A DNA stretch of 64,000 nucleotides from Alphaproteobacteria bacterium (GTDB taxonomy: Bacteria > Pseudomonadota > Alphaproteobacteria > CASFRQ01 > SAAU01): contig SAAU01000001.1 in assembly GCA_009929265.1 (NCBI GenBank), positions 58,245-122,244 of the forward strand, read 5' to 3'. Positions 1 to 64,000 of this stretch are shown here, piece by piece. Both the position numbers and the translations under genes were made by a program. Under the pieces are notes generated by a model. It had not been told where the DNA came from. It was given only the letters and a program-made list of their open reading frames with translations, and ran no database searches. How positions within the stretch are numbered: the first letter of the stretch is position 1; every line of letters starts with the position of its first letter.

Positions 1-56
1 TGTATTCAAGTCTTTTAAAATTCTAAAATCAAATTTCATTTCTATTCTCCTTTATG

Positions 57-1529
57 TTATTTTTGACGTAATGTTGGAAAGGCAATCACATCGCGGATAG
101 ATAAATTTCCAGTTAAAATCATAACCAGTCTATCTATTCCGATTCCTAATCCCCCAGTTGGAGGAAGTCCATATTCCAAAGCGGTGACAAAATCTTCATC
201 TAAAATGCCATCTGCTTCTTCATTTCCTTCTTTTGCTTGACGAACTTGGTCTTCCAATCTTGCTCGTTGATCAATTGGATTTGTAAGTTCTGTATAAGCG
301 TTGCACATTTCCCACCCATTGATATAGGTTTCGAAACGTTCGACCAAACGATCATCTTCACGGTTGGTTTTTGTGAGAGGTGAATTGGAGATAGGATGAT
401 TCATAACGTGTGTTGGTTGAATCAAATATCCTTCACATTTTTCCTCAAAAACACTAACCAAAGCTTGACCCCAGTTTTGATCGCCTTCAACTTTGACGCC
501 CAAACGGTGAGCAGCTTCAACGGCGTCTTTATCCGTTTTAATGGCCAAGAAATCAACGCCTGTATGTTCTTTAACAAGAGAATCCATACTGCGTCTTTCA
601 AAAGGCTTTTCAAAGTCAATTTCATGCCCGTCAAATTCAATTTTTAAGGTTCCATGCGTGGCAAGACAAGCGTTTCTGACAACCTCTTCAAACAAGTCCA
701 TCATGTCGTAATAGTCTTTATATTTCCAGTAAACTTCCAAAATTGTAAATTCTGGATTATGACGAGTATCAATGCCTTCATTTCTGAACACACGGCCCAT
801 TTCAAAGACGCCTTCCATCCCGCCGACAATAAGGCGTTTTAGGTAAAGTTCTGGTGCAACACGCAAGAATAAATCTGCATCTAAGGCATTATGATGTGTG
901 ACGAAAGGCTTGGCTGTGGCGCCCCCTTTAATCGGGTGAAGGATAGGGGTTTCAACCTCTAAAAGACCTTTATCCAAAAACGTTTGGCGGACAGATGTCA
1001 TAATTTTGCTTCGATTGATAAGAGATTCAATCGTTTCTTTATTGACAATCATATCCACATAGCGTTGACGATATTTCATTTCAACGTCGGTCAAACCGTG
1101 ATACTTTTCAGGAAGGACTTGAAGAGATTTAGCCAAAACAGTAATTTTTTGACTGACAACACTTAATTCTCCCCGTTTAGTCCGTTTTATGGTGCCTTCA
1201 ATTCCGATAATATCCCCAATATCCAATAAAGACAGAACCTTAAGCTCTTCTTCTGGCAAATGTTGTAAAGAGGAAAAAATTTGGATTTTCCCGTCCTTAT
1301 CATAGATATCCATAAACATACCAGAGTTTCGAATAGCTCTGATTCGTCCAGCGACTTTAACCAATTCTTCCTTTTCTGTGTCGTTTGGAAGATCTTTGTT
1401 TTCTTCATTTAACAAAGAAGAAGTGTGTGTTGGACGATAAATATGAGGATAAGGATTTATCCCCATACGTTCTAATTCTTTTTCTTTTTCAATACGGATA
1501 TCCCGTTGTTCATTTGTAATTTCAACCAT
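57..1529 (-). CDS. lysS: lysyl-tRNA synthetase, class II
   Basis: 490-aa ORF. It has an N-terminal OB anticodon-binding region and class II aaRS core motifs, with a GLGIGIDRL-type C-terminus typical of LysS. The stop codon is TAA. Confidence 0.9.
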   Translation of the reverse strand: MVEITNEQRDIRIEKEKELERMGINPYPHIYRPTHTSSLLNEENKDLPNDTEKEELVKVAGRIRAIRNSGMFMDIYDKDGKIQIFSSLQHLPEEELKVLSLLDIGDIIGIEGTIKRTKRGELSVVSQKITVLAKSLQVLPEKYHGLTDVEMKYRQRYVDMIVNKETIESLINRSKIMTSVRQTFLDKGLLEVETPILHPIKGGATAKPFVTHHNALDADLFLRVAPELYLKRLIVGGMEGVFEMGRVFRNEGIDTRHNPEFTILEVYWKYKDYYDMMDLFEEVVRNACLATHGTLKIEFDGHEIDFEKPFERRSMDSLVKEHTGVDFLAIKTDKDAVEAAHRLGVKVEGDQNWGQALVSVFEEKCEGYLIQPTHVMNHPISNSPLTKTNREDDRLVERFETYINGWEMCNAYTELTNPIDQRARLEDQVRQAKEGNEEADGILDEDFVTALEYGLPPTGGLGIGIDRLVMILTGNLSIRDVIAFPTLRQK

Positions 1530-1675
1530 TTTGATAATTTAATATCCTTTCTTGTTTTTACTCCTTTACAGGATTATGGATTTTTCAAAAAAAATCAAGA
1601 CTTTTTGAACAAAAAAGCGTATTATTTCTTAAATGAATCAAAAATAGATGAAAACAAGCTGAAAAATATAGAAAA

Positions 1676-4417
1676 ATGGGCTTTTTAAATTTAGATACGC
1701 TTTATAAAGTAGGGGAAAAATATATTCTTTTATCAAAAGAAGGTGAAATTGGGGAAGCTTTAGAGATTCCTTTGACACCGGCTTTGTGTTTTTATAAAAA
1801 GAAAATGGGCTTTGACAGAGGGTTTGATATTTTAGAATTCTTTACCTTTTTATATCCGACAACGAAAATTATTCCCTCTTTAAACGAATTGGCTTGCTTT
1901 TTTCATCTAGAAAAGCCAGTTAATTCCTATGAAAAGACGGCGTTAATTTATACTTTGGCAGAAAAAATGTTTGAAACGCTCAAAACTTTTTCAAAAAATG
2001 AAAGAGATGAAATTGCGTTTTTAACCTCCAAAATGCGCGAATGGAATTGGGCCCCCTTAATCTTTGAATACTTAAAAGAATCAAGGGATATATCTACCCT
2101 TTCTAAATTTTCATTTTTAACCTTTTTATCGGAAAATGATGAGACTGCGCCAGAGGGGAAGGGGGACTTTCTGCCGCTTTCTCAAAAGGAAATCAAAAAA
2201 GGATTGAAAGAGGCGCTTTTAAGTCTTGGAAAAACAGAAGAACGCAAAGAGCAAGAACGTTATGCTTTGGAAGTGAGCTCTATTTTTAATTTTCCGTCGG
2301 TAGAAAAACCGATTTTAGCTGTTTTAGCACAAGCTGGAACAGGAATTGGGAAGACGTTAGGCTATGGCGTGCCGGCCTATCTTTGGACAAAGAAAAACAA
2401 GGCGCAACTTTATGTCAGCACGTATACAAAAGCCCTTCAGAATCAAATTTTTGAGGAGCTTTCCTGTCTTTTTGAAGAAAATGAATTGGCGATTGTAAAG
2501 GGGCGGGAAAATTACTTTTGCCTTTTAAATTACGAAGAGGAGCTGAAGAAAAGCCCAAATTTTTCAACCGTTTTAGGGTTTGTTTCAAGGTGGCTTTTAA
2601 AAACGAAAGATGGGGACATTAAAGGCGGTGACTTTCCAAGTTGGGCGATGGATATTTTGGGACGGAATGCCTTTTTAGCTTTGGCTGAAAAGCGGGGGGA
2701 ATGCCTCTATAAAGCCTGTCCGTTTTTCAAAAAATGCTTTATTGAAAAGCGATCATCAAGGGCCAAAAAAGCCCGTGTTATTATTTCAAATCATTCCCTT
2801 GTTATGGCGGAAATGAGCCATATTTTTGAGGAAGAAACTTTCCATATTTCCCACTTTATCTTTGATGAGGCACATCATTTATTTGAAGCGGCAGATAATG
2901 CTTTTGCCTCAGAGCTTTCGGGATGGGAAGGGGTGATGATGCATCGATTCCTTTTCGGCCATTCAAGAAGTGTAAAACGCTTAAAAGGGCTCTCAAGAAG
3001 GATTGATGAAATCTTAAAAGAAAAGAGCTTTGAGGTTCAAGAATCGGTGATTTCTTTAATAGAAAGTGCGCAATTCCTTCCCAAAGAAGGGTTTTTGAAA
3101 CGGATTTTTAATCATACCCCCTCTGGTGTGTATGAAGAATTTTTAGAGGCTCTTTTGGCGCAAGTTTTACTCCTAAACAAAGAATCTGAACACGAATATT
3201 CCTTAGAATGCGCGGTTTATCCTGCTTCGGATGAGTTAATGAGGCTTTCAAAAGAGCTTAAAAAAGCGCTGACTCTTTTCAAAGACAACATTAAAAAGTT
3301 AAGAGAGGCACTAAATAAAGTCAAAGAGGAGGAAGAAACCTCCTCAGAAGGGAAGGGAATTTCCTCTATTGAAGCTTTACAAAAATCGATTGTTTTTCGG
3401 CTAGAAGAGCCGGCTTTAACTTACATTGATATGCTTAATTCTTTAGGAAAAGAGCCGTCTTCAATTTATGCAGAATGGTTTTCTTTAGAACGTGTGGAGG
3501 GGCAAATCTTTGATGTGGCTTTTAATAGGCATTATGTGGATCCAATGAATCCGCTTTATGCGTTGATAAATCGAGAGGCCAAAGGGGTGTTATTGACCTC
3601 GGCAACCTTAAAAGAAAACGATACGATTAAAAATGCTTTCGTAAAAAAAGATAACGACAAGAAAAACAAGGATGAACAAGGCGTTCAAGGCGATATCTCT
3701 TTACAGGAGGAAAATCCGCTTTTAAAAACAAGTTGGCAAGTGGCGTTATCCGAAACTGGGGCTAGATACCTTCCAAGTCCGCCCAAGTGTGAGACATTTC
3801 TTTCCCCCTTTAACTATAGGGAAAAGGCAAAAGTTTTCCTTGTGACCGATGTGGATAAGAAAAGCCCTTCTGCCATGACAAATGCATTTTTAAGGCTGTT
3901 TAAGGCCTCAAACGGAGGAGCGTTAGGTCTTTTTACTGCAATCTCAAGGCTAAAGCATATTTATAAACGGATTATGCCTGAGCTTGAAAAAGAAGGAATT
4001 GAAACCTTTGCACAGCACTGTTCGGATTTATCTTCAAGATCTTTGGTGGAGCTTTTTCGAGCCGACGAAACGTCTTGCCTTTTAGGAACAGATACGATGA
4101 GAGACGGGATTGATGTGCCGGGAAATTCTTTGCGTTTGGTTGTTTTTGAACGTCTTCCCTGGCCGCGTCCTGATATTTTACACAAGAAAAGACGAGCGCT
4201 TTATCTTTCTGGATTTTATGATAAGATGAAGACAAGAGCCAAATTAACGCAAGGCTTTGGGCGCTTAATCAGAAGCAAAAAGGATAGGGGAATTTTTGTG
4301 ATTTTAGAATCAAGAATTCCATCCGAAATTTTAAAGGCATTTCCGCCAGAAGTTGAAATAGAAAAAATAACTTTAGATGAAACAATTGAAAGAATTAAAA
4401 ATGAATTTGAATCATAG
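1676..4417 (+). CDS. Rad3/XPD/DinG-family ATP-dependent DNA helicase, Fe-S type
   Basis: 913 aa. Walker A reads AGTGIGKTLGY and the DEAH box reads FDEAHHL. Four Cys between motifs I and II (YFC...ECLYKACPFFKKC) are typical of the DinG/XPD Fe-S domain. An N-terminal extension of about 220 aa has unknown function. Confidence 0.6.
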   Translation: MGFLNLDTLYKVGEKYILLSKEGEIGEALEIPLTPALCFYKKKMGFDRGFDILEFFTFLYPTTKIIPSLNELACFFHLEKPVNSYEKTALIYTLAEKMFETLKTFSKNERDEIAFLTSKMREWNWAPLIFEYLKESRDISTLSKFSFLTFLSENDETAPEGKGDFLPLSQKEIKKGLKEALLSLGKTEERKEQERYALEVSSIFNFPSVEKPILAVLAQAGTGIGKTLGYGVPAYLWTKKNKAQLYVSTYTKALQNQIFEELSCLFEENELAIVKGRENYFCLLNYEEELKKSPNFSTVLGFVSRWLLKTKDGDIKGGDFPSWAMDILGRNAFLALAEKRGECLYKACPFFKKCFIEKRSSRAKKARVIISNHSLVMAEMSHIFEEETFHISHFIFDEAHHLFEAADNAFASELSGWEGVMMHRFLFGHSRSVKRLKGLSRRIDEILKEKSFEVQESVISLIESAQFLPKEGFLKRIFNHTPSGVYEEFLEALLAQVLLLNKESEHEYSLECAVYPASDELMRLSKELKKALTLFKDNIKKLREALNKVKEEEETSSEGKGISSIEALQKSIVFRLEEPALTYIDMLNSLGKEPSSIYAEWFSLERVEGQIFDVAFNRHYVDPMNPLYALINREAKGVLLTSATLKENDTIKNAFVKKDNDKKNKDEQGVQGDISLQEENPLLKTSWQVALSETGARYLPSPPKCETFLSPFNYREKAKVFLVTDVDKKSPSAMTNAFLRLFKASNGGALGLFTAISRLKHIYKRIMPELEKEGIETFAQHCSDLSSRSLVELFRADETSCLLGTDTMRDGIDVPGNSLRLVVFERLPWPRPDILHKKRRALYLSGFYDKMKTRAKLTQGFGRLIRSKKDRGIFVILESRIPSEILKAFPPEVEIEKITLDETIERIKNEFES

Positions 4418-5417
4418 AATCTGCCCGTTTTTCAAAGAGTGTGGGGCTTGCTCTTTTCAAGATATCCCTTTTGAAGAATACCTTTCAAAGAAAAAGGAAA
4501 AGACGCTCTCCTTCTTAAAAGAGGCAGAAATCTGTCCTAAAGAGGTGGAGTTTATATCGATTCTACCAGAGACAAGACGGCGGGTTAATTTCGCTTTTTT
4601 TAAGTCTCATATGGGATACAATCAATTTCATTCGCATAAGATTGTGGATATAACGGAATGTCTTTTGCTTAAAAAAGAATTGCAAGAGCTGATTTGTCCG
4701 TTAAGAGAATTGTTATCTTTTTTTAATTCCAAAGGGGATGTGTATTTGCTTTTGTTAAAAGAGGGAATTGACATTCTTGTTAAGGAAAAAGGGAAAGAAA
4801 AGACAAAGCTTTTATTTGAACATTTGGAGAAAATAACGGCGTTTGCACAAAAATTTAAGCTTGCTCGTTTTCAATTTAATAATGATATTTTATATCAAAT
4901 AACGAACGAATCCTTAAGTTCTATCCAATTCTTGCAGCCTTCTAAAGAAGGGGAAGAGGCCCTTCAAAAAGCTGTTTTAGACGGGGTTTCCTCTCTTAAC
5001 AAAAAGGCAAAAGTTTTGGATTTGTTTTCAGGCTCTGGAACTTTTACAATTCCCTTGCAACAAGCGGGATTTAAGGTCAAAGGCGTTGATTCAAATGGGG
5101 AGGCCCTTAGACGATTAGAGGCCTTTCAAATTCCTTATGAAGAAAGAGATTTATTTAATTTTCCGTTAAATAGTGAGGAACTTTCCGCTTTTGATGCGCT
5201 TGTTTTGGATCCGCCAAGGGCCGGAGCCTTTAATCAGGTAAAAGAGATTTTGCAAAGCTCTGTTTCAAATGTGGTTATGGTTTCGTGTTCTCTAAAAACT
5301 TTTAAGAAAGACGCTAGAAAGTTTTTAGAAGAGTTTTCACTTGAAAGACTCGTGCTGGTGGATCAATTTGTTTACTCTTCTCATGTGGAGCTTGTTGCCT
5401 CTTTTAAGAGAAAATAG
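4401..5417 (+). CDS. SAM-dependent RNA (uracil-5)-methyltransferase, RumA/TrmA family, with N-terminal Fe-S Cys cluster
   Basis: A Cys cluster CPFFKECGACSF sits near the N-terminus. The SAM motif reads LDLFSGSGTF and the catalytic motif reads LDPPRAG. The true ATG is probably at 4401 (MNLNHRI), because the ORF-track start at 4377 overlaps the upstream gene. Confidence 0.6.
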   Translation: MNLNHRICPFFKECGACSFQDIPFEEYLSKKKEKTLSFLKEAEICPKEVEFISILPETRRRVNFAFFKSHMGYNQFHSHKIVDITECLLLKKELQELICPLRELLSFFNSKGDVYLLLLKEGIDILVKEKGKEKTKLLFEHLEKITAFAQKFKLARFQFNNDILYQITNESLSSIQFLQPSKEGEEALQKAVLDGVSSLNKKAKVLDLFSGSGTFTIPLQQAGFKVKGVDSNGEALRRLEAFQIPYEERDLFNFPLNSEELSAFDALVLDPPRAGAFNQVKEILQSSVSNVVMVSCSLKTFKKDARKFLEEFSLERLVLVDQFVYSSHVELVASFKRK

Positions 5418-5489
5418 ATTAAAAAATAATAGCTATAGTGAAAAAAGTGGAGAATTTTTTCTCTTTTTTATAAAAGTTGACAAAATTTG

Positions 5490-5520
5490 TTGACAAGTTG
5501 GCTTATATCCTTTTTACTAT
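5490..5520 (+). promoter_or_regulatory. putative sigma70-type promoter (TTGACA, 19 nt, TACTAT) upstream of 5547 CDS
   Basis: There are tandem TTGACA hexamers at 5477-5482 and 5490-5495. TACTAT lies at 5515-5520, then the RBS ACAGGAG, with ATG at 5547. The spacer is slightly long at 19 nt. Confidence 0.3.
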
Positions 5521-5546
5521 ATGAAAAAATAGCACAGGAGTTTGGG

Positions 5547-6674
5547 ATGAATGAAACTTTCTTAATTTCTTATTTAAAAAGAAGCCAAGAGCGGTATGAA
5601 AAAGGTGTTTATGGAAAACATAAAAAGACCCGAATTTTGGCCGAAAAACAACTGGATCACCTTTGCTCAAGGATTGAAAATTACTGGGCAAATCAGGCGA
5701 AATCTTCTGGCTCTTTAAATTATTTAATCAAAGAAATTAAAGAAATTAAAGAAAAAAGTCCCTTTCTTTTTGATAGAGTTTTTGAACGAGATATTAAGGA
5801 AAAAGGGCCCAAAAAATTTAATCTTTTAACCTTTGCTGTAGCCTGTGATATGCCTCAATATTTGATGGGACTTATTACACCTTCTTATGGAATGGAAGAC
5901 GTTTCAACAGCGCTCTTTTTAGGGGCTGCAGATAAGAAAACAATGACACAAATGTATTCCCTTTTTGTTCAAGGGGCCGATACCAACTTGATAAATCCTG
6001 AAACAGGCAATAATGCGGTTATGGAATTCTTTTCTAAGAAAGGAAAGTTTGTTTTTCCTAAAGAAGACGATATCTTAAATGATATAAAATTAAAGGAAGC
6101 CTTGAGGAATTTAATAAGTTCTGTTGATATTCAGAGGGTAAATAATGAAGGCAAAACCATTTTCAATATTTTAGCCGAAAATGGATATACAAAATCTTTT
6201 GATGTTTTGTGTCGCGTGTATACAAATGAGCTTTTAGACTTAAAGACCTCTAAAACAGGTTTTGCAAAAGAAAATGAAGAAGCCTTAAAAGAAGAGATTT
6301 TAAAGACGATTGAAAAATCCAATATTCAAGACTTTTTTGATAAAGAAAAATCTATTGAAGAACAAAGATCTCTGGCGTTAAGCTTATATACTTTGCAACA
6401 GGCAATGAGTGGCGTTTTTGAAAAGCTGTCTTTACGTAAAATGATAAAAGATCCCATAAAAAATTATCCAAATATGGAACAAGCCATCAATGGATCTTTG
6501 GAAGAATTGATAGAAAAACATCAAAAACCAATCTATCCAAAAGATTTATTGAAAACCGATGTGTTAATTAATTCTGTTTTAGATATGGAAAAATGGGGCG
6601 CGCGCTCTAAAACAGATAAATACGGCAATTTACTTCTAGATTTTGGAAGAGATTTTATTTCAAAAGCAAGATAA
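5547..6674 (+). CDS. hypothetical protein with ankyrin-repeat-like segments
   Basis: I recognised no catalytic motifs. Two stretches fit the ankyrin consensus, LFVQGADTNLINPETGNNAVMEF and DIQRVNNEGKTIFNILAENGYTKSFDVL. A good RBS (ACAGGAG) sits 6 nt before the ATG at 5547. Confidence 0.3.
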   Translation: MNETFLISYLKRSQERYEKGVYGKHKKTRILAEKQLDHLCSRIENYWANQAKSSGSLNYLIKEIKEIKEKSPFLFDRVFERDIKEKGPKKFNLLTFAVACDMPQYLMGLITPSYGMEDVSTALFLGAADKKTMTQMYSLFVQGADTNLINPETGNNAVMEFFSKKGKFVFPKEDDILNDIKLKEALRNLISSVDIQRVNNEGKTIFNILAENGYTKSFDVLCRVYTNELLDLKTSKTGFAKENEEALKEEILKTIEKSNIQDFFDKEKSIEEQRSLALSLYTLQQAMSGVFEKLSLRKMIKDPIKNYPNMEQAINGSLEELIEKHQKPIYPKDLLKTDVLINSVLDMEKWGARSKTDKYGNLLLDFGRDFISKAR

Positions 6675-6690
6675 GAAATGAGATAATCTA

Positions 6691-6728
6691 AAACTCTCTA
6701 TCTTTTTTTAAGGTAGAGAGTTTTTTTA
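6691..6728 (+). terminator. rho-independent terminator after 5547-6674 CDS
   Basis: The hairpin is ctctcta ... tagagag, followed by a T7 run. Confidence 0.5.
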
Positions 6729-6787
6729 TTCACAAAGGCCTTAACTAAAATTTCTTAACTTAAAAAAATCTTAGAAAATTTAAACAT

Positions 6788-6818
6788 AAAAAAACCCTTC
6801 CGAAAAGAAGGGCTTTTT
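6788..6818. terminator. bidirectional rho-independent terminator (serves rplU-rpmA on the minus strand)
   Basis: An A-run is followed by cccttc cgaaaa gaaggg and then a T-run. The sequence reads as a hairpin plus U-tract on both strands. It lies immediately 3' of rpmA. Confidence 0.55.
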
Positions 6819-6835
6819 AAATCTTAAACTAAAAC

Positions 6836-7105
6836 TTAGTTTTTGGCGTCTGATGCAATTTCAAGAACAGAAACAACGCGTCTATTATCTCTTGTTTTGA
6901 ATTCAACCATTCCGTCTTTTGTTGCAAAAAGAGTGTGATCTTTCCCCATACCGACATTGTCACCTGCATGGTATTGAGTTCCTCTTTGACGAATGATAAT
7001 GTTTCCAGAAATAACAGCTTGTCCACCTGATTTCTTTAGTCCTAAACGACGACCTTCAGAATCCCGTCCGTTTCTTGTGCTTCCGCCAGCTTTCTTATGT
7101 GCCAT
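6836..7105 (-). CDS. rpmA: 50S ribosomal protein L27
   Basis: The protein begins [22 protein letters not shown], the canonical L27 N-terminus. It is 89 aa. Confidence 0.92.
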
Positions 7106-7118
7106 GACTTAAATCTCC

Positions 7119-7421
7119 TTACCCTACAACAATGTCTTTAATCTTAACTAAGGTTAAATCTTGTTTATGACCTTTTTTACGACGATACCCTTGACGTCTT
7201 TTCTTTTTGAAGACGATAACTTTTTCGCCCCGTGTTTGACGAATGATTTCAGCTTCTACAGAAGCGCCTTCTACAACTGGAGTTCCGATTTTTCCATCGG
7301 CCATTAAAACTTCTTCAAATACAATTTTAGAAGAAGGTTCTCCTTCAAGTTTTTCAACTAAAATAACGTCGTCTTTTACAACTTTATATTGCTTTCCGCC
7401 TGTTTTGATGACTGCGAACAT
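7119..7421 (-). CDS. rplU: 50S ribosomal protein L21
   Basis: The protein begins [14 protein letters not shown], characteristic of L21. The conserved rplU-rpmA pair is intact. Confidence 0.92.
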
Positions 7422-7619
7422 TTTACTTCCCTATCAAAAATTCATAAATATCTTTCTATTAAGATTTTTGCCTTAACGAATAGAGCAGATTTATAAAGTC
7501 TTTTTTGCTTCTTGTCAATAAGAAAAATGTTTTTTCTTGGATTTTACAAAATAAAGTTGTTTTTTTGATAAATTCTTTCTATTCTTCTTTTCAAGTTAAG
7601 AGAGGTTCGAAAAGTTAAG

Positions 7620-10600
7620 ATGTTAACAGAAAATTCAAAAAAATTAAAACTTCCCCTAATATCAGGCGCTGTTAAAGGGGGAATTGCTTTTTATTTATAT
7701 CGTCTTTTAAAAAAAGGGGAGGAAAGCCTTTTAATTTGCGAAAATGATAAGGAAATATTGTATTTTCAAAAGCTGTTTTCGTTTATAGATGAGGATGCTT
7801 CTGTTTTGTCCTTTCCCTCTTGGGATACGGTGCCTTATGATAGAAACTCTCCTAAAAAAGAAATTGTGGCAGAGCGGATTGAAACCCTTTTAAAAATTAA
7901 AGAACTTCAAAAAGAGGGCAAAGGCTTTATTCTTTTAACCAATGTTTCGGCCCTTATCCAAAAATGTGTGCCTATTTCGTTTTTTGAAAAGGCCTCTTTC
8001 ATACTTCAAAAAGGAAAAGAGGTTGATTTAAAAGGCTTAAAGCTTTTTTTAGCCTCTTTTGGGTATGAGGCGGTTGATAAGGTTTTTTCGGAAGGAGAAT
8101 TTTCTTTTCGCGGGAATATTATTGATATTTTTCCAACAGGATTTAAAAGCCCTATTCGGATGGATTTGTTTGGAGACGAAATTGAAAGCTTAAAGACTTT
8201 TGATGCGTTAACGCAACGTTCGTTAGAGGAAACTCCTGAGGTTATGCTTTTTCCGGTCAGTGAAATCTTAATGAATAAAGAAACCTTAAAACACTTTCGA
8301 ATGAAGTATCGGGAACTTTTTGGCGTTCCAAAAGAACAAGATGAATTTTATGGCGCTCTTTCGGAAGGGGTTTCTATTGCAGGAGGCGAGCATTTTCTTC
8401 CGTTGTTTTTCCCAAGGATGGTTTCTTTCTTAGATTATCTTGAAAAGGGAAGAATCAAAGCTTACACGTCAACTTCTTTAGATGAAACGGTTGATTTTCA
8501 TTGGGATGAGATTAACGAATATTATGAACAAAGAAAGATTGCAAGAGAACATCCCTCTAAAATGGAGGGGGTGTATAATCCAATTCCTCCTAATCTTTTT
8601 TTCTTTTCAAAAGAAGAAGTTATTTCTCAATTAGAAGAAAGAGAAACGAAGGAGTTTTCCTCCTTTGAAGTGGAGAAAACGAAAAGTCTTAAAAGTAAGA
8701 TAGCTTCTGTCTTTGCAACGGGTCGTGTGTCGCAAAAAGAGGGAAATGTTTTTAAAGAAGTGGCGGACTTTATCTCAAAGGCTTCTCAAAAAGTGATTGT
8801 TTGTGCGTATTCTAAAGAGTCTCAAGAGCGAATTATTGGCGGGCTTTTTCCTTTTTTACCAGAAATTAAAAAAGCATTTACTTTTCATCAAGCCTTTCAA
8901 AAAGCACCAAGTGTTGTTGTGTTTCCGCTGGAAAATGGCTTTATCGAAGAAAAAGTCATCTTTATTTCAGAAGGCGATATTTTTGGAGAGAAAATTCAAA
9001 ACGCCTCCTTTACAAAAAAGCGCGGGAAAAAAGAATTTATTGGCGATATTTCAACGTTATCTCAAGGGGATTTGATTGTTCATCAATCTCACGGAATTGG
9101 GCAATATATTGGCCTTAAAAACATCAATATTGCAGGGGAAAGCCATGACTGTATTGCTCTTCTTTATGCAAAAGGAGACAAGCTTTTCATTCCGATTGAA
9201 AATATGGATGTTTTAAATAAATATGGTCAAGAACGTCAAGAAATAGCTTTAGATACCCTAGGAACACAGGGCTGGGAAGCTAGAAAAGGAAAGCTTAAAA
9301 AATATATTTTAGAAATTGCCCAAAAATTGATAGACCTTGAGGCGAAAAGAAAACTTAAAACCGTGTCGAAGATTTATCCAGAAACAGGATTTTACGATGA
9401 TTTTTGTGCAAGATTCCCTTATGTTGAAACACATGATCAAAAAACGGCTATTTACGATGTTTTGGAGGATTTATCCAAAGGCGTCCCCATGGATAGACTG
9501 GTTTGCGGAGATGTTGGCTTTGGAAAGACAGAGGTCGCATTAAGAGCTTCTTTCGTTGCCGCTATGGAAGGAGGGCAGGTCGCTTTGATTGTGCCTACGA
9601 CTTTATTAGCGCGCCAACACTATTTAGAATTCAAAAGAAGGTTTGAAGGATTTCCGCTTCGTGTTGAAATGCTTTCTCGTCTTGTCACACCAACAAAGGC
9701 TCGGCAAGTGAAAAAAGAGATTACAGCAGGGGTGACCAATATCGTCATTGGAACGCATGCGCTTTTATCAAAAGATGTTTCCTTTAAGAATTTAAACCTT
9801 CTTATTGTAGATGAAGAGCATAACTTTGGAGTTATCCATAAGGAAAAGCTAAAAGAACTCAAAGAAGGGGTGCATATTTTAACTTTGACGGCCACGCCTA
9901 TCCCACGGACGCTTCAAATGGCTTTAACGGGGGTAAGAGAATTGAGCTTGATTGCGACCCCTCCTGTCGACAGATTGGCTGTAAAGACGTTTATTATGCC
10001 TTTTGATAAAGTGATTATTAAGGAGGCTATTTTAAGAGAGCTTTCAAGAGAAGGACAAGCTTTTTATGTTTGTCCTAGGATTTCCGATATTGCAGGAATT
10101 TATAAAGAGCTTGAAGAACTTTTGCCAGATTTAAGGATTGCCGTTGCCCATGGTCAAATGAAAACGACCGATTTGGAACGGGTAATGAGTGACTTTTTCG
10201 ACAGAAAATATGATTTGCTTCTTTCGACGACGATTATTGAATCAGGTATTGATATGCCAAACGTAAATACCTTAATTATTCATCGGGCAGATAAGTTTGG
10301 GTTAGCCCAGCTTTATCAATTAAAAGGGCGCGTTGGCAGGTCAAAGGCAAGAGGCTACTGCTATCTGACAATTCCGCCCTATCGAAAAGTAGGCGTGCTT
10401 GCTGAACGGCGTCTATCGGTTATGCAAAGTTTAGATTCTTTAGGCGCTGGCTTTTCCTTAGCTAGTCACGATTTGGATATTAGAGGCGCGGGGAATCTTT
10501 TAGGGGAAGAGCAATCTGGACACATTCAAGAAGTTGGGATTGAGCTTTATCAAAAGATGTTGCAAGAGGCGATTTTCTCCTTAAGAGAAGGGAAAAAGGA

Positions 10601-11066
10601 AGAAGTGGAGGAGTTTTATTCCCCGCAAATTTCGCTGGATATTCCGGTTATGATTCCAGAGGATTATTTACCTGATTTATCCCTCCGAATGGAGCTTTAT
10701 CACAGGATTTCATCTTTAGAAACCAAGGAAGAGGCGCAAGACCTTAAAGAAGAAATGGTGGATCGGTTTGGTGCGCTTCCAGAATCGGCCTTAAACCTTT
10801 TTGAAATTGTAGAGCTTAAGATTTTAGCCAAGATTGCTCATGTTGAAAAGGTGGATGTGGGACCCAAAGGGGCGGTTATTTCCTTCTATCAAAAGGTTTT
10901 CCCAAAGCCCGCCCTTTTAATTGAATTTATTCAAAATCAACTGGGGACCGTTAAGCTCAATTCAAATTATAAGCTGACGATTTTACGTTCTTGGAACACT
11001 CCAAAGGAAAGATTGATAGGGATTCGTAAATTCCTTCAACGGCTTTCCGAAATGGCGCTTAGTTAA
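7620..11066 (+). CDS. mfd: transcription-repair coupling factor
   Basis: 1148 aa. Superfamily 2 helicase motifs are present: GDVGFGKTEVA, DEEH and QLYQLKGRVGRS. A UvrB-homology N-terminal region and a TRCF C-terminal domain are also present. Confidence 0.92.
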   Translation: MLTENSKKLKLPLISGAVKGGIAFYLYRLLKKGEESLLICENDKEILYFQKLFSFIDEDASVLSFPSWDTVPYDRNSPKKEIVAERIETLLKIKELQKEGKGFILLTNVSALIQKCVPISFFEKASFILQKGKEVDLKGLKLFLASFGYEAVDKVFSEGEFSFRGNIIDIFPTGFKSPIRMDLFGDEIESLKTFDALTQRSLEETPEVMLFPVSEILMNKETLKHFRMKYRELFGVPKEQDEFYGALSEGVSIAGGEHFLPLFFPRMVSFLDYLEKGRIKAYTSTSLDETVDFHWDEINEYYEQRKIAREHPSKMEGVYNPIPPNLFFFSKEEVISQLEERETKEFSSFEVEKTKSLKSKIASVFATGRVSQKEGNVFKEVADFISKASQKVIVCAYSKESQERIIGGLFPFLPEIKKAFTFHQAFQKAPSVVVFPLENGFIEEKVIFISEGDIFGEKIQNASFTKKRGKKEFIGDISTLSQGDLIVHQSHGIGQYIGLKNINIAGESHDCIALLYAKGDKLFIPIENMDVLNKYGQERQEIALDTLGTQGWEARKGKLKKYILEIAQKLIDLEAKRKLKTVSKIYPETGFYDDFCARFPYVETHDQKTAIYDVLEDLSKGVPMDRLVCGDVGFGKTEVALRASFVAAMEGGQVALIVPTTLLARQHYLEFKRRFEGFPLRVEMLSRLVTPTKARQVKKEITAGVTNIVIGTHALLSKDVSFKNLNLLIVDEEHNFGVIHKEKLKELKEGVHILTLTATPIPRTLQMALTGVRELSLIATPPVDRLAVKTFIMPFDKVIIKEAILRELSREGQAFYVCPRISDIAGIYKELEELLPDLRIAVAHGQMKTTDLERVMSDFFDRKYDLLLSTTIIESGIDMPNVNTLIIHRADKFGLAQLYQLKGRVGRSKARGYCYLTIPPYRKVGVLAERRLSVMQSLDSLGAGFSLASHDLDIRGAGNLLGEEQSGHIQEVGIELYQKMLQEAIFSLREGKKEEVEEFYSPQISLDIPVMIPEDYLPDLSLRMELYHRISSLETKEEAQDLKEEMVDRFGALPESALNLFEIVELKILAKIAHVEKVDVGPKGAVISFYQKVFPKPALLIEFIQNQLGTVKLNSNYKLTILRSWNTPKERLIGIRKFLQRLSEMALS

Positions 11067-11079
11067 TGATTTTTAGAAA

Positions 11080-12933
11080 TTAAGAACGGTTGAAAAGCTT
11101 TTCAATATCTTTAAGTTTAAGCTCAATATACGTTGGCCGGCCGTGGATACATTCACCTGCAAAATTGTTTTGTTCCATTTCACGGAGTAAGGCGTTCATA
11201 TCATTAAGGGAAAGTTCACGTCCTGCACGGATAGATCCATGACAAGACATACTGGCCAAAATATCCTTGATACGTTCTTTTAAGGCAAAAGCGGTTTTTG
11301 TCTCTTCCAAAATTTCGGCAATGTCTTTAGTTAGCGCTTTGATATCAGATTGCTTCAAAAGGGCGGGGATTTCACGAACCATAACGGCATTTTGCCCAAA
11401 CCGGTCATAGGAAAAGCCTAGTTTTTGCATTTCTTCTTTATGGTGACAAAGGGCCTCTACCTCACTTTCTGTAAGGTCGACAACCTCTGGAATAAGTAAA
11501 AGTTGAGTTTTGATTTGCTCGGTATAGGCTTTTTGAAGCTTTTCATAAGTAAGGCGTTCATGGCTGGCGTGTTGATCCACAAGGATAAAACCGTCTTGTG
11601 TTTGCGAAATGATATATGTTTTTTGGATTTGAGCCTTTGCAAAGCCCAAAGGGGGAAAGGCGTTCTCTTTTGAAGAAGGATAGTTCTCCTCGGGTATAAG
11701 AGGAAAAGGCGTTTTTACCGAAAATCCATTTTCAAGATCTAAAGGGGTTTGGCGAAACTCTGTATTTACAGAATCTTCAAATGTGTTTGTTCCTTGAGGG
11801 GGATTTTGCCCTTGAAAAGAGCTTGGATTAAAGGAATTTCTTGAAAAGGAAGAAGGGCCTCGACTGCTTGAATAGGATGGGTAAGAATTGTGTTCAATAT
11901 TCTTTGAAAGACTTTCAAGAGCGCCAATTCCAAGCGTGGTAGATGTTCGATGCCCTGCCGTTGCCAGCGCCTGTTTTAACGCACCGATAAGAAGGCCTCA
12001 GACGGAAGCTTCCTTTTGAAAGCGCACTTCTGTCTTTGCAGGGTGGACATTCATATCAATCTCTTGATGCGGAATATCTAAATAAAGAACGGCAATTGGG
12101 AAACGCCCTTGGAAAAGAAGGCCTTGATAGGCGGCCTTTAGAATGCCGTAGAGCATCTTATCCTTAATTGCGCGACCGTTGACAATGAAATACTGATCTT
12201 TTGACGTGGCACGCGTATAGGTCGGAATGGAGATAAAGCCTTTAAGGCTCATCCCGTCTCGTGTGGCTTTAATGTCTAAGGTGTTTTCCATGAAAGAGGC
12301 GTCAATAATATCCCGTGCTCGTTCTTTCAACGACGGGGCTTTAGGAAAGAAAAACAGCTTTTTCTTTTCGTTAAAAAGGGTAAAGCTGACCTCAGGATAG
12401 GCAAGAGCGATTTTATAGATAACCTCTTTTGAAGCCAAAAGCTCAGATATGTCGGATTTTAGGAACTTTAAGCGGGCAGGGAGGTTGTAAAACAAATCCC
12501 GCATTTGAATAAGGGTTCCTTTGGCGTGTGCCGTGGGGGTGATTTCGCTTTTCTTTCCCGCATTAACTTCCAAAGAAAGGCCTGTTTCCTCGGCCTCTGC
12601 CTTTGTTGTGATTTTAAGGTGGGAAACAGCGCCGATAGAGGCCAAAGCTTCTCCGCGGAACCCTAAAAAGTTAATATTAAACAAATCATCTGTTGGAAGT
12701 TTAGAGGTAGCGTGACGCTCCACAGAAAGAAAGAGCTCTTCTTTATTCATCCCTTTTCCATCGTCTGAAATAGATAACAGGCGTTTTCCCCCTTCAATAA
12801 GGGTGATTTCGATATTCTTAGCTTCCGCATCAATGGCGTTTTCAATCAATTCTTTAAGGGCGGAAGAAGGCCGTTCAATGACCTCTCCAGCTGAGATTTG
12901 ATTGATAAGATGTGGGGGAAGCAAGCGTATCAT
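11080..12933 (-). pseudogene. mutL: DNA mismatch repair protein MutL, interrupted by one in-frame TGA at 11998-12000
   Basis: The N-terminal ORF (12933-11998) is the GHKL ATPase domain, with motifs such as QISAGEVIERP and HPAKTEVRF. The C-terminal ORF (11649-11080) is the dimerisation domain, with VDQHASHERL. I translated the minus strand from 11649 up to 12000 by hand in the same frame. It stays open through a Ser/Pro/Asn-rich linker until the TGA, which is also the stop codon of the N-terminal ORF. That makes 618 codons in one frame with a single nonsense codon. Confidence 0.75.
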
Positions 12934-12992
12934 TTTATAAAATCCTTTTGCTTTTACAATAAGTTAAAATAAATACTTAATCTAAAAAACAA

Positions 12993-14603
12993 CTACCCTC
13001 TTCGCGTACGGACCCGTTCAATAAGGGCGTTTGTTGACGCATCATGGGCGAGGGGTTTTTCTTTATCTTCAATTTCAGGCAAGATGTTTTTGGCCAGTTG
13101 CTTTCCAAGTTCAACCCCCCATTGATCATAACTATCTACATTAAAAAGAACCCCTTCAACGAAGATTTTATGTTCATAAAGAGCAATCAAGCGCCCCAAA
13201 GCATGAGGTGTCATTTTATCAAAAAGAATGCTATTTGTTGGGCGATTTCCGTCAAAAACGCGATGTTGTAATTGATGAGCTGGAGTGCCTTCTTCTTGAA
13301 CCTCAGCAAGGGTTTTGCCTTTCATTAAAGCCTCTGTTTGCGCTAAGAAATTTGAAAGCAAGACATTTTGGTGATTTTCAAGCTCATTTTGTGAAAAGAT
13401 AGAAGCAATAAAATCACACGGAATAAGGTGTGTGCCTTGATGAATTAGCTGATAGAAAGAATGTTGCCCATTTGTTCCAGGTTCCCCAAATAAAATGGCG
13501 CCTGTGGGGGAAGTGACCTTCTTTCCCTCTTTTGTAATGCTTTTTCCATTACTTTCCATAGAAGCCTGTTGAAGATAGGCAGGCAAGCGTTCCAAATATT
13601 GATCATAAGGAAGGACAGCCGTTGTTTCAGCTTTATAAAAAGTGATATAGAAATAGCTTAAAAGGCCAAGGATAACAGGAATGTTTTTTTCAAACGGTGC
13701 GTTTTGGAAATGAATATCCATTTCATAGGCCCCTTTTAGGAAGTCCATAAAGTTTTCATATCCAATGGCAATCATAATAGAAAGCCCAATGGCGGACCAA
13801 AGGGAATAGCGTCCCCCTACAAAATCCCAAAATTCAAACATATTTTCAGCATCAATTCCAAACTTTACAACAGCTTCCTTGTTTGTTGAAAGGGCCACAA
13901 AATGAGAAGAAATTGCTTTTTCATCTCCGTTAAACGCCGCCAAAAGCCATTTTTTAGCAGAAGTTGCGTTCATCATGGTTTCTTGGGTTGTAAAGGTTTT
14001 AGAGGCCACCAAAAATAAGGTTGTTTCAGGACTTAAATCCTTAAGCGTTTCGACCATATCTGTTGAATCAACATTTGAAATAAAGTGGAAATTCAAATGA
14101 GCAGGTTTGTATTTCTTTAGCGCCTTCACCACCATAACGGGGCCCAAATCTGATCCCCCAATTCCGATATTCACAACATCGGTAAAAGGTTTTCCGGTAT
14201 AGCCCTTAAAGGTGCCATTGCGGACAGAATCAGAAAAGTGGTGCATTTTTTCCCGAACGCGGTTGATTTCAGGCATAACATCCACATCCTCAACAAAAAT
14301 AGGCTTTTTTGAAAGATTCCTTAAAGCGGTATGTAAAACGGCACGCTGTTCTGTTGTATTTATTTTTTCCCCAGAAAACATTGCTTTAATGGCTCTCTCT
14401 AGTTTTTTTTCTTTAGCCAATTCAATTAAACAAGAAAACGTTTCATCCGTTATTCTGTTTTTTGAAAAATCAACAAGCATATCATCAAGTTCAAGATGAA
14501 ATTTTTCAAAGCGATTCTTATCCTCTTGAAAAAGAGTTTTCATTTCTAGGTTTTTTGTTTGATTAAAATTTTTTTCTAGTTTTTCAAAAGCAGGATGTGT
14601 CAT
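12993..14603 (-). CDS. pgi: glucose-6-phosphate isomerase
   Basis: 536 aa. The PGI signatures [11 protein letters not shown] and the sugar-isomerase family core are present. Confidence 0.9.
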
Positions 14604-14631
14604 TTAAAAAAGTTCCTTTAACATTAAGTAG

Positions 14632-14775
14632 TTATTTTATAGTTGGTTTTAAGTCATAGTCTGGCGGAATGAGAAGTTGTTCATCGGTTGTCATTTTATC
14701 CCTTTCGACAAGAGGGGAAAGGGTGCAAGCTGTTGCCAAGAAAAGAAGAGCGAGCATTAAAAAGAGTTTTTTCAT
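14632..14775 (-). CDS. small putative lipoprotein (47 aa) directly downstream of lspA
   Basis: The ORF-track threshold missed it, so I translated it by hand as MKKLFLMLALLFLATAC|TLSPLVERDKMTTDEQLLIPPDYDLKPTIK. The signal peptide has a lipobox-like LATAC. The RBS AAGGAAA sits 7 nt upstream. The start is 13 nt after the lspA stop. Confidence 0.35.
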   Translation of the reverse strand: MKKLFLMLALLFLATACTLSPLVERDKMTTDEQLLIPPDYDLKPTIK

Positions 14776-14788
14776 AAGTAAATTTCCT

Positions 14789-15247
14789 TTATTTATTTTC
14801 GGCGTGTTCTTTTAGAAAAACGTGCAATAAAAACAAGCCCACCCCAAGAACGATAAAGCTATCTGCAAAGTTAAAAGCTGGCCAATGAAGGCTTCCTAAG
14901 TGAAAATCCAAAAAATCGACAACAGAGCCGATTCTTAATCTATCTATAATATTGCCAATGCCTCCTGCTAAAATGAAAATTAAGGAGATTTTGCCAGCTT
15001 TCGAATTCTCTTTCAAAAAGAAAATAAAAACAGAGATTAAAATTAAAGCGGAAAATAAAGAAAGTAGCAAAGAATGTCCTGGCTTATCTGAGGCAAAAAG
15101 GGAAAAGCTGACCCCTTTGTTTAAAGTGAAAACAAGGTTGAAATACTCATTGATTCTCATAGGAAGAGTGACTTGTTTCGCCAAAATCCAAAGCTTTGAG
15201 ACTTGGTCAAGGCCTAGGGTTAAAAGGAATAAAAACAAATAGCGCAT
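14789..15247 (-). CDS. lspA: lipoprotein signal peptidase II
   Basis: The ORF has four predicted TM segments plus the LspA motifs FNFADSFI and NLVFTLNKGVSF. The ATG at 15247 (MRYLFLFL) is preferred because AAGGAG sits 9 nt upstream. The ORF-track start at 15268 is a GTG. Confidence 0.85.
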   Translation of the reverse strand: MRYLFLFLLTLGLDQVSKLWILAKQVTLPMRINEYFNLVFTLNKGVSFSLFASDKPGHSLLLSLFSALILISVFIFFLKENSKAGKISLIFILAGGIGNIIDRLRIGSVVDFLDFHLGSLHWPAFNFADSFIVLGVGLFLLHVFLKEHAENK

Positions 15248-15422
15248 CTTAAATTTCTCCTTATACACACAAGATGAAAATATAAACTGGCCCTATTCTA
15301 TTTTAATATTTTAAATTCGTAAAGGGCTTTTTTCGCCTTTCTTTAAGATAAAAGAGCTTGATTTTTTTTCGAAATACCTTTATTTTTAAGAAAATTAAGA
15401 ACATAACTTGAATGGGATAAAA

Positions 15423-17174
15423 ATGAATATTTTTACTAAATTAAAAGAAGACATTGAAGATCTTCTAAAATCAGAAATTAAAAAGGGGACTTTTGAGGCA
15501 ATAGAAGAAGATTTATTGTCTCGTTTTTCTGTAGAGCCGCCTCGGGATGCCTCTTTTGGGGATATGTCTACAAACGTGTGTTTGGTGCTTGCTTCTCGTT
15601 TTCATAAAAAGCCTTTCGAAATGGCCGAAATTTTAATGGAAAAGTTAAAAGCCTTTCCTGATATTGAATCTGTTGAAAAAGCAGGGGCAGGATTTCTAAA
15701 TATGCGTATGAAACCCCAATTTTGGGCTAAGCAATTAGAGGAAATCTTAAAAGAAGGAAGCGCTTATGGGGAAAGCTTTATTGGAAATAATGAAAAAGTA
15801 AATATTGAGTTTACGTCCGCAAATCCAACAGGGCCGCTTCATGTAGGGCATGCACGGGGAGCCATTTTTGGGGATTGTTTATCCTCTTTGCTTCAAAAAG
15901 TAGGCTATGATGTGACGCGTGAATACTACATCAATGATGCAGGGGCTCAAGTTGCAAAGCTTGCTAAATCCACTTATCTGAGATATTTGGAAGCTTTAGG
16001 GGAAAAAATTGATGAAATTCCAGAAGGGCTTTATCCTGGGGAATACTTAAAAGATGTTGGGGCCCTTATTGTTCAAGAAGATGGCGAAAAATGGAAAAAT
16101 GCCTCTGAAGAGGAATATTTGCCTTATTTCAAAAAGAAGACTATTCATGAGATGATGCGCCTTATTAAGACAGATTTGGAGCTTGCAGGGATTAAATTTG
16201 ATGTTTTTTCTTCGGAAAAAAAGATAGCAGAATCAGGTCAAGTTGATAAGGTTATGAAAATCTTAACCGACAAAGGGTTGGTTTATGAAGGGGAATTGCC
16301 TCCTCCAAAAGGGTTGAAAAGTGACGAAGATTGGGAACCCCACAAAATGACGATTTTCAAATCTACTGAATTTGGAGATGAAGTGGATCGTCCCCTTAAA
16401 CGGGCAGATGGGTCCTATACCTATTTTACGCCAGATATTGGATACCAACTTAACAAATACGAACGTGGATTTAAAAAGCTCATTATGGTTTTAGGGGCCG
16501 ATCATGCCGGCTATGTTGCCAGAATGAAAGCGGCCGTTAAAGCTGTCACAGAAGGAAAAGCCTCTATCGATTTTGAATTGGGTCAAATGATTAACTTTTC
16601 AGAAAACGGTGTTCCAATGAAAATGTCAAAGCGGGCAGGGACCTTGGTTTGGTTTAGAGATTTGCTCAATGATGTTGGCAAAGATGTGACACGGTTTTAT
16701 ATGATGACTCGTAAAAATGATTCTCAGTTGGAGTTTGACTTGGTCAAGGTGAAAGAGCAATCCAAAGATAATCCTGTATTCTATGTTCAATATGCTCACG
16801 CGCGGGCCGCGTCTGTTAGAAAAAAAGCAGAAAATTTCTTTAACACAAAAGCAGATGAATTTATTAAAGACGCTGACTTATCTTTATTGGGCGAAGAAGA
16901 AATTGCCCTTGTTAAACGGTTGGCCACTTGGCCACGTCAGGTTGAAATGGCCGCAAGTGTTTATGAACCCCATCGGTTGTCTTATTTCTTATATGATGTG
17001 GCCTCTGATTTCCATTCGCTTTGGAACTTAGGCAGAACAGATGAAACAAAACGCTTTATTGATGAGGGAAATGTTGACCTTACAAAAGCAAGAATCGCCC
17101 TTGTTTTAGGGATGATGAATGTGATTGCATCTGGTCTTCAGATTTTTGGTGTGACCCCCGCAGAGGAGATGTAA
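15423..17174 (+). CDS. argS: arginyl-tRNA synthetase
   Basis: Class I HIGH-type motif reads PTGPLHVGHARG. The KMSKR-equivalent reads MKMSKRAG. A DALR anticodon-binding C-terminus is present. The ATG at 15423 is preferred because the track start at 15408 is a TTG. Confidence 0.9.
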   Translation: MNIFTKLKEDIEDLLKSEIKKGTFEAIEEDLLSRFSVEPPRDASFGDMSTNVCLVLASRFHKKPFEMAEILMEKLKAFPDIESVEKAGAGFLNMRMKPQFWAKQLEEILKEGSAYGESFIGNNEKVNIEFTSANPTGPLHVGHARGAIFGDCLSSLLQKVGYDVTREYYINDAGAQVAKLAKSTYLRYLEALGEKIDEIPEGLYPGEYLKDVGALIVQEDGEKWKNASEEEYLPYFKKKTIHEMMRLIKTDLELAGIKFDVFSSEKKIAESGQVDKVMKILTDKGLVYEGELPPPKGLKSDEDWEPHKMTIFKSTEFGDEVDRPLKRADGSYTYFTPDIGYQLNKYERGFKKLIMVLGADHAGYVARMKAAVKAVTEGKASIDFELGQMINFSENGVPMKMSKRAGTLVWFRDLLNDVGKDVTRFYMMTRKNDSQLEFDLVKVKEQSKDNPVFYVQYAHARAASVRKKAENFFNTKADEFIKDADLSLLGEEEIALVKRLATWPRQVEMAASVYEPHRLSYFLYDVASDFHSLWNLGRTDETKRFIDEGNVDLTKARIALVLGMMNVIASGLQIFGVTPAEEM

Positions 17175-17176
17175 AG

Positions 17177-18487
17177 ATGAAAGAGGATCTTGACGATTTA
17201 AGCTTTAAAGACGATGAATTTGATTCTTTTGAAACGTTTAAAAAAGAAGGAAATAAACCTCCTGAATTTGATTTTAAAACTGTAAAAGAAAATCATTCGG
17301 ACGAATTTTTTGAATTTTCTATTCCTAAAGAAGAAGAGGAAGAAGATGAAGACGAAGAAGAAGAGTTTGTCCAAAATCCTAAATTTAAAGAGTCTATTAA
17401 ATCGCCAAGTTTCTTAAATGAAAAGGAAAGAAATCTTAACGAAGAAGATTTTTCTGATTTTCAAAAAGAGTTTTTCTCTGATGAAGAGGAAGAAATTGCT
17501 CCTGAATTTTTAAAAGAAGAAAATGAAAGTGAAGTGTCTTCTTTAAGGGCTTCTTTGGAAGAAAAAATCGCTTCAAAGCCTTTGTTTAGCGAAGGGAAAA
17601 ACAAAACGGAAATGGGAATGGAAGATGAAATTGAAATTCCTGAGGGGCTCAGAATAACCGAATCAAAATCAACGGAAACAAAAACGGTTCGCAAAGTTAT
17701 CTTTATTCTTTTTGCGCTCTTTGTCCTTATAGCTGTTTTTTATCGATTAAATAGGAAAGTTGATGAAACAAAATATCCTGTTTTTATCAAAGCAGATGAA
17801 ATTCCATTTAAGGAAAGACCTGTTGATAAAGGGGGACTTTATATTCCAAATCAGGATAAAAAAGTCTATCAGCTTTTAGATAAGAAAAAAGAAGAGCTTC
17901 AAATTGAACATACCGCTCCAACAACAGAGGATCCAAAGGAACCTATCGCTTTGGAAGAAGTTAAAAATTCTGAAGATGTTGAAAAGTTGATTAAAGAAGA
18001 AACATATGGCCGTAAAGAGGAAGCGCCACAAATTGTGGTTTCCGATGAAATGCCTTTAGAGGTTCTTCCCTTAAAACCCGTTCAAAAGAAAGTTCAAAAA
18101 AAGGCTCCAACGCCTCCAAAAGTCAAAGAAATTCCAACAAAAAAAGGACTTCTTTTAGATTCAAAAAAGGCGACTGAAAAAGAGGCTTTGAAAAAAAACA
18201 ACTCTCAGGTAAAAAAACAAGCTTTGAAAAAGACTGGAAAAGCTTTTGCTGTGCAGCTTTTGTCAGCCCAAAATGAAAAGGCCGTTGAAAAAGCTTGGGA
18301 GAATATTCTTAAAAAGCAAAAGCAAATCCTTTCTAAATATTCCCACCGCGTTAAAAAAGTCAAAATTGGTAAAAATACCTTTTACCGCTTGCTTATCGGG
18401 AATTTTAGAGCAAGAACAGAAGCCCTTTCGTTATGTAAAAAGTTAAAGGCTCATAAGCAGTCTTGCGTTCTTTCTGTTTTAGAGTAG
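17177..18487 (+). CDS. SPOR-domain protein with acidic N-terminus and a single TM helix
   Basis: The C-terminal roughly 80 aa read KAFAVQLLSAQNEKAVEKAW...YRLLIGNFRARTEALSLCKKLK, which matches the SPOR (peptidoglycan-binding) domain. A TM segment reads VIFILFALFVLIAVF. The N-terminal region is E/D-rich. Confidence 0.65.
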   Translation: MKEDLDDLSFKDDEFDSFETFKKEGNKPPEFDFKTVKENHSDEFFEFSIPKEEEEEDEDEEEEFVQNPKFKESIKSPSFLNEKERNLNEEDFSDFQKEFFSDEEEEIAPEFLKEENESEVSSLRASLEEKIASKPLFSEGKNKTEMGMEDEIEIPEGLRITESKSTETKTVRKVIFILFALFVLIAVFYRLNRKVDETKYPVFIKADEIPFKERPVDKGGLYIPNQDKKVYQLLDKKKEELQIEHTAPTTEDPKEPIALEEVKNSEDVEKLIKEETYGRKEEAPQIVVSDEMPLEVLPLKPVQKKVQKKAPTPPKVKEIPTKKGLLLDSKKATEKEALKKNNSQVKKQALKKTGKAFAVQLLSAQNEKAVEKAWENILKKQKQILSKYSHRVKKVKIGKNTFYRLLIGNFRARTEALSLCKKLKAHKQSCVLSVLE

Positions 18488-18491
18488 AAAA

Positions 18492-19163
18492 ATGGAACAG
18501 ATTTTATTTAAAGCATCCACATGGATTTTGCCTGTTTTATTTTCAATTATTGGGCATGAGATTTCTCATGGGATGATGGCTTTTTGGTTGGGAGATAAAA
18601 CGGCTTACAATAGAGAGAGGCTTTCTATTAACCCCATAAAACATATTGATAAAGTGGGAACGATTATCTTGCCTTTGCTTTTATTTTTATCAAATGCGGG
18701 GGTTGTTTTTGGTTGGGCAAAACCTGTCCCTGTTAATTTTTCAAATTTAAAACACCCCAAACGAGACACCTTTTTGGTGGCTTTAGCAGGACCTTTATTT
18801 AATTTCTTATTGGCAATCCTATGTTTTTTAGGGATTTTTTTCCTAGGAAAACCATCAACTTTTTTGCCGTTATGGGTTTATTTTAATCTTTTAAATACGT
18901 CTATGCTTTCTTTGGGACTGATGGCCTTTAACCTGTTTCCTTTGCTTCCTTTGGATGGAGGACGGATGTTGGGGGCTGTTCTTCCCCAAAAAATGGAAAT
19001 TAAATATGCTAAAACAGAAAAATATGGTTTTTTACTGCTTCTTATTTTGCTTTTCGTGCTCCCTTATTTAGGGGTAAATTTAATTGGGCTTTTTGCTAAA
19101 TTTATTTTACAAAACGTCTTAAGTGGGATAAACTTCCTGTTATTGATATTTTTGAAAGGATAA
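18492..19163 (+). CDS. site-2 protease (peptidase M50) family membrane metalloprotease
   Basis: An HExxH motif (HEISHG) sits inside a TM helix. An LPLDGG motif and multiple further TM helices are present. The protein is 223 aa. Confidence 0.55.
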
Positions 19164-19167
19164 AAAA

Positions 19168-20433
19168 ATGTATGACATAAAATGGATTCGTGAAAATCCA
19201 GAACTTTTTGATAGAGCCTTAAAACGGCGTGGGTTAGAAGCCCTTTCGGCTCAAGTTCTTGAAATGGATAAGAAAAACAGAGCTTTTCAGACTTCCTATC
19301 AAGATTTACAATCAAAAAGAAATACACTTTCAAAACAAATTGGACTTTTAAAAAAAGAGGGTAAAGATGCTTCTCAAGTTTTGGCAGAAGTTGCAGATCT
19401 CAAATCCCAAATGGAAGAAATCCAAAAAACAGATGACGATTTAGCTTTAGAGCTAAAAACACTTTTAGGATCTCTTCCTAATGTGCCGTCTGATGAATCT
19501 CCTGATGGGGCAGAAGAAAATGCGATAGAACTTCGTAAAGTTGGAACGAAAAAAGAATTTTCATTTAAGCCTTTGGAGCATTTCGAATTAGGCGAAAAAC
19601 TTCAAATGATGGATTTTGAACAAGCGGCTGTTATTTCTGGAGCGCGTTTTGTATTGCTTAAAGGGGCCTTGGCTCGCCTAGAGAGAGCTTTAGGGCAATT
19701 TATGCTTGATATGCACACAGAAAAGCATGGTTATACAGAAATGGAAGTGCCTCTTTTAGTAAAAGATGCGGCTGCTTTTGGAACAGGAAATTTACCTAAA
19801 TTTTCGGAAGATTTATTTAAGACAACAACAGGGTTTTGGCTTATTCCAACGGCTGAAACATCTTTGACAAACGTGGTAAATAGTTGCGTTGTTGAGGAAG
19901 ATACTCTTCCTATCAGAATAACGGCTTTAACGCCTTGTTTCCGTTCGGAAGCAGGGTCTGCCGGACGAGATACGCGTGGAATTATTCGTCAACATCAATT
20001 TTATAAGGTTGAAATGGTCAGCATTGTAAAACCAGAAGATTCTTATACTGAGTTGGAACGGATGACCTCTTCAGCAGAAGATATATTAAAGGCGTTAGGG
20101 CTTTCTTATCGTGTGATTTCTTTGACAGCTCAAGATATGAGTTTCTGTTCTCATAGAACATACGATTTGGAGGTTTGGCTTCCAGGTCAAGGCAAATATC
20201 GTGAGATTTCAAGCTGTTCAAACTGTGGGGAATTTCAAGCAAGACGAATGAATGCGAGATTTAAACCTAAAGGGCAAAAAGGAACCGAATTTGTTCACAC
20301 ATTAAATGGGTCAGGTTTGGCTGTTGGACGGACTTTAGTTGCCGTGATGGAAAATTATCAACAAGAAGATGGATCTATTGTTGTGCCAGAAGTTTTGCGG
20401 CCGTATATGAATGGAATTGAGGTCATTAAATAA
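19168..20433 (+). CDS. serS: seryl-tRNA synthetase
   Basis: 421 aa with an N-terminal coiled-coil arm and class II aaRS motifs. The C-terminal end reads [18 protein letters not shown]. Confidence 0.9.
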
Positions 20434-20450
20434 TTTTTAAGTGAGGTGAA

Positions 20451-20849
20451 ATGAAGGGGGTAAAAGAACTTTTTTTTCCTGTTATTGGAGATTATCGAGG
20501 AAATTTAATTGCCCTTGAAGGGAATAAAGATATTCCTTTTGAAGTTAAGCGTGTTTATTATATTTTTGATAATAAACACGATCTTGTTCGTGGAAAACAT
20601 GCTCATTATAACTTAAAACAGGTTATTTTCTGCCCCTCTGGACAATGTGATTTTATGCTTGATAATGGGGAAGAAAAAAAGACAATTACGCTTTCTTCTC
20701 CAGATAAAGCTATCTATATTGAAGGAAATGTTTGGCGAGAATTTACAAACTTTTCAAAAGGGTGTGCCGTCGTAGTTTTGGCGTCCGAACACTATGATGA
20801 AAGTGATTATATTCGAAATTATGATGATTTTATAAAAGCAGTTAAATAG
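20451..20849 (+). CDS. FdtA/WxcM-like cupin; putative dTDP-6-deoxy-3,4-keto-hexulose isomerase
   Basis: 132 aa with a small cupin fold. An HAH dyad (GKHAHYNL) matches the FdtA catalytic histidines. It sits next to the glycan cluster. Confidence 0.55.
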   Translation: MKGVKELFFPVIGDYRGNLIALEGNKDIPFEVKRVYYIFDNKHDLVRGKHAHYNLKQVIFCPSGQCDFMLDNGEEKKTITLSSPDKAIYIEGNVWREFTNFSKGCAVVVLASEHYDESDYIRNYDDFIKAVK

Positions 20850-20865
20850 GTCATCATTTAATTTA

Positions 20866-21834
20866 TCATTTCCAAAAATGCTTTTTTGTTTTTGAAAATA
20901 TCTTTATGCTCGCTATTTTTAAAACAGTTTTCTTCAAAAAAGGAGTTCCATAAATTTCTTTTTTAAAAATTAGAAATTTTGTTTTTGTTTTTATTAAAAC
21001 CGGTGTTTTTAAAAATTCTTGAACGTTTTGGAGCGTTTTGCCTTCATCAAGTTTTTTTAAGAGAGTATATTCATACTCTTTTGTCTTTGTAATGTTTTTT
21101 CTTAGTAAGTCTTTGTTTTTTATTGTATTTTTCGAGTGCCATCTATAAGACAAGAAAATTTCATCAATATATTTAATTTTATAATATTTTGAAATTTGCA
21201 TCATGAGCCACCAATCTTCAAGAGGGGCATCAGGGGAATAATATCCAATTTTATTAAAAATTTCAGATCTTAAAACATATCCATTTGGAATATAATTTCC
21301 AAAAAATAAAGTTTGATAGGTGCCAAAAAGAGCAGGGGTATTAAAATAATTTTTCTTGTTTAGAAATTCAGCAAAAGTCTTATATTTAGCTGTTTTTAAG
21401 GGTGTTTCGTTTTTATCCTTATCCCATCCAATTCTTTTTGAATTTTCATCAATAAATTCGTCATTTCCAACAACTAGGCCATAATCTTGATGAGCTTCTA
21501 AAAAAGAAACCCCCTTTTCAACAAGAGTGGGTTTGGCAACATCGTCAGAGGCGGACATATAAATATACTTTCCGTTCGTTTTTTTCAATAATTCATTAAC
21601 AGTTTGGCATGCTCCTTTATTAGGCCTTGTTGAAAAATCAACACGAATAAAGCGTTTTTTACAGACTTCTTCCATCGATTTTATAATGGAAAAAGTTTTA
21701 TCTGAAGATCCATCATCGATAATAATCAATTCCGCATTTTGATAAGTTTGGGCTATTAAAGATAAAATTGTTTCTTTAATATATTTTTCATGATTATAAG
21801 CTGCAATAATTATTGAAACTAAAGGTTTTTGCAT
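20866..21834 (-). CDS. family-2 glycosyltransferase
   Basis: The N-terminus reads VSIIIAAYNHEKYIKETILSL...IIIDDGSSD, the GT-A / GT2 signature with DxD-type motifs. It is the last gene of a 10-gene minus-strand operon. Confidence 0.7.
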   Translation of the reverse strand: MQKPLVSIIIAAYNHEKYIKETILSLIAQTYQNAELIIIDDGSSDKTFSIIKSMEEVCKKRFIRVDFSTRPNKGACQTVNELLKKTNGKYIYMSASDDVAKPTLVEKGVSFLEAHQDYGLVVGNDEFIDENSKRIGWDKDKNETPLKTAKYKTFAEFLNKKNYFNTPALFGTYQTLFFGNYIPNGYVLRSEIFNKIGYYSPDAPLEDWWLMMQISKYYKIKYIDEIFLSYRWHSKNTIKNKDLLRKNITKTKEYEYTLLKKLDEGKTLQNVQEFLKTPVLIKTKTKFLIFKKEIYGTPFLKKTVLKIASIKIFSKTKKHFWK

Positions 21835-21850
21835 TATGTATATCCTAGTT

Positions 21851-23131
21851 TTAAGAAATAAATCCTTTTTTCTTTAGTTGTTTATTAAAATGTTTCCATA
21901 TTTTGTAGTAAATTTTGTATTTTATTTGTGTCCAAGAAATTTTTTTCTTTTTGTGCTTTTTGAAGGGCGTTAATTTATAAGAAGAATTTGAAGCTTTAGA
22001 GGACATCGTCTTATGAATAAGGTCAATTCCCATATATTTTTCAATTTTTTCCAAGGTGTGAATAGGGCGACAAAATTCATTGATGGCTTTTTGAGATCCT
22101 TCAACAAGTTCCTTTCGCCAAAGAGTGTCTTTTAAAAGCTTTTGACAGAGGTCTCGGCATTCTGAAGGTGTCTCATAGGTTGGAATGTCGATATAGGGCG
22201 AGAGCTTCTTTAAATCGTCTTTTGGAGGGGAAATTAAAGCCGCATTTGAGGCCATAACGTCAGAAACACGCCAAGAAAGTCCATTTGGAGCTTGGTAATT
22301 ATATAAATTAGGGGAAATTAAAGACGAATTAAGGATTTCTTCATTTTCTTTTGTTGTTAAAACTTGCTTAAAATTAAAACATTTCATAAGTTCCCAAGAA
22401 TACCCCCCGCAAGGAATGAAATTATTTGGAATTCCAAAGACCTCTAACCCCAAATCTTGGATAGCATCCAAAACTTTTATACGAATATTAGATGTTTTAA
22501 TCTGCGTATAGGCGATTGAATCAATTCCTTGTTTTTCCATCTCGTTTATCGTATGGATGAATTCTTCTTGTGTTTTTGAATGTATAAGCGTATTTACTGC
22601 AATTCCTGGCCAGCCAATAAACCCAATAAAGCCAATATTTCTTTTGATTATGGCATTTGGGTCAGCCTGAACATTTGTCGTGTGCCCAATGTAGAAATTT
22701 TGTTCCTCTTTTATATCATAAATCTCTTTCAAAATGGCAGGGAAAATATTATTCCACCCGCCATGCATAAAGAAATAACGATCTTTATTTTCCTTAATAT
22801 ATTTTTTGTTTCTAAAATAAGCAGGACTATCTGCCGTATAAACCAAAATTGGGCAAGATGTGTTTTCCAAAATATCCAAAGGAATTTCATGATTTGGGGT
22901 AATAATAAGCTCTGGAGAAAAGTGATTGACTTTATTGATTAAATCCTCTTTATCGTAAAAGTAATGGACGACATTGTCTTTTGAAGATTTTATAAAATCA
23001 TTTGAAAGAAAGAGGAAAACCTCGTTTCCATTTTGCGTCAATGAATCTATAAAATTTTGAAAAAAGGAATCGATTAAACCCTTTCTTCTTGATGCGACAT
23101 TCGAAAGAACAGAGAAAAGAATTTTAGTCAT
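21851..23131 (-). CDS. hypothetical protein; possible GT-B/CgeB-like glycosyltransferase
   Basis: 426 aa with no confident motif. The guess rests only on position in the glycan operon and weak resemblance to CgeB-type domains. Confidence 0.25.
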   Translation of the reverse strand: MTKILFSVLSNVASRRKGLIDSFFQNFIDSLTQNGNEVFLFLSNDFIKSSKDNVVHYFYDKEDLINKVNHFSPELIITPNHEIPLDILENTSCPILVYTADSPAYFRNKKYIKENKDRYFFMHGGWNNIFPAILKEIYDIKEEQNFYIGHTTNVQADPNAIIKRNIGFIGFIGWPGIAVNTLIHSKTQEEFIHTINEMEKQGIDSIAYTQIKTSNIRIKVLDAIQDLGLEVFGIPNNFIPCGGYSWELMKCFNFKQVLTTKENEEILNSSLISPNLYNYQAPNGLSWRVSDVMASNAALISPPKDDLKKLSPYIDIPTYETPSECRDLCQKLLKDTLWRKELVEGSQKAINEFCRPIHTLEKIEKYMGIDLIHKTMSSKASNSSYKLTPFKKHKKKKISWTQIKYKIYYKIWKHFNKQLKKKGFIS

Positions 23132-23133
23132 TT

Positions 23134-24168
23134 TTACCTCAAAGCATAAACCGTTACATTTTTATATTTTTCCTCAATATTCTTTAACTCCGGAAGGTAT
23201 TTTTCATAATCTTTGCGTGTTATCATAAGGTGTTGAGGACAATTTTCACACAAGGTAAGTTTTTTGTTTAGAAATTCTTTTCTTATCTTGTTCAAATTTT
23301 TATTACAATAAAAGTCTTTTTTAATATTTTTATACGATCCAAAGTTAATATCAATATTAAAATCAGAACAACAAAGCCCCATTTTTCCATCTGGCTTTAT
23401 AACCGTGATATTAAAAGGTTGTGTGCAAAATTTCACAGGGTTTTTTCCTAAAGGAAGGAGGATTTTTTCCATTTTTTCATTTGCTTTAGGTTCAATTTTC
23501 TTAGTCTTTTTATTGTAATTCATAACCGGACCGACAGGACCAATTCTTAAAAAATCAACAAAAGGATGCCAAAGTTCAATGAATTTTTTAATGCGGGATT
23601 CTTTCGTCACAATGAAATTGATGCTGGTGTTTGGGGTATGAAGCCCTTTTTTTCTTCGTTCTTCAACAAGTTCATGAAATTTCTTAATGTTTTCAAAAAC
23701 CTGTTCGAAATTGAGGTTAATTCGAGAGGATTCATAACTTTCTTTATCATCTCCTTCAATAGAATACATAATTTCATCACACTTCATCATGGCATCAAAA
23801 TGTTTATGCGCCAAAGCCATATTTGTGGGAAAAATGACAGTGTAATTTTTGCTTTTTAAATAATCCACAAACTCATCAAAATCAGGGTGCATAAGGGGTT
23901 CGCCCTCGGCCGCCAATGTAATAATTTTAACAGATTCCATTTGTTCAATTTGCTTCATACTGGTATAGAAGATTTCTTTACTCATAAATCCGCTAATTTT
24001 TGGAGAAAGCAGTTGCCGTGGGCAAAAAGGGCAAGAAGCATTACAATAATAGCTAATATCCAAGATAACATTTGTTAAAAGGACGCTGCCTTTGTTTTTG
24101 GCTTTTTTCTTTCCTTTTATGGCATGCCTTAAGGTCTTTTCAAGAGAAGCTAACACAGGGATTTTCAT
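23134..24168 (-). CDS. radical SAM enzyme with Cys-rich C-terminal (SPASM/twitch-like) region
   Basis: A CxxxCxxC motif reads YYCNASCPFCP. The C-terminus reads CTQPF...GLCCSDF...YCNKN...CENCPQH, with at least 6 additional Cys. The protein is 344 aa. Confidence 0.6.
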   Translation of the reverse strand: MKIPVLASLEKTLRHAIKGKKKAKNKGSVLLTNVILDISYYCNASCPFCPRQLLSPKISGFMSKEIFYTSMKQIEQMESVKIITLAAEGEPLMHPDFDEFVDYLKSKNYTVIFPTNMALAHKHFDAMMKCDEIMYSIEGDDKESYESSRINLNFEQVFENIKKFHELVEERRKKGLHTPNTSINFIVTKESRIKKFIELWHPFVDFLRIGPVGPVMNYNKKTKKIEPKANEKMEKILLPLGKNPVKFCTQPFNITVIKPDGKMGLCCSDFNIDINFGSYKNIKKDFYCNKNLNKIRKEFLNKKLTLCENCPQHLMITRKDYEKYLPELKNIEEKYKNVTVYALR

Positions 24169-25055
24169 AAAGAGTTCCTTTCGAGTTCTTTTAAGAATAA
24201 TTTTGAAAATTTAACAGCGCCTTTTGAATTTAAATGCTCCCAATCCCAAAAATCATCATTCTCAAATTCTTTTGCATTAAAATAGTCTAAAAATTTGATA
24301 TTTTCTTTATTCGTTATATCAAATAAGGGGGTAAATAATTTTGTGTAATCAACATTATATTGAGGGCAAAGTTCTTTGCATTTCTTATGATAATCAGGAG
24401 AGTGAGGAGGGATAACAACAAGAAGATTTAACCCATATTGGGCACAAAGTTTATGAATTTGACGGACGTATTCTTCTTGATGGGTGTTGCGTTTAGCGTG
24501 CTTAATGTGTCCTTTTACGTTTATAAGAGAGACTTCTTCATTAAAAACGCCCTCAATAGGGGAATATCCCATATAATCTTTATTCAAAGGAGGAAGGTTT
24601 GATTTCATAAAGTCAATGGCATCCTTATAATAAACACCATCCCATGGGTATTTAAAATCAATATCAAAAATATTTTTATAGTATTGGCATAAAGGAGCGT
24701 TTACTGTTTTTTGCATTTCGGCCCCTGATGAAAAGACAGAAAAAAACAAAATGACTGTTTTTAAGTGTGGCAAGGTTGGAATGTATTTTTCGCAAAGCTT
24801 AAAAGATTGATACATATCTTGAGACGCAATGGATAGATTGAACGTTTTTGGGATGATTCCTGTATCAACGGCTGCTTGCCCATGAGAAGATCCCAAAACA
24901 AGGCGTTCAATATTATCTTTATTAAATTCAATGCCTTGTCTTTTATACTCATAAAAATCAACAACAGGAGGAAGATTTGCCTGTTTAACACGTTCCAAAA
25001 TTTTTTTATTTTTGCGTTTTTTATATCGTTTCTTTAAAGCCCTAATAAACGTCAT
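24165..25055 (-). CDS. hypothetical protein
   Basis: 296 aa with no recognised motif. It overlaps the radical SAM gene by 4 nt, which suggests translational coupling. Confidence 0.3.
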   Translation of the reverse strand: MTFIRALKKRYKKRKNKKILERVKQANLPPVVDFYEYKRQGIEFNKDNIERLVLGSSHGQAAVDTGIIPKTFNLSIASQDMYQSFKLCEKYIPTLPHLKTVILFFSVFSSGAEMQKTVNAPLCQYYKNIFDIDFKYPWDGVYYKDAIDFMKSNLPPLNKDYMGYSPIEGVFNEEVSLINVKGHIKHAKRNTHQEEYVRQIHKLCAQYGLNLLVVIPPHSPDYHKKCKELCPQYNVDYTKLFTPLFDITNKENIKFLDYFNAKEFENDDFWDWEHLNSKGAVKFSKLFLKELERNSL

Positions 25056-25058
25056 GCG

Positions 25059-25982
25059 TTAATCCTTTTCTAAAACGGCATATCCAAAACCGGTTTTTCC
25101 GCATCCATTTCCGTTATAGAAAAGATAAGTTTTATCTTTATACACAAAGCGATAGGCATAGCTTAAATTTTCGCTATCCCATCCTGTTTTAGAAAGTCCA
25201 ATTCCAACTTCACCGTCTTTTCTGTCCCAATGAATTCCATCTTTTGATTCGGCATACCCCAAATAATACCCTCTAGAATAAGTCCGAATCGAATAAATCA
25301 TTTTATATAAATCGCCGTCTTTCCAAACGTGAGGTCGGCCAAAGCCATGCTCATCCTCATTGGCATATTCCATACATTGAATAGGGTCTTTATTCCAGTG
25401 AATTCCATCGTCAGATTCGGTATACATCATGGTATAAAGAGGTTTTAATTTACCTTGAGCCTCTGTCCAGCCCTCTTTACAAGAGCCGACATACCACATT
25501 TTGATTTTACCGTTATCATTTAAGACTTGAATGCCGCATCTGGCATAGATTTCATCGCCTTGTCTATCCAAAACGGGGGATTGGGAATATTTTTTGAAGC
25601 TATATCCGCCATCTTCACTTATCGAAAGGCCGCCAAACATATAGTAGGGGACGTTAATCCCCATTTGAAAGCCGATGTAATACATATAAAGTTTGTCTTC
25701 AACCTTAACAACATCAATTGCGCCACATCCGTGATCATCAAAGCTTCCTGGTCGTCCAATATCATAAAATGGTTTTTCGGAGATTTCTAAAACCTCAGAT
25801 GGGTTTTCAGGATTAACGTCAATGTAGCCTTCTCTTGAAATCATATTTTTATCGCAAAGACTGGTGTAAATACGAAGTCTATCCTTTTCAATTAAATAAG
25901 GAATAGGGCATATTGCAAATTGGTTTTTCCAACTATCCTCCCCAGTGGGTTGATAGATTTGCCCCATTTTTTTCCACTTCAT
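25059..25982 (-). CDS. beta-propeller glycosidase/phosphorylase-like protein (GH130/DUF377/GH43-like fold)
   Basis: 307 aa, rich in Trp, Gly and Asp blade-like repeats (WKDGDLYKMIY, HWDRKDGEVG, WDSENLSYAY). The fold-level assignment is tentative. Confidence 0.3.
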   Translation of the reverse strand: MKWKKMGQIYQPTGEDSWKNQFAICPIPYLIEKDRLRIYTSLCDKNMISREGYIDVNPENPSEVLEISEKPFYDIGRPGSFDDHGCGAIDVVKVEDKLYMYYIGFQMGINVPYYMFGGLSISEDGGYSFKKYSQSPVLDRQGDEIYARCGIQVLNDNGKIKMWYVGSCKEGWTEAQGKLKPLYTMMYTESDDGIHWNKDPIQCMEYANEDEHGFGRPHVWKDGDLYKMIYSIRTYSRGYYLGYAESKDGIHWDRKDGEVGIGLSKTGWDSENLSYAYRFVYKDKTYLFYNGNGCGKTGFGYAVLEKD

Positions 25983-25985
25983 AAA

Positions 25986-26678
25986 TTATTCTCCCTCTTT
26001 AACCTGGCAAAAATAAGTTGCCGAAAAATCTTTTACTTTTTTGGCAGGATTCCCCCTATAAATACTGTTATCTCTGGTGTTTTTAGAAAGAACAGTTCCC
26101 ATTGAAATATAGTTATCTTTGCCGATTTTTATATTCTCCCCAATAAGACAACTGCCTCCCAAAAAGCAATTCATTCCCACATGGCAAAATCCTGCAATGC
26201 CGGCGGAGGCAAAAAAACAATTATCCTCTACAACACTATGATGTCCAATGATTGATTTATACCATAAAAAAACATTATTGCCGATTTGGGAAAAAGGTTG
26301 AAGGATTGAGGCGCCCAAAACAAGGCAGTTTTCGCCTATTTCAACATTATGCCAAACAAGAGCATCAGAGCTGATATAACTGGCCAAATGATACCCTTTT
26401 ACTTTAGCTGCGTTATAAAGCCTAGTTCTATCTCTATTTAAATGAGAACTGCTGAGGGCGACAAAGGCCTCGTATTCTTTTGGAGGATAGAGGGTTTCCA
26501 ACTCCTCAAACGCAACAACAGGAAGATTTTGGAAAGTTGATTCTTTTAAATAAGCCCTATTAACGGAAAATCCAACAACTTCATATTCCGAATCATGTGT
26601 AAAAAATTCATATGCTAAAAGCCCCGTCTCACCCGTTCCGATGATAATAAGCTTTTTTGTCTTATTCATATTCTGCAT
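25986..26678 (-). CDS. PglD/NeuD-family sugar N-acyltransferase (left-handed beta-helix)
   Basis: The N-terminal Rossmann-like segment reads KKLIIIGTGETGLLAYEF. Hexapeptide repeats follow (IGENCLVLGASIL, IGENIKIGKDNYI). The protein is 230 aa. Confidence 0.65.
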   Translation of the reverse strand: MQNMNKTKKLIIIGTGETGLLAYEFFTHDSEYEVVGFSVNRAYLKESTFQNLPVVAFEELETLYPPKEYEAFVALSSSHLNRDRTRLYNAAKVKGYHLASYISSDALVWHNVEIGENCLVLGASILQPFSQIGNNVFLWYKSIIGHHSVVEDNCFFASAGIAGFCHVGMNCFLGGSCLIGENIKIGKDNYISMGTVLSKNTRDNSIYRGNPAKKVKDFSATYFCQVKEGE

Positions 26679-26886
26679 TTCCTAAATCCAGAAGTTCTTT
26701 GACGGTATTGCATTCTCTGATTTTGCTAACTTCTAAAAAGAGGTTAAGATTGCTACTAAAGGCCAAAAGAACGGCTGTTTCCGCCAAGGAATCCCATTCA
26801 TCCATATCTAAAAGAAAATCTGATTCGTTCAATTCGTCTGCTTGAATAGCTTCTTTAATTTCCTCTAAAAAGGCTTCTCTTTTCAT
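26662..26886 (-). CDS. acyl carrier protein (discrete, cluster-dedicated)
   Basis: 74 aa, acidic and four-helix in size. The phosphopantetheine attachment-like motif reads DMDEWDSLAETAVLLAF (DSL). Its position between the KAS III and the acyltransferase supports the call. Confidence 0.5.
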   Translation of the reverse strand: MKREAFLEEIKEAIQADELNESDFLLDMDEWDSLAETAVLLAFSSNLNLFLEVSKIRECNTVKELLDLGNAEYE

Positions 26887-26889
26887 TAT

Positions 26890-28038
26890 TTATTCTCCTA
26901 ATTTTTCTTTCCATTCTTTAATGAGTTGAGATCTAGTTTTGAAGTTTTTATCTTTTTCAAATATATATATATCAGAACAATATATTTTTTCAATCGTTAA
27001 AATACACGATCCCCAAGATAATCCAACACCAAAGCCAGAAAGGAGAAGCTTTTGTTTTTTAGATTCAACAGATTCTTTTAAAGTGTCACATATTGTGCAC
27101 GGGATAGAAGCAATTGTTTGATTTCCAAACTTTTCAACACTAGACGAGGGGACTTTTTCAAGGGGAAAGTTCAAGCTTTTCCCAATCATTTGAATGATTT
27201 GCCTATTTGCTTGATGAAGGACAAGAGCCTCTATATCTTCAGGTGTTTTCTTTGCAAAATCCATTAAAGATTTAAGATGAGCAGGAACAACGGTCATTGT
27301 AAAGTTAAATACAGCTGAAGCATCCATATGAATGTCTTTTAAGCTGGTTGTATTTGTTCCTTTTTTTAAGTCCTTTATTAAATCAGCATTCTCTTTTTCG
27401 TCTTTTTTGAAAGGAATTCTTGCCCCACCTGCGGGAACAATGACGGCTTTATATCCTTCGCCCTTTGTTCCAAGTTCAAAATAGGCAGGCGTTTCTTTAT
27501 CGGTATATTCCAAAAGCGTTGCTGTTCCTGCGTCCCCAAAAATAGGAGCCGTCACGCGGTTGCGTAGATCCACATTTTTAGAAGAGGTATCTCCTGCACA
27601 TAAAAGAACTTTCCTACATTGTCCGCCTTCAATTAAAGAATGCGCAAGCCAAAGGCCGTAGGTATATCCTGTGCACCCTTGATTCACATCAAAAGCAGGA
27701 CAAGACAAAGGCATTTTTAATCTTTTGTGCATAACGCATGCGGTCGCAGGGGAAGAATAATCAGGATTTTGAACGACAAAAATTAAGGCGTCAATTTCAT
27801 CTTTATTAACTTGCATTTCCGTTAAAAGACGCTCGGCTGCCGCAACGCTTAAATCAGAGGCTGTCACATCCTCATCTGCGACATGGCGTTTATAAAGCCC
27901 CACCATTTTACGTGTGCGTTCTATTTTCTTGATATTGTTATCATAATACTGAAGTTCATCTTCTAAGCATATTTCTTGAGGAGGAATAACAGATGAAATT
28001 CCAGTGATTTTTACGTGTTTAAAAAGAGATTGCGTCAT
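26890..28038 (-). CDS. 3-oxoacyl-ACP synthase III (FabH-like KAS III) homologue
   Basis: 382 aa. An active-site Cys sits in the context NQGCTGYTYGL. C-terminal His/Asn-containing motifs (HQANRQI, GNQTIASIP) and SGFGVGLSWGS are typical of FabH. Confidence 0.7.
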   Translation of the reverse strand: MTQSLFKHVKITGISSVIPPQEICLEDELQYYDNNIKKIERTRKMVGLYKRHVADEDVTASDLSVAAAERLLTEMQVNKDEIDALIFVVQNPDYSSPATACVMHKRLKMPLSCPAFDVNQGCTGYTYGLWLAHSLIEGGQCRKVLLCAGDTSSKNVDLRNRVTAPIFGDAGTATLLEYTDKETPAYFELGTKGEGYKAVIVPAGGARIPFKKDEKENADLIKDLKKGTNTTSLKDIHMDASAVFNFTMTVVPAHLKSLMDFAKKTPEDIEALVLHQANRQIIQMIGKSLNFPLEKVPSSSVEKFGNQTIASIPCTICDTLKESVESKKQKLLLSGFGVGLSWGSCILTIEKIYCSDIYIFEKDKNFKTRSQLIKEWKEKLGE

Positions 28039-28979
28039 TTTATTTCCAATTTATATGAATCATAAAGGAGCGCTCTGCCGCCAAATTCTTGCTTTTGTTC
28101 AATAAGGCCTTCGTTTAAAAAGCGTCCTTCTTCTTCGGTTGAAATACCAAAATCAAAATAGTCTTTATCAGTATAGACTTCATTAATGAGCTTATCAAAA
28201 ACAAAATCAAGGGCCCCGATAGTGCGGCCGTCAAACGAGTTCATAATATACTGGGCATGAGCGACCTTGGGAGTTGAAAACATTAAGACGCCTGCCATCA
28301 TTTGTCCTTCTTTAAACGACGCATAAAGCTTTATATTTTCTGGGAATCTTTCCTTTAGAAGGTGAAGCTCTTGTGCACTATGAACAGGGGAGGCGTTATG
28401 TTTTTCTTTCAAAATATCCGTTAAAAGAGAAATGTAGGTTTCAAAATCTGTTGATTCTTTGAATTCAAGGCCTGCTTTTTCGGCTTTTTTAAGATTTCGT
28501 TTGCGTCGTGTATTAAAAGGAATTCTCTCTTTTAAATCGACAACTGTTGAAATATCTCTGCGATACAAAATAGCGTTATTTCTAAAAAGGGCATAAATAT
28601 CTTCGTCAGACGGATAGGTGTAATACAAGCTAGGAACCCGTTTATAAAGAAGTTCGGAAATGTTATTTTCTTTAAAAAAAATCTTTAAATCATCAAAGAT
28701 TTCTAAAGCATCAACGGCTCTTAAATCCTTGTTTGAAATAAGGCCCCCATAGGTTAATCCGCCATGTGAACGCACCTCAGTTCCATGTAAGGACGCCGGT
28801 AAAAGAGCAATCAAAGTTTCTTTTTTATAGAACATAAGCGAAAAATCATGAAATCTATCGGCATGATAGTCCATAAAATCTCGATTAAGCATAAACGTCC
28901 CATTTTTGGAAGAGGAAATAAAATCATTCCAAATCTTTTTATCTTGAGACGTATATTTAACAATCCTAATCATTTTCAT
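28035..28979 (-). CDS. hypothetical protein; possible GNAT/FemAB-fold acyltransferase
   Basis: 314 aa with no confident motif. It is sandwiched between the two KAS III genes with 4-nt and 14-nt overlaps. Confidence 0.25.
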   Translation of the reverse strand: MKMIRIVKYTSQDKKIWNDFISSSKNGTFMLNRDFMDYHADRFHDFSLMFYKKETLIALLPASLHGTEVRSHGGLTYGGLISNKDLRAVDALEIFDDLKIFFKENNISELLYKRVPSLYYTYPSDEDIYALFRNNAILYRRDISTVVDLKERIPFNTRRKRNLKKAEKAGLEFKESTDFETYISLLTDILKEKHNASPVHSAQELHLLKERFPENIKLYASFKEGQMMAGVLMFSTPKVAHAQYIMNSFDGRTIGALDFVFDKLINEVYTDKDYFDFGISTEEEGRFLNEGLIEQKQEFGGRALLYDSYKLEIK

Positions 28980-30036
28980 AATCTCGAAGGGGAGAACAAT
29001 AAATTTTATCTGTTGTAAGTAAAACAGAGGCCCAGCTTAACCCCACGCCAAAGCCACAAAGAAGAATTTTGTTTTTCTTTTGAGAGACGCTTTCTTGAAT
29101 CCTGTCAGAAATTGTGCACGGAATTGAGGCCCCACAAGTATTTCCATATTGTGTCAAAGTTGTAATAGGCGTTTTTTCCATTGGAATTTCAAGTGTTTTT
29201 GCTACGTTTTCAACAATAAATTTATTGGCTTGATGAAAGATAAAATGATCTATTTCTTCTTTCTTTTGTCCGGAATACTTGAAAAGTTCTGCCACATTTG
29301 GAGCAATTTCCCTTAATGTGAATTGGAAGATTTTCCCTCCATCCATTTTGGAGCCATACTTAAATGTGCCATCTTCATAAAAGTCTTCGGGTTTAGGAGG
29401 ATTCCGAAATCCACCATTTTCACAAACTAAGGCGTCGTAGTAGTGCCCATTTGATTGGATGTTGAAATACATATCATCAGCTGTTTCATCTCGTTCCAAC
29501 AAAGTTGCAGAACCGCCATCCCCAAAAACAGGGGCAGAATTATTTTGAAACATATCGGTGAATTTATTAAATGTATCACCCACCAAAAGAAGGACGCGTT
29601 TACAGCCATTATTTAACAACATAGAGGCTTGATAAATTCCCAATACATATCCAGAACAAGCTTGCGGGATGTCCATAACGACACAATTATCAGACAAATC
29701 AAGCTTCTTATGCAAGACATATGACGTGGCTGGCATCAAGAAATCAGGGGTATAACTGATGAATAAAAGGGCATCAATGGAGGCTCTATCTATCTTTAAT
29801 TTTGAAAGTAAATCATTTGCCGCGTTTTCACATAAATCAGCCGTTGTGACGTTGTCTTCAGCCACCCTGCGCTTTAAAAACCCAGAAGAATTGACAACTC
29901 TATCAATACGACGCTTATCTCCAAAATAAAGATTTTTATTATCTAGTAAAGAGATCTCCTTTGGGGGAACGACGGATGAAATACCAGAAATTTTAACGTT
30001 TTTTATACAAGCTTTTACCATGTTTGTTTGAACCAT
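28966..30036 (-). CDS. 3-oxoacyl-ACP synthase III (FabH-like KAS III) homologue, second copy
   Basis: 356 aa. An active-site Cys sits in the context PQACSGYVLGI. It also has HQANKFI, GNTCGASIP and CGFGVGLSWAS. It is the first gene of the minus-strand operon. Confidence 0.7.
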   Translation of the reverse strand: MVQTNMVKACIKNVKISGISSVVPPKEISLLDNKNLYFGDKRRIDRVVNSSGFLKRRVAEDNVTTADLCENAANDLLSKLKIDRASIDALLFISYTPDFLMPATSYVLHKKLDLSDNCVVMDIPQACSGYVLGIYQASMLLNNGCKRVLLLVGDTFNKFTDMFQNNSAPVFGDGGSATLLERDETADDMYFNIQSNGHYYDALVCENGGFRNPPKPEDFYEDGTFKYGSKMDGGKIFQFTLREIAPNVAELFKYSGQKKEEIDHFIFHQANKFIVENVAKTLEIPMEKTPITTLTQYGNTCGASIPCTISDRIQESVSQKKNKILLCGFGVGLSWASVLLTTDKIYCSPLRDYEND

Positions 30037-30216
30037 TCTTATTGAAATTAAATTTAGTGTTCTTCAAAGAACTTATATAGAATACTCTATTTTTATAATT
30101 AAAATCAAGAAGTATCTCCCTTTTAAATCGTAAATTTTTATGACAAAATAAGACATTATTCCCTTGTGAGAGTTTTAATTTTTGCTATACTTTAATAAAA
30201 CATCAAGGAGATAGCG

Positions 30217-31305
30217 ATGATTAAATTTTTAGACTTGCATAAGATAAATGAGCGGTTTCGGGTTGAAATGGATGCCAAAATAAAAGAGGTTTTGGATTCT
30301 GGTTGGTATCTTCAAGGGAAACAAAATGAAGCTTTTTCAAAGCATTTTGCTGATTTTTGTGGAACAAAATATGCTTTAGGTGTTGGAAATGGACTAGAGG
30401 CTTTAAGTTTAATTATTCAAGCGTATGGATTTCAAAAAGGAGACGAAATTATTGTGCCTGCCAATACCTATATTGCCACAATCTTAGCTATTTCAAAAAA
30501 TGGATGCACCCCTATTTTAGTGGAGCCAGATGAAGAGACTTTCTGTTTGAATCCAGATTTAATTGAGGCGAAAATTACCTCAAAAACAAAGGCTATTATG
30601 CCTGTTCATTTATATGGACAAGCAGCGGATATGGATAAAATAGGAGAACTTGCCAAAAAATATAATCTAAAGGTGATTGAAGATGCCGCTCAAGCGCATG
30701 GGGCTTTGTATAAGGGAAAACGTGTGGGAAATTTAGGGGATGCGGCAGGATTTTCTTTCTATCCTGGTAAGAATTTAGGCGCCTTGGGAGATGCAGGGGC
30801 CATTACGACAAATGATGAGGCACTTTATATAAAAGCAAAAGCTTTGGCCAATTATGGATCTGATAGAAAATATCATCATATTTATAAAGGGGAAAATTCT
30901 AGATTGGATGAAATTCAAGCCGCTTTATTGGATGTGAAGTTGCCTTATTTGGATGAAGACAATCAAAAACGCAGAGAAATCTCCCTTTATTATAGAGAAC
31001 ATATTAAAAACCCTTTAATTACTCTTCCTACAACGAAAGACGAATTGTCTCACGTTTGGCATGTTTTTGTTGTTCGGACGCAAGAACGGGAACGTTTGCA
31101 AAAGTATTTGGAAGAAAACGAAATTCAAACGAATATTCATTATCCTACGGCGCCACATCATCAAGGGGCTTATGTGGAACTTAAGGACTTATCCCTTCCA
31201 ATTACAGAAAAAATCCATCGGGAAGTAATGTCCTTGCCTATCTCTCCTGTTATGACTGAGAAGGAAGTTCAAAGGGTTGTAGACGTGGTCAATGCCTTTA
31301 AATAA
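30217..31305 (+). CDS. DegT/DnrJ/EryC1/StrS-family PLP-dependent sugar aminotransferase (FdtB/WecE-like)
   Basis: 362 aa. The N-terminus ([14 protein letters not shown]...) is typical of the DegT family. Conserved Lys-bearing motifs match the AAT fold-I sugar aminotransferases. Confidence 0.85.
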
Positions 31306-31326
31306 GGTGAGTTTTAGGGGAAAGTT

Positions 31327-32022
31327 ATGTTTTTTATTAAACAACAAGTGAGGAAGTATGGGCATATTATTTCTTTAGGATATAATTGCGAAATTTCCTT
31401 TCAATTTTTTCTAAAATACCATTTTGTTGAAAGTAGTTTGTTTGCTTGGGTAAATTGTTTAAATGTTGATAATTTAATTTACGCTTTATCACATTTAGAC
31501 AAGGTTTGTTCCGGAGAAATTAAAAATATAAAACCAATGTGGAAATGTGAAAATACAGGAATCTGTTTCCATGGAAAAACATCTATGAAAATTATGATAA
31601 ACAATCTTTCTGCTCAAATTTTAAAAGAAGATAAAGAAGAATTGTTGAGCAGAGTTTCCTATTTAAAGAATAAATTTATTCAAACATCTTCCGATGGGAA
31701 AAAGAATCTTTACATATTTAAATATCCCTCAAAAGAAGAATCTGACATTACAGAGAAAATAAATCTTTTGTATGAAAAATTAGATAATCTTGTTGAAAAT
31801 GAATTTGATTTACTAATCATTTTGGAAAATGATTTTTGTTCTAAAATACAGGAAAATGTATTTAATCCTCATATTTTTATTCGGCGAGTTGATTTTTTTA
31901 CAAAAGAAGAAGATGTGACTTCTAAAGAAAATGATTTTAAACACTATAAAAAAATATTTAAAGAATTTCGTCCTGATTTTAAACAAAAAAAGAAGAAAAA
32001 ATTTAAGTTTGAGGAAATTTAG
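31327..32022 (+). CDS. hypothetical Lys-rich protein with conserved G-x-N/A-C-E...FxW motif (DUF1796-like?)
   Basis: 231 aa. The N-terminus reads SLGYNCEISFQF...SLFAWVN. It is paralogous to the next ORF. Confidence 0.3.
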   Translation: MFFIKQQVRKYGHIISLGYNCEISFQFFLKYHFVESSLFAWVNCLNVDNLIYALSHLDKVCSGEIKNIKPMWKCENTGICFHGKTSMKIMINNLSAQILKEDKEELLSRVSYLKNKFIQTSSDGKKNLYIFKYPSKEESDITEKINLLYEKLDNLVENEFDLLIILENDFCSKIQENVFNPHIFIRRVDFFTKEEDVTSKENDFKHYKKIFKEFRPDFKQKKKKKFKFEEI

Positions 32023-32023
32023 A

Positions 32024-32770
32024 GTGAAGAAAAAATATGATTTGATTTTTGGGATAGGGGAAGCGTGTTCTTGCACTCAAGCTTTAAGAGGGGCTGGGCT
32101 TCAGATTAAATCTTTTCCTTTCGATTGGCTTTATGGATCTGATTTTTTAGGTCGGATTGAAATTTTAAGCTCTTGTTTTAAGGATTTTTTTAAAAAAGAA
32201 GATTTGGTTGACACAAAAACAACAAATTTGGATAAGAAAAATTTATGTAAAATTTATAAAAATAAAAGAAATAAAATTGTTTTTAATCACGATTTTCTTG
32301 AAAAAATGCCTTTTGATGAAGCGTATCCTAGCATTTTTGAAAAATATCAAAGGCGGATAGGGCGGCTATTTTCTTTAATTAAACAGGCAAAAAGTTTTTT
32401 AGTTGTTTACATTGAAACCCCAAACGCTGAAGAAAAATTAACAGATAAAAAAGATTTAAAAAAAGCTTTTAATTTTTTGCAAAAGGCTTTCCCCCATAAA
32501 AAGATAGATTTAATTTACTTTTCTAATACGACAAAGGCCTTTGATAAACAGAGTTTTGAAGAGGTTTCCAAGCATATTCTTTTAGCACGTTTCAATTATA
32601 GTAGCATAAAGGAAAATGACCCTGATTATGCGATAAATGGAAAGCTTATTAAAAAGATATTAAGACAGAAATTTCGTCTAAAAATGTCTTTCAAAGAAAG
32701 GATTTATCAGATCTTAAGAAAAAGGGGAAAGAAACTCTTAAGACGACTCGAAAAAATTAAAAAAAGTTAG
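32024..32770 (+). CDS. hypothetical Lys-rich protein, paralogue of 31327-32022
   Basis: A GTG start at 32024 has GAGGAAA 8 nt upstream. The N-terminus reads GIGEACSCTQAL...FPFDWLYGSDF, parallel to the upstream paralogue. Confidence 0.3.
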   Translation: MKKKYDLIFGIGEACSCTQALRGAGLQIKSFPFDWLYGSDFLGRIEILSSCFKDFFKKEDLVDTKTTNLDKKNLCKIYKNKRNKIVFNHDFLEKMPFDEAYPSIFEKYQRRIGRLFSLIKQAKSFLVVYIETPNAEEKLTDKKDLKKAFNFLQKAFPHKKIDLIYFSNTTKAFDKQSFEEVSKHILLARFNYSSIKENDPDYAINGKLIKKILRQKFRLKMSFKERIYQILRKRGKKLLRRLEKIKKS

Positions 32771-33014
32771 GATTTTCCTTATTTTCCTTTTATTGTTTAT
32801 ATCTATTTGATTTTTAATAGAAAAATTATTTTTCTAAGGAAATATTTTCTTCTAAACTGAATAATTTTTTATTTTATTTGAAATAAACCTTTGAATTTTT
32901 ATCAGGTATAACCTATTGAATTTAAGAGGGAATTTTTTTGTTCCTTTTTTTGTCGATTTTACCTTGAAACTTCATTTCGGGGTGTTTATAGTTAAAGAAA
33001 AAAAAGGAGAAATC

Positions 33015-34733
33015 ATGAACACCCCCTCTGTTAAAGTTTCCTTTTTAGGAGGATGCAATCCTACGAAAATTGGAGCGAATTCTACTCTTTTTACTGTCAA
33101 AAAAAATAATAAAAATCTTAATGTATTGGTCGATTTAGGCTCTATGTTTGTTGACGATATTTCAACAGAATATAATAGGGTTATGCCAGATTTGATTCCT
33201 TATTTAGGCAAAATTGATGATCTGTTCATTACCCATGGGCATTTGGACCATATTGGAGCCATTTCGGATTATCTTTTCTTGATTAAAAAACTAAGAGAAG
33301 AAGCAACTTTTGGCGACAAAAATGACTTAAAACTTCCGGTTTTACACGTCAATAAATTCACCTATAAAGCTATTAGTGAAGGAATTGAACCAGCTGTTAG
33401 AGACCTTTTTGAAGAAATCCCTGTTAAGTTTTTTGATAAAGAATCCGTTATTGAAGTGAGTGAAGATTTTAAGGTTCATCCGATTGCTGTTTCTCATTCC
33501 ATTCCAGAAGCATCAGCTTTTTTAATCGAAACAGAGGCCGGAAATTTCCTTCATATGGGAGATTATAAGCTTTCCAAAATTCAGCTCGGGCATTCCTTTG
33601 ATTTCAATAGATTAAAGACGCTTTGTAAAGAAAAAGGGGTCGATTATTTAATTGATGACGCAACAAGGGCTGGATTAAGCGCTACAGGTGTTCCGGAAGA
33701 GGAAATTCGAAGTGGGATTTTACACCTTTTTGAAAAAAACAAATCCAAGCGTATTATTGGCTCTGTTATTTCTTCAAATATGGAGGCTTTATTTAACTTT
33801 GTAAACGCAGCAGAAAAATCAGGGAAAAAGGCGGTTATTCTTTCAGGAAAACGCCTTATTTCTTTTTATGAGATTCTTTTAGAATCAAAGCTTATTAAAG
33901 AAGACACGTTTTCTATTCCTATTTATTTATGCAATAAAAATATGACTGGAAAAGAAACAAAAGAAATCCAAAATTTGGAAAGAAATGAGCAGGCTTGGTT
34001 GGTCTCGGGATGTCAAAACGAGACGTTTTCAAGAATGAATTTGATGAGCTTAGGGCGGGATGATAAAATCAATTTATGCTCTGAAGATGTCGTCGCTTTA
34101 ATGCAGGCATGTATCCCTGGAAATGAATGCGAATATGAACGGTTAATCGAAGATTTATTGCATATTGCCTCCCCAAAAATCTATGCAACAAGAGATCAGT
34201 CTAATCGCTTTAAAGAAGTGACGTATTTGAATGATATTTATATTTCAGGTCATGCAAAAAAAGAAGATAAGCAAAAATTATTTGATTTCATCCTTAAAAA
34301 CAGTAAAGCAAAGACAAAGCTCATTCCTTTCCATGGAAGTTATTTCCAACTTAAGGCGCTTGAAAAAGTGGGAAGAGAATCGGGATTAGGAATTGTTAAA
34401 CGTAGAGTTAATGAGGATTTATACTTCTCGGAAGAGTCTTATTTTACCAAAAAAAGAGAAAGTTCCTCCTACATCGCTGTTAAATATGTCAAAGTTAATA
34501 AGAAAAACACGCCCTCCTATCACCTTGTTAATTTAACAAGAAAAGGCGAAATTGAGCCTGTTTCTTTGATTTACTCAGAAGATCAGGATATGTTTGATCT
34601 TTATAAAACAAAGGCTGTTTCTAATAATTACGAAGAGATTTATGGAAAACTGGAAGATGAAGAAGCCTTAAAGAAAAAGGAAAAAGACATTTTAATTTAC
34701 AGAGAATTAAAGCTATCTGCGAAAGGAATATAA
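33015..34733 (+). CDS. rnj: ribonuclease J (metallo-beta-lactamase/beta-CASP)
   Basis: The MBL motif reads THGHLDHIGA. RNase J-like blocks include HSIPEASAFLIETEAGNFLHMGDYK and RIIGSVISSNMEALFNFVNAAEKSGKKAV. The ATG at 33015 follows AAAGGAG. The ORF-track start at 32916 is a TTG. Confidence 0.6.
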   Translation: MNTPSVKVSFLGGCNPTKIGANSTLFTVKKNNKNLNVLVDLGSMFVDDISTEYNRVMPDLIPYLGKIDDLFITHGHLDHIGAISDYLFLIKKLREEATFGDKNDLKLPVLHVNKFTYKAISEGIEPAVRDLFEEIPVKFFDKESVIEVSEDFKVHPIAVSHSIPEASAFLIETEAGNFLHMGDYKLSKIQLGHSFDFNRLKTLCKEKGVDYLIDDATRAGLSATGVPEEEIRSGILHLFEKNKSKRIIGSVISSNMEALFNFVNAAEKSGKKAVILSGKRLISFYEILLESKLIKEDTFSIPIYLCNKNMTGKETKEIQNLERNEQAWLVSGCQNETFSRMNLMSLGRDDKINLCSEDVVALMQACIPGNECEYERLIEDLLHIASPKIYATRDQSNRFKEVTYLNDIYISGHAKKEDKQKLFDFILKNSKAKTKLIPFHGSYFQLKALEKVGRESGLGIVKRRVNEDLYFSEESYFTKKRESSSYIAVKYVKVNKKNTPSYHLVNLTRKGEIEPVSLIYSEDQDMFDLYKTKAVSNNYEEIYGKLEDEEALKKKEKDILIYRELKLSAKGI

Positions 34734-34748
34734 ATTTCTAAAATATGC

Positions 34749-34777
34749 TTGACAAGAATAAATGACTATGCTATTAT
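34749..34777 (+). promoter_or_regulatory. near-consensus sigma70 promoter (TTGACA, 17 nt, TATTAT) driving the phage-derived module
   Basis: TTGACA lies at 34749-34754 and TATTAT at 34772-34777, with an exact 17-nt spacer. It sits about 90 nt upstream of the terminase start. Confidence 0.5.
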
Positions 34778-34868
34778 TCTGTAAAATGTCGCAATAGGTG
34801 GGTTAGTTAAAGATTAACTTCAAAGAAAAATAAAAAAGGGAAGAATCGAAAGGTTCTTTCCTTTTTCT

Positions 34869-36203
34869 ATGTTTAAAGAAAGGAAGAACGTGTCAATTAA
34901 ATTAGAAATTCCTGTTCTGTTTTCTCCTCTTTTAAAAGAAAAAAAACGCTATAAGCTTTATTATGGAGGGCGGGCAGGGGGAAAAAGTTATGCTTTTGCC
35001 GAAAGCATCCTCCTTAAAGGGCGAATGGAAAAGCTTTTTATTGTCTGTGTACGTGAAATTCAAGAGAGTATTAAAGAATCTGTTTATAAGCTGCTTTCCG
35101 ATAGAATTGAAAAATTAGGCCTCTCAGATTACAAAATTTTTGAAAGAAAAATCGAAAATAAGCTAACAGGAACGAAAATTATCTTTAAGGGATTAAGAGA
35201 TCAGGATGCCTCAAAGATAAAGTCCTTAGAAGGGGCGGATATTTGCTGGATTGAAGAAGGGCAATCTATTACAAAGAAAAGCTGGAATATTTTAGATCCA
35301 ACCATTCGAAAGGAAGGCTCCGAAATCTGGATTTCTATGAATAGAGAAAATGAAAACGATGCTCTTTGGATGATTTTAGGCAAACATCCCGATAAAAGGA
35401 CGTTGGTTCAAAAAGTTAATTTTATGGATAATCCCTTCTGTCCCGAAGAAATTAAATTTCAGGCCAAAAAATGCCTCAAAGATAGACCAGAAGAATATCC
35501 ACATATTTGGCTGGGAGAGCCTAAATCTCAAGCCGATAAGACGTTAATTTCATCTGGATTGATCTTAAAAGCTTTTCAAACGAAAGGAATTCTTTCCAAA
35601 AGTCCACTTGTGATTGGAGTCGATATTGCCAGATTTGGATCAGATAAAAGTGCTTTTGTTTACAGAAAAGGCCGGTCGTGTTTTAAGTATGAGCTTTTGT
35701 CCTCTCAAGATACAGTGGATATTGCCAATCGATTAACAGCTTTAATCTATGAGGTGCATCCCCATAAGATTTTCTTAGATTTGGGAAATTCCGGGGCAGG
35801 GGTCTACGATATCCTAAATGATAGAGGGTTTTCCGAGATTGTTGTTGGGATAAATTTTGGTGCTAAAGCCATTCAAAAGGATAGATATGTCAATAAACGT
35901 GCCGAAATGTGGGACGGTATTCGATTATGGCTTTCGGGAAAATTGCCCGTTGAGCTTTTAGAACATGAAGGCGTGCTTTCTGATTTGATTTCGGTTCAAA
36001 AAAAGTATGATAGCTATGGGCGATTACAGCTTGAAAGCAAGGATGAACTTAAGAAGAGGTTAGGGCATTCTCCTGATATTGGGGATGCTTTAGCTTTGAC
36101 CTTTGCAGAGCCTGTTTTCGAAAAAACACCGCCAAAGCTTTACAAATCTGGTGTTTCTTTTGAAGATCTTTTTCAAGAAGAAAAGCTCGATTTATCCTGG
36201 TGA
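34869..36203 (+). CDS. phage terminase large subunit (PBSX-like family)
   Basis: 444 aa. The Walker A-like ATPase motif reads YYGGRAGGKSYAFAE. A C-terminal nuclease-like half contains acidic residues (VIGVDIARFGSDKSAF). Confidence 0.75.
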   Translation: MFKERKNVSIKLEIPVLFSPLLKEKKRYKLYYGGRAGGKSYAFAESILLKGRMEKLFIVCVREIQESIKESVYKLLSDRIEKLGLSDYKIFERKIENKLTGTKIIFKGLRDQDASKIKSLEGADICWIEEGQSITKKSWNILDPTIRKEGSEIWISMNRENENDALWMILGKHPDKRTLVQKVNFMDNPFCPEEIKFQAKKCLKDRPEEYPHIWLGEPKSQADKTLISSGLILKAFQTKGILSKSPLVIGVDIARFGSDKSAFVYRKGRSCFKYELLSSQDTVDIANRLTALIYEVHPHKIFLDLGNSGAGVYDILNDRGFSEIVVGINFGAKAIQKDRYVNKRAEMWDGIRLWLSGKLPVELLEHEGVLSDLISVQKKYDSYGRLQLESKDELKKRLGHSPDIGDALALTFAEPVFEKTPPKLYKSGVSFEDLFQEEKLDLSW

Positions 36204-36346
36204 GCGTCTAAAAAGAGTAATAAAAATTCTTATTTTAAATACTAGTTGTATTTGTTTTTTGAATAGATTACACTAAAAACGCGTAAGCTTGTTGTTGTCA
36301 AGACGTCTTAATTTTTTAAGGCGTCTTTTTTTATTGGGAGTTTTAA

Positions 36347-36598
36347 ATGTTAAATGCCGTTTCGGATCGGATTTTCGTTAGGTTAAAAGAGGCGCCTAAA
36401 AAAAGTTCTCTTATTCTAACTGATTCTCTAAAAGGGATTTCAAATCAAGGAATTGTAGAAAGTGTAGGGCCTCTTGTTTATTCTGTTAAAAAAGGACAAG
36501 AGGTTCTTTTTCATTGCTTTGATGAGCTGCCAACCCCTGAAAAAGGAGTGGTTGTTATTCGAGAATCAAGCATTTTAGGAATTTATGAAAATGAGTAA
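36347..36598 (+). CDS. GroES-like 10-kDa co-chaperonin-fold protein (phage-encoded?)
   Basis: 83 aa. The N-terminus reads DRIFVRLKEAPKKSSLIL and the C-terminus reads VVIRESSILGIYE. These run parallel to GroES DRVIVKR...GGIVL and MSESDILAIVE. The 3' end overlaps the next ORF. Confidence 0.35.
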   Translation: MLNAVSDRIFVRLKEAPKKSSLILTDSLKGISNQGIVESVGPLVYSVKKGQEVLFHCFDELPTPEKGVVVIRESSILGIYENE

Positions 36599-38444
36599 AT
36601 TATCAAAAAATACATCACTTTCTTTTTGGCAAAAACGAGTTTTGGATGCCGAAAAGAAATATTATGATTACCACAATCTTGTCGATAAAACGCGAAAATT
36701 TTATAAGGATAGTGAATCAACGTTAGGAAAATCAGGACATTACAATATTTTTTGGTCCTCTGTTGAAACATTAAAGCCCTTTCTTTACTTTAAGTGTCCC
36801 GAAATTCATATCAAACGCTTAAATAAAGAGGCTTCTAAAGGCGAAAAATATGCTTGTAAAATTCTTGAAAAAGCTTTGAAATGGAGTGTTTCTCAAGCCG
36901 ATTTCGATAGTGTTTTGAAATATGCAAGAAATGATTTTCTTATCTCTGGCATGGGGCTTCTTTGGGAAAGATATCAAGGTGAATTTACAAAAATTGACGG
37001 CGAAGATATTAAAGTTTCCGAAAATGTCTTGTCGCAATATGTGGATCCGTCTTGCTTTATTGCCGATTGTGATAATGTTGGAATTTGGGAGGATGTCACT
37101 TGGGTGGCTCGACGCGTTTATATGTCTTTAAGGGAGATTGAAAAAAGTTTTGGAAAAGAAAGTTTGGAAAGCTTACAAATCAATCTAAAAGAAGATGAAA
37201 AAGACTTTAAATCCTATGTCGTTTACGAAGTTTGGGATAAAGTTACCAAAAAAGTCTATTGGTTTGAAAAGAATGGCACAAAATTCTTCAAGGTTTTAGA
37301 GGATCCTTTGCATTTGAAGGACTTTTTCCCGTGTCCAAAGCCCTTGTTTGCGACCCTAACGAATGATAGCATTATTCCTATTCCTGATTATATTTTGATT
37401 AAAGAACTCTTAGATGAGTTAAATGGGGTTAATTACCGAATGAGGATGATTACGCAGGCGTTTAAAGTCTCTGGAGCCTACGATGGATCTTTCCCCGATT
37501 TACAAAATATTTTGGAAAAAGAAAATGTATTGGTGGCCTTAAAAGACTTTATAAAACTTAAGGAAAACGGCGGAATTAAAGGGGTTATCGACTTTATTCC
37601 TTTGGAACAATATGTCGCAGCCCTATCAGAGCTTGCTGAACGCAGGAAGGATATTATGATGCAAATTTATAATATCACAGGAATTTCTGATATTATGAGA
37701 GGGGCTTCTAACCCACAAGAAACTGCCACTGCCGTTGTTCGAAAAACAAACTTTGGGAACCTAAGAAACCAAGACCGGCAAAATGATATGCAACGCTTTA
37801 TTGCGGATCTTTACCGTCTAAAGGCCGAGATGATTGCAGAGCTTTTTTCAAAGGATTTATTGCTTTCATTTCTTTCTAAAGAAGAACGACAAGATGAGGA
37901 GGCCTCAAAAGAAGCTCTTCGTATTTTACGGGAAGAAAAAATCCGCCAAATGAGCTTTCTAATTGGAACAGATGGCTTGTTTAACCAGGAAGAAGAGCTT
38001 AAAAAGACATCAGATGTGCTTTCTTCGTTAAATGGAATCGTTCAAAATGCGCTTCAAAATGTATCTGTGCAGCCTCTCTTGTTGCTTTTTTATAAGGAAA
38101 TGGTGGATGTGGTTGCGCAATACTTGCCCAAAGCAAGATCCCTTGAGAGTGTGATTGAATCGACGTTTGATAAGATTTCAAAAGAGCTTTCCTCAAAAGA
38201 AAATCCAGGGCCTAATCTTGGATTTTTACTTGAGCAAGAAAAACTTAAAAACACCTTTATGATTGAAAAAGAAAAGCTTGAAATTAAAAGAAAAGAGCTT
38301 CTCTTAAAGGAAAATGAGTTTAAATCAAAGCGAGATCTCACTCAAAAAGAAATGGCCTTGCAAGCACACTTTAAAACAGAAGAGTTAAAAGAAGATAAGA
38401 AGGTTGATAGCAATATTTCAACAGGGTTTGTGAAAGATTTTTAA
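36585..38444 (+). CDS. putative phage portal protein with C-terminal coiled-coil
   Basis: 619 aa. It sits immediately after the terminase and has a long C-terminal helical, Lys/Glu-rich region. I recognised no diagnostic motif, so the call rests on position and size. Confidence 0.3.
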   Translation: MKMSKLSKNTSLSFWQKRVLDAEKKYYDYHNLVDKTRKFYKDSESTLGKSGHYNIFWSSVETLKPFLYFKCPEIHIKRLNKEASKGEKYACKILEKALKWSVSQADFDSVLKYARNDFLISGMGLLWERYQGEFTKIDGEDIKVSENVLSQYVDPSCFIADCDNVGIWEDVTWVARRVYMSLREIEKSFGKESLESLQINLKEDEKDFKSYVVYEVWDKVTKKVYWFEKNGTKFFKVLEDPLHLKDFFPCPKPLFATLTNDSIIPIPDYILIKELLDELNGVNYRMRMITQAFKVSGAYDGSFPDLQNILEKENVLVALKDFIKLKENGGIKGVIDFIPLEQYVAALSELAERRKDIMMQIYNITGISDIMRGASNPQETATAVVRKTNFGNLRNQDRQNDMQRFIADLYRLKAEMIAELFSKDLLLSFLSKEERQDEEASKEALRILREEKIRQMSFLIGTDGLFNQEEELKKTSDVLSSLNGIVQNALQNVSVQPLLLLFYKEMVDVVAQYLPKARSLESVIESTFDKISKELSSKENPGPNLGFLLEQEKLKNTFMIEKEKLEIKRKELLLKENEFKSKRDLTQKEMALQAHFKTEELKEDKKVDSNISTGFVKDF

Positions 38445-38470
38445 CCCTTAATACAAGAAAAAGGTGAGGT

Positions 38471-38689
38471 ATGGTAAAAAGAAAAACGCCTCCAAAAGAT
38501 ATGAAAAAAATCTGGTTAGAGGTTTTTGATAAAATGGGTGGAATTGAAGGATTGCTTTCTTGGGCAAATGAAAATCAAAATGAATTTTATAAAATTTGCA
38601 CAAAGCTTTTTTCAATTGAAATAAAAGATAAAGATGAAAAGCCAAATCAGGTTCTTGTTAAATTTTTGGAAGATAAGAAGTTAAATTAA
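38471..38689 (+). CDS. hypothetical phage-module protein (72 aa)
   Basis: The ORF is co-directional and tightly packed within the phage-derived block. Confidence 0.2.
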   Translation: MVKRKTPPKDMKKIWLEVFDKMGGIEGLLSWANENQNEFYKICTKLFSIEIKDKDEKPNQVLVKFLEDKKLN

Positions 38690-38757
38690 GTTATTTTATT
38701 AACAAGCTATAAAAGAAGGTTAAATTTATTTTAGCCTTCTTTTTTTATGGAGGAATT

Positions 38758-38985
38758 ATGGCCTTTATTAACAGCCTATTTCAGACAGATTTTGAGTTGC
38801 CCAATGGTGAAAAAGTCTCTTCTTTAAAAGAAGCAGAAGAAAAAATGAACCAGCTTGGGATAACTTTATCAAGCAATTATTCAGAGGATTATTACAAGAA
38901 AAAACGTCTGAGTAATACGAAAAAAGAGAAGGAAGATCTCTTCAATCTCTTTATTTTAAACTACAAAAGGAGTATTTGGTTATGA
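38758..38985 (+). CDS. hypothetical phage-module protein (75 aa)
   Basis: The ORF is co-directional within the phage block. Confidence 0.2.
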   Translation: MAFINSLFQTDFELPNGEKVSSLKEAEEKMNQLGITLSSNYSEDYYKKKRLSNTKKEKEDLFNLFILNYKRSIWL

Positions 38986-39084
38986 CAACTAAAACAAGAG
39001 AAGAATTAGAAAAACTTTTTTCTTCTTTGCCGAAAACTATAAAAGAAGAAAAACATAAAGAGGGGGAGAAATCCTCAAGTCATT

Positions 39085-39519
39085 TTGGAGAAATTAGCTT
39101 CCCTTTATCAGGTTTCATTTCCATCAAAGCCCCCTCTTCAAAAAGGGGAAAATAAGGATAAACCCCTTCTTCAGAAGGCTTTATCTTTACTAAAATCCTT
39201 TGATGACGCGGTTGATGAAGCGGGGACAAAAAAGCACCCCTTCTTTAATGACGTTTCTTTAGAAATGGCTTCCCTTTTGAAAAATAAGCTCGTCTCCTCT
39301 TTGGAAGAGGCTTATGAAAAAGCCGTTTGGCTTAACCCAAAAATTAGAAATTCTTTAATCGAAGAAAAAACGCTTCAAACAATAAAGAAAAAAGTCGAAG
39401 AATCCGAAAAGGCCAAGGAAGCCTCCTTTTCGGTTAAGGGAAAAATGACTGGACAATCAGATCTTTCAAAGCTTTCAACGAGAGATCTTTTGGAATTTCA
39501 ATTCCGGAATTTAGACTAA
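39085..39519 (+). CDS. hypothetical helical phage-module protein (possible scaffold)
   Basis: 144 aa, alpha-helical and Lys/Glu-rich. An overlapping ORF at 38983-39156 in another frame may mean a frameshifted single gene. Confidence 0.2.
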   Translation: MEKLASLYQVSFPSKPPLQKGENKDKPLLQKALSLLKSFDDAVDEAGTKKHPFFNDVSLEMASLLKNKLVSSLEEAYEKAVWLNPKIRNSLIEEKTLQTIKKKVEESEKAKEASFSVKGKMTGQSDLSKLSTRDLLEFQFRNLD

Positions 39520-39546
39520 ATTTTAACTTAAAAAAAGGAAAACAAA

Positions 39547-39795
39547 ATGAGTAATTCAAATTATAATGATATTTTTACGACAACATTAGAAAGCAGAACA
39601 GGAAAATTGGCTGATAATGTTTCCGATAGCAACGCTCTTCTTTCTAGATTGAGAGAAAAGAAGAATATGGAGAATATCCAGAAACTACCCTTCCAGAAGA
39701 TGGCACTTGGTCCAATTATGTTTCAACAGGTTCTTCTGGAAGTGGGACTGTTTTGGCGTTGCGCTTTAAAAAAAATAATCGAGAAACACGTATGA
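39547..39795 (+). CDS. hypothetical phage-module protein (82 aa)
   Basis: The ORF is co-directional within the phage block. Confidence 0.2.
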   Translation: MSNSNYNDIFTTTLESRTGKLADNVSDSNALLSRLREKKNMENIQKLPFQKMALGPIMFQQVLLEVGLFWRCALKKIIEKHV

Positions 39796-39840
39796 AAAAC
39801 ATTGCGTTAAACTACTTTATTAAAGTAAAGGAGGAAGAAA

Positions 39841-40191
39841 ATGTCGCATAAAATTACCCCTGATGGGATTTCTATTACGCAAGGAGATTCTCTATATCTT
39901 CCTATTACTTTTAATGGGATGGATATTACGAATGCCACCTTAAATATGCAGGTGAGCTCTCAGGATTTGAAGACCCTTTTCATTGATAAGAAAGTCTCAA
40001 CACATATCGATGCTGCAAACGGGAAAACGGCTCTTAACTTAATGCCGTCAGATATAAATATTCCCGTTGGCGACTATGTGACAGATATGGAACTTTGCCT
40101 TTTAGATGGTCAAATCTTGACCTTTTACCCTGAAAGAACAGAAAAACAAGCCTTTTTTAGAGTCCTTGCCCAAGTGACAAAGGAGGAATAA
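39841..40191 (+). CDS. hypothetical phage structural protein (beta-rich, 116 aa)
   Basis: AGGAGG-like RBS (AAGGAGGAAGAAA) sits before the ATG. Predicted beta-strand-rich composition. Confidence 0.25.
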   Translation: MSHKITPDGISITQGDSLYLPITFNGMDITNATLNMQVSSQDLKTLFIDKKVSTHIDAANGKTALNLMPSDINIPVGDYVTDMELCLLDGQILTFYPERTEKQAFFRVLAQVTKEE

Positions 40192-41112
40192 ATGTCTGAA
40201 ATGAATTTATTTTTTGATGAAACAACGGGATTAAGCTTGGACATCAAAGAAGAAGCCTTAGACGTCTCAATAAATGAGGCAGAATTAACTGTATATCCAG
40301 AAGGCCTTAGCTTTATTCATAATGGAGAAGATGAAATAAAGGCCTTTGTTGAAAAGGTTTCAAAACCCGAGCTCAATACTTTTGTTTTAGAAGAAAAAAA
40401 GCCTGAATTAACAGCGTTTACTCAAGAAAAATTAACTGCGTTAGGCACTCAATATCAAACCTATAACACTCAATTAAATCAGCAAATAGATGAGAATAAG
40501 TCCGAAATGGAAGCCCTTTATAGCGCAACAAATACGCTAAAAGAAGAGGCCGCTTTACAAAAAGAGAAAGCCTTTCTTTGGGCGACAAAAATGGATGGAG
40601 AGGTTGAGGAAGGCCAAGGGTATAGCTCAAAATACTATGCATCGCTTTCCGATGAAAAAGAAGACAAGTCAAACAAAATTGCCCTTTTTCATGAAACGCC
40701 AGATGATACGCATTATCCTTCCGAAAAGCTGGTTTATGACGCTTTAGCCAATAAAATAAATTTGGAGGCGTCAAATCTATCTGATTTAGGTAAGAAAAAT
40801 TTGTCAGAATGGTCTCTTCCTGGGGACAGTTTTATAAATGTGACGCCAATTGCCTCCGGAGGAACTTATACAGCACCAAAAAATGGCTATTTTTCTTTTT
40901 TAGCAACAGCTCTTGATTCAACGGCCAGTATGATTTGCTTTAATGATGAGAGGCGGTTTTATCAATCGGTTTTTTATTGCAATGGATCGTCCCTTTTCCT
41001 CGGGCTAACAATTCCAATTCGGCAAGGTCAAACCATAACCTTTAGTTTTAAGAGTATCGAAAATCTGAATGTTTCATTCATCTATACAAAGGGAGAAGAG
41101 CTATGTTTATAG
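40192..41112 (+). CDS. hypothetical phage structural protein (306 aa; capsid or receptor-binding candidate)
   Basis: An acidic N-terminal half is followed by a beta-rich C-terminal region. It is translationally coupled to the upstream ORF (stop-start TAAATG). Confidence 0.25.
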   Translation: MSEMNLFFDETTGLSLDIKEEALDVSINEAELTVYPEGLSFIHNGEDEIKAFVEKVSKPELNTFVLEEKKPELTAFTQEKLTALGTQYQTYNTQLNQQIDENKSEMEALYSATNTLKEEAALQKEKAFLWATKMDGEVEEGQGYSSKYYASLSDEKEDKSNKIALFHETPDDTHYPSEKLVYDALANKINLEASNLSDLGKKNLSEWSLPGDSFINVTPIASGGTYTAPKNGYFSFLATALDSTASMICFNDERRFYQSVFYCNGSSLFLGLTIPIRQGQTITFSFKSIENLNVSFIYTKGEELCL

Positions 41113-41465
41113 GCTATCAAAATGGGAAAATTGTAGCTCAAGCTTTAACACAAGAAATTCTTGAATCCAAGCTTTGCGTTTCATTTGATGAAATTGAAGA
41201 GACAAGTCAAAATGTGATTGAAAAAGAAGGAAAACTTTATCTTGAAAATGAAATACCTTTAACGACAAAAGAAGAAATTGAAGAAAAAAGAAAATATCTT
41301 TATCAAATAAAAGTCGACTGTTTAACAGCCGAAATTTCAAGATTAAGAGACGAAATTCAAACTTTAGAAATTCAAGAGAAAATAGCAGATTTAATTTCAA
41401 AAAGGAATGAAATTGTTGATGAAATAAAGCTTCAAAATCCTTACCCAGATGAAGGAGAAAGCTAA
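41103..41465 (+). CDS. hypothetical coiled-coil protein (120 aa)
   Basis: Heptad-like E/K/I-rich sequence. It overlaps its neighbours by a few nt. Confidence 0.2.
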   Translation: MFIGYQNGKIVAQALTQEILESKLCVSFDEIEETSQNVIEKEGKLYLENEIPLTTKEEIEEKRKYLYQIKVDCLTAEISRLRDEIQTLEIQEKIADLISKRNEIVDEIKLQNPYPDEGES

Positions 41466-41728
41466 TGGCCACAAAATCAGAAAATGCGCTTTTAGCTCGA
41501 ATTGATGAGCGAACTTTAGAAATTCAAAAAAAGCTAGATAAACATATCCTTTTGATGGATTCGCTTTCTATAAAGGTGAATGAGCACGAACTTATTTTAT
41601 TTGGAAAAAAAGGAAATGATGGGCTGATTTCAAAAGTTGAATATCATGACAAAATTTTACTTAAAGCCATTGCTATTGGAGGGTTTTTACTTGTTTCTTT
41701 TGAATTTTTGAAAGGGGTTTTATTATGA
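41465..41728 (+). CDS. holin-like small membrane protein (C-terminal TM)
   Basis: 87 aa with a single C-terminal TM segment (AIAIGGFLLVSFEFL). It overlaps the endolysin start by 4 nt, which is the classic position for a holin or antiholin. Confidence 0.3.
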   Translation: MATKSENALLARIDERTLEIQKKLDKHILLMDSLSIKVNEHELILFGKKGNDGLISKVEYHDKILLKAIAIGGFLLVSFEFLKGVLL

Positions 41729-42078
41729 ATTTTTTTACAAAAAAAGAGCTTTCTTGCCCTTGTTGTGATTCCTATTTTTTCAAAGAAGAAACTTTAGAAA
41801 TGCTAGATGAAGCCCGAAAAAGGGCAGGGATTGCCTTTATTATCTCAAGCGCTTGTCGGTGCGAAAAACATAATAAAGAGGTGGGCGGAAGCCCGTTATC
41901 GGCGCATAAAACAGGGGAGGCTGTGGATCTTATTTTTCAAAATTCAAACGAGGCTTTTCTCATTTTGGAAAGCCTTATTTTTGTTGGATTTAGGCGGATA
42001 GGAATCAATTTCAAAAAGGGATTTATTCACGTGGATTCTTCAAAAACACTTCCCCAAGAGGTGTTATTTCACTATTAA
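41725..42078 (+). CDS. endolysin, peptidase M15A-type (L-alanyl-D-glutamate / D-Ala-D-Ala peptidase fold)
   Basis: Zn-ligand pattern: SACRCEKHNKEVGGSPLSAHKTGEAVDL (H-x6-D) and a later FIHVDS His. The protein is 117 aa. Confidence 0.7.
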   Translation: MNFFTKKELSCPCCDSYFFKEETLEMLDEARKRAGIAFIISSACRCEKHNKEVGGSPLSAHKTGEAVDLIFQNSNEAFLILESLIFVGFRRIGINFKKGFIHVDSSKTLPQEVLFHY

Positions 42079-42246
42079 TGACATAGTTTAAGGAGTTATT
42101 ATGAAAGAAAATTTAATTAAATTTTTAAAAGAAAATAAAAAGAAAATCATTACCTTTATCCTTTCGGGGATAGTGGCTGTCTTTGGGATTACCCTTCAAG
42201 AGGGGGCGCTTGATTCCTTAACTTCCCTTTTAAATGGGTTGATTTA

Positions 42247-42450
42247 ATGCAAAATTTTCTAATCGGTTGTTTTTTAGGAGGGGGCTTAGGCTTCCTCCTC
42301 TTTTTTTATGCCTACAAAAAGGGACGAAAAGATGAAAAAATCTATCAAAAATCAAAAAATCTACACCTCATATTGGAGCAAGAAAAAATTGAAAGCAGGC
42401 CTTGTCTTTCTGATGATGAACTTTATGACTGGTTGCGCGGCAAAAAATGA
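42247..42450 (+). CDS. putative i-spanin (Rz-like; N-terminal TM)
   Basis: 67 aa. The N-terminal TM segment reads FLIGCFLGGGLGFLLFFYAY and is followed by a charged helical segment. It sits immediately after the endolysin. Confidence 0.3.
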   Translation: MQNFLIGCFLGGGLGFLLFFYAYKKGRKDEKIYQKSKNLHLILEQEKIESRPCLSDDELYDWLRGKK

Positions 42451-42586
42451 ATGCCTTTGCCCTTTTTTCCCAAAACCTTCCCCAAAAATTGTCCAAGAAA
42501 TAGATTGCTCCAAAATGAAAGAGACATGCCTATGGCTTCAAGAACTTTATAAACTTAATAAAAAATTGGATCTGTGCCAACCCTAA
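42308..42586 (+). CDS. putative o-spanin (Rz1-like lipoprotein) overlapping the i-spanin in the +1 frame
   Basis: A basic n-region and hydrophobic core precede a lipobox-like FMTGC. The mature part is Pro/Cys-rich (CLCPFFPKPSPK...C...C). It starts inside the 42247 ORF in a different frame and extends beyond it, matching the overlapped Rz/Rz1 architecture. Confidence 0.3.
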   Translation: MPTKRDEKMKKSIKNQKIYTSYWSKKKLKAGLVFLMMNFMTGCAAKNECLCPFFPKPSPKIVQEIDCSKMKETCLWLQELYKLNKKLDLCQP

Positions 42587-42779
42587 AGAAAAAAATGCTG
42601 TTTTAATAAGAGAAACCCTAAAGATATTTTTTTATCTTAATGTTTTTTAATAACTCTTTGAATTCATTTTCAAAAAAATGTTACACTTTTTTTAAAAAGA
42701 TGCCTTTTTTAAGTTGATTATTTCGAAAAAATATTTATCCTTCTTGTTATTGTATCTTAAAACTTTCAAAGGAGGCATT

Positions 42780-43259
42780 ATGACCGATGAAGCTGCGTTA
42801 GAACAAACAAGAAAGGCCATTCAAAAGTGGAAAAAGAAAAGAGGTTCCCTTATTATGGCTTTGCATGAAATTCAAGGAATTTATGGCTATGTTCCTTGGG
42901 ATCATGCAAAAGTTGTAGCCGAAGAAATGGGGGTGGCTTTGGCCCGTATTTACGAAGTTTTAACCTTTTATAATTTCTTTAAGCTTGAATCTCCGGGAAA
43001 ATATATCATTTCTGTTTGTGATGGAACAGCGTGTCATATTAAAGGGGGCGCTTCGGTTATTGATGCTTTTGCAAAACATTTAAATATCAATCCAGGGGAA
43101 ACAACGCCTGACCGCCTTTTTCACATGCAAATTGTGCGGTGTTTAGGCTGTTGTGGATTGGCCCCTGTTGTGGTTGTAAATGGGAAAACATATGGAAAGG
43201 TCTCTCCTGCAGACGTTCCAAGTATTATTGATGAATGGAAAAAGAAGGAGGCCCTCTAA
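42780..43259 (+). CDS. hydC: [FeFe]-hydrogenase NuoE-like subunit (thioredoxin-like [2Fe-2S]; HydC/HndA-type)
   Basis: The NuoE family Cys pattern reads CDGTACHIKG...CLGCCGLAPV. The ATG at 42780 follows AAAGGAGG. The TAA stop overlaps the next ATG as TAATG. Confidence 0.8.
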   Translation: MTDEAALEQTRKAIQKWKKKRGSLIMALHEIQGIYGYVPWDHAKVVAEEMGVALARIYEVLTFYNFFKLESPGKYIISVCDGTACHIKGGASVIDAFAKHLNINPGETTPDRLFHMQIVRCLGCCGLAPVVVVNGKTYGKVSPADVPSIIDEWKKKEAL

Positions 43260-45070
43260 TGGATGAACTTACTCCAGAAATGAAAGAAAAGTTAAAGAAA
43301 CTCTACGCCACACAACGAGAAAACCTTGTTAAGATGAAGGAAGAGTTTTTGGTAAAAAAAGACTCCTACATTGCCTCTATTTACACCTGTAATAGCACAG
43401 GATGTCACTCTGGCGGGGCAGAAAATGTAATTGATGCCTTTAAGGAATCTTTGGAAATTTACGGTCTTCAAGATAAAGTGCGGATGGTGTCAACGGGATG
43501 TATGGGGTTGTGTGCACACGGACCTTTGGCGCGTGTTGAAATTAAAGGGCAAAAGCCTTTTCTTTATAAAGCCGTTGATGGCATGCTTGCTAGATTGATT
43601 GTAGCCGAGCATCTTCTTCCTGCTTTGAAAGCTTTAAAAGAGGGGAAAGCTGAAAACTTTGAAGTTAATGCTTTCTTAAAACAAAGAGAGCTTTCATTAG
43701 ATTTACCTTTCTTTACAAAACAAAAGAAAGTTGTCTTGAAAAATTTAGGGCACTCTGATCCAGAAGATTTTGGCGAATACCTAGCAACGGGTGGGTATCA
43801 AGCCTTTATTAAAGCTCTTGATACCATGACTCCAAAAGAAGTGCGCGATGTTATCCGTGAAAGCGGCCTTCGTGGACGTGGGGGTGGGGGATTTCCTACC
43901 GCCAAAAAGTGGGATTTACTTGCTGCTGCAACAGGAGATGAGAAGTTTGTCATCTGTAATGGCGATGAAGGGGATCCTGGCGCCTATATGGATGCGTGTA
44001 TCTTAGGGGGCGGCGCACATAGCGTTTTAGAAGGCATGATGATTGAGGCCTATGCCACAGGGGCAACACATGGTTGGTTCTATGTTCGGGCGGAATATCC
44101 TTTGGCTATTGAACGGGTTGAACAAGCCTTAAAACAAGCCAAAAAATATGGCCTTTTAGGAAAAAATATTTTAGGAACAGATTTCAGCTTTATGGCCGAG
44201 CTTCGTTATGGCGCAGGAGCTTTTGTCTGCGGTGAAGAAACAGCTTTAATGGAATCTTTGGAAGGTAAACGAGGCACCCCTCATCCACGTCCACCATACC
44301 CTACAGAAAAAGGACTTTTCGGGAAACCTTCGGCTATCAACAATGTTGAAACTTTGGCCAATGTCCCTGTTATTATTAGGGAAGGGGCAAAATTCTTTAA
44401 CTCTGTTGGAACAGAAACCAGTAAAGGAACCAAGGTTTTTGCCTTAACGGGGAAAGTTAAACACAGTGGATTGGTTGAAGTTCCTATGGGGATGAGCGTC
44501 TCTGAGATTGTTAATGATATTGGAGGGGGCACAAGCTCTGGAAAACCGTTTAAGGCGGTTCAAACAGGGGGCCCTTCTGGAGGGGTTATTCCTGCCAATA
44601 AGCTTGATATGCCTATTTGCTATGAAGAGCTTAAGAAAATCGGCTCTATGATGGGATCTGGCGGAATGATTGTCATGGATCAAGATGACAGTATGGTTGA
44701 AATTGCCAAATTCTATTTATCCTTTACGGTTGATGAATCTTGCGGAAAGTGTGCGCCTTGTCGAATTGGCGGCTATCAAATGCTTGAGCTAATGAAGAAA
44801 ATTGCAAGAGGAGACGGGAAAGAAGATGATATTCAAGAGCTGATTGAAATCGGAAGTGTGATGAAGAAAGCTTCTCTTTGCGCTTTAGGTCAAACAGCAC
44901 CAAACCCTGTTTTATCGACTTTAAGATTTTTTAGAGAGGAATATGAAGCTCTCCTTAAAAAAGATGACGATGAAGAAGAGGGCTGTCAAGCTGCTCTTCC
45001 CAAAAAAACAGATAAAGAAGAAAGCAAAGAAAAGCCAGAATGTGCAACGTGTTCCGGATGTGGGAGATAG
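43259..45070 (+). CDS. hydB: [FeFe]-hydrogenase NuoF-like NAD(P)H/FMN subunit with N-terminal [2Fe-2S] domain (HydB/HndC-type)
   Basis: An N-terminal 4-Cys thioredoxin-like module is present. The FMN/NADH site reads GRGGGGFPTAKKW. The NuoF 4Fe-4S motif reads ESCGKCAPCRIGG and the C-terminal end reads CATCSGCGR. GAAGGAGG sits 7 nt before the ATG at 43259. Confidence 0.85.
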   Translation: MDELTPEMKEKLKKLYATQRENLVKMKEEFLVKKDSYIASIYTCNSTGCHSGGAENVIDAFKESLEIYGLQDKVRMVSTGCMGLCAHGPLARVEIKGQKPFLYKAVDGMLARLIVAEHLLPALKALKEGKAENFEVNAFLKQRELSLDLPFFTKQKKVVLKNLGHSDPEDFGEYLATGGYQAFIKALDTMTPKEVRDVIRESGLRGRGGGGFPTAKKWDLLAAATGDEKFVICNGDEGDPGAYMDACILGGGAHSVLEGMMIEAYATGATHGWFYVRAEYPLAIERVEQALKQAKKYGLLGKNILGTDFSFMAELRYGAGAFVCGEETALMESLEGKRGTPHPRPPYPTEKGLFGKPSAINNVETLANVPVIIREGAKFFNSVGTETSKGTKVFALTGKVKHSGLVEVPMGMSVSEIVNDIGGGTSSGKPFKAVQTGGPSGGVIPANKLDMPICYEELKKIGSMMGSGGMIVMDQDDSMVEIAKFYLSFTVDESCGKCAPCRIGGYQMLELMKKIARGDGKEDDIQELIEIGSVMKKASLCALGQTAPNPVLSTLRFFREEYEALLKKDDDEEEGCQAALPKKTDKEESKEKPECATCSGCGR

Positions 45071-45075
45071 GAAAT

Positions 45076-46836
45076 ATGACAAAAATGATTAAGCTAAAAA
45101 TTGACAATCTCGACGTTGAAGTCCCTGAAGGAACCTCCATTCTTGATGCGGCTAAAAAGGTCCAAGTTGAAATTCCAACTTTATGTTATCACCCCGATTT
45201 GGAGCCAACAGCAGCTTGTGGGCTTTGTATTGTAAAGGCCAATGGACGTATGCTTCGTTCTTGTTGCACCCCGGTAATGGAGGGAATGGAAGTCATTACG
45301 CGGGATCCTGAAATTGTAAATGAACGCAAAACTGTGCTGAAGCTTATTTTAAGTCGGCATCCCAATGAATGCTTGACCTGTCTTAAGAATGAAACATGTG
45401 AGTTGCGTCAAAAGGCGGCCGAATTTGGTTTCCGGCAAGATAATTTCAAGAAAATCTCTCTTTCGCACGAAGATGCACCTTTGGATTGTTCGACGCGCTC
45501 TATTGTCTTGGATCCAAGAAAGTGTATTTTATGTGGCCGATGTGTTCAAGTTTGCCAAAATGTTCAAAATGTTTGGGCTTTGTCCTTCTTGAATAGAGGG
45601 TTAAAAACAAGAATTGCTGTCGCAGGGAACTTAACTTTGGATGAATCTCCTTGTATTAAATGTGGTCAATGTGTGGCTCACTGTCCAACAGGGGCTTTGA
45701 CAGAGTATGATGATACAGGAATTGTCTGGCGGTCTTTAATGAATAAAGAAAAATATTGTGTGGCTCAAATTGCTCCAGCTGTTCGGGTTGCCATTGGGGA
45801 AGCCTTTGGGAAAGATCCAGGGGAAATCTCAACGAAAAAGCTTTATTCTGCCCTTCGTCGATTAGGCTTTGACGCCGTCTTCGACACCAACTTTGGCGCC
45901 GATGTGACAATTATGGAGGAAGGCTCCGAGTTCGTGGAACGTTTTGCTCATGGAAAAGGCTCTTTACCTTTGATTACGTCTTGCTGTCCAGCTTGGGTAG
46001 ATTATATGCAGAAATATTATCCTGATATGATTGAGCATTTTTCAACTTGCAAATCTCCGCATGAAATTGTGGGCGCTTTGACAAAGACCTATTATGCCGA
46101 AAAGAAAGGCCTAGATCCAAAGGATATTATGATGGTTTCTATTATGCCTTGCACGGCCAAAAAATATGAAATCAGACGCAATGAATCTATGTATGCAAGT
46201 GGATGTCAAGATGTTGACGTGTCTTTAACAACCAGAGAACTTGCCCGAATGTTAAAGCAAGCTGGAATCGTCTTTGATGAATTAAAAGATGAGGAAGCAG
46301 ATAGTCCTTTAGGGGAATACTCTGGCGCGGGAACAATCTTTGGATTTTCAGGCGGCGTGATGGAAGCAGCTTTAAGAACGGCCTATCGCTTGGTTGAGGG
46401 AAAAGAGCTTGATGACGTAGACATCACCCCATTAAGAGGCGTGGACGAAGGCATTAAAACAATGGAAATGCCTTTGGGCGGCAAAACTTTGAAAGTGGCC
46501 GTTGCTCAAGGAACTGGAAATGTTGGAAAGCTCCTTGACGAAGTGCGTGATGCCTTAAATAGAGGGGAAGAATCTCCTTACCAATTTATTGAAGTTATGG
46601 CTTGTCCTGGCGGATGTATTGGGGGCGGTGGACAACCCACTGGTGTCACGAATAAAGTTAGAAAAGAACGAACAAAAGGGCTTATTATGGACGATAAGAA
46701 GTCTTCTATTCGGAAATCTCACCTTAACCCTGACGTTCAAAAACTCTATGAGGAGTATTTAGATAAACCTTTAAGTGAAAAGGCGCATCACCTTCTTCAT
46801 ACGACATATAACGCGGTTCCTGTTTATAAAAAGTAA
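45076..46836 (+). CDS. hydA: [FeFe]-hydrogenase catalytic subunit
   Basis: The N-terminal plant-type [2Fe-2S] reads C..C.C...C. A His-ligated [4Fe-4S] reads HPNECLTCLKNETC. Two ferredoxin-type CxxCxxCxxxCP motifs follow. All three H-cluster signatures are present: L1 TSCCPAW, L2 MPCTAKKYE and L3 MACPGGCIGGGGQP. The ATG at 45076 follows GGAG. Confidence 0.9.
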   Translation: MTKMIKLKIDNLDVEVPEGTSILDAAKKVQVEIPTLCYHPDLEPTAACGLCIVKANGRMLRSCCTPVMEGMEVITRDPEIVNERKTVLKLILSRHPNECLTCLKNETCELRQKAAEFGFRQDNFKKISLSHEDAPLDCSTRSIVLDPRKCILCGRCVQVCQNVQNVWALSFLNRGLKTRIAVAGNLTLDESPCIKCGQCVAHCPTGALTEYDDTGIVWRSLMNKEKYCVAQIAPAVRVAIGEAFGKDPGEISTKKLYSALRRLGFDAVFDTNFGADVTIMEEGSEFVERFAHGKGSLPLITSCCPAWVDYMQKYYPDMIEHFSTCKSPHEIVGALTKTYYAEKKGLDPKDIMMVSIMPCTAKKYEIRRNESMYASGCQDVDVSLTTRELARMLKQAGIVFDELKDEEADSPLGEYSGAGTIFGFSGGVMEAALRTAYRLVEGKELDDVDITPLRGVDEGIKTMEMPLGGKTLKVAVAQGTGNVGKLLDEVRDALNRGEESPYQFIEVMACPGGCIGGGGQPTGVTNKVRKERTKGLIMDDKKSSIRKSHLNPDVQKLYEEYLDKPLSEKAHHLLHTTYNAVPVYKK

Positions 46837-46851
46837 ACAAACCGTAAAAAC

Positions 46852-46883
46852 AAAAGCCCTTCATTGATTTGAAGGGCTTTTTC
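46852..46883 (+). terminator. rho-independent terminator after hydA
   Basis: The hairpin is gcccttc attgatt tgaagggc, followed by a T5 run. Confidence 0.6.
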
Positions 46884-46890
46884 AATTTAA
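46852..46890. repeat. approximately 40-bp direct repeat, copy 1 (contains the terminator hairpin)
   Basis: Copy 1 reads aagcccttcattgatttgaagggctttttcaatttaag. It is nearly identical to copy 2 at 48641-48680 (aggcccttcattgatttgaagggcctttttaatttaag). Confidence 0.7.
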
Positions 46891-46954
46891 GAAAATACAT
46901 TGACAGGAAAACTAATAATTGATAAAAATCTATGAAATACACGAAAGGTTTTTT

Positions 46955-47719
46955 ATGAGATATTTTTTCTTAATTCTTTTTTTTCCTTCTCTTTTAATGG
47001 CAGCGGAGGATTCTGCGTGCGTTTTTCAACATATTGACAAATGTTATTCTTGTGATGAGTTAAAAGCAATTGGACTTTCTGTTTCTAAAGAAGAAAAAGA
47101 TTCAGATGCTTTAAAAAAATGCAAAAATAGAAATGTTTATATAAGTTGGATGATTCCCCATGTTTTCTCCGTTTTAAAAAAGTGTCCAAAAGAAATGCCT
47201 TTGTTAAATGGCATGGGCCTTTGTTTTTCCTGCGCTGAAAAAGAACCTGTTTATCAAAGTTTTAAAAAGGATTTCCCTTTTTCTGGAGAATATACCTGCC
47301 CAAATAGGGTTTTGATAAGAGAAAATTCTTTCTTTGCTTACTCATATATAAGCCAATGCCCAAAAGACAAACCTTTAGTGGGATATCACGGAGATTGCTA
47401 TAGCTGCGATACGCCTCTTTCCATTAACATTAGTGAAAATGAAGTTTTATGTCGCAGATTTTGCGATGGAAAGCGCTTTTTTAATGGAGGATACTGTATG
47501 TCTTGCTCCTTTGTTCCCCTTAACGAATATCCGAATAAAGATTTTTGTATTTCTTGCGGGGGATATTGGGATAAAACGCATTGCAGGGAAAGAAGGGAAG
47601 GGGATGACCTTCAATTCTGCCACAAAAATAGCGATTGCGCAAAAGATGAGATTTGTTTTTATAATAGATGCAAAGCCTTTACAGAAGAAGAAAAAAAATC
47701 CCTTTATGGAAAGTTTTAA
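46955..47719 (+). CDS. secreted Cys-rich repeat protein, paralogue A
   Basis: The signal peptide reads MRYFFLILFFPSLLMAA. At least 24 Cys lie in repeated CPK(D/E)xPL...CxSC units. A conserved C-terminal module runs CRRFCDGKRFFNGGYC...CISCGGYWDKTHC...CHKNSDCAKDEICFYNRCKAFTEEEKKSLYGKF. Confidence 0.5.
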   Translation: MRYFFLILFFPSLLMAAEDSACVFQHIDKCYSCDELKAIGLSVSKEEKDSDALKKCKNRNVYISWMIPHVFSVLKKCPKEMPLLNGMGLCFSCAEKEPVYQSFKKDFPFSGEYTCPNRVLIRENSFFAYSYISQCPKDKPLVGYHGDCYSCDTPLSINISENEVLCRRFCDGKRFFNGGYCMSCSFVPLNEYPNKDFCISCGGYWDKTHCRERREGDDLQFCHKNSDCAKDEICFYNRCKAFTEEEKKSLYGKF

Positions 47720-47722
47720 ATT

Positions 47723-48637
47723 ATGAAAAAAACACTTTTATTTGCTTGCGCTTTTTTAATCTTTTCTTCACCCCTTTTACAGGCCAAAGAAAAACCTAAA
47801 TGCGATTTTTATCGCTACGACGGGTGTCATTCATGTGAAGAATTACAATCTTTTATAATCACAAGAAATAATCCAGAAACAAATTTAGGAAAATGCAAAA
47901 ACAGATCTATTTCTTATACAGGGTATCGGGATTCTTTAGGGTATCTTTCAGAGTTAAAAACCTGTCCAAAAGGCTATATTAAAGATTTTTATAGAGATTG
48001 TGTAAAAAAAATAGACTTTATAAATAAGTATCCTGGGCCTAACACTATTGTAAATCAAGAAAAATGCCCAAAGGATAAACCTCTCTATTTAATCGAGGAA
48101 AAACGGTGTGAAAGCTGTGACTTTCCGGACCCTGTATTTCTTTCTTCAGAGGCTAATAACCATAAAGCAGGGGCTGAATATGTATGCAAAAATCGGGTAT
48201 TTTTTAGCTTTGGAGCAGCATGTCCTTATTCCTTTTTCAGTCAATGTCCAAAAGATAGCCCCCTTCTTGATGATAAATTAAATTGCTTTAGTTGTGAATA
48301 TGATGGCCCCATAGAAACACGTAATAACCCCTATTTTTGTCGTAAATTTTGCGATGGAAAGCGGTTCTTCAACGGCTTTAAGTGTTTAAAATGTTCAAAA
48401 GATATTAACTATATTCCAGATAAAGAAACTTGCGTTTCTTGCGGAGGATATTGGAACAAAACCTTTTGCCGGAAAAAAAAGGAAGGGGACGCCTCTCAAA
48501 TCTGTCATGAAGACAGCGATTGTGCAAAAGGAGAAGTTTGTCTTTACGATAGATGTATCCCCTTTACAGAAGAAGAAAAAAAGGGACTTTACGGCATTTT
48601 TCAATCAGACATAGATAAGTTAGAAGAAAATAGATAA
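47723..48637 (+). CDS. secreted Cys-rich repeat protein, paralogue B
   Basis: The signal peptide reads MKKTLLFACAFLIFSSPLLQA. It has the same CPKDxPL...CxSC repeats. The C-terminal module is almost colinear with paralogue A (CRKFCDGKRFFNGFKC...CVSCGGYWNKTFC...CHEDSDCAKGEVCLYDRCIPFTEEEKKGLYGIF). Confidence 0.5.
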   Translation: MKKTLLFACAFLIFSSPLLQAKEKPKCDFYRYDGCHSCEELQSFIITRNNPETNLGKCKNRSISYTGYRDSLGYLSELKTCPKGYIKDFYRDCVKKIDFINKYPGPNTIVNQEKCPKDKPLYLIEEKRCESCDFPDPVFLSSEANNHKAGAEYVCKNRVFFSFGAACPYSFFSQCPKDSPLLDDKLNCFSCEYDGPIETRNNPYFCRKFCDGKRFFNGFKCLKCSKDINYIPDKETCVSCGGYWNKTFCRKKKEGDASQICHEDSDCAKGEVCLYDRCIPFTEEEKKGLYGIFQSDIDKLEENR

Positions 48638-48640
48638 AAG

Positions 48641-48680
48641 AAAGGCCCTTCATTGATTTGAAGGGCCTTTTTAATTTAAG
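48641..48680. repeat. approximately 40-bp direct repeat, copy 2 (bidirectional terminator between the Cys-rich gene and secB)
   Basis: The hairpin ggcccttcattgatttgaagggcc is followed by a T5 run. It lies 3' of both the plus-strand Cys-rich gene and the minus-strand secB. Confidence 0.7.
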
Positions 48681-48687
48681 GTTTTTG

Positions 48688-49158
48688 TTAGTTTGCTTTT
48701 TCTGCCTTTTGCTTTTCGGCAATTCTTTGACGATAAATGGCCGAAAAATCAATCGGATTTATCATTAAAGGAGGAAATCCACCATCCCGCGTTGCATCTG
48801 AGATAATGTTGCGAACAGCTGGGAACATCAGGTGAGGAATTTCAACAAGCAAGAAAGGTTCGACTTGTTCGGCAGGCACTTTCAATGTGACCAAAGCCCC
48901 GTATTCCAACTCACAAAGAAAAATATCTTTCTTTGTTTCTTTGTCTTTAGCTTCCGCTTTTATGGAAAGGTTGACAGTGTAGAGGCTGTTTTCTTCATTG
49001 AATTTTTCCCCTTTTACATCCACGTTAATTGAAATTTCTGGAGGTTGCTTCATCGCAATCAAAGAATTTGGATTATTTGGCGCTTCAAAAGACAAATCCT
49101 TCACATATTGTGTGTTTATTTGAACAAAAGGAGCTTCCTTATTTTTTTCTTCTGTCAT
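48688..49158 (-). CDS. secB: protein-export chaperone SecB
   Basis: 156 aa. The N-terminus (FVQINTQYVKDLSFEAPNNP...) and overall pattern are typical of SecB. Confidence 0.85.
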   Translation of the reverse strand: MTEEKNKEAPFVQINTQYVKDLSFEAPNNPNSLIAMKQPPEISINVDVKGEKFNEENSLYTVNLSIKAEAKDKETKKDIFLCELEYGALVTLKVPAEQVEPFLLVEIPHLMFPAVRNIISDATRDGGFPPLMINPIDFSAIYRQRIAEKQKAEKAN

Positions 49159-49254
49159 TTTTCTCTCTTTCTATTGAAATTTTTCTTTTTTAGTCATATA
49201 TTATTTGAAAATGAGATATACTCTCTTGGAATAAGATAGGGATAGAAATAAAAA

Positions 49255-49851
49255 ATGTCAAATATTGAATTGCTTATTTTAACGATTATTGTCGTTTTGT
49301 TGGTTGCTCGGTTGAAATCCGTTTTGGGAAAGCCTCCTCATCCGCCAAAGATGCCAAAAACCATTCGTGTCATTTCGGATAAAGACGGAAAAATCCTTCA
49401 AATGCAGCTTTTAGACGCTTTAGCAGAAGAGGGGAAGAAAAAATCCCTTTCTTTAGAAGAGAAAATGAAGCCTCGCTTAACCTCCCTTTATCAAATGATT
49501 GTAAAGTCTTTTGCATCTGGCGATTTGGAAGAGTTAAAAAAGAAGGTTTCTCCAAAAGTTTTTGGCCTTTTTTCAAATGCTATTCAAAAAAGAGAAGAAA
49601 AAAAGCAAAAAATGGAGTTTTCCTTAATTTCCGAACCAAAGGCAAAGATTTTAACGCCTTTGTCTGAAAAAACAACATCCATCACAGTCGAATTTATAAC
49701 GGAACAAGTTAATATTCTAAAAAATAAAAAAGGAAAGGTTATAGAAGGCGATTCCCTTAAAATTGCGGAAATTCAAGACATCTGGACTTTTGTTAAGAAA
49801 GGATCAAATTGGATTTTACAAGAGACAAAAGGGAAAGAGCTTCATGCATAA
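49255..49851 (+). CDS. Tim44-like domain protein (alphaproteobacterial Tim44 homologue)
   Basis: An N-terminal TM helix is followed by a C-terminal NTF2-like region. The position adjacent to secB matches the synteny I recall as widespread in alphaproteobacteria. Confidence 0.6.
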   Translation: MSNIELLILTIIVVLLVARLKSVLGKPPHPPKMPKTIRVISDKDGKILQMQLLDALAEEGKKKSLSLEEKMKPRLTSLYQMIVKSFASGDLEELKKKVSPKVFGLFSNAIQKREEKKQKMEFSLISEPKAKILTPLSEKTTSITVEFITEQVNILKNKKGKVIEGDSLKIAEIQDIWTFVKKGSNWILQETKGKELHA

Positions 49852-50911
49852 AAAGTCCTTTGCCTTCTTTTTAGCTTGCCTTTTAGCCCTTTCTTCTTGC
49901 TCGGTAAAGGAGGAAAAGGATTTTCAAAGGGTTTCGTTTCGCTCTTTAACGGGATGGCAAGAGGAAGATTTTAAAAACCTTTATCCAACCCTAGCTTTAG
50001 CCTGCAAGAGCCCAACTGTTTTTTACGATAAATTCTGCAAAGGTCTTCTTAAGACCTCTCCCGCGTCATTAAAAGCCTATTTAGAGCATAACCTAATTGC
50101 TTATCGCGTTGGGAAGAAGGATGAGTTTGGAAAGTTTACGGGCTATTATGAACCTATTTTTGAAGGCTCCTTTGAAAAAACGCCTGAGTTTTCTGTGCCT
50201 TTAAGAGGAATTCCCAAAAATCTTGTGAAAGTGAACCTAAAAGATTTTGGAAAAGAAGGTTATTTGATTGGAAAAGTCAAAGACGGACATCTTATCCCTT
50301 ATGACGCAAGAGAGGAAATTGAGAACGAAAAGGAAGAAAATGTCCTGCTTTATATGAAGAATTTACCAGATAAATTTATTCTTCAGATTCAAGGATCAGG
50401 CCAGATTCAAACAAATAAAGGGCTTGTCAGAGTTGGATTTTCTGCCTCCAATGGGTTAGAATTCAAAGGAATTGGCACTATTATGCAAAAAGAAGGGGTT
50501 TTAGAAAAAGGAAAAGCCTCTATGCCAGAGATTAAAAAATGGCTGAAAAAACATCCGATAAAGGCTGAAAAGCTGATGAATCAAAATCCGCGCTATATTT
50601 TCTTTAGATTTCTTTCAAATGAAGGGGGCCCTTTGGGAACGCAAGGTATTCCTTTAACAGCAAAACGCTCTTTGGCGGTAGATACACGCTATATTCCGCT
50701 CGGCTCCCTTTTATGGTTGGAAACAAAAGATGGGTTTCATGGAAAATTTAACCATCTGATGATTGCGCAAGATACAGGATCTGCTATCAAAGGAAAAATA
50801 CGCGGAGATGTCTTTTGGGGAACGGGAAAAGAAGCCTTCGCCCAAGCCGGAAGAATGAATAATAAAGGACAATATTTTATTCTTCTTCCAAGAGGGGTTC
50901 GCCTAAAATGA
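49844..50911 (+). CDS. mltA: membrane-bound lytic murein transglycosylase A (lipoprotein)
   Basis: The lipoprotein signal reads MHKKSFAFFLACLLALSSC. The body resembles the MltA/3D-domain family. The ATG at 49844 is preferred over the upstream in-frame extension. Confidence 0.65.
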   Translation: MHKKSFAFFLACLLALSSCSVKEEKDFQRVSFRSLTGWQEEDFKNLYPTLALACKSPTVFYDKFCKGLLKTSPASLKAYLEHNLIAYRVGKKDEFGKFTGYYEPIFEGSFEKTPEFSVPLRGIPKNLVKVNLKDFGKEGYLIGKVKDGHLIPYDAREEIENEKEENVLLYMKNLPDKFILQIQGSGQIQTNKGLVRVGFSASNGLEFKGIGTIMQKEGVLEKGKASMPEIKKWLKKHPIKAEKLMNQNPRYIFFRFLSNEGGPLGTQGIPLTAKRSLAVDTRYIPLGSLLWLETKDGFHGKFNHLMIAQDTGSAIKGKIRGDVFWGTGKEAFAQAGRMNNKGQYFILLPRGVRLK

Positions 50912-51372
50912 TAGAAGATTTTGACTTGTGGGATAAGATTAAGAAATCAATACAACCTATTGATAAAAAAAGTTATATTAAAGAAGATGACTTCCAAAAC
51001 CCCCTTCAATCTTTTGCAAAAAAAATAGCTATCCATCGACATTTTCCAGAGGTTTTATCTTTTAAGCCCGAACGAAAAGAGCTTTCTTTTTCACTAGATC
51101 TTCATGGTAAAACATTGGATGAAGCCTTCTCTTTACTTTCCCATTTTATTGTGGAACATCGAAGACGGGGAACAGAGTTTGTCACAATTATCACTGGAAA
51201 AGGACTAAAGAATGAAGGACTTTTGAAAAAAAATGTTCCTTTATGGCTTGAAAATGAGAAAATAAAAAAGCATATTGTCTCTACGCGAAAAATATTGGAT
51301 TCAAGAGCACAATATGGCTCTTTTTTGGTTTATTTGAAACCGAAAGGTAAGAAAAAAGAATGTATGTATTAG
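50908..51372 (+). CDS. Smr-domain protein
   Basis: The Smr core reads [37 protein letters not shown]. The start overlaps the mltA stop (ATGA). Confidence 0.7.
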
Positions 51373-52706
51373 GGATAGAATCAAGCTGTGACGAAACTGC
51401 AGCAGCCATTGTTTCGGAAAAAAAGGACCTCCTTTCGCATGTCGTTTGGTCCCAGCAGGAACATTTGGCTTTTGGCGGCGTTGTTCCAGAGATTGCCGCA
51501 CGGGCTCATCTAGATAGAATCGATGAGATTGTTCAAGAAACTTTGGATAAGGCGCATCTTACTTTTGATGACTTATCCGCCATTTCTGTCGCCGCAGGCC
51601 CCGGTTTAATTGGGGGCGTCATTGTGGGGGTTATGACAGCAAAAAGCATTTGTGCTGCCAAAAATATCCCTTTTGTGGCCGTTAATCACTTAGAAGGACA
51701 TGCTTTAACGGCAAGGCTAACGAGTGACGTTGAATTTCCATACCTTCTCTTATTGGTTTCAGGAGGGCATTGTCAGCTTCTTGTCGTAGAGGACGTTGGA
51801 AAATACAAAATGCTCGGCACGACGATTGACGATTCGTCAGGAGAAGCGTTTGACAAAGTCTCAAAAATGCTTGGTTTGGGCTATCCTGGAGGACCTAAAA
51901 TCGAAAAAGAGGCCCAAAAAGGCAATCCCAAGCGATTCCGTTTTCCTTCTCCTATGAAGGGCAGGGAAGGGTTTGATTTTTCTTTTTCAGGCCTAAAAAC
52001 AGCCGTTCGTCACCAAATTGAGCTTTTAGGAGACGAAATGACAGAACAAGATATTGCCGATATTTCGGCCTCTTTTCAAAAAGCGGTTTTGGGAAGTTTA
52101 CTTGACAGAGTAAAAAAAGCCATAACGCTTTATAAAGAAAAATATAATGGAAAACACTTGGTTGTTGCAGGTGGGGTGGCCTCAAATCTTGCTTTAAGGG
52201 AAAGTTTAACCTTACTTGCAAAAGAAAACAATTTACAATTTAATGTAGCTCCTGTAAAATTATGCACGGATAACGGGGCTATGATTGCGTGGGCTGGTTT
52301 GGAACGTTTCCGTAAAGGCTATACCAATTCGCTTGACTTCAAAGCACGCCCGAGATGGCCTTTAGAATCACTGAAAAAAGGAGAATACCTTATGAAAATT
52401 ATTAAAGACTCTGAATTTAAAAATACTGTTTTGGAAAATTCAAAACCTGTTGTTGTTGACTTTTTCGCAGAATGGTGCGGACCTTGTCGTCAAATGCTAC
52501 CTATTTTGGAAGAAATTTCAAAGGAAATGGGCGATAAAATTGATATTGTGAAGATGAATATTGATGAAGCTCCAGAAACACCAAATACTTATCAAGTTCA
52601 AAATATTCCAACAATGATTCTTATTAAAGATGGAAAAGAAATTGATAGAAAAGTCGGATCTATGCCAAAACATGTTTTTGAAGAATGGGTTAATTCTCAT
52701 CTTTAG
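51360..52706 (+). CDS. tsaD: tRNA N6-threonylcarbamoyladenosine synthase TsaD fused in frame to thioredoxin
   Basis: Residues 1 to about 340 are Kae1/TsaD ([14 protein letters not shown] and the HLEGH family core, ending RPRWPLESL). No stop follows. The frame continues through AAAAAAGGAGAATACCTT-ATG into a complete thioredoxin with the WCGPC active site. Confidence 0.8.
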
Positions 52707-52794
52707 GATTTAAAAAGGGCAGGGAAATCCCCTCTCTTTTTAAGCTTTAGACATAAAAAAGCCCCCCAAAAATAGGAGGGCTTTATTTTTTAAT

Positions 52795-53208
52795 CTATTT
52801 TCGAATAAACATAGCGTAAAAAGGCTTACTTGCAAAAAGGACAAACAAAATTGCATGGTATTCCCAATGAATAGCAGCTAAGCTTGGATAAATCTTTACA
52901 AGTAAAAACGAAAAGAATGTCACAGAAATAAGGGTTAGAACCTGACATTCTGGCGTCCAAACCTTTAGAGTATTTTGTATTTTCTCAAAAACACTTTCGC
53001 CTTTTATTGAAAGAATTTTCATCCATATCGGTGAGGCGGCAAGAAGCGCTGTAATAAGGTAAACAGCCCAATTGAGGCTTAAAATCTCTGGATAAAATAT
53101 GGCAATTAAAAATCCCATAAAAACATAAGCCATTTCAATAAAGCTCATATTCAAAATGGTCATTTCACTTCTTAATTTATCTTGAAGAAAAGTATATGTT
53201 GTCATCAT
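52795..53208 (-). CDS. hypothetical small integral membrane protein
   Basis: About 138 aa with 4 predicted TM helices. I trimmed the start to the ATG at 53208, which has AAAGGGGGA 4 nt upstream. The ORF-track N-terminus (to 53385) runs through the tRNA gene and is an artefact. Confidence 0.4.
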   Translation of the reverse strand: MMTTYTFLQDKLRSEMTILNMSFIEMAYVFMGFLIAIFYPEILSLNWAVYLITALLAASPIWMKILSIKGESVFEKIQNTLKVWTPECQVLTLISVTFFSFLLVKIYPSLAAIHWEYHAILFVLFASKPFYAMFIRK

Positions 53209-53307
53209 AAATCCCCCTTTTATATGTGATTGACACATGAAGTTTACAGATAAAAAACTTATAAAATCAAGCTTTTTATCAAAAAAAATAAAAATAAAGG
53301 GAATACT

Positions 53308-53383
53308 TGGCGACCCTAGCGGGAATCGAACCCGCGTTGTTGCCGTGAGAGGGCAATGTCCTAGGCCTCTAGACGATAGGGTC
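53308..53383 (-). tRNA. tRNA-Glu (anticodon CUC), CCA encoded
   Basis: I folded it by hand. The acceptor stem is GACCCTA/TAGGGTC. The D-arm is typical of Glu (TCGTCTAGAGGCCTAGGACA). The anticodon stem TTGCC/GGCAA carries the loop CT-CTC-AC. The T-arm is GCGGG TTCGATT CCCGC, ending in the discriminator and CCA. Confidence 0.8.
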
Positions 53384-53520
53384 ATCTAAAACTTTTCCCT
53401 GTATAACAGCTATAACCTAAAAAAACAAGTTTTATTTTCATAAAAATTAAACTTTCTTTTTTGCTAAAAATATGTTTTTATCTTTTTTATAAAGATAAGC
53501 TAAAAATCAAAGGAAAAATC

Positions 53521-54777
53521 GTGTCTCTTCTCATTAAAAACGCCTTTTTAGACGGAAAAACTGTTGATATTTTTATCAAAAACGGTAAATTTGAAGAAAT
53601 TTTCCCTCATTTAGATATAAGTCAAACCGATGAAATCCTTGATGCTAAAGGGATGGGAATTTTTCCTGCTTTTTATAATACGCATTGCCATTCAGGGATG
53701 AGCGCGCTAAAAGGCCTTGGGGATGGCAAGGGGCTCTTTGATTGGTTGAACGAGGAAATCTTCCCAAGAGAGGCTAAACTAACTCCAGAGGACATTTATA
53801 ACGCCTCTAGGCTATCCATTTTAGAAATGATAAAGACAGGAACTGTTTTCTTTGCCGATATGTATTTTTCGCCAGAGGAAACAATAAAGGCTGTCGAAGA
53901 AATGGGTGTTCGGGCTTTTATTTCCTTTGTCCAGTTTGATTTATTTGATAAGGAAGAAACCAAACGCCGCAAAAAACAAGCGCTTGAGTTTATCTTAAAG
54001 GAAAATCCATGTCCGGATAGGATATTAAAGGGGGTTTCCTGCCATGCCGTTTACACGGTTTCCGAGGATCTTTTCAAATGGACGGCTGATTTTGCCAAAG
54101 AAAAAGGCTTCTACGTTCACATTCATGCCAATGAAACGCAAAAAGAGGTTAAAGATTGCCTTGAAAAATATGGAAAAAGACCTATTGAAATGCTTTATAA
54201 ATGGGGCATTTTAACGCCAAAAACGCTTTTGGCCCATTGTGTTCACCTTAATGATACAGAAATGGATATAATGGCAGAAACAGGCGCTTTTTCGGCAACT
54301 TGCCCGTGCTCAAACATGAAACTTGGGAGCGGATTTTATCCCTACTTAAAAATGAAAGAAAAGAATATCCTTCAAACAATTGGAACAGACGGCGTTTCCT
54401 CCAACAATAACCTCAATATGCTAGAGGAAATGAAATTCACCTCTTTAATGGCAAAGGGAAGGGCGTATGATGCCTCCGTTGCCACAGCTTCAGAAGTTTT
54501 CAAAATGGCAACCGAAAATGGGGCAAAATCTTTTGGTTTTAAGGCAGGAAAGATTAAAGAAGGTTATCTTGCAGATTTTATGCTTGTGGATTTGAACCAC
54601 TATTCAATGAAGCCAGGCTATGATCTTGTTTCCAATTTGGTTTATAGCGCTTCAAGCGAAGCAATTCAAACGGTCGCTTGTCAAGGAAAAATCTTAATGA
54701 AAGATCGCGTTGTAGACAGTGAAGATGAGATTTTAGCCAAAGCAGAATACCTATTTAATAAATTAAAAGATATTTAA
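53521..54777 (+). CDS. amidohydrolase-superfamily deaminase (MtaD/SsnA/chlorohydrolase-like)
   Basis: The HxH metal motif reads NTHCHSGM. Later His and Asp ligands (HIHANET, AHCVHL, GTDG) fit the TRZ/ATZ-type amidohydrolase fold. The GTG at 53521 is preferred because AAAGGAAAA sits just upstream. Confidence 0.55.
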   Translation: MSLLIKNAFLDGKTVDIFIKNGKFEEIFPHLDISQTDEILDAKGMGIFPAFYNTHCHSGMSALKGLGDGKGLFDWLNEEIFPREAKLTPEDIYNASRLSILEMIKTGTVFFADMYFSPEETIKAVEEMGVRAFISFVQFDLFDKEETKRRKKQALEFILKENPCPDRILKGVSCHAVYTVSEDLFKWTADFAKEKGFYVHIHANETQKEVKDCLEKYGKRPIEMLYKWGILTPKTLLAHCVHLNDTEMDIMAETGAFSATCPCSNMKLGSGFYPYLKMKEKNILQTIGTDGVSSNNNLNMLEEMKFTSLMAKGRAYDASVATASEVFKMATENGAKSFGFKAGKIKEGYLADFMLVDLNHYSMKPGYDLVSNLVYSASSEAIQTVACQGKILMKDRVVDSEDEILAKAEYLFNKLKDI

Positions 54778-54832
54778 TATCAGTAGGTTATTTAATTAAC
54801 TTAATTTACTTTATTAAGAATTATTTTAAAAG

Positions 54833-54860
54833 AAAGAGGGGTATTTCTCCTCTTTTTTTA
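54833..54860 (+). terminator. rho-independent terminator after the amidohydrolase gene
   Basis: The hairpin is agagg ggtatttct cctct, followed by a T7 run. Confidence 0.5.
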
Positions 54861-55743
54861 TATTTAAAAAAGGGATTTAATTCTTTTTTTCACCCTATTT
54901 AAGTTCTTTTTTAAGAGAAATATCGATAGAGATTTTAATTTCCTTTCGCCTTTTTTGATAGGATTCCCTTTATTTTTTTATCCAAAAGATATTTTTAAAA
55001 ATGTTTAAGGCCTTTTTTTAACCTCCTGACGCCGTTTTAATAATACTAGAAATATGTGATTAACACTTCTAACATCCCTCTAAAACGCAGTAAAATCGGC
55101 TTAAATACGTATCTTTAGAAGAAGGATGTTCTCAACCTACTTGGCTGATACTCGAAAGAATAGAACGTTAAAAGATCTATATGGGAAAGCCATCTAAACG
55201 TAATTCTTAACAAGATAAAGAAATCTCCTTTGAAAGGAGGCTTGGAAAGATTAAAAAGGGCATTCAAACAGATTCAAAATAAGCATTAAGTACAACCCCT
55301 AACCAAAAGAACTCCTAATGTTTTACGCTTTTTCAAAAAAGATAAGGAAAAAGATGCCCTTGGACATATTCAAAGGAATGGGAAATCATACCTTATTTCA
55401 ATCTTATTTCACTTTAAGTCAACTTTCTTCAAAAACAAAAGAATCTTTAGGGCTTTTGCTGCAAGGTCTTCCTTAGTTTTTCATCTATTAGTATACATAA
55501 TATAAATTATACGACAAATAGAGAGAGACGAAAAAGCCCTATTTAATAAAATAGTTGTTTATAATCATATACTTACTAATGAAAAAAAGGAGTTGTGGAT
55601 AACTCTGTGGGATAAATTCCATTTTTTTGAAATATTCACATCTTTATTTAAATAAAAACTTTATAGTCAATTTTGATAGAATCGATCTCATCGATATAAG
55701 GGACTGTTTTTTTATTTTGGACGACGAGAGCGCCCTGCTCTTT

Positions 55744-55830
55744 AGGATGTGATGAGTCGAACATCGAGGCGCCAACCACCCCCGTCGATGTGAACTCTTG
55801 GGGTATCTGCTTGTATCCCCGGCGTATTTA
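55744..55830 (-). pseudogene. relic fragment of 23S rRNA domain V (peptidyl-transferase region), about 87 nt
   Basis: The plus-strand text reads aggatgtgatgagtcgaacatcgaggcgccaaccacccccgtcgatgtgaactcttggggtatc...atccccgg. It is the reverse complement of the universally conserved 23S segment GGGGATAACAGGCTGAT...CCCAAGAGTTCACATCGACGG...GTTTGGCACCTCGATGTCGGCTCATCACATCCT. Flanking sequence is AT-rich and not rRNA-like. Confidence 0.55.
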
Positions 55831-56731
55831 TCTCCATTTCTCTTATTTTTTCTTTTTTTTCCTTAAAAAAGATATTTCTTCATCTTTTTTAAGCCTTTTA
55901 GAAAGGTTATAAAGAAACTCAAAAGGAAATATGAGTTATAAACTGACAGCTTATACACCTCTTTTAGAAAGCTTTTTGATATAAAATTTCAAGCTTAATT
56001 TTCCTTTATTCTTTAAATAATGCCCTCTTTTTTGAAAAAATAACACTTTAACTTCATTAAGTTAATATACTATTATCAAATAGATATAATAGTTTATTAA
56101 AGTAATATATAAAGATAAAAGAAAAATGCCTCTTTGCCTCAAGCGGCTTTTAAATTCGAAAAAATTTTTAAGTCACGTTGCCTTTTTACTTCTTTTCTTT
56201 TTAAGATGACATAAGGGAAAAATAAAGCAAAGCGAAATTTCTCTTAAAGCCTAATCTTTGAAAAACCAAAAAAGGATAGGAATTTAAAAAGCTATAAGAG
56301 AGGCATTAAAATCCGATTTCTTAGATATAAAAAAGCTATAGACATCCTTAATTTTGCTCATTATGGAAGCTCTTTCCGATTTTGTGCTAGAAATCAGAGG
56401 CAACCCTTTTTATAAAAGAAGGGAAACTTCATACCAGAAAGATAGAACAAGAGGAAAAGTGCCTTAGAAGGAAGTGAAATTCATTTCATTTTGGGGATGT
56501 TATTGGAGGGAAGCCATCTGTTTTGATTATTTGAAGGATTTTCTTTCTTTTTTAAGTAAACGCTTTCAAATTTCATAACACAAAGGAAAACCAATCGTTG
56601 ATACGTAAGCTTTTGAAAACAGAAACTTCCTAAATAAGGTAAAAAACTTAGATATAAAGAGTCGTTCCTAAGAAATATCGCCATAAAAAAAGAGGAGGTT
56701 TCCCTCCCCTTTTAAGCTTTAACAAAGAATT

Positions 56732-57292
56732 TTATTCTTCTGTAGTTGTCTCTTCTTTTACATCAGAAGCCACTTGCATCTTCACGATAATGTCAGGGTT
56801 TGAAACTATCCCATTCATATTTCTATCGCCTTTTTTAATCATATCAACATAGTCCATTCCGTCAACAACTTGACCAAAAACTGTGTATTGATGATCCAAG
56901 AAATGCGCATCAGCAAAACAGATGAAAAATTGACTATCTGCACTGTTAATATCTTGAGCTCTTGCCATAGAAACCGTGCCTCTAACATGTGGCTTATCGT
57001 TAAATTCGGCTTTTAACTTTTGTCCAGATCCGCCCATGCCGTTTCCTTCAGGATCCCCTGTTTGAGCCATAAATCCTTCAATTACACGGTGGAATTTTAG
57101 ACCGTTATAAAATCCTTGGCGTGTCAATTCCTTAATCCGAGCAACATGGTTTGGCGCAACATCTGGAAAAAGTTCGATAACAACCCGACCATAAGGCAAA
57201 TCCATATAAAGTGTATTCTCTAAATCCATTGCGTTTCCTTTCAAAGCAAATCCGATACAAAATAACGTAAGCAGTTTCATAAAGTTTTTCAT
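56732..57292 (-). CDS. ppiB: periplasmic cyclophilin-type peptidyl-prolyl cis-trans isomerase
   Basis: The signal peptide reads MKNFMKLLTLFCIGFALKGNA. The cyclophilin core reads GFYNGLKFHRVIEGFMAQTGDP...GTVSMARA. Confidence 0.8.
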   Translation of the reverse strand: MKNFMKLLTLFCIGFALKGNAMDLENTLYMDLPYGRVVIELFPDVAPNHVARIKELTRQGFYNGLKFHRVIEGFMAQTGDPEGNGMGGSGQKLKAEFNDKPHVRGTVSMARAQDINSADSQFFICFADAHFLDHQYTVFGQVVDGMDYVDMIKKGDRNMNGIVSNPDIIVKMQVASDVKEETTTEE

Positions 57293-57301
57293 TTAAGGTT
57301 C

Positions 57302-60121
57302 CTACTCTTCTACAGTTTCTGTTTCTGTTTCATTTTCAGAGGATTCTTGCGTTTCTAAAGAAGGTTCTTGCCCTTCTTCTATCGCTTGAGTTTCAACAGG
57401 TTGAGTTTCAACTTCAGTTGTTTGACCTTCTAAATCCTCATCCTCATCATATTCGTCTACACAAGTGACCGAAACGACCTTTTCATCTTTATCCAAACGG
57501 AACAAGATAACCCCTAATGTGTTTCTTCCTGCCTTTTTGATTTGACTGATAGGCATACGAATAAGCTTTCCACCATCTGTGACCATCATCAAATGTTCAT
57601 TGTCCAAAGCAGGCAAAGAAGCAACAACCTTCGCATCTCGTTTTGTCGTATCAATATTTGTGATACCCGAGCCGCCTCTTGAAGTAATCCTGTATTCGTA
57701 AGCAGAAGAGCGTTTTCCCATCCCTTTATCTGTGACAGTTAAAATAAACTCTTCATTTGCTTCCATTTCTTGGAATTCTTCTTCGGTTAGAGACATTGTT
57801 GAATCATCAAATTCAACCGTATCTTCTTCGTCGGCTTCATTCAAAGCGCGGCGTCTAGCATTGGCTTCTTTAAGGTAAGCTTTCTTCTTTTCCGTATCTT
57901 CATCCACATGATTTAGAATGGACATTCCAATAACTTTATCGTCAGCACCTAAACGCATTCCGCGAACACCTGTTGAAGATCGACTTTCAAAAATACGAAC
58001 ATCTGGCACAGGGAAACGAACACATTTTCCGCCTTCTGCAGCTAAAAGAATGTCTTGCTCTTCTGTGCAAATCCGAACGTTAATAAGATTATCATCGTCA
58101 TCCAACTTCATAGCAATTTTTCCGTTAGATTGAACATTTATAAAGTCAGATAATCTATTGCGACGTACAGAACCAGAAGCTGTAGCGAACATTACGCTCA
58201 ACCCTTCACATTCTTCAACATTTTCAGGAAGTTTTAAGATTGTCGTAATTATTTCGCCCTGTTCAACGGGAAGAAGATTGATAATCGCCTTTCCTAGAGA
58301 TTGTGGCGTTCCCTCTGGTAAACGGTAAGCCTTCATCTTATAGACTTTTCCTTTACTGGAGAAGAACAAAAGCGGCGTATGTGTGCAAGCAACAAACAAA
58401 TTGCTAACCACATCTTCTGACCGTGTTGACATCCCAGAACGCCCTTTTCCACCCCGATGTTGTGCGCGGTATGTAGAAAGAGGAACCCGTTTCACATATC
58501 CTGAGGCCGTCATCGTCACAACCATATCTTCGCGTGGGATAAGGTCTTCAATATCTTGCTCAAATTCAGAATCTTCAATCGTTGTTTTCCGAGGCGTTGC
58601 AAAATCATTTTTAACTTGTTCAAATTCGTCTTTCATTATGCCATAGAGTTTTTCTCTTGATGCCAAAATAGAAAGAAATTCTTTGATTTGACCGCCTAAA
58701 TCGGAAACATCGGCATGAATTTTATCTCTTTCCAAGCCTGTCAATCTTTGAAGTTTTAAATCCAAAATAGCTTTTGCCTGTATTTCGGAAAGAAAGTATC
58801 TTCCGCTTTCAACTTTTCTATCAGGTTCATCAATCAATTGAATTAACGGTTCAACGTCTTTTGCTTCCCAATTTTTTGCCATCAAGTTGGCCTTAGCAAC
58901 AACAGGATCCGGCGCTGTTCTAATCATTTCAATGACTTTATCAATATTGGCAACCGCAATCGCCAACCCGACCAAAACGTGAGCTTTGTCACGTGCTTTA
59001 CTTAATTCAAAAGCCGTTCTACGACGAATAACCTCTTCTCTAAAAGAAATAAAGGCCTTCAAAATGGCTTGTAAATTCATTGTTTCTGGACGACCAGAAT
59101 TCAATGCCAAAGAGTTAACCCCAAAACTTGATTGCAATGGCGTATTTTTATAAAGTAAATTTAAAACAACATCAGGATGTGCATCTCGTTTCAACTCAAT
59201 TACAACTCGAACGCCATGTCTGTCTGATTCATCCCGCAAATCAGAGATACCCTCAATTTCCTTATCTTTAACAAGCTTTGCAATTTTCATAATCATAGAA
59301 GCTTTATTAACTTGATACGGAATCTCCGTCACAATAATGGCCATTCTATCTTTTCTGACTTCTTCAAAATGAGTACGTCCCCGTAAAATTACGGAGCCAC
59401 GTCCCGTTAAGGAAGCCAAACGACACCCAGTGTGTCCCATGATAATTCCACCTGTCGGAAAATCAGGACCCGGAACAATTGCAAACAATTCTTCTGGCGT
59501 AATTTCAGGGTTTGCAATCATCTCGATACAGGCCGTCAAAACTTCCCCCAAATTGTGTGGAGGAATATTTGTGGCCATCCCAACGGCAATCCCGCCAGAT
59601 CCATTTACAAGAAGATTTGGAAATCTTGCAGGTAAAACAGAGGGTTCTCTTGTTGTTTCGTCATAGTTAAGTCGAAAATCAATCGTGTCTTTTGAAATGT
59701 CTTCAAGCAAATAAGATGAAGAAGGCGCAAGCTTGGCTTCCGTATAACGCATAGCAGCTGCTTTATCCCCATCCATAGATCCAAAGTTTCCTTGAGAAGC
59801 AATAAGGGGCAAGCGCATTGAGAAATCTTGAGCCAAACGAACCAAAGCTTCATAAATAGAGCTATCCCCATGAGGGTGATATTTTCCCATAACATCCCCG
59901 ACAATACGGGCACATTTCCGAAAAGGCTTGCTATAATCATAGCCATTTTCATGCATAGAATACAAAATCCGCCGATGAACAGGTTTTAACCCATCCCTTA
60001 CATCTGGCAACGCTCTTGAAACAATAACGCTCATCGCATAGTCTAAGTAGGAGCGCTTCATCTCATCTTCAATAAGAATTTCTGTAATTCCTTCTTGTTT
60101 TTCAATTACTTTATCAGTCAC
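57302..60121 (-). CDS. gyrA: DNA gyrase subunit A
   Basis: 939 aa. The active-site region has the Tyr context AMRYTEAKL. GyrA-box/beta-pinwheel CTD repeats are present, followed by an acidic C-terminal tail. Confidence 0.95.
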
Positions 60122-60181
60122 ACAATCACCTATTTTATCTCAATTCAACTAAAAACCTTACAAAAACTTAAAAGCAAAAGT

Positions 60182-60625
60182 TTAGAATGGAATATCATCA
60201 TCAAAAGATGAAGGCTCTTCAGCGGAAGGCGCATCCCATCCTGAGGAAGAATCAGAGCTTCCCATCCCATTTGAAGAACGAGAATCTAAAGAAATAAGTT
60301 CCCCTCTGTAATTTCCAATAATAATTTCTGTTGAATATTTATCTTGACCATTTTGATCTGTCCATTTGCGGGTTTGAAGAGCCCCTTCAATATAGACTTT
60401 AGATCCTTTTTTCATATATTTTTCAGCAAAATCTGCCAAAGCATTGTTAAAAATAACAACCCGATGCCATTCTGTTTTTTCCTGTTTTTGTCCTGATTTA
60501 TCTTTCCAAACATCACTCGTTGCAACAGAAAGTGTTGCAATTTTTTGTCCTGTTGATGTATTTCTAACTTCTGGTTCTTTTCCCAAGTTTCCAAGGAGAA
60601 TAACCTTATTTATACTTCCAGCCAT
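60182..60625 (-). CDS. ssb: single-stranded DNA-binding protein
   Basis: The N-terminus reads MAGSINKVILLGNLGKEPEVR. An OB fold and a Gly/Ser-rich linker are followed by the C-terminal DDDIPF tail. The ATG at 60625 is preferred over the upstream in-frame start. Confidence 0.9.
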   Translation of the reverse strand: MAGSINKVILLGNLGKEPEVRNTSTGQKIATLSVATSDVWKDKSGQKQEKTEWHRVVIFNNALADFAEKYMKKGSKVYIEGALQTRKWTDQNGQDKYSTEIIIGNYRGELISLDSRSSNGMGSSDSSSGWDAPSAEEPSSFDDDIPF

Positions 60626-60831
60626 TTTTACCTCTAAAATTATAGTTATCAAACAGACTTAACATACACTTTTTTCAAGCAGAATAAAAGCTTTTTTATG
60701 AATTTTTTGCATATTTTTTAATTTTTTTTCTTCCAAAGAGAATTCTTTAATGTTTTGAGAAAAAAAAGCCTTTCTCCCATATTTTTCTCTGAAATTTTGA
60801 AAGGGCTTTAGCTTAAGAAAAAGCCTTTATT

Positions 60832-62088
60832 TTAGCCTAAGAAAGACAGGAACACCCCTGCGGCAACAGCCGATCCAATCGCTCCTGCCACATTGGGCGC
60901 CATAGCGTGCATTAAAAGGAAATTTCCCTCGTCTTCTTTAAGAGCTAAGTTTTGCGAAACTCGAGCCGCCATAGGAACAGCCGAAACCCCTGCGGATCCA
61001 ATTAAAGGATTGATTTTATCTTTCAAAAACAAGTTCATAAATTTGGCCATTAAAACGCCCGATGCGGTCCCTAAAACAAAGGCAAACGCCCCTAAAAATA
61101 AAATGAGCAAAGTTTGGGGTTGTAAAAACTCTGTCGCCGTAAGTTTCACCCCAATAGAAAGCCCTAAAAGTAAGGTTGTGATATTCATTAGTTCGTTTTG
61201 AACGCTCTTTGATAAACGATCTGTCACGCCACATTCTTTAAGGATATTTCCAAACATAAGCATCCCAATTAAAGGGGCCGCAGAAGGCACAAAAAACACG
61301 CAAAGCAAAAAACACACAAAGGGGAAAAGAAGAAGCTCTTTTTTCGAAACCGCTCTTTGATTTTTCATCCGAATAAGGCGTTCTTTTTTGGTGGTCAATA
61401 AACGCATAACAGGCGGCTGTAAAACAGGCACCAAAGCCATATAGGAGTAAGCCGCAACGGAAATAGCCCCCAACAAATGAGGCGCCAGCTTTCCAGATAA
61501 AAAGATAGAAGTTGGCCCATCTGCCCCTCCGATAATGGAGATAGACGCTGCCTCTTTAAGCGAAAAGAGGGATCCGCCCGCCCCGCCTAAAGCCATAGCC
61601 CCTAGAAAGGTTCCAAAAATGGCAAATTGCGCCGCAGCTCCCAAAAGGATAAGCTTTGGATTAGAAAGCATCGGGGTAAAATCGGTCATCGCCCCAACGC
61701 CCATAAAAATCAACAAGGGGAAAAGGCCTGTTTTGATTCCAAATTCGTAAATAAAGTATAAAAAGCCCCCTTCCCTTGCAATTTCAAGAGTGGGGATATT
61801 TGCCAAAATTCCACCAAAAGCAATCGGCACCAATAAAAGCGGCTCAAATTTTTTACAAATGGCCAAATACATCAGCCCAAGCATTAAAACAATCATAAAC
61901 AGGCTTTGCATTCCCGCGCTATCTTTTAGAAAATGATACACCCCTGTTTGCGTTAAAAAGGAAGTTATCAATTCTTTTTGGGAAACAAAAAATGGCAAAC
62001 AAATCAAGAGGAAAAGAAAGGCAAAAAAAGCAACTTTTAGTCCCTTTATTTTTTTTAAATTTTCTTGAATAGAAAAGATATTTTTCAC
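60832..62088 (-). CDS. oadB: Na+-translocating decarboxylase beta subunit (OadB/GcdB/MmdB family)
   Basis: 418 aa with about 9 or more TM helices. Family-typical segments include [21 protein letters not shown] and [15 protein letters not shown]. Confidence 0.75.
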
Positions 62089-62112
62089 AATTTTCTCCCT
62101 TAATAAAACACT

Positions 62113-63906
62113 TTATCTTATTATTGCAAGTATTTGATTTTCTTCGACTTGTTCGCCTACTTCAGCTTTAATTTCTTGAACAATTCCTTTGTGTTTTGAC
62201 TTAATCAAAACTTCCATTTTCATCACTTCAATCACAAATAAGGGCGTCTCTAAGTCGACTTCTTCCCCTTTTGAAACAAGAACTTTTGATACCGTTCCAT
62301 TTAAGGGCGAGGCCACTTTGTTTTCTCTTTCGTTTTTTAAGGAAGATTCTACCTTATCCGATTTTTCCTTTTCTTTAGAAGACGCCACCTCTTTTTTTAG
62401 AAAATCAAACGCATATTCTTTCCCATTAACAAAGGCTTTATTTCCCGAAAGCTCCACGTCAAAAGGCTTTTTACCAATTAAAATTGTTTGTTTTTTCAAC
62501 GGTTTTTCCACCCAACGAATGGCCACATTTTTCTTTCCTTGAAGGAAGGCTATCCCCTTTTCCCCGCAAGCAGCAACAATAAAGATATTCTCATCTGTCA
62601 CAGGGATTTTATTGTTTTTCAAGTGCTCTATCGCTGCGTTAATACCTTTTTGAGTATCTTCCTCGTTAATATCCAAAGGCAACCTATCCGTCTTTGGCAG
62701 ATTCATTTGCTCTGAGGCAATTTCGACCACTTTTTCATCGGGCGGCATAGGGGTTTTTCCAAAATAGCCCAAAACCATTTTTCCATAGCCTTCTGCAATC
62801 TTTTTCCACGGGCCAAACATTACATTATTAAAAGCTTGTTGAAAATAAAACTGCGACACAGGCGTCACAGAGGTGCCAAAGCCCCCTTTCCTGACAACTT
62901 CTTCCATTGATTTAATCACTTGAGGAAACTTATCCATCAGGCCATTATCTCTTAGCATTTGGGTGTTTGCTGTCAAGGCTCCGCCTGGCATAGGGCTCCA
63001 AGGAATTTGTGGTTCCACTTTCAAGGCTTCTTTAGGAAGAAAATAGTCCTTCATCGCCTCTTTAAATCTGTCTTCTAACGTCATAATGGCTTGAACATCA
63101 ACATCTAGCTCATAGGCAGATCCCCTCAAAACATGCCAAAAGGTTGCAATATCCGGAGAACATGTTCCTCCAGAAACAGGCGCTAAAGAAAGATCCACCG
63201 TCTGAACCCCCGCTTCAATGGCGGAAATATAACATGCCACAGAAACTCCCGCCGTTTCGTGAGAGTGAAATTGCAATGGAAAATCATCCCCTAATAGGTT
63301 TTTGGCCCGCCGCACTGTTTCATAGACAACAGAGGGAACAGAGGTGCCTGAAGCATCCTTAAAACAAAGAGAATCAAAGGGAATCCCAGAATCCAAAAAG
63401 CGTTTCAAACAGGCCTCGTAAAAATCGGCATTATGAGCGCCTTCACATCCTGGTGGCAAAGACATCATCGTCAAAGTCAACTGGTGGGAAAGCCCTGCGT
63501 CTTTAATGCATTGTCCACTGTAAAGAAGGTTATTGGGATCATTTAACGCGTCAAAATTTCGAATAACGTCCACCCCATGCTTTTTGAAAAGCTTTGCATG
63601 GAGGTTAATCACGTCTCTGGGTTGCGAATCAAGACCGACAACGTTAATTCCCCGCGCCAAAGTTTGAAGTTTTACTTGAGGACCCACCGTTTTTCGAAAC
63701 GCATCCATGACATCAAACGCATTCTCTCCTGTGTATAAAAAAGGCGACTGAAACAAAGCCCCGCCCCCTGATTCAAAGTAGGAAATCCCCGCTTTTGTTG
63801 CCTCTTTCACAATAGGTAAATAGTCCTTTGAAAGCACTCTTGCCCCAAAGGCAGATTGGAACCCGTCTCGAAAGGCCGTGCACATAAAGTTTATTTTCTT
63901 TGTCAT
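62113..63906 (-). CDS. oadA: oxaloacetate decarboxylase alpha subunit-like (5S carboxyltransferase TIM barrel plus biotinyl domain)
   Basis: The N-terminal carboxyltransferase reads TAFRDGFQS...LQFHSHETAGVSVA (metal-binding HxH). The C-terminal biotinyl-lysine motif reads EVMKME within a lipoyl-like domain. Confidence 0.75.
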   Translation of the reverse strand: MTKKINFMCTAFRDGFQSAFGARVLSKDYLPIVKEATKAGISYFESGGGALFQSPFLYTGENAFDVMDAFRKTVGPQVKLQTLARGINVVGLDSQPRDVINLHAKLFKKHGVDVIRNFDALNDPNNLLYSGQCIKDAGLSHQLTLTMMSLPPGCEGAHNADFYEACLKRFLDSGIPFDSLCFKDASGTSVPSVVYETVRRAKNLLGDDFPLQFHSHETAGVSVACYISAIEAGVQTVDLSLAPVSGGTCSPDIATFWHVLRGSAYELDVDVQAIMTLEDRFKEAMKDYFLPKEALKVEPQIPWSPMPGGALTANTQMLRDNGLMDKFPQVIKSMEEVVRKGGFGTSVTPVSQFYFQQAFNNVMFGPWKKIAEGYGKMVLGYFGKTPMPPDEKVVEIASEQMNLPKTDRLPLDINEEDTQKGINAAIEHLKNNKIPVTDENIFIVAACGEKGIAFLQGKKNVAIRWVEKPLKKQTILIGKKPFDVELSGNKAFVNGKEYAFDFLKKEVASSKEKEKSDKVESSLKNERENKVASPLNGTVSKVLVSKGEEVDLETPLFVIEVMKMEVLIKSKHKGIVQEIKAEVGEQVEENQILAIIR

Positions 63907-64000
63907 TTACGCTCTCCCCGATTTTTAAGTTTCGAAAGGAAAATAGCCAAAGCCACCTCATCTAAATTTTCTTTAGACGTGGCAAAAGAGCCCATTATTT

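Follow-up and report, generated by a model that had tools for sequence, protein, structure and literature searches.

The mutL gene of an uncultured alphaproteobacterium, represented by a metagenome-assembled genome (MAG), is open from end to end in one reading frame apart from a TGA at codon 312, and a very recent nonsense inactivation of an otherwise intact gene is probably the right reading. The gene lies in a stretch of 64,000 nucleotides from contig SAAU01000001.1 (assembly GCA_009929265.1), referred to below as the window; all coordinates are those of the window. The rest of the gene shows no decay, and its counterpart in a relative, 97.7% identical, is intact; both point to a very recent event. 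The earlier note on this DNA had listed very recent inactivation beside sequencing error and programmed readthrough, and it is the explanation best supported by the intact relative and by the motifs kept downstream of the stop. We infer that the allele is real in the sampled population and that it abolishes the function of the gene.

Structure of the disrupted gene

Translation of the minus strand gives a frame of 617 codons and a terminal TAA at 11082-11080 (618 codons translated), and the TGA at codon 312 is its sole internal stop (Table 1). In the ORF list of the window the gene appears as two pieces, a 311-aa ORF (11998-12933) and a 189-aa ORF (11080-11649, with a TTG start at 11649), with 116 sense codons (313-428) between them. 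A full-length mutL with one in-frame TGA, composed of these three parts in a single frame, is what the earlier note had described, and the translation bears out both the arrangement and its coordinates. The local sequence at the stop is GTC TGA GGC, with G as the base after TGA, and neither a repeat tract nor a mobile element was found there. From the stop up to codon 429 the ORF list of the window shows no canonical start in this frame, so the TTG at the beginning of the C-terminal domain is the first such start past the TGA.

Table 1. Parts of the mutL frame and of a phage-derived cluster in the window
Feature	Position	Strand	Evidence
mutL frame	11080..12933	-	translation; NF000953 collinear; ungapped against intact 617-aa orthologue, 97.7% nucleotide identity
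Codons 1-311, GHKL ATPase and most of transducer (DNA_mis_repair) domain	12001..12933	-	PF13589, PF02518, PF01119
In-frame TGA (opal), codon 312, in place of conserved Arg	11998..12000	-	relative has CGT; homologue columns
Codons 313-331, conserved final segment of N-terminal domain GLLIGALKQALATAGHRTS, now past the stop	11941..11997	-	conserved columns
Codons 332-428, Ser/Pro/Asn-rich disordered linker	11650..11940	-	no Pfam domain; aligns poorly among homologues
Codons 429-617, MutL C-terminal dimerisation and endonuclease domain	11083..11649	-	PF08676; 3ncv, 3gab
Endonuclease motif DQHASHERLTYE, codons 453-464, intact	11542..11577	-	regular-expression match, window and relative
Beta-clamp-binding motif QLLLIP, codons 477-482, intact	11488..11505	-	regular-expression match
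Terminase large subunit	34869-36203	+	phage-derived cluster
Portal protein	36585-38444	+	PHROG 12082, E = 2e-118
Protein in PHROG of unknown function	39841-40191	+	phage-derived cluster
Endolysin/peptidase-like protein	41725-42078	+	phage-derived cluster

Both sides of the stop are recognizably MutL. The upstream piece matches the Pfam families HATPase_c_3 (PF13589), PF02518 and DNA_mis_repair (PF01119), the last match ending at profile position 106 of 119. It also scores 416.6 bits against TIGR00585 (cutoff 180), and its match to the solved structures of N-terminal fragments of E. coli MutL has E = 4e-69. The downstream piece matches the full MutL_C profile (PF08676, positions 2-142, E = 1.5e-45) and the solved C-terminal domains 3ncv and 3gab. 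Endonuclease motifs were defined after PMC6511837 as DQHAAQERIKYE or DQHA(X)2E(X)4E, SCK, CPHGRP and FXR, and the beta-clamp motif after PMC4678855 as QXX[L/I]XP. Past the stop we found DQHASHERLTYE at 453, SCH at 563, CIHGRP at 595 and FNR at 614, and the C-terminal domain also contains an AQ..TY motif; the endonuclease and clamp motifs are identical in the window and in the intact relative. The ATPase and transducer domains, MutL_C, the endonuclease motifs and the clamp motif are thus all in place. The encoded protein is a MutL of the endonuclease type that works independently of MutH.

The NCBIfam profile of MutL, NF000953, was matched at positions 2-314 before the stop and at 318-611 after it, collinearly and without an indel. 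With MutL domains on either side of the stop and a collinear profile match across it, the frame is a genuine gene and did not arise by chance. Taken singly, the halves score 406.4 and 307.2 bits, less than the NF000953 cutoff of 693 bits, and the TGA at codon 312 breaks the uninterrupted polypeptide that would link both MutL domains. The locus is therefore classified as a disrupted member of the family, a mutL with a nonsense mutation.

The lost residue and the intact relative

GenBank NCB49121.1, from a 221,961-bp contig and named 'MAG: DNA mismatch repair endonuclease MutL [Alphaproteobacteria bacterium]', has the same sequence as the 311-aa product. The 90% cluster of this protein has two further members: NCB49120.1 (302 aa), a 'hypothetical protein' on the same contig that corresponds to the part past the stop, read from an ATC three codons after the TGA; and MDD4519444.1, a 617-aa MutL from a second MAG, GCA_028706035.1. 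In the second MAG (locus L001) the order pgi-mutL-mfd is the same as in the window. Its mutL (P0121 for the protein MDD4519444.1) aligns to that of the window without gaps, at 97.7% nucleotide identity, and its product is intact. Comparison with the orthologue of a close relative had been recommended in the earlier note, and here it returns an uninterrupted gene with CGT, an arginine codon, at codon 312.

Of 109 protein homologues, 107 have arginine in the corresponding column, as do 67 of 80 genome loci (the remainder have His, Tyr or Thr), and the residue is invariant in the 16-sequence alignment (A1). In E. coli MutL the aligned residue is the His of 'RLVHDFI', inside the crystallised N-terminal fragment. 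These columns indicate that the residue lost at codon 312 is arginine, not tryptophan. A search of the reads for a TGA/TGG polymorphism, with TGG (Trp) as the sign of an assembly error, had been put forward in the earlier note; given CGT in the relative and Arg in nearly all homologues, it looks at the wrong base; the position to read is 12000, where the minus strand has T here and C in the wild type.

Two of the three bases differ between TGA and CGT. At the third, the A/T difference borders on a run of synonymous differences (codons 94-300), so that the simplest history is a CGA haplotype in which one C-to-T transition took place. This is most likely the most economical path to TGA, with CGA as the presumed intermediate; CGA makes up 10.7% of the Arg codons in the window ORFs.

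The TGA allele is carried by one assembly only. Its exact pattern around codon 312 had no match in metagenome_contigs or genome_contigs, and a protein-based metagenome scan gave nothing above 51% identity to MutL and no close relative. A search of 5.8 billion proteins returned only one close relative, the next best match being 55% identical, and the nearest genome relatives of the MutL are several uncultured alphaproteobacterial MAGs at 45-49% identity. Among the homologues there is no recurrent truncation at codon 312: the short matches (290-349 aa) end at scattered positions, at contig ends. A literature search on the accessions of the two assemblies found nothing.

The neighbourhood and the quality of the sequence

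Over 20.9 kb the window and the relative can be aligned at 98.2% identity. All 14 neighbouring genes are intact and collinear in both genomes, with no frameshifts or stops, and they are under purifying selection. The 12 small indels in this region are 3-nt in-frame or intergenic ones.

Between window positions 1087 and 22906 the divergence from the relative is patchy: it varies between 0 and 48 mismatches per kb, and the dS of single genes between 0 and 0.28. The 20 synonymous differences in the N-terminal part of mutL are all confined to codons 94-300. Such a pattern suggests recombination between strains.

A mutator spectrum is dominated by transitions and homopolymer indels. The 358 differences in the aligned region comprise 265 transitions and 93 transversions, a ts/tv ratio of 2.85 for one genome pair and unpolarised. 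This ratio and the few indels are not as expected after a long mismatch-repair-deficient period, as far as unpolarised differences from one genome pair with patchy divergence can indicate.

A smaller share of the probability, enough to be taken seriously, goes to the TGA being an artefact or a minority variant, that is, a consensus or base-calling error or a low-frequency variant in a population whose mutL is functionally intact. The sequence is a MAG (NCB49121.1), the change is a single base in a gene otherwise perfectly conserved, signs of decay or of past mutator activity are absent, and the patchy divergence is that of a recombining mixed population, in which a chimeric consensus is possible. 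However, about 21 kb around the stop align to the relative with no frameshift or stop in the 14 genes, so the assembly here is not error-ridden and the local error rate is low; substitution errors in short-read consensus are rare; and even a minority variant would mean that a true nonsense allele exists in the population. Recent nonsense inactivation is thus preferred, although a single opal codon in a MAG needs read-level support before a biological reading.

The earlier note had linked the loss of mutL to the reduced genomes of host-associated bacteria. The 14 intact neighbours under purifying selection lend that idea no support, and MAG relatives at 45-49% identity say nothing on genome reduction. 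A scan of 10 ORFs outside the part of the window that aligns to the relative turned up neither mutS nor another mismatch-repair gene. A 939-aa ORF in the window is GyrA.

TGA as a terminator

The 52 long ORFs in the window end in 32 TAA, 14 TAG and 6 TGA, the mutL piece included. TGA closes five other long ORFs, three of them through ATGA start/stop overlaps, which are typical of operons. Codon 312 of mutL is the only in-frame TGA in 37 confident ORFs, as against 116 TGG codons. By these counts the genome uses the standard code and the TGA at codon 312 is to be read as an ordinary stop.

Two ways of decoding the TGA were rejected. A reassigned UGA code (table 4 or 25) does not agree with the termination of other ORFs by TGA, with one in-frame TGA in 37 ORFs and with Arg in the homologues. 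Selenocysteine insertion or structure-driven readthrough is disfavoured by the 81 nt around and after the stop, which fold no better than shuffled sequences (z = +0.92), by the Rfam scan over the whole window, which found only a tRNA-Glu and no recoding element, and by homologues with Arg rather than Cys or Sec. The option of programmed readthrough in the earlier note is accordingly left with nothing in its favour, TGA being a normal terminator here and no structure lying past the stop.

It is also very improbable that mutL functions despite the stop, either through near-cognate readthrough of the UGA or, in a split version that shares this small probability, through two halves that are made separately and cooperate. 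In the split version, translation of the second half would restart at the ATC three codons past the stop, where GAGG overlaps the TGA and where the 302-aa CDS in GenBank begins, or at the TTG at 11649. The perfect preservation of the downstream domain and its motifs might be taken as a sign of use, but it is expected anyway at such low divergence. The isolated C-terminal domain of B. subtilis MutL nicks DNA with beta-clamp, although an 8-fold excess is needed (PMC4678855). It counts against a working gene that MutL acts through ATP-driven closure of N-terminal domains, which the linker ties to the dimer (PMC12733681). The close relative has an uninterrupted gene, so a split arrangement is not conserved, and the stretch from the stop to codon 429 offers no canonical in-frame start. 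For readthrough, the lack of a stable RNA structure past the stop and of an Rfam element counts against it, the G after the UGA is not known to make a notably leaky context, and a Trp inserted there would stand where Arg is nearly invariant. A stable 'leaky mutator' state in place of a null, in which the opal codon is tolerated and partial repair comes from readthrough or from the 311-aa fragment and a fragment of about 302 aa (which would hold the last N-domain segment, the linker and the endonuclease domain), is scarcely credible.

Sequence evolution on either side of the stop

Nei-Gojobori counts were made by region between the mutL of the window and that of the relative. Before the stop (codons 1-311) dN/dS is 0.028, with 20 synonymous and 2 non-synonymous differences; after it (codons 313-617) dN/dS is 0.73, with 5.3 synonymous and 13.7 non-synonymous differences. 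In 13 of the 14 neighbouring genes dN/dS is 0.02-0.14, and in the 14th it is 0.27. The part past the stop differs significantly from the part before it (Fisher p = 3e-5) and from the neighbours (p = 7e-5). At first sight this would suit an established pseudogene, in which mismatch repair was given up earlier and the part past the stop has been drifting since.

That reading is nevertheless highly doubtful. The excess sits in the linker: for codons 313-428 dN/dS is 1.04 (3.0 synonymous and 10.0 non-synonymous differences), and 10 of the 12 amino-acid changes downstream of the stop fall there. Codons 313-331 show no amino-acid differences from the relative, and all 10 are found in the 97 positions of the linker proper (codons 332-428). 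In four species pairs with intact mutL that served as controls, the linker differs at 37-55% of residues as against 7-12% for the N-terminal domain, a ratio of 4-6. At that ratio the binomial probability that at least 10 of the 12 changes in the N-domain and linker fall in the linker is about 0.12 (hand calculation). The high downstream dN/dS was therefore rejected as proof of decay: it is carried by a disordered linker that is fast in intact mutL too, and gives no positive evidence of drift after inactivation.

The C-terminal domain (codons 429-617) has a dN/dS of 0.42, with 2.3 synonymous and 3.7 non-synonymous differences. Its only 2 amino-acid changes in 189 residues amount to no clear relaxation of constraint (Fisher p = 0.056); they are at positions 496 and 527, in columns that vary among homologues. 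An apparent loss of a semi-conserved linker arginine, R375G, is seen in one alignment and not in another, and is not relied on here. All motifs are intact, the stop is the one lesion in the gene, with no second lesion or indel relative to the other MAG, and the ts/tv ratio also speaks against long-standing inactivation.

One argument in the earlier note does not carry far, namely that a dead gene in an AT-rich genome gains stops quickly. Past the TGA, a substitution has only about a 2.9% chance of producing a new stop codon, and for 19 substitutions, which is the number of all downstream nucleotide differences from the relative taken as having arisen in this lineage, the probability of no new stop is 0.57. 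The lack of further stops thus says little about the age of the lesion.

Proposed consequences of the nonsense allele

Bacterial MutL has two domains, an N-terminal one for ATPase activity and DNA binding and a C-terminal one for dimerisation and endonuclease activity, with a disordered linker between them. Repair requires that the tethered N-terminal domains close, driven by ATP (PMC4678855, PMC12733681). In the proposed course of events, the Arg codon 312, likely CGA, would have become TGA by a single C-to-T change on the coding strand at position 12000. Under the standard code, translation would then stop at codon 312 and yield a fragment of 311 residues. This product would be without the last ATPase/transducer segment, the linker and all of the dimerisation and endonuclease domain. 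The fragment is shorter even than the crystallised N-terminal fragment of E. coli MutL. Since MutL needs its ATPase domain tethered by the linker to the dimeric nuclease domain, the allele is expected to abolish mismatch repair, and a cell carrying it would be a mutator, deficient in mismatch repair. Some full-length protein could still arise through low-level natural readthrough of the UGA. If the allele is real, the uncultured alphaproteobacterial population holds a mismatch-repair-deficient lineage caught very soon after the knock-out.

The public record splits this gene into a 311-aa 'MutL' and a 302-aa 'hypothetical protein' (11083-11988, minus strand, non-canonical ATC start) and does not flag the disruption. 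The annotation should indicate one mutL gene with an internal stop.

Other features of the window

A phage-derived cluster (34869-42078, plus strand; Table 1) lies between housekeeping genes and could be a prophage remnant or a gene-transfer-agent-like element. An ORF of 448 aa (51360-52706, plus strand) contains a complete TsaD domain (residues 24-311) and a complete thioredoxin domain (347-445), and is either a gene fusion or the result of a lost stop codon between two genes. Two ORFs of 231 and 279 aa at 31327-32770 (plus strand) overlap by 92 nt in different frames. Only the second, 279-aa one has a Pfam match (DUF1796, a putative papain-like peptidase), and the pair may represent a frameshifted gene or an over-extended start. 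Finally, about 1.95 kb (54778-56731) stand out from a window that is elsewhere densely coding: neither strand has an ORF above 67 aa, and Rfam gives no match. This region may be degraded or non-coding DNA.

Comparison with known systems

In architecture, the MutL of the window resembles the MutH-less MutL endonucleases of the B. subtilis and N. gonorrhoeae type. The order of GHKL ATPase, transducer, disordered linker and C-terminal domain is the same, and DQHA(X)2E(X)4E, SC[K/H], C-x-HGRP, FxR and QXX[L/I]XP are all present. The window protein and its intact relative show their own variants of some motifs (AQ for GQ, SCH for SCK, CIHGRP for CPHGRP). Unlike those proteins, the window frame is broken at codon 312.

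Reversible or programmed mutator switches, by slippage in a repeat tract or by a mobile element in mutS or mutL, also turn mismatch repair off by a small lesion in an otherwise intact gene. Examples come from S. aureus, with simple-sequence-repeat switches (bioRxiv 10.1101/2025.07.08.663602), and from Vibrio, where a mobile element lies in mutS (PMC5296598). In contrast to such switches, the site in the window has no repeat tract or mobile element, and reversion would take a specific T-to-C back mutation. From the sequence around the stop, nothing indicates a programmed switch at this mutL.

Among natural hypermutators, nonsense and frameshift mutations in mutL are the classic cause. The closest parallel comes from Pseudomonas aeruginosa, where the cystic fibrosis isolate 22a is recorded as 'mutL, C->T at 1474 (TGA at 1474)' and is listed among the hypermutators tested by complementation (PMC2937033, Table 2 for the allele). 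The window organism differs in being uncultured, represented by a MAG only, and in showing no mutator signature in about 21 kb. The likeness lies in the lesion itself: in both cases a point mutation produces a premature TGA in mutL, and it is recent, with the rest of the gene intact. Mutators with mutL knock-outs are already well documented in cultured bacteria, and the window allele would be an ordinary further example of them.

Follow-up and report, generated by a model that had tools for sequence, protein, structure and literature searches.

A probably defective copy of a phage late-gene island between a ribonuclease J gene and a hydrogenase operon in an alphaproteobacterial genome

Phage late operons controlled by antitermination classically have a terminator placed behind a constitutive promoter. 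In phage lambda, the promoter of the PR'-tR' unit is near-consensus and constitutive; its transcript is a short leader RNA that terminates ahead of the late genes, Q binds an element between -35 and -10, and the promoter is followed by a pause element resembling a -10. Phage T4 encodes a GroES-like co-chaperonin, gp31; the head-tail cluster of the gene transfer agent (GTA) RcGTA is HK97-type and siphovirus-like; and purifying selection is established for the defective prophages of enterobacteria. The gene order terminase large subunit (TerL), Cpn10, P22-type portal is found in temperate phages and prophages of gut and rumen bacteria (MT835830.1, loci L002, L006 and L007, and 80 metagenome loci). 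CcGTA, which is under GafYZ control, has a regulator-binding element between -35 and -10, and an antiterminator bypasses terminators inside the cluster (PMC11150451), and FpGTA of Faecalibacterium prausnitzii is a podovirus-like GTA-like element with a candidate TerS and two loci, whose particles were shown experimentally to carry 8.4-8.9-kb host DNA (PMC12946183). Enterobacterial defective prophages are treated in a review (PMC8987985).

The locus described here occupies positions 34749-42586 of a 64-kb stretch of alphaproteobacterial DNA (64,000 nucleotides, "the window"), and all its genes and transcription signals lie on the plus strand. It comprises a promoter, TerL, a Cpn10-like gene, a P22-type portal gene, small ORFs and an M15 endolysin cassette, and it sits, as the earlier note on this DNA had placed it, between an RNase-J-like gene (TIGR00649 172 bits, under the cutoff of 400; named ribonuclease J by NCBI) and a NuoE/NuoF/[FeFe]-hydrogenase (hyd) operon. 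This module is very probably a defective copy of a late-gene island of about 13.6 kb that goes back to a family of temperate phages whose portal is P22-type and whose genes run TerL-Cpn10-portal-scaffold-capsid-tail-fibre-lysis. A podovirus-like morphology would be expected from this portal type.

TerL is intact (34869..36203) and matches PF04466 (2e-32), TIGR01547 (1e-38) and phrog_3717 (1e-53), which confirms its first identification; its true start is likely the GTG at 34893, after a GGAAG Shine-Dalgarno motif. The GroES-like ORF is indeed a Cpn10/GroES-like co-chaperonin gene (36347..36598; PF00166 33.9 bits, cutoff 21.1), and the protein of 619 aa, formerly called portal-sized, is an intact P22-type portal (36585..38444; phrog_12082 2e-118; PF16510 above cutoff). 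The position of the Cpn10-like gene between TerL and portal is a hallmark of this phage family. As with T4 gp31, a Cpn10-fold protein is encoded beside head genes and, by analogy, is plausibly needed together with host GroEL to fold the capsid protein; unlike gp31, it is weakly similar to GroES at 33.9 bits and is known from its gene.

The synteny extending from TerL, Cpn10 and portal through the capsid gene to a 511-aa gene is seen in L002, L006, L007 and the 80 metagenome loci, and the module agrees in both homology and gene order with complete (pro)phage genomes. Its TerL is 54-62% identical and its portal about 40-54% identical to those of the gut and rumen phages; more distant portal relatives occur in Myxococcus phage Mx8 and the Brucella Tb-group phages. 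In the gut and rumen phages TerL is preceded by an S24-type repressor gene, early genes and a TerS-like gene (the repressor in most family loci that have at least 3 kb of upstream sequence), whereas the island adjoins the host RNase J gene and has no repressor, early or TerS-like genes. Profile searches with Pfam, PHROG and NCBIfam found no integration, immunity or replication genes within the module borders, and homologues of the TerS-like or early genes of the family are absent from the whole 64-kb window. No att-like direct repeats flank the module (the best is a 10-mer in A/T-rich sequence). Annotation of about 15-64 kb of the window showed housekeeping genes as neighbours and no integrase, replication or capsid-redirecting gene.

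The odd gene content of the window copy has a simple cause, namely two deletions. We compared the window lineage (A) with the lineage of a sister metagenome-assembled genome (MAG; lineage B, L032), which aligns to the window in three blocks of 97.5-99% identity; these blocks define both deletions and their microhomologies. In L032 the island has genes for the scaffold, the major capsid protein and a Collar tail fibre, along with four to five for tail or virion proteins. A 302-bp deletion (junction 39069-39074, 6-nt microhomology AAATCC) frameshifted the scaffold gene, leaving a scaffold-like pseudogene (38983..39519) whose two pieces are ORFs of 59 and 144 aa. A 5,450-bp deletion (junction 39666..39668, 3-nt microhomology TAT) took away everything in the capsid gene after codon 41, genes of 184, 226, 511, 146 and 217 aa, and ~190 codons from the start of the Collar fibre gene, so that the capsid stub now runs out of frame into the ~60 codons that remain of the fibre gene; by their L032 matches, the deleted genes are those for the capsid, a tail protein, virion proteins and the tail collar fibre. 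What is left on either side is a 5' remnant of the major capsid gene with 41 codons (39547..39668; phrog_9953 profile positions 4-47 of 329, a profile that the intact L032 gene matches at 9e-110) and a 3' remnant of the Collar-domain tail-fibre gene with ~60 codons (39669..39851), which matches the L032 fibre gene; an 82-aa ORF (39547-39795) consists of the capsid remnant and out-of-frame read-through. The fragments left in the window thus match L032 genes lost by deletion, and the capsid and tail genes are missing because they were deleted. Both deletions are read from MAG assemblies, and both are recent.

Loss or breakage of the scaffold, capsid, tail and fibre genes, and with them of virion formation, bears out the degraded prophage that the earlier note had listed among its options, and a defective prophage with pseudogenes is the appropriate annotation for the region. 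The statement that no capsid, tail or integrase genes are recognisable holds for the integrase but not for capsid and tail, of which fragments of the major head protein and the Collar fibre persist beside those of the scaffold. Likewise, the "about eight small ORFs" exist, but three of them are gene fragments, because the capsid 5' end, the fibre 3' end and the frameshifted scaffold can be recognised in them. Both deletions might in principle be artefacts of metagenome assembly that hide an intact 13.6-kb island: the source is a MAG, and the contigs of the sister lineage break within or beside the island, so that the region seems to be hard to assemble or polymorphic. However, microhomologies of 6 and 3 nt are typical of illegitimate-recombination deletions and far below assembler k-mer overlaps, the contig of the window is 222 kb long and the fusion ORF is annotated in the NCBI record, which makes an artefact extremely unlikely.

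Several further small ORFs are conserved. An ORF of 72 aa (38471..38689) is 47% identical to its L003 homologue, and one of 75 aa (38758..38985), found in 59 loci, stands ahead of the scaffold gene throughout the family. An ORF of 116 aa (39841..40191; phrog_1084, a family without assigned function) follows the fibre gene throughout the family. The next ORF, of 306 aa (40192..41112), is a near-orphan with short partial homologues only; its gene position and a low-confidence structure model with a long helix and a C-terminal beta domain suggest that it is probably a distal fibre or receptor-binding protein. An acidic ORF of 120 aa (41103..41465) has a dN/dS of 0.31. The lysis cassette had been described as complete, and its endolysin is well founded: a Peptidase_M15_3 protein (41725..42078; Peptidase_M15_3 1e-15, phrog_894 3e-25) that is identical in the sister MAG. 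The holin and spanin parts are candidates, proposed from transmembrane (TM) segments, a lipobox-like MTGC motif and weak PHROG matches: an 87-aa ORF with one C-terminal TM segment as putative holin (41465..41728), a 48-aa TM protein as tentative holin or antiholin (42101..42247), and an overlapping pair (42247..42586) of 67 aa (N-terminal TM, i-spanin-like) and 92 aa (MTGC, o-spanin-like). With this pair the phage-derived DNA ends on the right, and the hyd operon comes immediately after it, as it does in lineage C.

Intact in the window copy are TerL, the Cpn10-like gene, the portal, two fibre-associated ORFs and the lysis cassette. Particle assembly, excision and replication would not be possible for such a copy. 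Some residual function of the surviving ORFs (TerL, portal or lysis genes) may nevertheless exist, because they are intact and have a very low dN/dS. One could go further and regard the compact module as a unit under selection for packaging plus lysis, or for lysis only, for instance in programmed lysis or abortive infection once the late regulator is provided by a related phage. It would agree with this that TerL, Cpn10-like, portal and lysis genes are intact, as are the terminator and the promoter with its conserved spacer, and that lineages A and B differ mainly by synonymous substitutions (26 against 2 nonsynonymous in TerL, 43 against 5 in the portal). The selection signal, however, either antedates the intact state of lineage B or cannot be told apart from it; the deletions look accidental, because they break the reading frame at their junctions and leave pieces of genes behind; the two lineages share no evident retained subset, TerL being what the sister lost; and PADLOC found no defence family. 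We therefore consider such a unit highly unlikely, and a GTA-like role, which had been suggested along with a domesticated packaging-plus-lysis unit, fails for the window copy because no capsid can be made.

Packaging genes kept without capsid and tail genes could also point to a phage satellite of the PICI or P4 type, to which a helper phage would provide capsid and tail. We give practically no credence to this proposal, which had likewise been raised from the sequence: the module has neither an integrase, primase or other replication genes, regulators and capsid-remodelling genes of its own nor att repeats, the annotated 15-64 kb supply no integrase, replication or capsid-redirecting gene, and the missing genes were demonstrably deleted and not absent by design.

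While the window copy is best read as a defective prophage, the intact island in the sister lineages looks host-maintained and is of more value for follow-up. The ancestral island of about 13.6 kb had no integrase, repressor, replication or TerS-like genes, and its borders are identical where visible, on the left in three of three lineages and on the right in two. On the left, the promoter follows the rnj stop in the window, L032/L033 and L028 alike; on the right, hyd follows o92 both in the window and in L034, and the sister MAG contigs stop short of this border. Synonymous divergence of the island (dS 0.08-0.45) is comparable to that of the flanking host genes (rnj 0.17-0.24, hydB 0.20, hydA 0.24), and the dN/dS of the TerL, portal, capsid, tail and endolysin genes (0.015-0.15; 0.015 for TerL against lineage C and 0.027 for the portal between A and B) is as low as that of the hydrogenase genes. 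Each of the three lineages carries a different disabling deletion: besides those of the window, the sister MAG has lost 11 bp from TerL and lineage C 76 bp from the 511-aa gene, each gene being split as a result, and these lesions appear to represent independent, ongoing decay. Simple decay of "junk" does not explain such lesions in all three lineages together with strong long-term purifying selection.

The parent island could be a domesticated, GTA-like element. A host-maintained island of this kind, a producer of podovirus-type GTA-like particles or another co-opted late cassette, of which the window would be a recent loss-of-function ("cheater") allele, is possible, although we consider it rather unlikely. 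Besides the absent autonomy genes, host-like dS and low dN/dS, it is favoured by the number of lesions, one or two per lineage and far below the expectation for long neutral decay of ~13 kb, by the rnj-promoter-terminator-TerL junction common to L003/L004 (TerL 74% aa), where the relative divergence of the proteins (36% for RNase J, 74% for TerL) agrees with the rate ratio measured among the close lineages, and by the precedents of a podovirus-like GTA (FpGTA) and an antitermination-controlled GTA cluster. On the other hand, all three sampled lineages are disabled, each differently, the element is known from sequence alone, with a border in the L003 lineage seen on the left side only, TerL dS is about twice that of the flank, which hints at recombination with active phages importing "purified" variation, and defective prophages in general can show purifying selection. 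Conservation as deep as L003 is suggestive, and the more specific proposal, that the parent island, maybe shared by descent with the L003 lineage, is a host-domesticated podovirus-type late-gene element of uncultured anaerobic Alphaproteobacteria, with lesioned copies as recurrent short-lived loss-of-function alleles, is decidedly speculative.

Comparison with known systems points in both directions. Like cryptic prophages, the island is a cluster fixed at one locus, stripped of autonomy genes, vertically inherited, with low dN/dS and occasional deletions; unlike them, it has kept no random gene subset but a late operon that is coherent and complete and has a conserved promoter and terminator of its own. 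Among the close lineages it resembles GTAs in the absence of replication, integration and self-transfer genes, in its fixed locus, co-divergence with the host and purifying selection, but a complete head, tail and packaging set is not found, since the window has no major capsid, tail or fibre gene and the TerL of the sister MAG is frameshifted. It shares with FpGTA the genes for TerL, portal, scaffold, capsid, short-tail parts, fibre/receptor-binding protein, holin and endolysin and the absence of replication genes; it differs in having one locus and no TerS, in being known from its genes and, in the window copy, in lacking the capsid gene. With RcGTA/CcGTA it has in common that these are ~14-kb alphaproteobacterial late-gene clusters and that a conserved spacer and three terminator-like hairpins are present, whereas its portal is P22-type, its order TerL-Cpn10 and its promoter near-consensus rather than activator-dependent. 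The comparison with alphaproteobacterial GTA clusters suggested earlier yielded no RcGTA-type head-tail homology in the window or L032, where no protease, tail tube or tape-measure matches were found. Membership in the RcGTA type (Rhodogtaviriformidae) was rejected on the P22-type portal and the phrog_9953 capsid.

The promoter ahead of TerL, noted from the start, is of the sigma-70 type (34749..34777): TTGACA (34749-34754) and TATTAT (34772-34777) are separated by 17 nt, with an extended -10 TG (TGcTATTAT). It is the best promoter-like site within 32.5-43.5 kb. A match of 11/12 is by itself unexceptional (three in the 64-kb window, 1.6 expected by chance), and the promoter is credible because it is conserved in L028, L032, L003 and L004. 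In L003/L004 the conserved block, AAAATATGCTTGACAAGnATAAATnAnnATGnTATT, includes the spacer between -35 and -10, which is unusual for a plain promoter and makes the spacer a candidate regulator element. The remark that so strong a housekeeping-type promoter is unusual for a repressed prophage overlooks a strong intrinsic terminator about 50 nt past the promoter and before TerL, a 15-bp hairpin (34833-34866, z = -4.2) whose T-run stops at the annotated TerL ATG. The predicted leader of ~85 nt (34784..34871) starts with a small hairpin (~34801-34819). This two-hairpin layout is common to the window, L028, L032 and L003, with compensatory changes in the terminator stem between lineages, and is retained between the window and L003/L004 (TerL 74% aa) even though the leader sequences are not alignable; no Rfam family matches the leader. 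Two further terminator-like hairpins with T-runs lie in the gap between TerL and the Cpn10-like gene (36300..36327, z = -5.6), comparable to a site after TerL in L002, and ahead of the 75-aa ORF (38711..38746, z = -4.2).

A promoter followed by intrinsic terminators before and within the late genes, three hairpins in all, is the layout of Q/GafZ-type operons, and this arrangement, conserved in a distant relative, fits an antitermination-controlled late operon. In a model built on architecture and conservation, the near-consensus promoter would fire constitutively, most transcripts would end as the ~85-nt leader before TerL, two further terminators would act inside the operon, and full expression would need an antiterminator of the lambda Q or CcGTA GafZ kind, loaded at the promoter and acting via the conserved spacer. 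A phage-derived cluster that combines internal terminators with a regulator site between -35 and -10 is a precedent (PMC11150451). The annotated island contains no antiterminator candidate, and a general homology search, not specific to Q or GafZ, found no early-gene homologues of the family in the window. Because an antiterminator would be required and none was found in the window, the surviving genes probably stay mostly unexpressed unless one is provided by a related phage or by an unlinked regulator of the host. A domesticated parent island could conceivably serve as a new, non-RcGTA gene transfer agent or as a "trans-activatable" late cassette, switched on by an antiterminator from a related phage, and either role would be controlled by the constitutive promoter and terminators.

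A late-gene-only island with a P22-type portal, at one locus in several lineages and with a conserved promoter-terminator switch, is worth following. If functional, it would be a second structural GTA-like type in Alphaproteobacteria, beside the podovirus-like FpGTA of Firmicutes, and a compact system for studying how cells silence lethal late operons; if not, it is a clean natural example of the speed and the lesion types by which such islands are disarmed. The island resembles lambda PR'-tR' in its promoter, terminated leader and late genes behind them, but it has the host RNase J gene instead of a Q gene upstream, its operon opens with TerL rather than with lysis genes, and its pause element is a guess. 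A second -10-like hexamer follows the -10, TAAAAT in the window and TATACT in L003, which is at most suggestive.

The phage-derived module at 34749-42586, between the RNase-J-like gene rnj and the hyd operon, is a recently crippled copy of an island of phage late genes only, and the observation made in the earlier note is confirmed as a whole. The window comes from the metagenome-assembled genome (MAG) of a low-GC, uncultured "Alphaproteobacteria bacterium" with locus tags EOM53_*, and its portal protein is 100% identical to NCB49145.1 (221,961-bp contig). Profile searches and NCBI gene names recovered every gene that had been listed, including TerL (34869-36203; PF04466, 2e-32; TIGR01547; phrog_3717, 1e-53), a Cpn10-like ORF (36347-36598; PF00166, over the cutoff), a P22-type portal (36585-38444; phrog_12082, 2e-118) and a Peptidase_M15_3 endolysin (41725-42078). 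Small membrane or lipobox-like ORFs lie on both sides of the endolysin and could, we infer, be holin and spanin candidates. The statement that no capsid gene is recognisable holds for the full gene only: a capsid 5' fragment persists inside 39547-39795, where an 82-aa ORF covers just positions 4-47 of the 329-position major-head-protein profile of PHROGs. AlphaFold, run on single sequences, gave no usable model for the 116-aa protein (pLDDT 39.5) or the 306-aa protein (44.7), and a search for homologues of the latter gave almost none, too few for an alignment. PADLOC assigned no defence-system family to the island and its left neighbours, and a search for flanking direct repeats of the att type found none.

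Comparison with a sister MAG, GCA_028706035.1 (lineage B; the window is lineage A), which was reached through exact cluster look-ups, explains the missing genes. Its 17,526-bp Logan contig (L032) aligns with the window in three blocks of 97.5-99% identity, separated by two deletions. The first, of 302 bp, took L032 8395-8690 and a copy of AAATCC out of the gene for a 279-aa scaffold-like protein and shifted its frame. The second, of 5,450 bp, comprises L032 9291-14737 and a copy of TAT and runs from codon 41 of the capsid gene to about codon 190 of the gene for a 251-aa Collar tail fibre. The latter deletion removed the capsid gene (phrog_9953, 9e-110) together with those for a 184-aa protein, a 226-aa tail protein, a 511-aa virion protein, a 146-aa acetyltransferase-like protein and a 217-aa virion protein, and left behind an out-of-frame capsid-fibre fusion. 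The module is thus the product of deletions and not a designed "compact" unit. Among the interpretations offered earlier, only that of a degraded prophage stands for this copy, since each feature tested in it agrees with a defective prophage remnant. A satellite is contradicted on every criterion, and a gene transfer agent (GTA) requires a complete structural set, which the window copy lacks. Nor is this copy RcGTA-like, because its portal is of the P22 type and an HK97-type capsid, protease, tail tube and tape measure are absent.

With both deletions restored, the parent island measures about 13.6 kb and reads promoter, TerL, Cpn10, portal, 72 aa, 75 aa, scaffold and capsid, followed by the 184-, 226-, 511-, 146- and 217-aa proteins, the Collar fibre, the 116-, 306- and 120-aa proteins and the lysis genes. 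Its borders are shared with a third lineage (C; ENA sample ERZ18242372), of which one contig, L028, is 92.6% identical. On the left, the window, the sister MAG and lineage C all have the rnj stop codon, 16-18 nt and then the -35 element; on the right, the window and the lineage C contig L034 have the lysis genes with the hyd operon (NuoE/NuoF/[FeFe]-hydrogenase) directly after them, a comparison confined to these two as the contigs of the sister MAG stop short of this border. Within the visible borders no lineage has integrase, repressor, replication or TerS-like genes, and the early and TerS-like proteins of the related phage family have no homologue across the 64-kb window. The ORFs annotated from about 15 to 64 kb serve housekeeping or polysaccharide synthesis, and none encodes an integrase.

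The related phage loci place this gene set in context. A full capsid gene (323-340 aa) occupies the matching position in all those compared, namely MT835830.1, the prophages L002, L006 and L007, which carry S24-type repressors, and the closest relative, L003/L004. An RNase J gene lies upstream of TerL in none of 80 metagenome loci (TerL 54-63% identical); those with 3 kb or more of sequence before TerL usually have an S24 repressor there, 2-6 kb away and on the other strand. The wider family therefore consists of ordinary temperate phages, from which the island derives as a set of late genes only. Some of these loci are organized differently: in L072 (4172-7399 and 10001-17953; also L078, L084 and L107) a block of Cpn10, portal, Collar fibre and 116-aa genes lies about 3 kb upstream of a block running from a TerS-like gene and TerL to the capsid and 511-aa genes. 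Each of the rearranged genes is single-copy, so that these prophages have a split or permuted late module. In L007 (1-4569), genes for a Phage_tail_APC tail protein, a lysozyme and RNase H lie upstream of the S24 repressor, which could mean that prophages lie in tandem or that the integration point divides a late operon.

Substitution patterns (Nei-Gojobori; pairs among lineages A, B and C) indicate that purifying selection on the island is as strong as on core metabolism, unlike the expectation for long-dead DNA. For TerL (A-C), dN/dS is 0.015 (dS 0.45; 50 synonymous and 4 nonsynonymous changes), for the portal (A-B) 0.027 (0.13; 43 and 5), for the capsid (B-C) 0.036 (0.31; 37 and 6), for the 511-aa gene (B-C) 0.051 (0.19; 53 and 11), for the Collar fibre (B-C) 0.034 (0.25; 34 and 5) and for the endolysin (A-C) 0.028 (0.26; 16 and 2). 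The host genes (all A-C) give 0.028 for hydB (0.20; 71 and 8), 0.026 for hydA (0.24; 64 and 7) and 0.14 for RNase J (0.24; 72.5 and 45.5). Island dS spans 0.08-0.45 overall, and divergence is therefore about equal to that of the flanks. Each sampled lineage nevertheless carries a disabling lesion, and a different one: the 302-bp and 5,450-bp deletions in A; in B an 11-bp deletion (CTTTAAGGGGT; L032 4199-5522, corresponding to window 35181-35191, with the bases retained in the window and lineage C), which splits TerL into 124 and 336 aa; and in C a 76-bp deletion (L034 2061-3519, corresponding to L032 12187-12262; 3.4x coverage, possibly an assembly error), which breaks the 511-aa virion gene into pieces of 260 and 234 aa. 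We take the island to have functioned, or at least to have been under selection, through most of the divergence time and to be undergoing repeated, recent inactivation. Another possibility is that recombination with active relatives brought in some of the "purified" variation; the dS of TerL (0.45; 34869-35600 against L028), about twice that of RNase J (0.24) and hydB (0.20), fits such an import and may itself result from recombination with related phages.

The promoter that had been described is present (TTGACA at 34749, 17 nt, then TGcTATTAT). Matches to 11 of the 12 sigma-70 consensus positions occur three times in the window against 1.6 expected by chance, so that the match alone is not significant; the other two lie at 21658 (+) and 7518 (-). 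The -35 element, spacer and -10 element are, however, nearly identical between the window and L003/L004 despite only 74% protein identity of TerL, and the flanking sequence is not alignable. In all lineages the leader has a small hairpin followed by a 15-16-bp hairpin with a U-run ending at the TerL start. The leader and terminator folds have z-scores of -4.2 to -6.4, and the stems show compensatory changes between lineages. The window leader (34785-34868) has about 10 differences in 60 nt from the sister MAG, with genomes 97.5% identical overall, yet the pairing of both hairpins is preserved; the leader is identical between the sister MAG and lineage C. Further terminator-like hairpins follow TerL (36300-36327) and the 72-aa ORF (38711-38746), and hairpins are also found directly before TerL in L007 and after it in L002. 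No Rfam family matched the leader at gathering score. Among viral contigs the promoter block gave 17 matches, none beside island-gene homologues, which we regard as chance matches. A host sRNA gene serving as attB is a less likely identity for the promoter-leader-terminator unit, given that conservation between the window clade and L003 covers the promoter but not the transcript.

This layout matches that of late operons under a promoter-loaded antiterminator, such as lambda Q, which acts via a site between -35 and -10. The binding element of GafZ in the Caulobacter GTA cluster likewise lies between -35 and -10, and GafZ lets transcription pass a terminator that follows the first gene of that cluster (PMC11150451). 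With a terminator between promoter and TerL, the strong constitutive promoter, which had been called unusual, is therefore not anomalous; without the putative antiterminator it would yield mainly the leader of about 85 nt, with a predicted start near 34784. The island itself has no candidate antiterminator gene, and genes of 147-205 aa beside the S24 repressor in L002, L006 and L007 are candidate regulators in related prophages. As rnj has no terminator of its own before the island promoter, read-through from it would stop at the leader terminator. In architecture, fixed position and selection the parent island resembles domesticated clusters of the GTA type, and FpGTA provides a podovirus-like precedent (PMC12946183). 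Seeing the parent island as a domesticated GTA-like element of podovirus type under antitermination control is nonetheless a speculative reading, which we consider improbable.

The left neighbour (33015-34733) is named ribonuclease J by NCBI and belongs to the RNase J family, with 172 bits against a TIGR00649 cutoff of 400. It is a divergent protein without the Pfam domains RMMBL and RNase_J_C, which RNase J matches of about 30% identity (e.g. from Romboutsia) do carry. A scan for empty sites among genome contigs with the RNase-J-like protein returned only distant RNase J (Monoglobus, Pelagibacteraceae), and a word-index protein search gave one close relative, P0121, which led to lineage C. 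In L003/L004 an RNase-J-like gene of 540 aa, with 36% identity to that of the window, directly precedes promoter, terminator and TerL, with a full head-tail set downstream; the L003 contig stops before its right border. The shared adjacency has two possible explanations. Either the island is old and was inherited along with rnj, with which the approximately 4-5-fold rate ratio of RNase J to TerL in the close lineages is compatible (36% against 74% identity), or this phage group integrates beside rnj.

Membership of the element was also considered for the RNase-J-like gene and for two ORFs on its left, and rejected, as they have no homologue in about 90 related phage loci and the former is a ribonuclease J by NCBI annotation. 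These two ORFs (31327-32770; 27-29% GC) encode a 231-aa protein of no family and a 279-aa DUF1796 protein (papain-like peptidase). Compared with lineage C, the DUF1796 gene shows 10 nonsynonymous and 2 synonymous changes, for a dN/dS near 1; it overlaps the upstream ORF in the window, and a shorter, 248-aa gene is called in the sister MAG. Directly left of the locus lies a large polysaccharide/LPS-type cluster (20866-31305) with glycosyltransferases, a radical SAM/SPASM protein, FabH-like ketosynthases, a DegT aminotransferase and FdtA.

Follow-up and report, generated by a model that had tools for sequence, protein, structure and literature searches.

A defective podovirus-like gene cluster ends 193 nt upstream of a probable host [FeFe]-hydrogenase operon in an uncultured alphaproteobacterium

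Results

In the window, by which we mean the whole 64,000-nt stretch of alphaproteobacterial DNA that was analyzed, a phage-derived block is bordered on the left by an RNase J-like gene and on the right by hydC, the first gene of a hydrogenase operon. The block is a podovirus-like head-tail-lysis cluster that spans 34749-42586 (Table 1). As the original prediction stated, a lysis cassette stands at its end, but the phage is not intact, since capsid and tail genes have been deleted and the genes for the small terminase (TerS), the repressor, and the integrase are missing.

Table 1. Features of the locus, in window coordinates
Feature	Coordinates	Strand	Evidence and remarks
Divergent RNase J-like beta-CASP metallo-beta-lactamase gene	33015..34733	+	Left neighbor of the element; likely start M34 of the 32916 ORF
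Sigma-70-type promoter	34749..34777	+	TTGACA-17 nt-TATTAT, TGn before the -10
Terminator-like hairpin between promoter and TerL start	34838..34868	+	10-bp stem, GAAA loop, U-run
Terminase large subunit (TerL), intact	34869..36203	+	Terminase_3, E 2.1e-32; phrog_3717, E 1e-53
GroES/Cpn10-like gene, between TerL and portal	36347..36598	+	Cpn10, E 3.2e-8; phrog_3188
Portal protein, P22-like	36585..38444	+	phrog_12082, E 2e-118; P22_portal
Two small conserved head-module ORFs, 72 aa and 75 aa	38471..38985	+	Present in L088/L001
Scaffold-like gene remnant	38976..39519	+	Compared with the intact 279-aa gene of L088/L001
Major capsid gene remnant	39547..39795	+	phrog_9953 matches residues 1-44 of the 329-position profile
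Three retained distal virion/fiber-region ORFs, 116, 306, and 120 aa	39841..41465	+	phrog_1084 for the 116-aa ORF
87-aa protein, candidate holin	41465..41728	+	One C-terminal hydrophobic segment, residues 63-87
M15 endolysin (VanY/L-Ala-D-Glu peptidase type)	41725..42078	+	Peptidase_M15_3, E 9.7e-16; phrog_894, E 3.3e-25
48-aa single-pass membrane protein	42101..42247	+	Central transmembrane-like segment, residues 14-33
i-spanin candidate, 67 aa	42247..42450	+	N-terminal transmembrane-like segment, residues 3-22; short periplasmic part
o-spanin candidate lipoprotein	42332..42586	+	Lipobox FMTG/C; Pro/Cys-rich mature part; last element gene
AT-rich spacer, 193 nt, element/host boundary	42587..42779	+	Weak AT hairpin, 42622-42639; promoter-like site, 42658-42687
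hydC, NuoE-like [2Fe-2S] subunit	42780..43259	+	2Fe-2S_thioredx, E 2.7e-48; ribosome-binding site AAAGGAGG
hydB, NuoF-like flavin/NADH and Fe-S subunit	43259..45070	+	Complex1_51K, E 2e-41; NADH_4Fe-4S, E 1e-31; SLBB
hydA, [FeFe]-hydrogenase catalytic subunit	45040..46836	+	Fe_hyd_lg_C, E 3.1e-95; Fe_hyd_SSU

At the same site, three sequences (L088, L089, and L001) hold a version of the element with intact scaffold, capsid, tail, and fiber genes, and the window corresponds to that version minus two deletions: (i) a deletion of 296 bp near 39069-39074, with 6 bp of microhomology (AAATCC), which is out of frame and breaks the scaffold-like gene, and (ii) a 5,447-bp deletion at 39666-39668, with 3 bp of microhomology (TAT), which eliminates the remainder of the capsid gene along with seven tail, virion, and fiber genes, so that in the capsid remnant the first ~44 codons alone are capsid. 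In L001 and L088, the capsid gene is intact (324 aa) and is accompanied by genes for proteins of 184, 226, 511, 146, 217, and 251 aa. Together, these microhomology-mediated deletions stripped the cluster of every tail gene, left almost nothing of the capsid gene, and cut away a portion of the scaffold gene. The cluster in this genome is incapable of making particles. Different strains carry different lesions, TerL of L088/L089 being affected by an 11-nt frameshifting deletion, and the lesions are therefore recent. TerL of the window, which belongs to Terminase_3 (labeled "PBSX family" by NCBI), may have its true start at GTG 34890, which is preceded by AAGGAAG. Among the other retained genes, the GroES-like gene is kept at the same position in 21 of the 23 relatives analyzed, the 75-aa head-module ORF has homologues (F12) in 18 relatives, and homologues of the 116-aa ORF (F9) come after the collar-fiber gene in relatives.

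Neither TerS nor a repressor has a homologue anywhere in the window, and both are lacking from all five versions found of the window's lineage. Profile searches detected no integrase or recombinase among the element ORFs, and no att-like flanking repeats beyond chance were present, the longest measuring 10 nt, a length equaled in 32% of shuffles. Judged by integrase and att repeats and by the completeness of the morphogenesis set, the element is not an intact temperate prophage. The original prediction had likewise seen no integrase or att repeats and had left room for them beyond the window. Their absence holds, but compact (~17-kb) relatives also contain no integrase or replication genes and are directly abutted by host genes, which means that the missing integrase and att sites are not a limit set by the window.

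The left neighbor of the element, previously labeled rnj, is best named RNase J-like: its fold and metal motif fit (best PDB matches to RNase J, E 1e-25; HGHLDH motif), while its score against the curated family TIGR00649, 172 bits in the window and 154 bits in L090, stays far below the cut-off of 400 bits. Among 5.8 billion proteins, a word-based search returned a single homologue that passed E 1e-30. The gene also stands directly upstream of TerL in L088/L089, L135, L090, and L133, and it could be the element's rather than the host's, in which case the left boundary would lie at ~32.8-33.0 kb. This left junction, found in L088/L089, in L135 (92.6% nucleotide identity), and in L090/L133 (TerL 74 to 75% identical), is common to the window and its sister species.

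Nucleotide homology to the sister-species elements starts at the promoter upstream of TerL (86% over 36 nt in L090), and the rnj 3' ends do not align; this is likely the late promoter of the element. The hairpin that follows has a fold energy of -23.4 kcal/mol (z = -3.2). A hairpin and U-run with another stem sequence occur at the same place in L133/L090 (z = -4.65), and in distant relatives a promoter-plus-terminator layout also precedes TerS. Such an arrangement looks like a late-operon control region requiring antitermination. In phage lambda, the constitutive promoter PR' is followed by the terminator tR', which is read through by means of the Q antiterminator; here too, no more than ~90 nt downstream of a near-consensus promoter, there is a strong intrinsic-terminator hairpin, which stands just before the packaging genes, and the layout is kept in sister elements with different stems. 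Unlike in lambda, no Q-like gene was found in the window, and whereas the lambda late operon starts with lysis genes, the operon here starts with the terminase and ends with lysis.

The ORF coordinates originally given for the lysis cassette proved correct, and the endolysin is confirmed by its matches to Peptidase_M15_3 (cut-off, 23.2 bits) and phrog_894; its translation shows the metal-ligand motifs SAHKTGEAVD and HVD. The start of the endolysin gene is overlapped by 4 nt by the 3' end of the 87-aa ORF, the product of which had been taken for the holin. On hydropathy, this 87-aa protein or, equally well, the 48-aa protein is a candidate holin, the second as an alternative holin/antiholin; neither of the two matched any family in domain-family and PHROG profile searches, and the 48-aa protein has a 50%-identical homologue ~700 bp upstream of TerL in the viral contigs L008/L009. 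The last two genes show the layout expected of an i-spanin and o-spanin pair, namely, a membrane anchor and an overlapping lipoprotein gene in another frame: the o-spanin ORF, in the +1 frame, likely starts inside the i-spanin ORF and ends beyond it, giving an overlapped architecture. The holin and spanin genes are named as candidates by topology. Profile searches returned no family match for the i-spanin candidate, and the o-spanin candidate is weakly homologous (24 to 37% at the amino acid level, in seven tabulated loci) to F19, the terminal lipoprotein gene of relatives.

Two-component spanins of Gram-negative phages can be embedded, as in lambda Rz/Rz1, or overlapped, as in P2 LysB/LysC. 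In keeping with such systems, the candidate pair here lies downstream of the endolysin and combines a gene for a small type II membrane protein with a +1-frame lipoprotein gene, the latter starting inside its partner and ending past it. The candidates described here differ in that they have no detectable sequence similarity to characterized spanins, that the i-spanin is very short (67 aa), and that an extra 48-aa membrane protein is encoded between endolysin and spanins.

The hydrogenase operon had been placed about 190 nt after the lysis cassette on the same strand, and the measured distance agrees, the ATG of hydC (42780) lying 193 nt past the o-spanin stop codon at 42586. The junction was also seen in L129 (ENA ERZ27249489) and L130 (JGI 3300014203), both with the order endolysin-p48-p67-spacer-hydC-hydB and with a spacer that, relative to the window's, shows a single-base difference and a difference of one A within a run. 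Since L129 and L130 span the junction independently, the adjacency is not an assembly artifact. That a phage contig was joined to a host contig during assembly might be suspected from three sequences of the same population (L001, L002, and L004), which terminate between 42454 and 42678, but such a chimera is extremely improbable: two independent assemblies from different archives cross the right junction with a near-identical spacer, and the left junction is crossed in three independent samples. A chimera was rejected on the crossing of the right junction by L129 and L130. Conservation extends across five genomes at the left junction and across three at the right.

Simple scans of the spacer found no consensus terminator or promoter. 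The AT hairpin folds no better than shuffles, and the promoter-like site (TTGAAT-18 nt-TACACT with TGn) falls below the scan threshold; a comparable TTGCAA...TGTTATAAA site is found upstream of hydC in L131. It is most likely from this promoter-like site of its own that hydCBA would be transcribed, and since no strong terminator stands between the lysis genes and hydC, some read-through from the late promoter of the element is possible.

The genes hydC, hydB, and hydA overlap or abut in a tight operon. For hydB, the preferred ATG overlaps the hydC stop, at which the called start also lies in L129/L130 and L006, and the ORF listing gives 43235 as an alternative. The H-cluster motifs L1 to L3 of HydA are intact (TSCCP at 313, MPCTAK at 369-374, and EVMACPGGCIGG at 518), its nearest homologues are 82% and 64 to 70% identical and come from Alphaproteobacteria MAGs wherever the source is named, and homologues carry the NCBI label "NADH-dependent [FeFe] hydrogenase, group A6." The operon encodes a three-subunit [FeFe]-hydrogenase of the HydABC type, predicted to function in an NADH-linked manner. 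As for the electron-bifurcating or NADH-dependent HydABC enzymes of Thermotoga maritima and Acetobacterium woodii, a single tight operon encodes a NuoE-like, a NuoF-like, and a catalytic subunit; unlike in those systems, the host is an uncultured low-GC alphaproteobacterium, and any activity, electron bifurcation, or ferredoxin coupling is putative. Two orphan genes without a family match lie downstream of hydA (46919-48637). The earlier argument that the hyd genes are closer in GC to core genes has no weight, since their higher GC lies wholly at codon positions 1 and 2, while GC3 is alike for hyd (0.33 to 0.37), TerL and portal (0.33), and most conserved housekeeping genes in the window (about 0.30 to 0.39).

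Between the window and L088, synonymous divergence is 0.060 for element genes and 0.061 for flanking host genes. This equality indicates that the element predates the strain split, the cluster having occupied its position since before the sampled strains separated. In the same comparison, dN/dS of the element genes is 0.08. The cluster of this lineage may have lost TerS and the repressor long ago and yet have stayed under purifying selection beside the RNase J-like gene.

Discussion

The lysis cassette is probably the native right end of the phage-derived cluster, and hydCBA a host operon that abuts it rather than cargo. In relatives, the last element gene is an o-spanin-like lipoprotein gene, with a host gene beginning no more than about 25 nt beyond it; since they end at the same lipoprotein gene, the right end in the window is the native one. 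No match to hydC, hydB, or hydA was found in any of the 37 related element loci, each searched with 10 kb on either side. Where HydA is 82 or 70% identical, hydCBA has host genes on each side and no phage genes, being placed between PLD and RNase R/GreA/AddAB in the former relative and downstream of PpiD and an OMP gene in the latter. These observations support the reading favored in the original prediction, that of a phage next to a preexisting hyd locus, and leave its alternative, hydrogenase cargo, unsupported. The relatives with hydCBA and without phage genes that it had proposed to look for do exist, but at other loci than this one, and no relative with a syntenic locus or an empty site (rnj-like gene straight to hydC or to secB) was found. 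As the neighbors of hydCBA differ in every relative examined, the operon has moved within the clade, and its arrival could, in principle, postdate that of the element.

Two other origins of the adjacency have to be weighed. If hydCBA were a moron or auxiliary metabolic gene set that entered the locus at the right end of the element, its position on the same strand, 193 nt downstream and with no strong terminator between, would be accounted for, and the neighborhood that changes from relative to relative would fit an operon that is mobile on evolutionary time scales. We nevertheless consider this very unlikely and, with hyd genes missing from the 37 element loci and host flanked elsewhere, largely refuted; the element also stops at the same last gene as its relatives, with host genes next, an operon of 4.1 kb would greatly enlarge a head-full element of ~17 kb, and hyd has a promoter-like site of its own. 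Alternatively, the stretch from roughly 33 to 48.6 kb, comprising the two orphan genes as well as the element and hydCBA, could have been acquired horizontally as one island between the glycan cluster and secB. This would be in line with the lack of family matches for the orphan genes at 46919-48637 and 31327-32770, with regional synteny that is conserved in no relative found, and with the high divergence of the RNase J-like protein. It is, however, improbable for several reasons: (i) GC3 does not set hyd, TerL, and portal apart from core genes; (ii) the relatives of HydA come from the same bacterial class; (iii) no integrase, transposase, or flanking repeat accompanies the region; (iv) in 37 species the element family occupies other loci, without hyd; and (v) the lineage seems to be fast evolving and poorly sampled, which explains the orphan genes. 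With hydCBA taken as a host operon, the adjacency itself is mundane, in that a native hydrogenase has, by happenstance, the end of a defective phage-derived cluster 193 nt upstream, and hydCBA should not be annotated as a phage auxiliary metabolic gene set.

Related elements were found at 37 loci in other uncultured Alphaproteobacteria. They may form a previously undescribed family of compact podovirus-like clusters (~17 kb; ~13 kb in the window's lineage) with a P22-like portal, a Terminase_3 TerL, and a GroES-like gene. Gene transfer agents (GTAs), such as RcGTA of Rhodobacter capsulatus, and the PBSX-type defective prophages of Bacillus are domesticated particle producers, and the clusters described here may tentatively be compared with them, as vertically inherited residents of mostly gut-associated Alphaproteobacteria that are devoid of integrase and replication genes. 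The window element would then be a particle producer of a new GTA- or PBSX-like type, kept by selection and only recently knocked out in this strain, rather than a decaying prophage, which we regard as a doubtful but arguable proposition. In its favor, housekeeping genes directly adjoin compact family members that have no integrase or replication genes; the divergence of element proteins follows that of the host M23 peptidase flank across nine species, with dN/dS of 0.004 to 0.27 for all element genes family-wide; the window's lineage, devoid of TerS and repressor, still shows a low dN/dS at host-equal dS; and the lesions, differing among strains, are recent. Against this, (i) the elements are known from genes, not from particles or packaged DNA; (ii) the CI/LexA-type repressor and P22 gp3-type TerS of most members are ordinary temperate-phage traits; (iii) a single MAG holds two different members (L091 and L125); (iv) methylases and an SNF2 helicase are among the additional phage-type genes of some members; (v) in two pairs, element dS is lower than host-flank dS (0.5 to 1.6 versus 1.3 to 2.0), which could mean reinfection at a preferred site; and (vi) an integrase could sit outside the 10 kb examined on each side, or host Xer recombinases could serve.

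What the element has in common with RcGTA and PBSX is a small head-tail(-lysis) cluster that occupies a fixed place in the chromosome and has no genes for integration or replication, and possibly also codivergence with the host under purifying selection; the family label of TerL adds to the resemblance to PBSX. RcGTA is of the HK97 siphovirus type, to which the element, with its P22-like portal and podovirus-like tail module, is unrelated in sequence. A further difference from RcGTA and PBSX is that the lysis genes lie inside the cluster and that most members keep a CI-like repressor and a gp3-type TerS. The conserved family of integrase-less head-tail-lysis clusters to which the phage block leads, spread over at least 37 uncultured alphaproteobacterial species, could matter more than the adjacency. 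If the members were domesticated producers, they would give gut and anaerobic Alphaproteobacteria a new means of exchanging genes and would mark the sixth time that GTA-like elements arose independently.

Another parallel, in the state of the locus, is offered by the cryptic prophage DLP12 of E. coli K-12, which retains the lysis cassette essD-ybcS-rzpD/rzoD. DLP12 and the window element are both chromosomal phage remnants without integration and replication genes that have lost part of their morphogenesis genes, and both retain an endolysin gene with embedded or overlapped spanin genes beside ordinary host genes. Unlike in DLP12, the genes retained here are under strong purifying selection and the inactivating lesions differ between strains, while compact members of the parent family have no integrase even when otherwise intact; in addition, the endolysin of DLP12 is a lysozyme, whereas the one described here is an M15 peptidase.

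In two sister species (L090 and L133), TerL alone survives beside the RNase J-like gene and is still under selection, with a dN/dS of 0.076 between the two. That TerL is kept under selection beside an RNase J-like nuclease once the other phage genes have been lost is a small but testable oddity.

Hydrogenase operon and lysis genes at the junction

In the original prediction, a phage lysis cassette made up of a holin, an M15 endolysin and overlapped spanins was followed about 190 nt downstream by a hydrogenase operon. The spacing was borne out: hydC starts at an ATG preceded by AAAGGAGG, 193 nt past the final lysis stop, and family scans identify HydC as NuoE-like, HydB as NuoF-like and HydA as carrying the [FeFe] catalytic domains, with three of three H-cluster motifs intact. 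The endolysin is clear, and the 67-aa ORF (p67) together with the lipoprotein ORF that begins within it has, judged from sequence features, the layout of an overlapped two-component spanin, which is the one to expect in a phage of a Gram-negative host. Calling 41465-41728 a holin is tentative, since none of the small lysis proteins (87, 48 and 67 aa and the lipoprotein) matched any family in the scans, and the 87-aa ORF was dropped as a confident holin.

Features of the window around the phage-derived block; holin, spanin, promoter and terminator assignments are drawn from sequence
Feature	Position	Strand	Basis
Two very AT-rich ORFs	31327-32770		GC 0.25 and 0.28, GC3 0.19-0.25
RNase J-like gene	33015-34733		
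Near-consensus promoter TTGACA-17-TATTAT	34749-34777		sequence
Strong terminator-like hairpin	34838-34868		sequence
Phage genes, all on one strand	34869-42586	+	ORF listing, family scans
Terminase large subunit (TerL)	start of block	+	Terminase_3, E 2e-32
GroES/Cpn10-like gene (family F8)	36347-36598	+	family scan
P22-like portal	after GroES-like gene	+	phrog_12082, E 2e-118
Small head ORFs	after portal	+	ORF listing, family scans
Truncated scaffold-like gene	after small head ORFs	+	ORF listing, family scans
82-aa ORF, capsid remnant	after scaffold remnant	+	only first 44 residues match 329-position major head protein profile
Three distal virion ORFs	ahead of lysis genes	+	ORF listing, family scans
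87-aa ORF, C-terminal hydrophobic segment	41465-41728	+	ORF listing, hydropathy
M15 peptidase endolysin	41725-42078	+	family scans
48-aa single-pass membrane protein (p48)	beside endolysin	+	ORF listing
67-aa ORF (p67), N-terminal anchor	beside endolysin	+	ORF listing
Lipoprotein ORF, +1 frame, lipobox FMTG|C	starts within p67, stops 42586	+	sequence
Promoter-like TTGAAT-18-TACACT with TGn	42658-42687		sequence
hydCBA (hydC ATG at 42780)	42780-46836	+	family scans
Orphan genes, 266 and 304 aa	46919-48637		
secB (minus strand), Tim44-like gene, mltA, smr	48688-51372		
448-aa ORF, TsaD plus thioredoxin domain	51360-52706		
196-aa ORF	52795-53385	-	
tRNA-Glu(CTC)	53308-53383	-	

An assembly chimera at this junction is ruled out by two contigs from independent archives, ENA ERZ27249489 and JGI 3300014203, both retrieved by exact-protein look-ups, which reproduce the order endolysin-p48-p67-spacer-hydC-hydB with a spacer identical to that of the window except for a single substitution and one A of a homopolymer; further contigs from this population terminate within the junction region. 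The putative promoter in the spacer resembles a site upstream of hydC in contig L131, and upstream of it there is a weak AT hairpin only; read-through from the element into hydCBA is possible.

Cargo or neighbor

The adjacency of lysis genes and hydrogenase is ordinary, and the evidence supports a hyd operon that was already in place, with the phage block beside it. A hydrogenase carried in with the phage-like element, as the original prediction also considered, or forming a moron of it, is not supported: in 0 of 37 related loci does hydC, hydB or hydA have a match in the 10 kb to either side of the capsid gene. The relatives end, as the window does, with an o-spanin-like lipoprotein gene, and the right end of the block is therefore the native end of the element. 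The closest HydA homologues, at 82% and then 64 to 70% identity, are labelled Alphaproteobacteria MAGs where a source name is given, and homologues from Omnitrophota, Margulisiibacteriota and Elusimicrobiota rank lower, at 62 to 65%. The 82% relative has hydCBA flanked by a PLD-family gene and by RNase R/GreA/AddAB, and in the 70% relative it lies downstream of PpiD and an outer-membrane protein gene; no phage genes occur near hydCBA in either.

These observations support the pre-existing hyd locus originally preferred, by a route other than the one first offered. The GC content of hyd, which had seemed nearer to that of core genes, carries no weight: the proposed sliding GC and GC3 profiling was run and does not discriminate, because GC3 is equal in hyd (0.33 to 0.37), TerL and portal (0.33) and most of the conserved housekeeping genes of the window (about 0.30 to 0.39), and it is at codon positions 1 and 2, i.e., through amino acid composition, that hyd gains its higher total GC. 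The insertion event itself was not seen: no relative with an empty site was found among the genome and metagenome contigs scanned with the RNase J-like protein. The search for repeats flanking the block, like the first reading by eye, yielded no att sites, only A-rich chance matches. A literature search found no description of hydrogenases in this clade.

Lesions and age of the element

The phage block of the window derives from a larger element that is fixed at this site, and the copy is defective. In contigs of another strain (L088/L001, Logan SRR22315502; L089/L002, NCBI MAG GCA_028706035.1, "Alphaproteobacteria bacterium"), the same left junction is followed by an intact module encoding a 279-aa scaffold, a 324-aa capsid, virion or tail proteins of 184, 226, 511, 146 and 217 aa, and a 251-aa collar fiber. 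Compared with these, the window has lost 296 bp at ~39069-39074, with AAATCC microhomology, and 5,447 bp at 39666-39668, with TAT microhomology. In the other strain, TerL is frameshifted by an 11-nt deletion in its ATPase domain (L088 ~4510, L089 ~6475; window 35181-35191) and an A-run of the spanin overlap has lost 1 nt (L002 ~4540; window ~42443), and since the deletions differ, the two strains were inactivated by different lesions. Synonymous divergence between the window and L088 is the same for element genes (pS 0.060) and flanking host genes (pS 0.061), so the element was resident before the strains split. With a pN/pS of 0.08 for the element genes, it appears to have been constrained for most of that time, and the lesions would be recent; for this species the analysis covered a single window of 64 kb together with short contigs from metagenomes.

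A family of related elements

The nature of the element family is a more interesting lead than the adjacency to hyd. A capsid-based scan of GTDB species-representative genomes gave the 37 loci, of which 36 are titled uncultured Alphaproteobacteria or "proteobacterium" MAGs and one (L108) Acutalibacteraceae; where record titles tell, the sources are gut or rumen (mouse, sheep, deer, water deer, cattle-rumen RUG bins and a human-gut MGYG-HGUT bin). With genes called by a simple longest-ORF script, gene order proved highly conserved: family F15, a repressor (HTH plus S24), family F11, TerS (P22 gp3 type), TerL, the GroES-like gene and portal, and then scaffold, capsid, tail proteins, collar fiber, further fiber proteins, lysozyme and the o-spanin-like lipoprotein. 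The GroES-like gene, which overlaps the portal start in the window, is kept between TerL and portal in 21 of 23 related elements analyzed (within L091-L123), and a built-in co-chaperonin is unusual in so small an element. Exact-protein look-ups with the TerL and GroES-like proteins of the window gave no record.

The conserved block of ~17 kb has a CI-like repressor; integrase, transposase and replication genes are all absent from it. Host housekeeping genes adjoin it directly (among them an alkaline-phosphatase-like gene, AnmK, CorC-type transporter, phosphoglucosamine-mutase-like gene, M23 peptidase); in nine species with a common M23 flank, element protein identity tracks host-flank identity, and in two closer pairs all element genes have dN/dS values of 0.004 to 0.27 (here and below Nei-Gojobori estimates, which saturate at larger distances). 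An integrase-less family that co-diverges with its hosts under selection could represent a novel domesticated element, GTA-like or PBSX-like, a reading that we consider rather unlikely. Mouse-gut MAG MGBC133411 contains two different members (L091 and L125, whose capsids share 72% and 64% identity with the query), which argues that at least some are mobile phages and not single-copy domesticated clusters. Some related elements and IMG/VR relatives also have extra phage-type genes; together with the two members in one MAG, this makes it probable that true phages also belong to the family. Against INPHARED phages, blastn returned only a 67%-identical TerL segment in MT835830, an unverified 17-kb fecal scaffold that has the same structural genes and may not be a complete genome; viral contigs scanned with the portal protein gave none, and no description of the family was found in the literature.

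Left side of the element

The RNase J-like gene is followed by TerL also in contig L135 (92.6% nucleotide identity) and in two more distant MAGs, L090 (GCA_963611245.1) and L133 (GCA_949296785.1), in which TerL is 74 to 75% identical to that of the window and the RNase J-like protein only 34 to 37%. The latter protein scores far under the RNase J family cutoff, with a fold and metal motif that are RNase J-like. A word-based homologue search gave a single match, in the same species, and metagenome contigs scanned with an RNase J-like alignment yielded that species only; the genome contigs scanned for empty sites contained no relatives, and viral contigs scanned with both RNase J-like proteins gave none. 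A known defense system formed by the RNase J-like/TerL pair and orphan neighbors was dropped, PADLOC having returned weak fold-level MBL matches only.

L133 (747-3926) and L090 (3640-6810), from sister species, share only the RNase J-like gene and TerL, at 80% nucleotide identity, and their homology stops 27 nt past the TerL stop; no phage genes follow TerL in L133 and apparently none in L090. TerL is intact in both, with a dN/dS of 0.076 at a dS of 1.07, matched by 0.095 at 1.12 for the RNase J-like gene. It may represent a terminase gene that stands alone and is maintained by selection beside a beta-CASP nuclease.

Nucleotide homology between the window and L090 begins at the promoter upstream of TerL. 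The promoter-terminator region (window 34749-34868; L133 2440-2545; L098, a related element, 4870-4922 and equivalents) is kept in layout and not in stem sequence, the hairpin in L090 and L133 having a different stem; in distant relatives the same layout lies upstream of the small terminase gene. Immediately ahead of the region, relatives also encode a hydrophobic mini-ORF of ~47 codons. The layout predicts a leader RNA of ~85 nt and is read here as a putative control region of the late operon that works by antitermination. The lineage of the window is without the small terminase, the CI/LexA-type repressor and two further left-arm genes present in relatives.

Other genes of the region

The RNase J-like gene is immediately preceded by the two AT-rich ORFs, one of which matches DUF1796 in the contig annotation; in composition they are the most atypical genes of the region, exceeding even the phage block. 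Neither of the orphans that separate hydA from secB was matched in Pfam, NCBIfam, PHROG or PADLOC; over a short stretch of 37 aa, the first matches at 49% a Cys-rich secreted protein (family F27) encoded beside the element in four related species. The order from secB to smr is typical of Alphaproteobacteria and supports the taxonomic assignment made from homologue names. The 448-aa ORF combines a TsaD (tRNA t6A) domain (residues 24 to 311) and a C-terminal thioredoxin domain (347 to 445), either as an unusual fusion or through a missed stop/start between two genes. The tRNA-Glu(CTC), the sole tRNA of the window, lies 10 kb from the element and is no obvious integration site; since it is located inside the 196-aa ORF on the same strand, that ORF is probably spurious.
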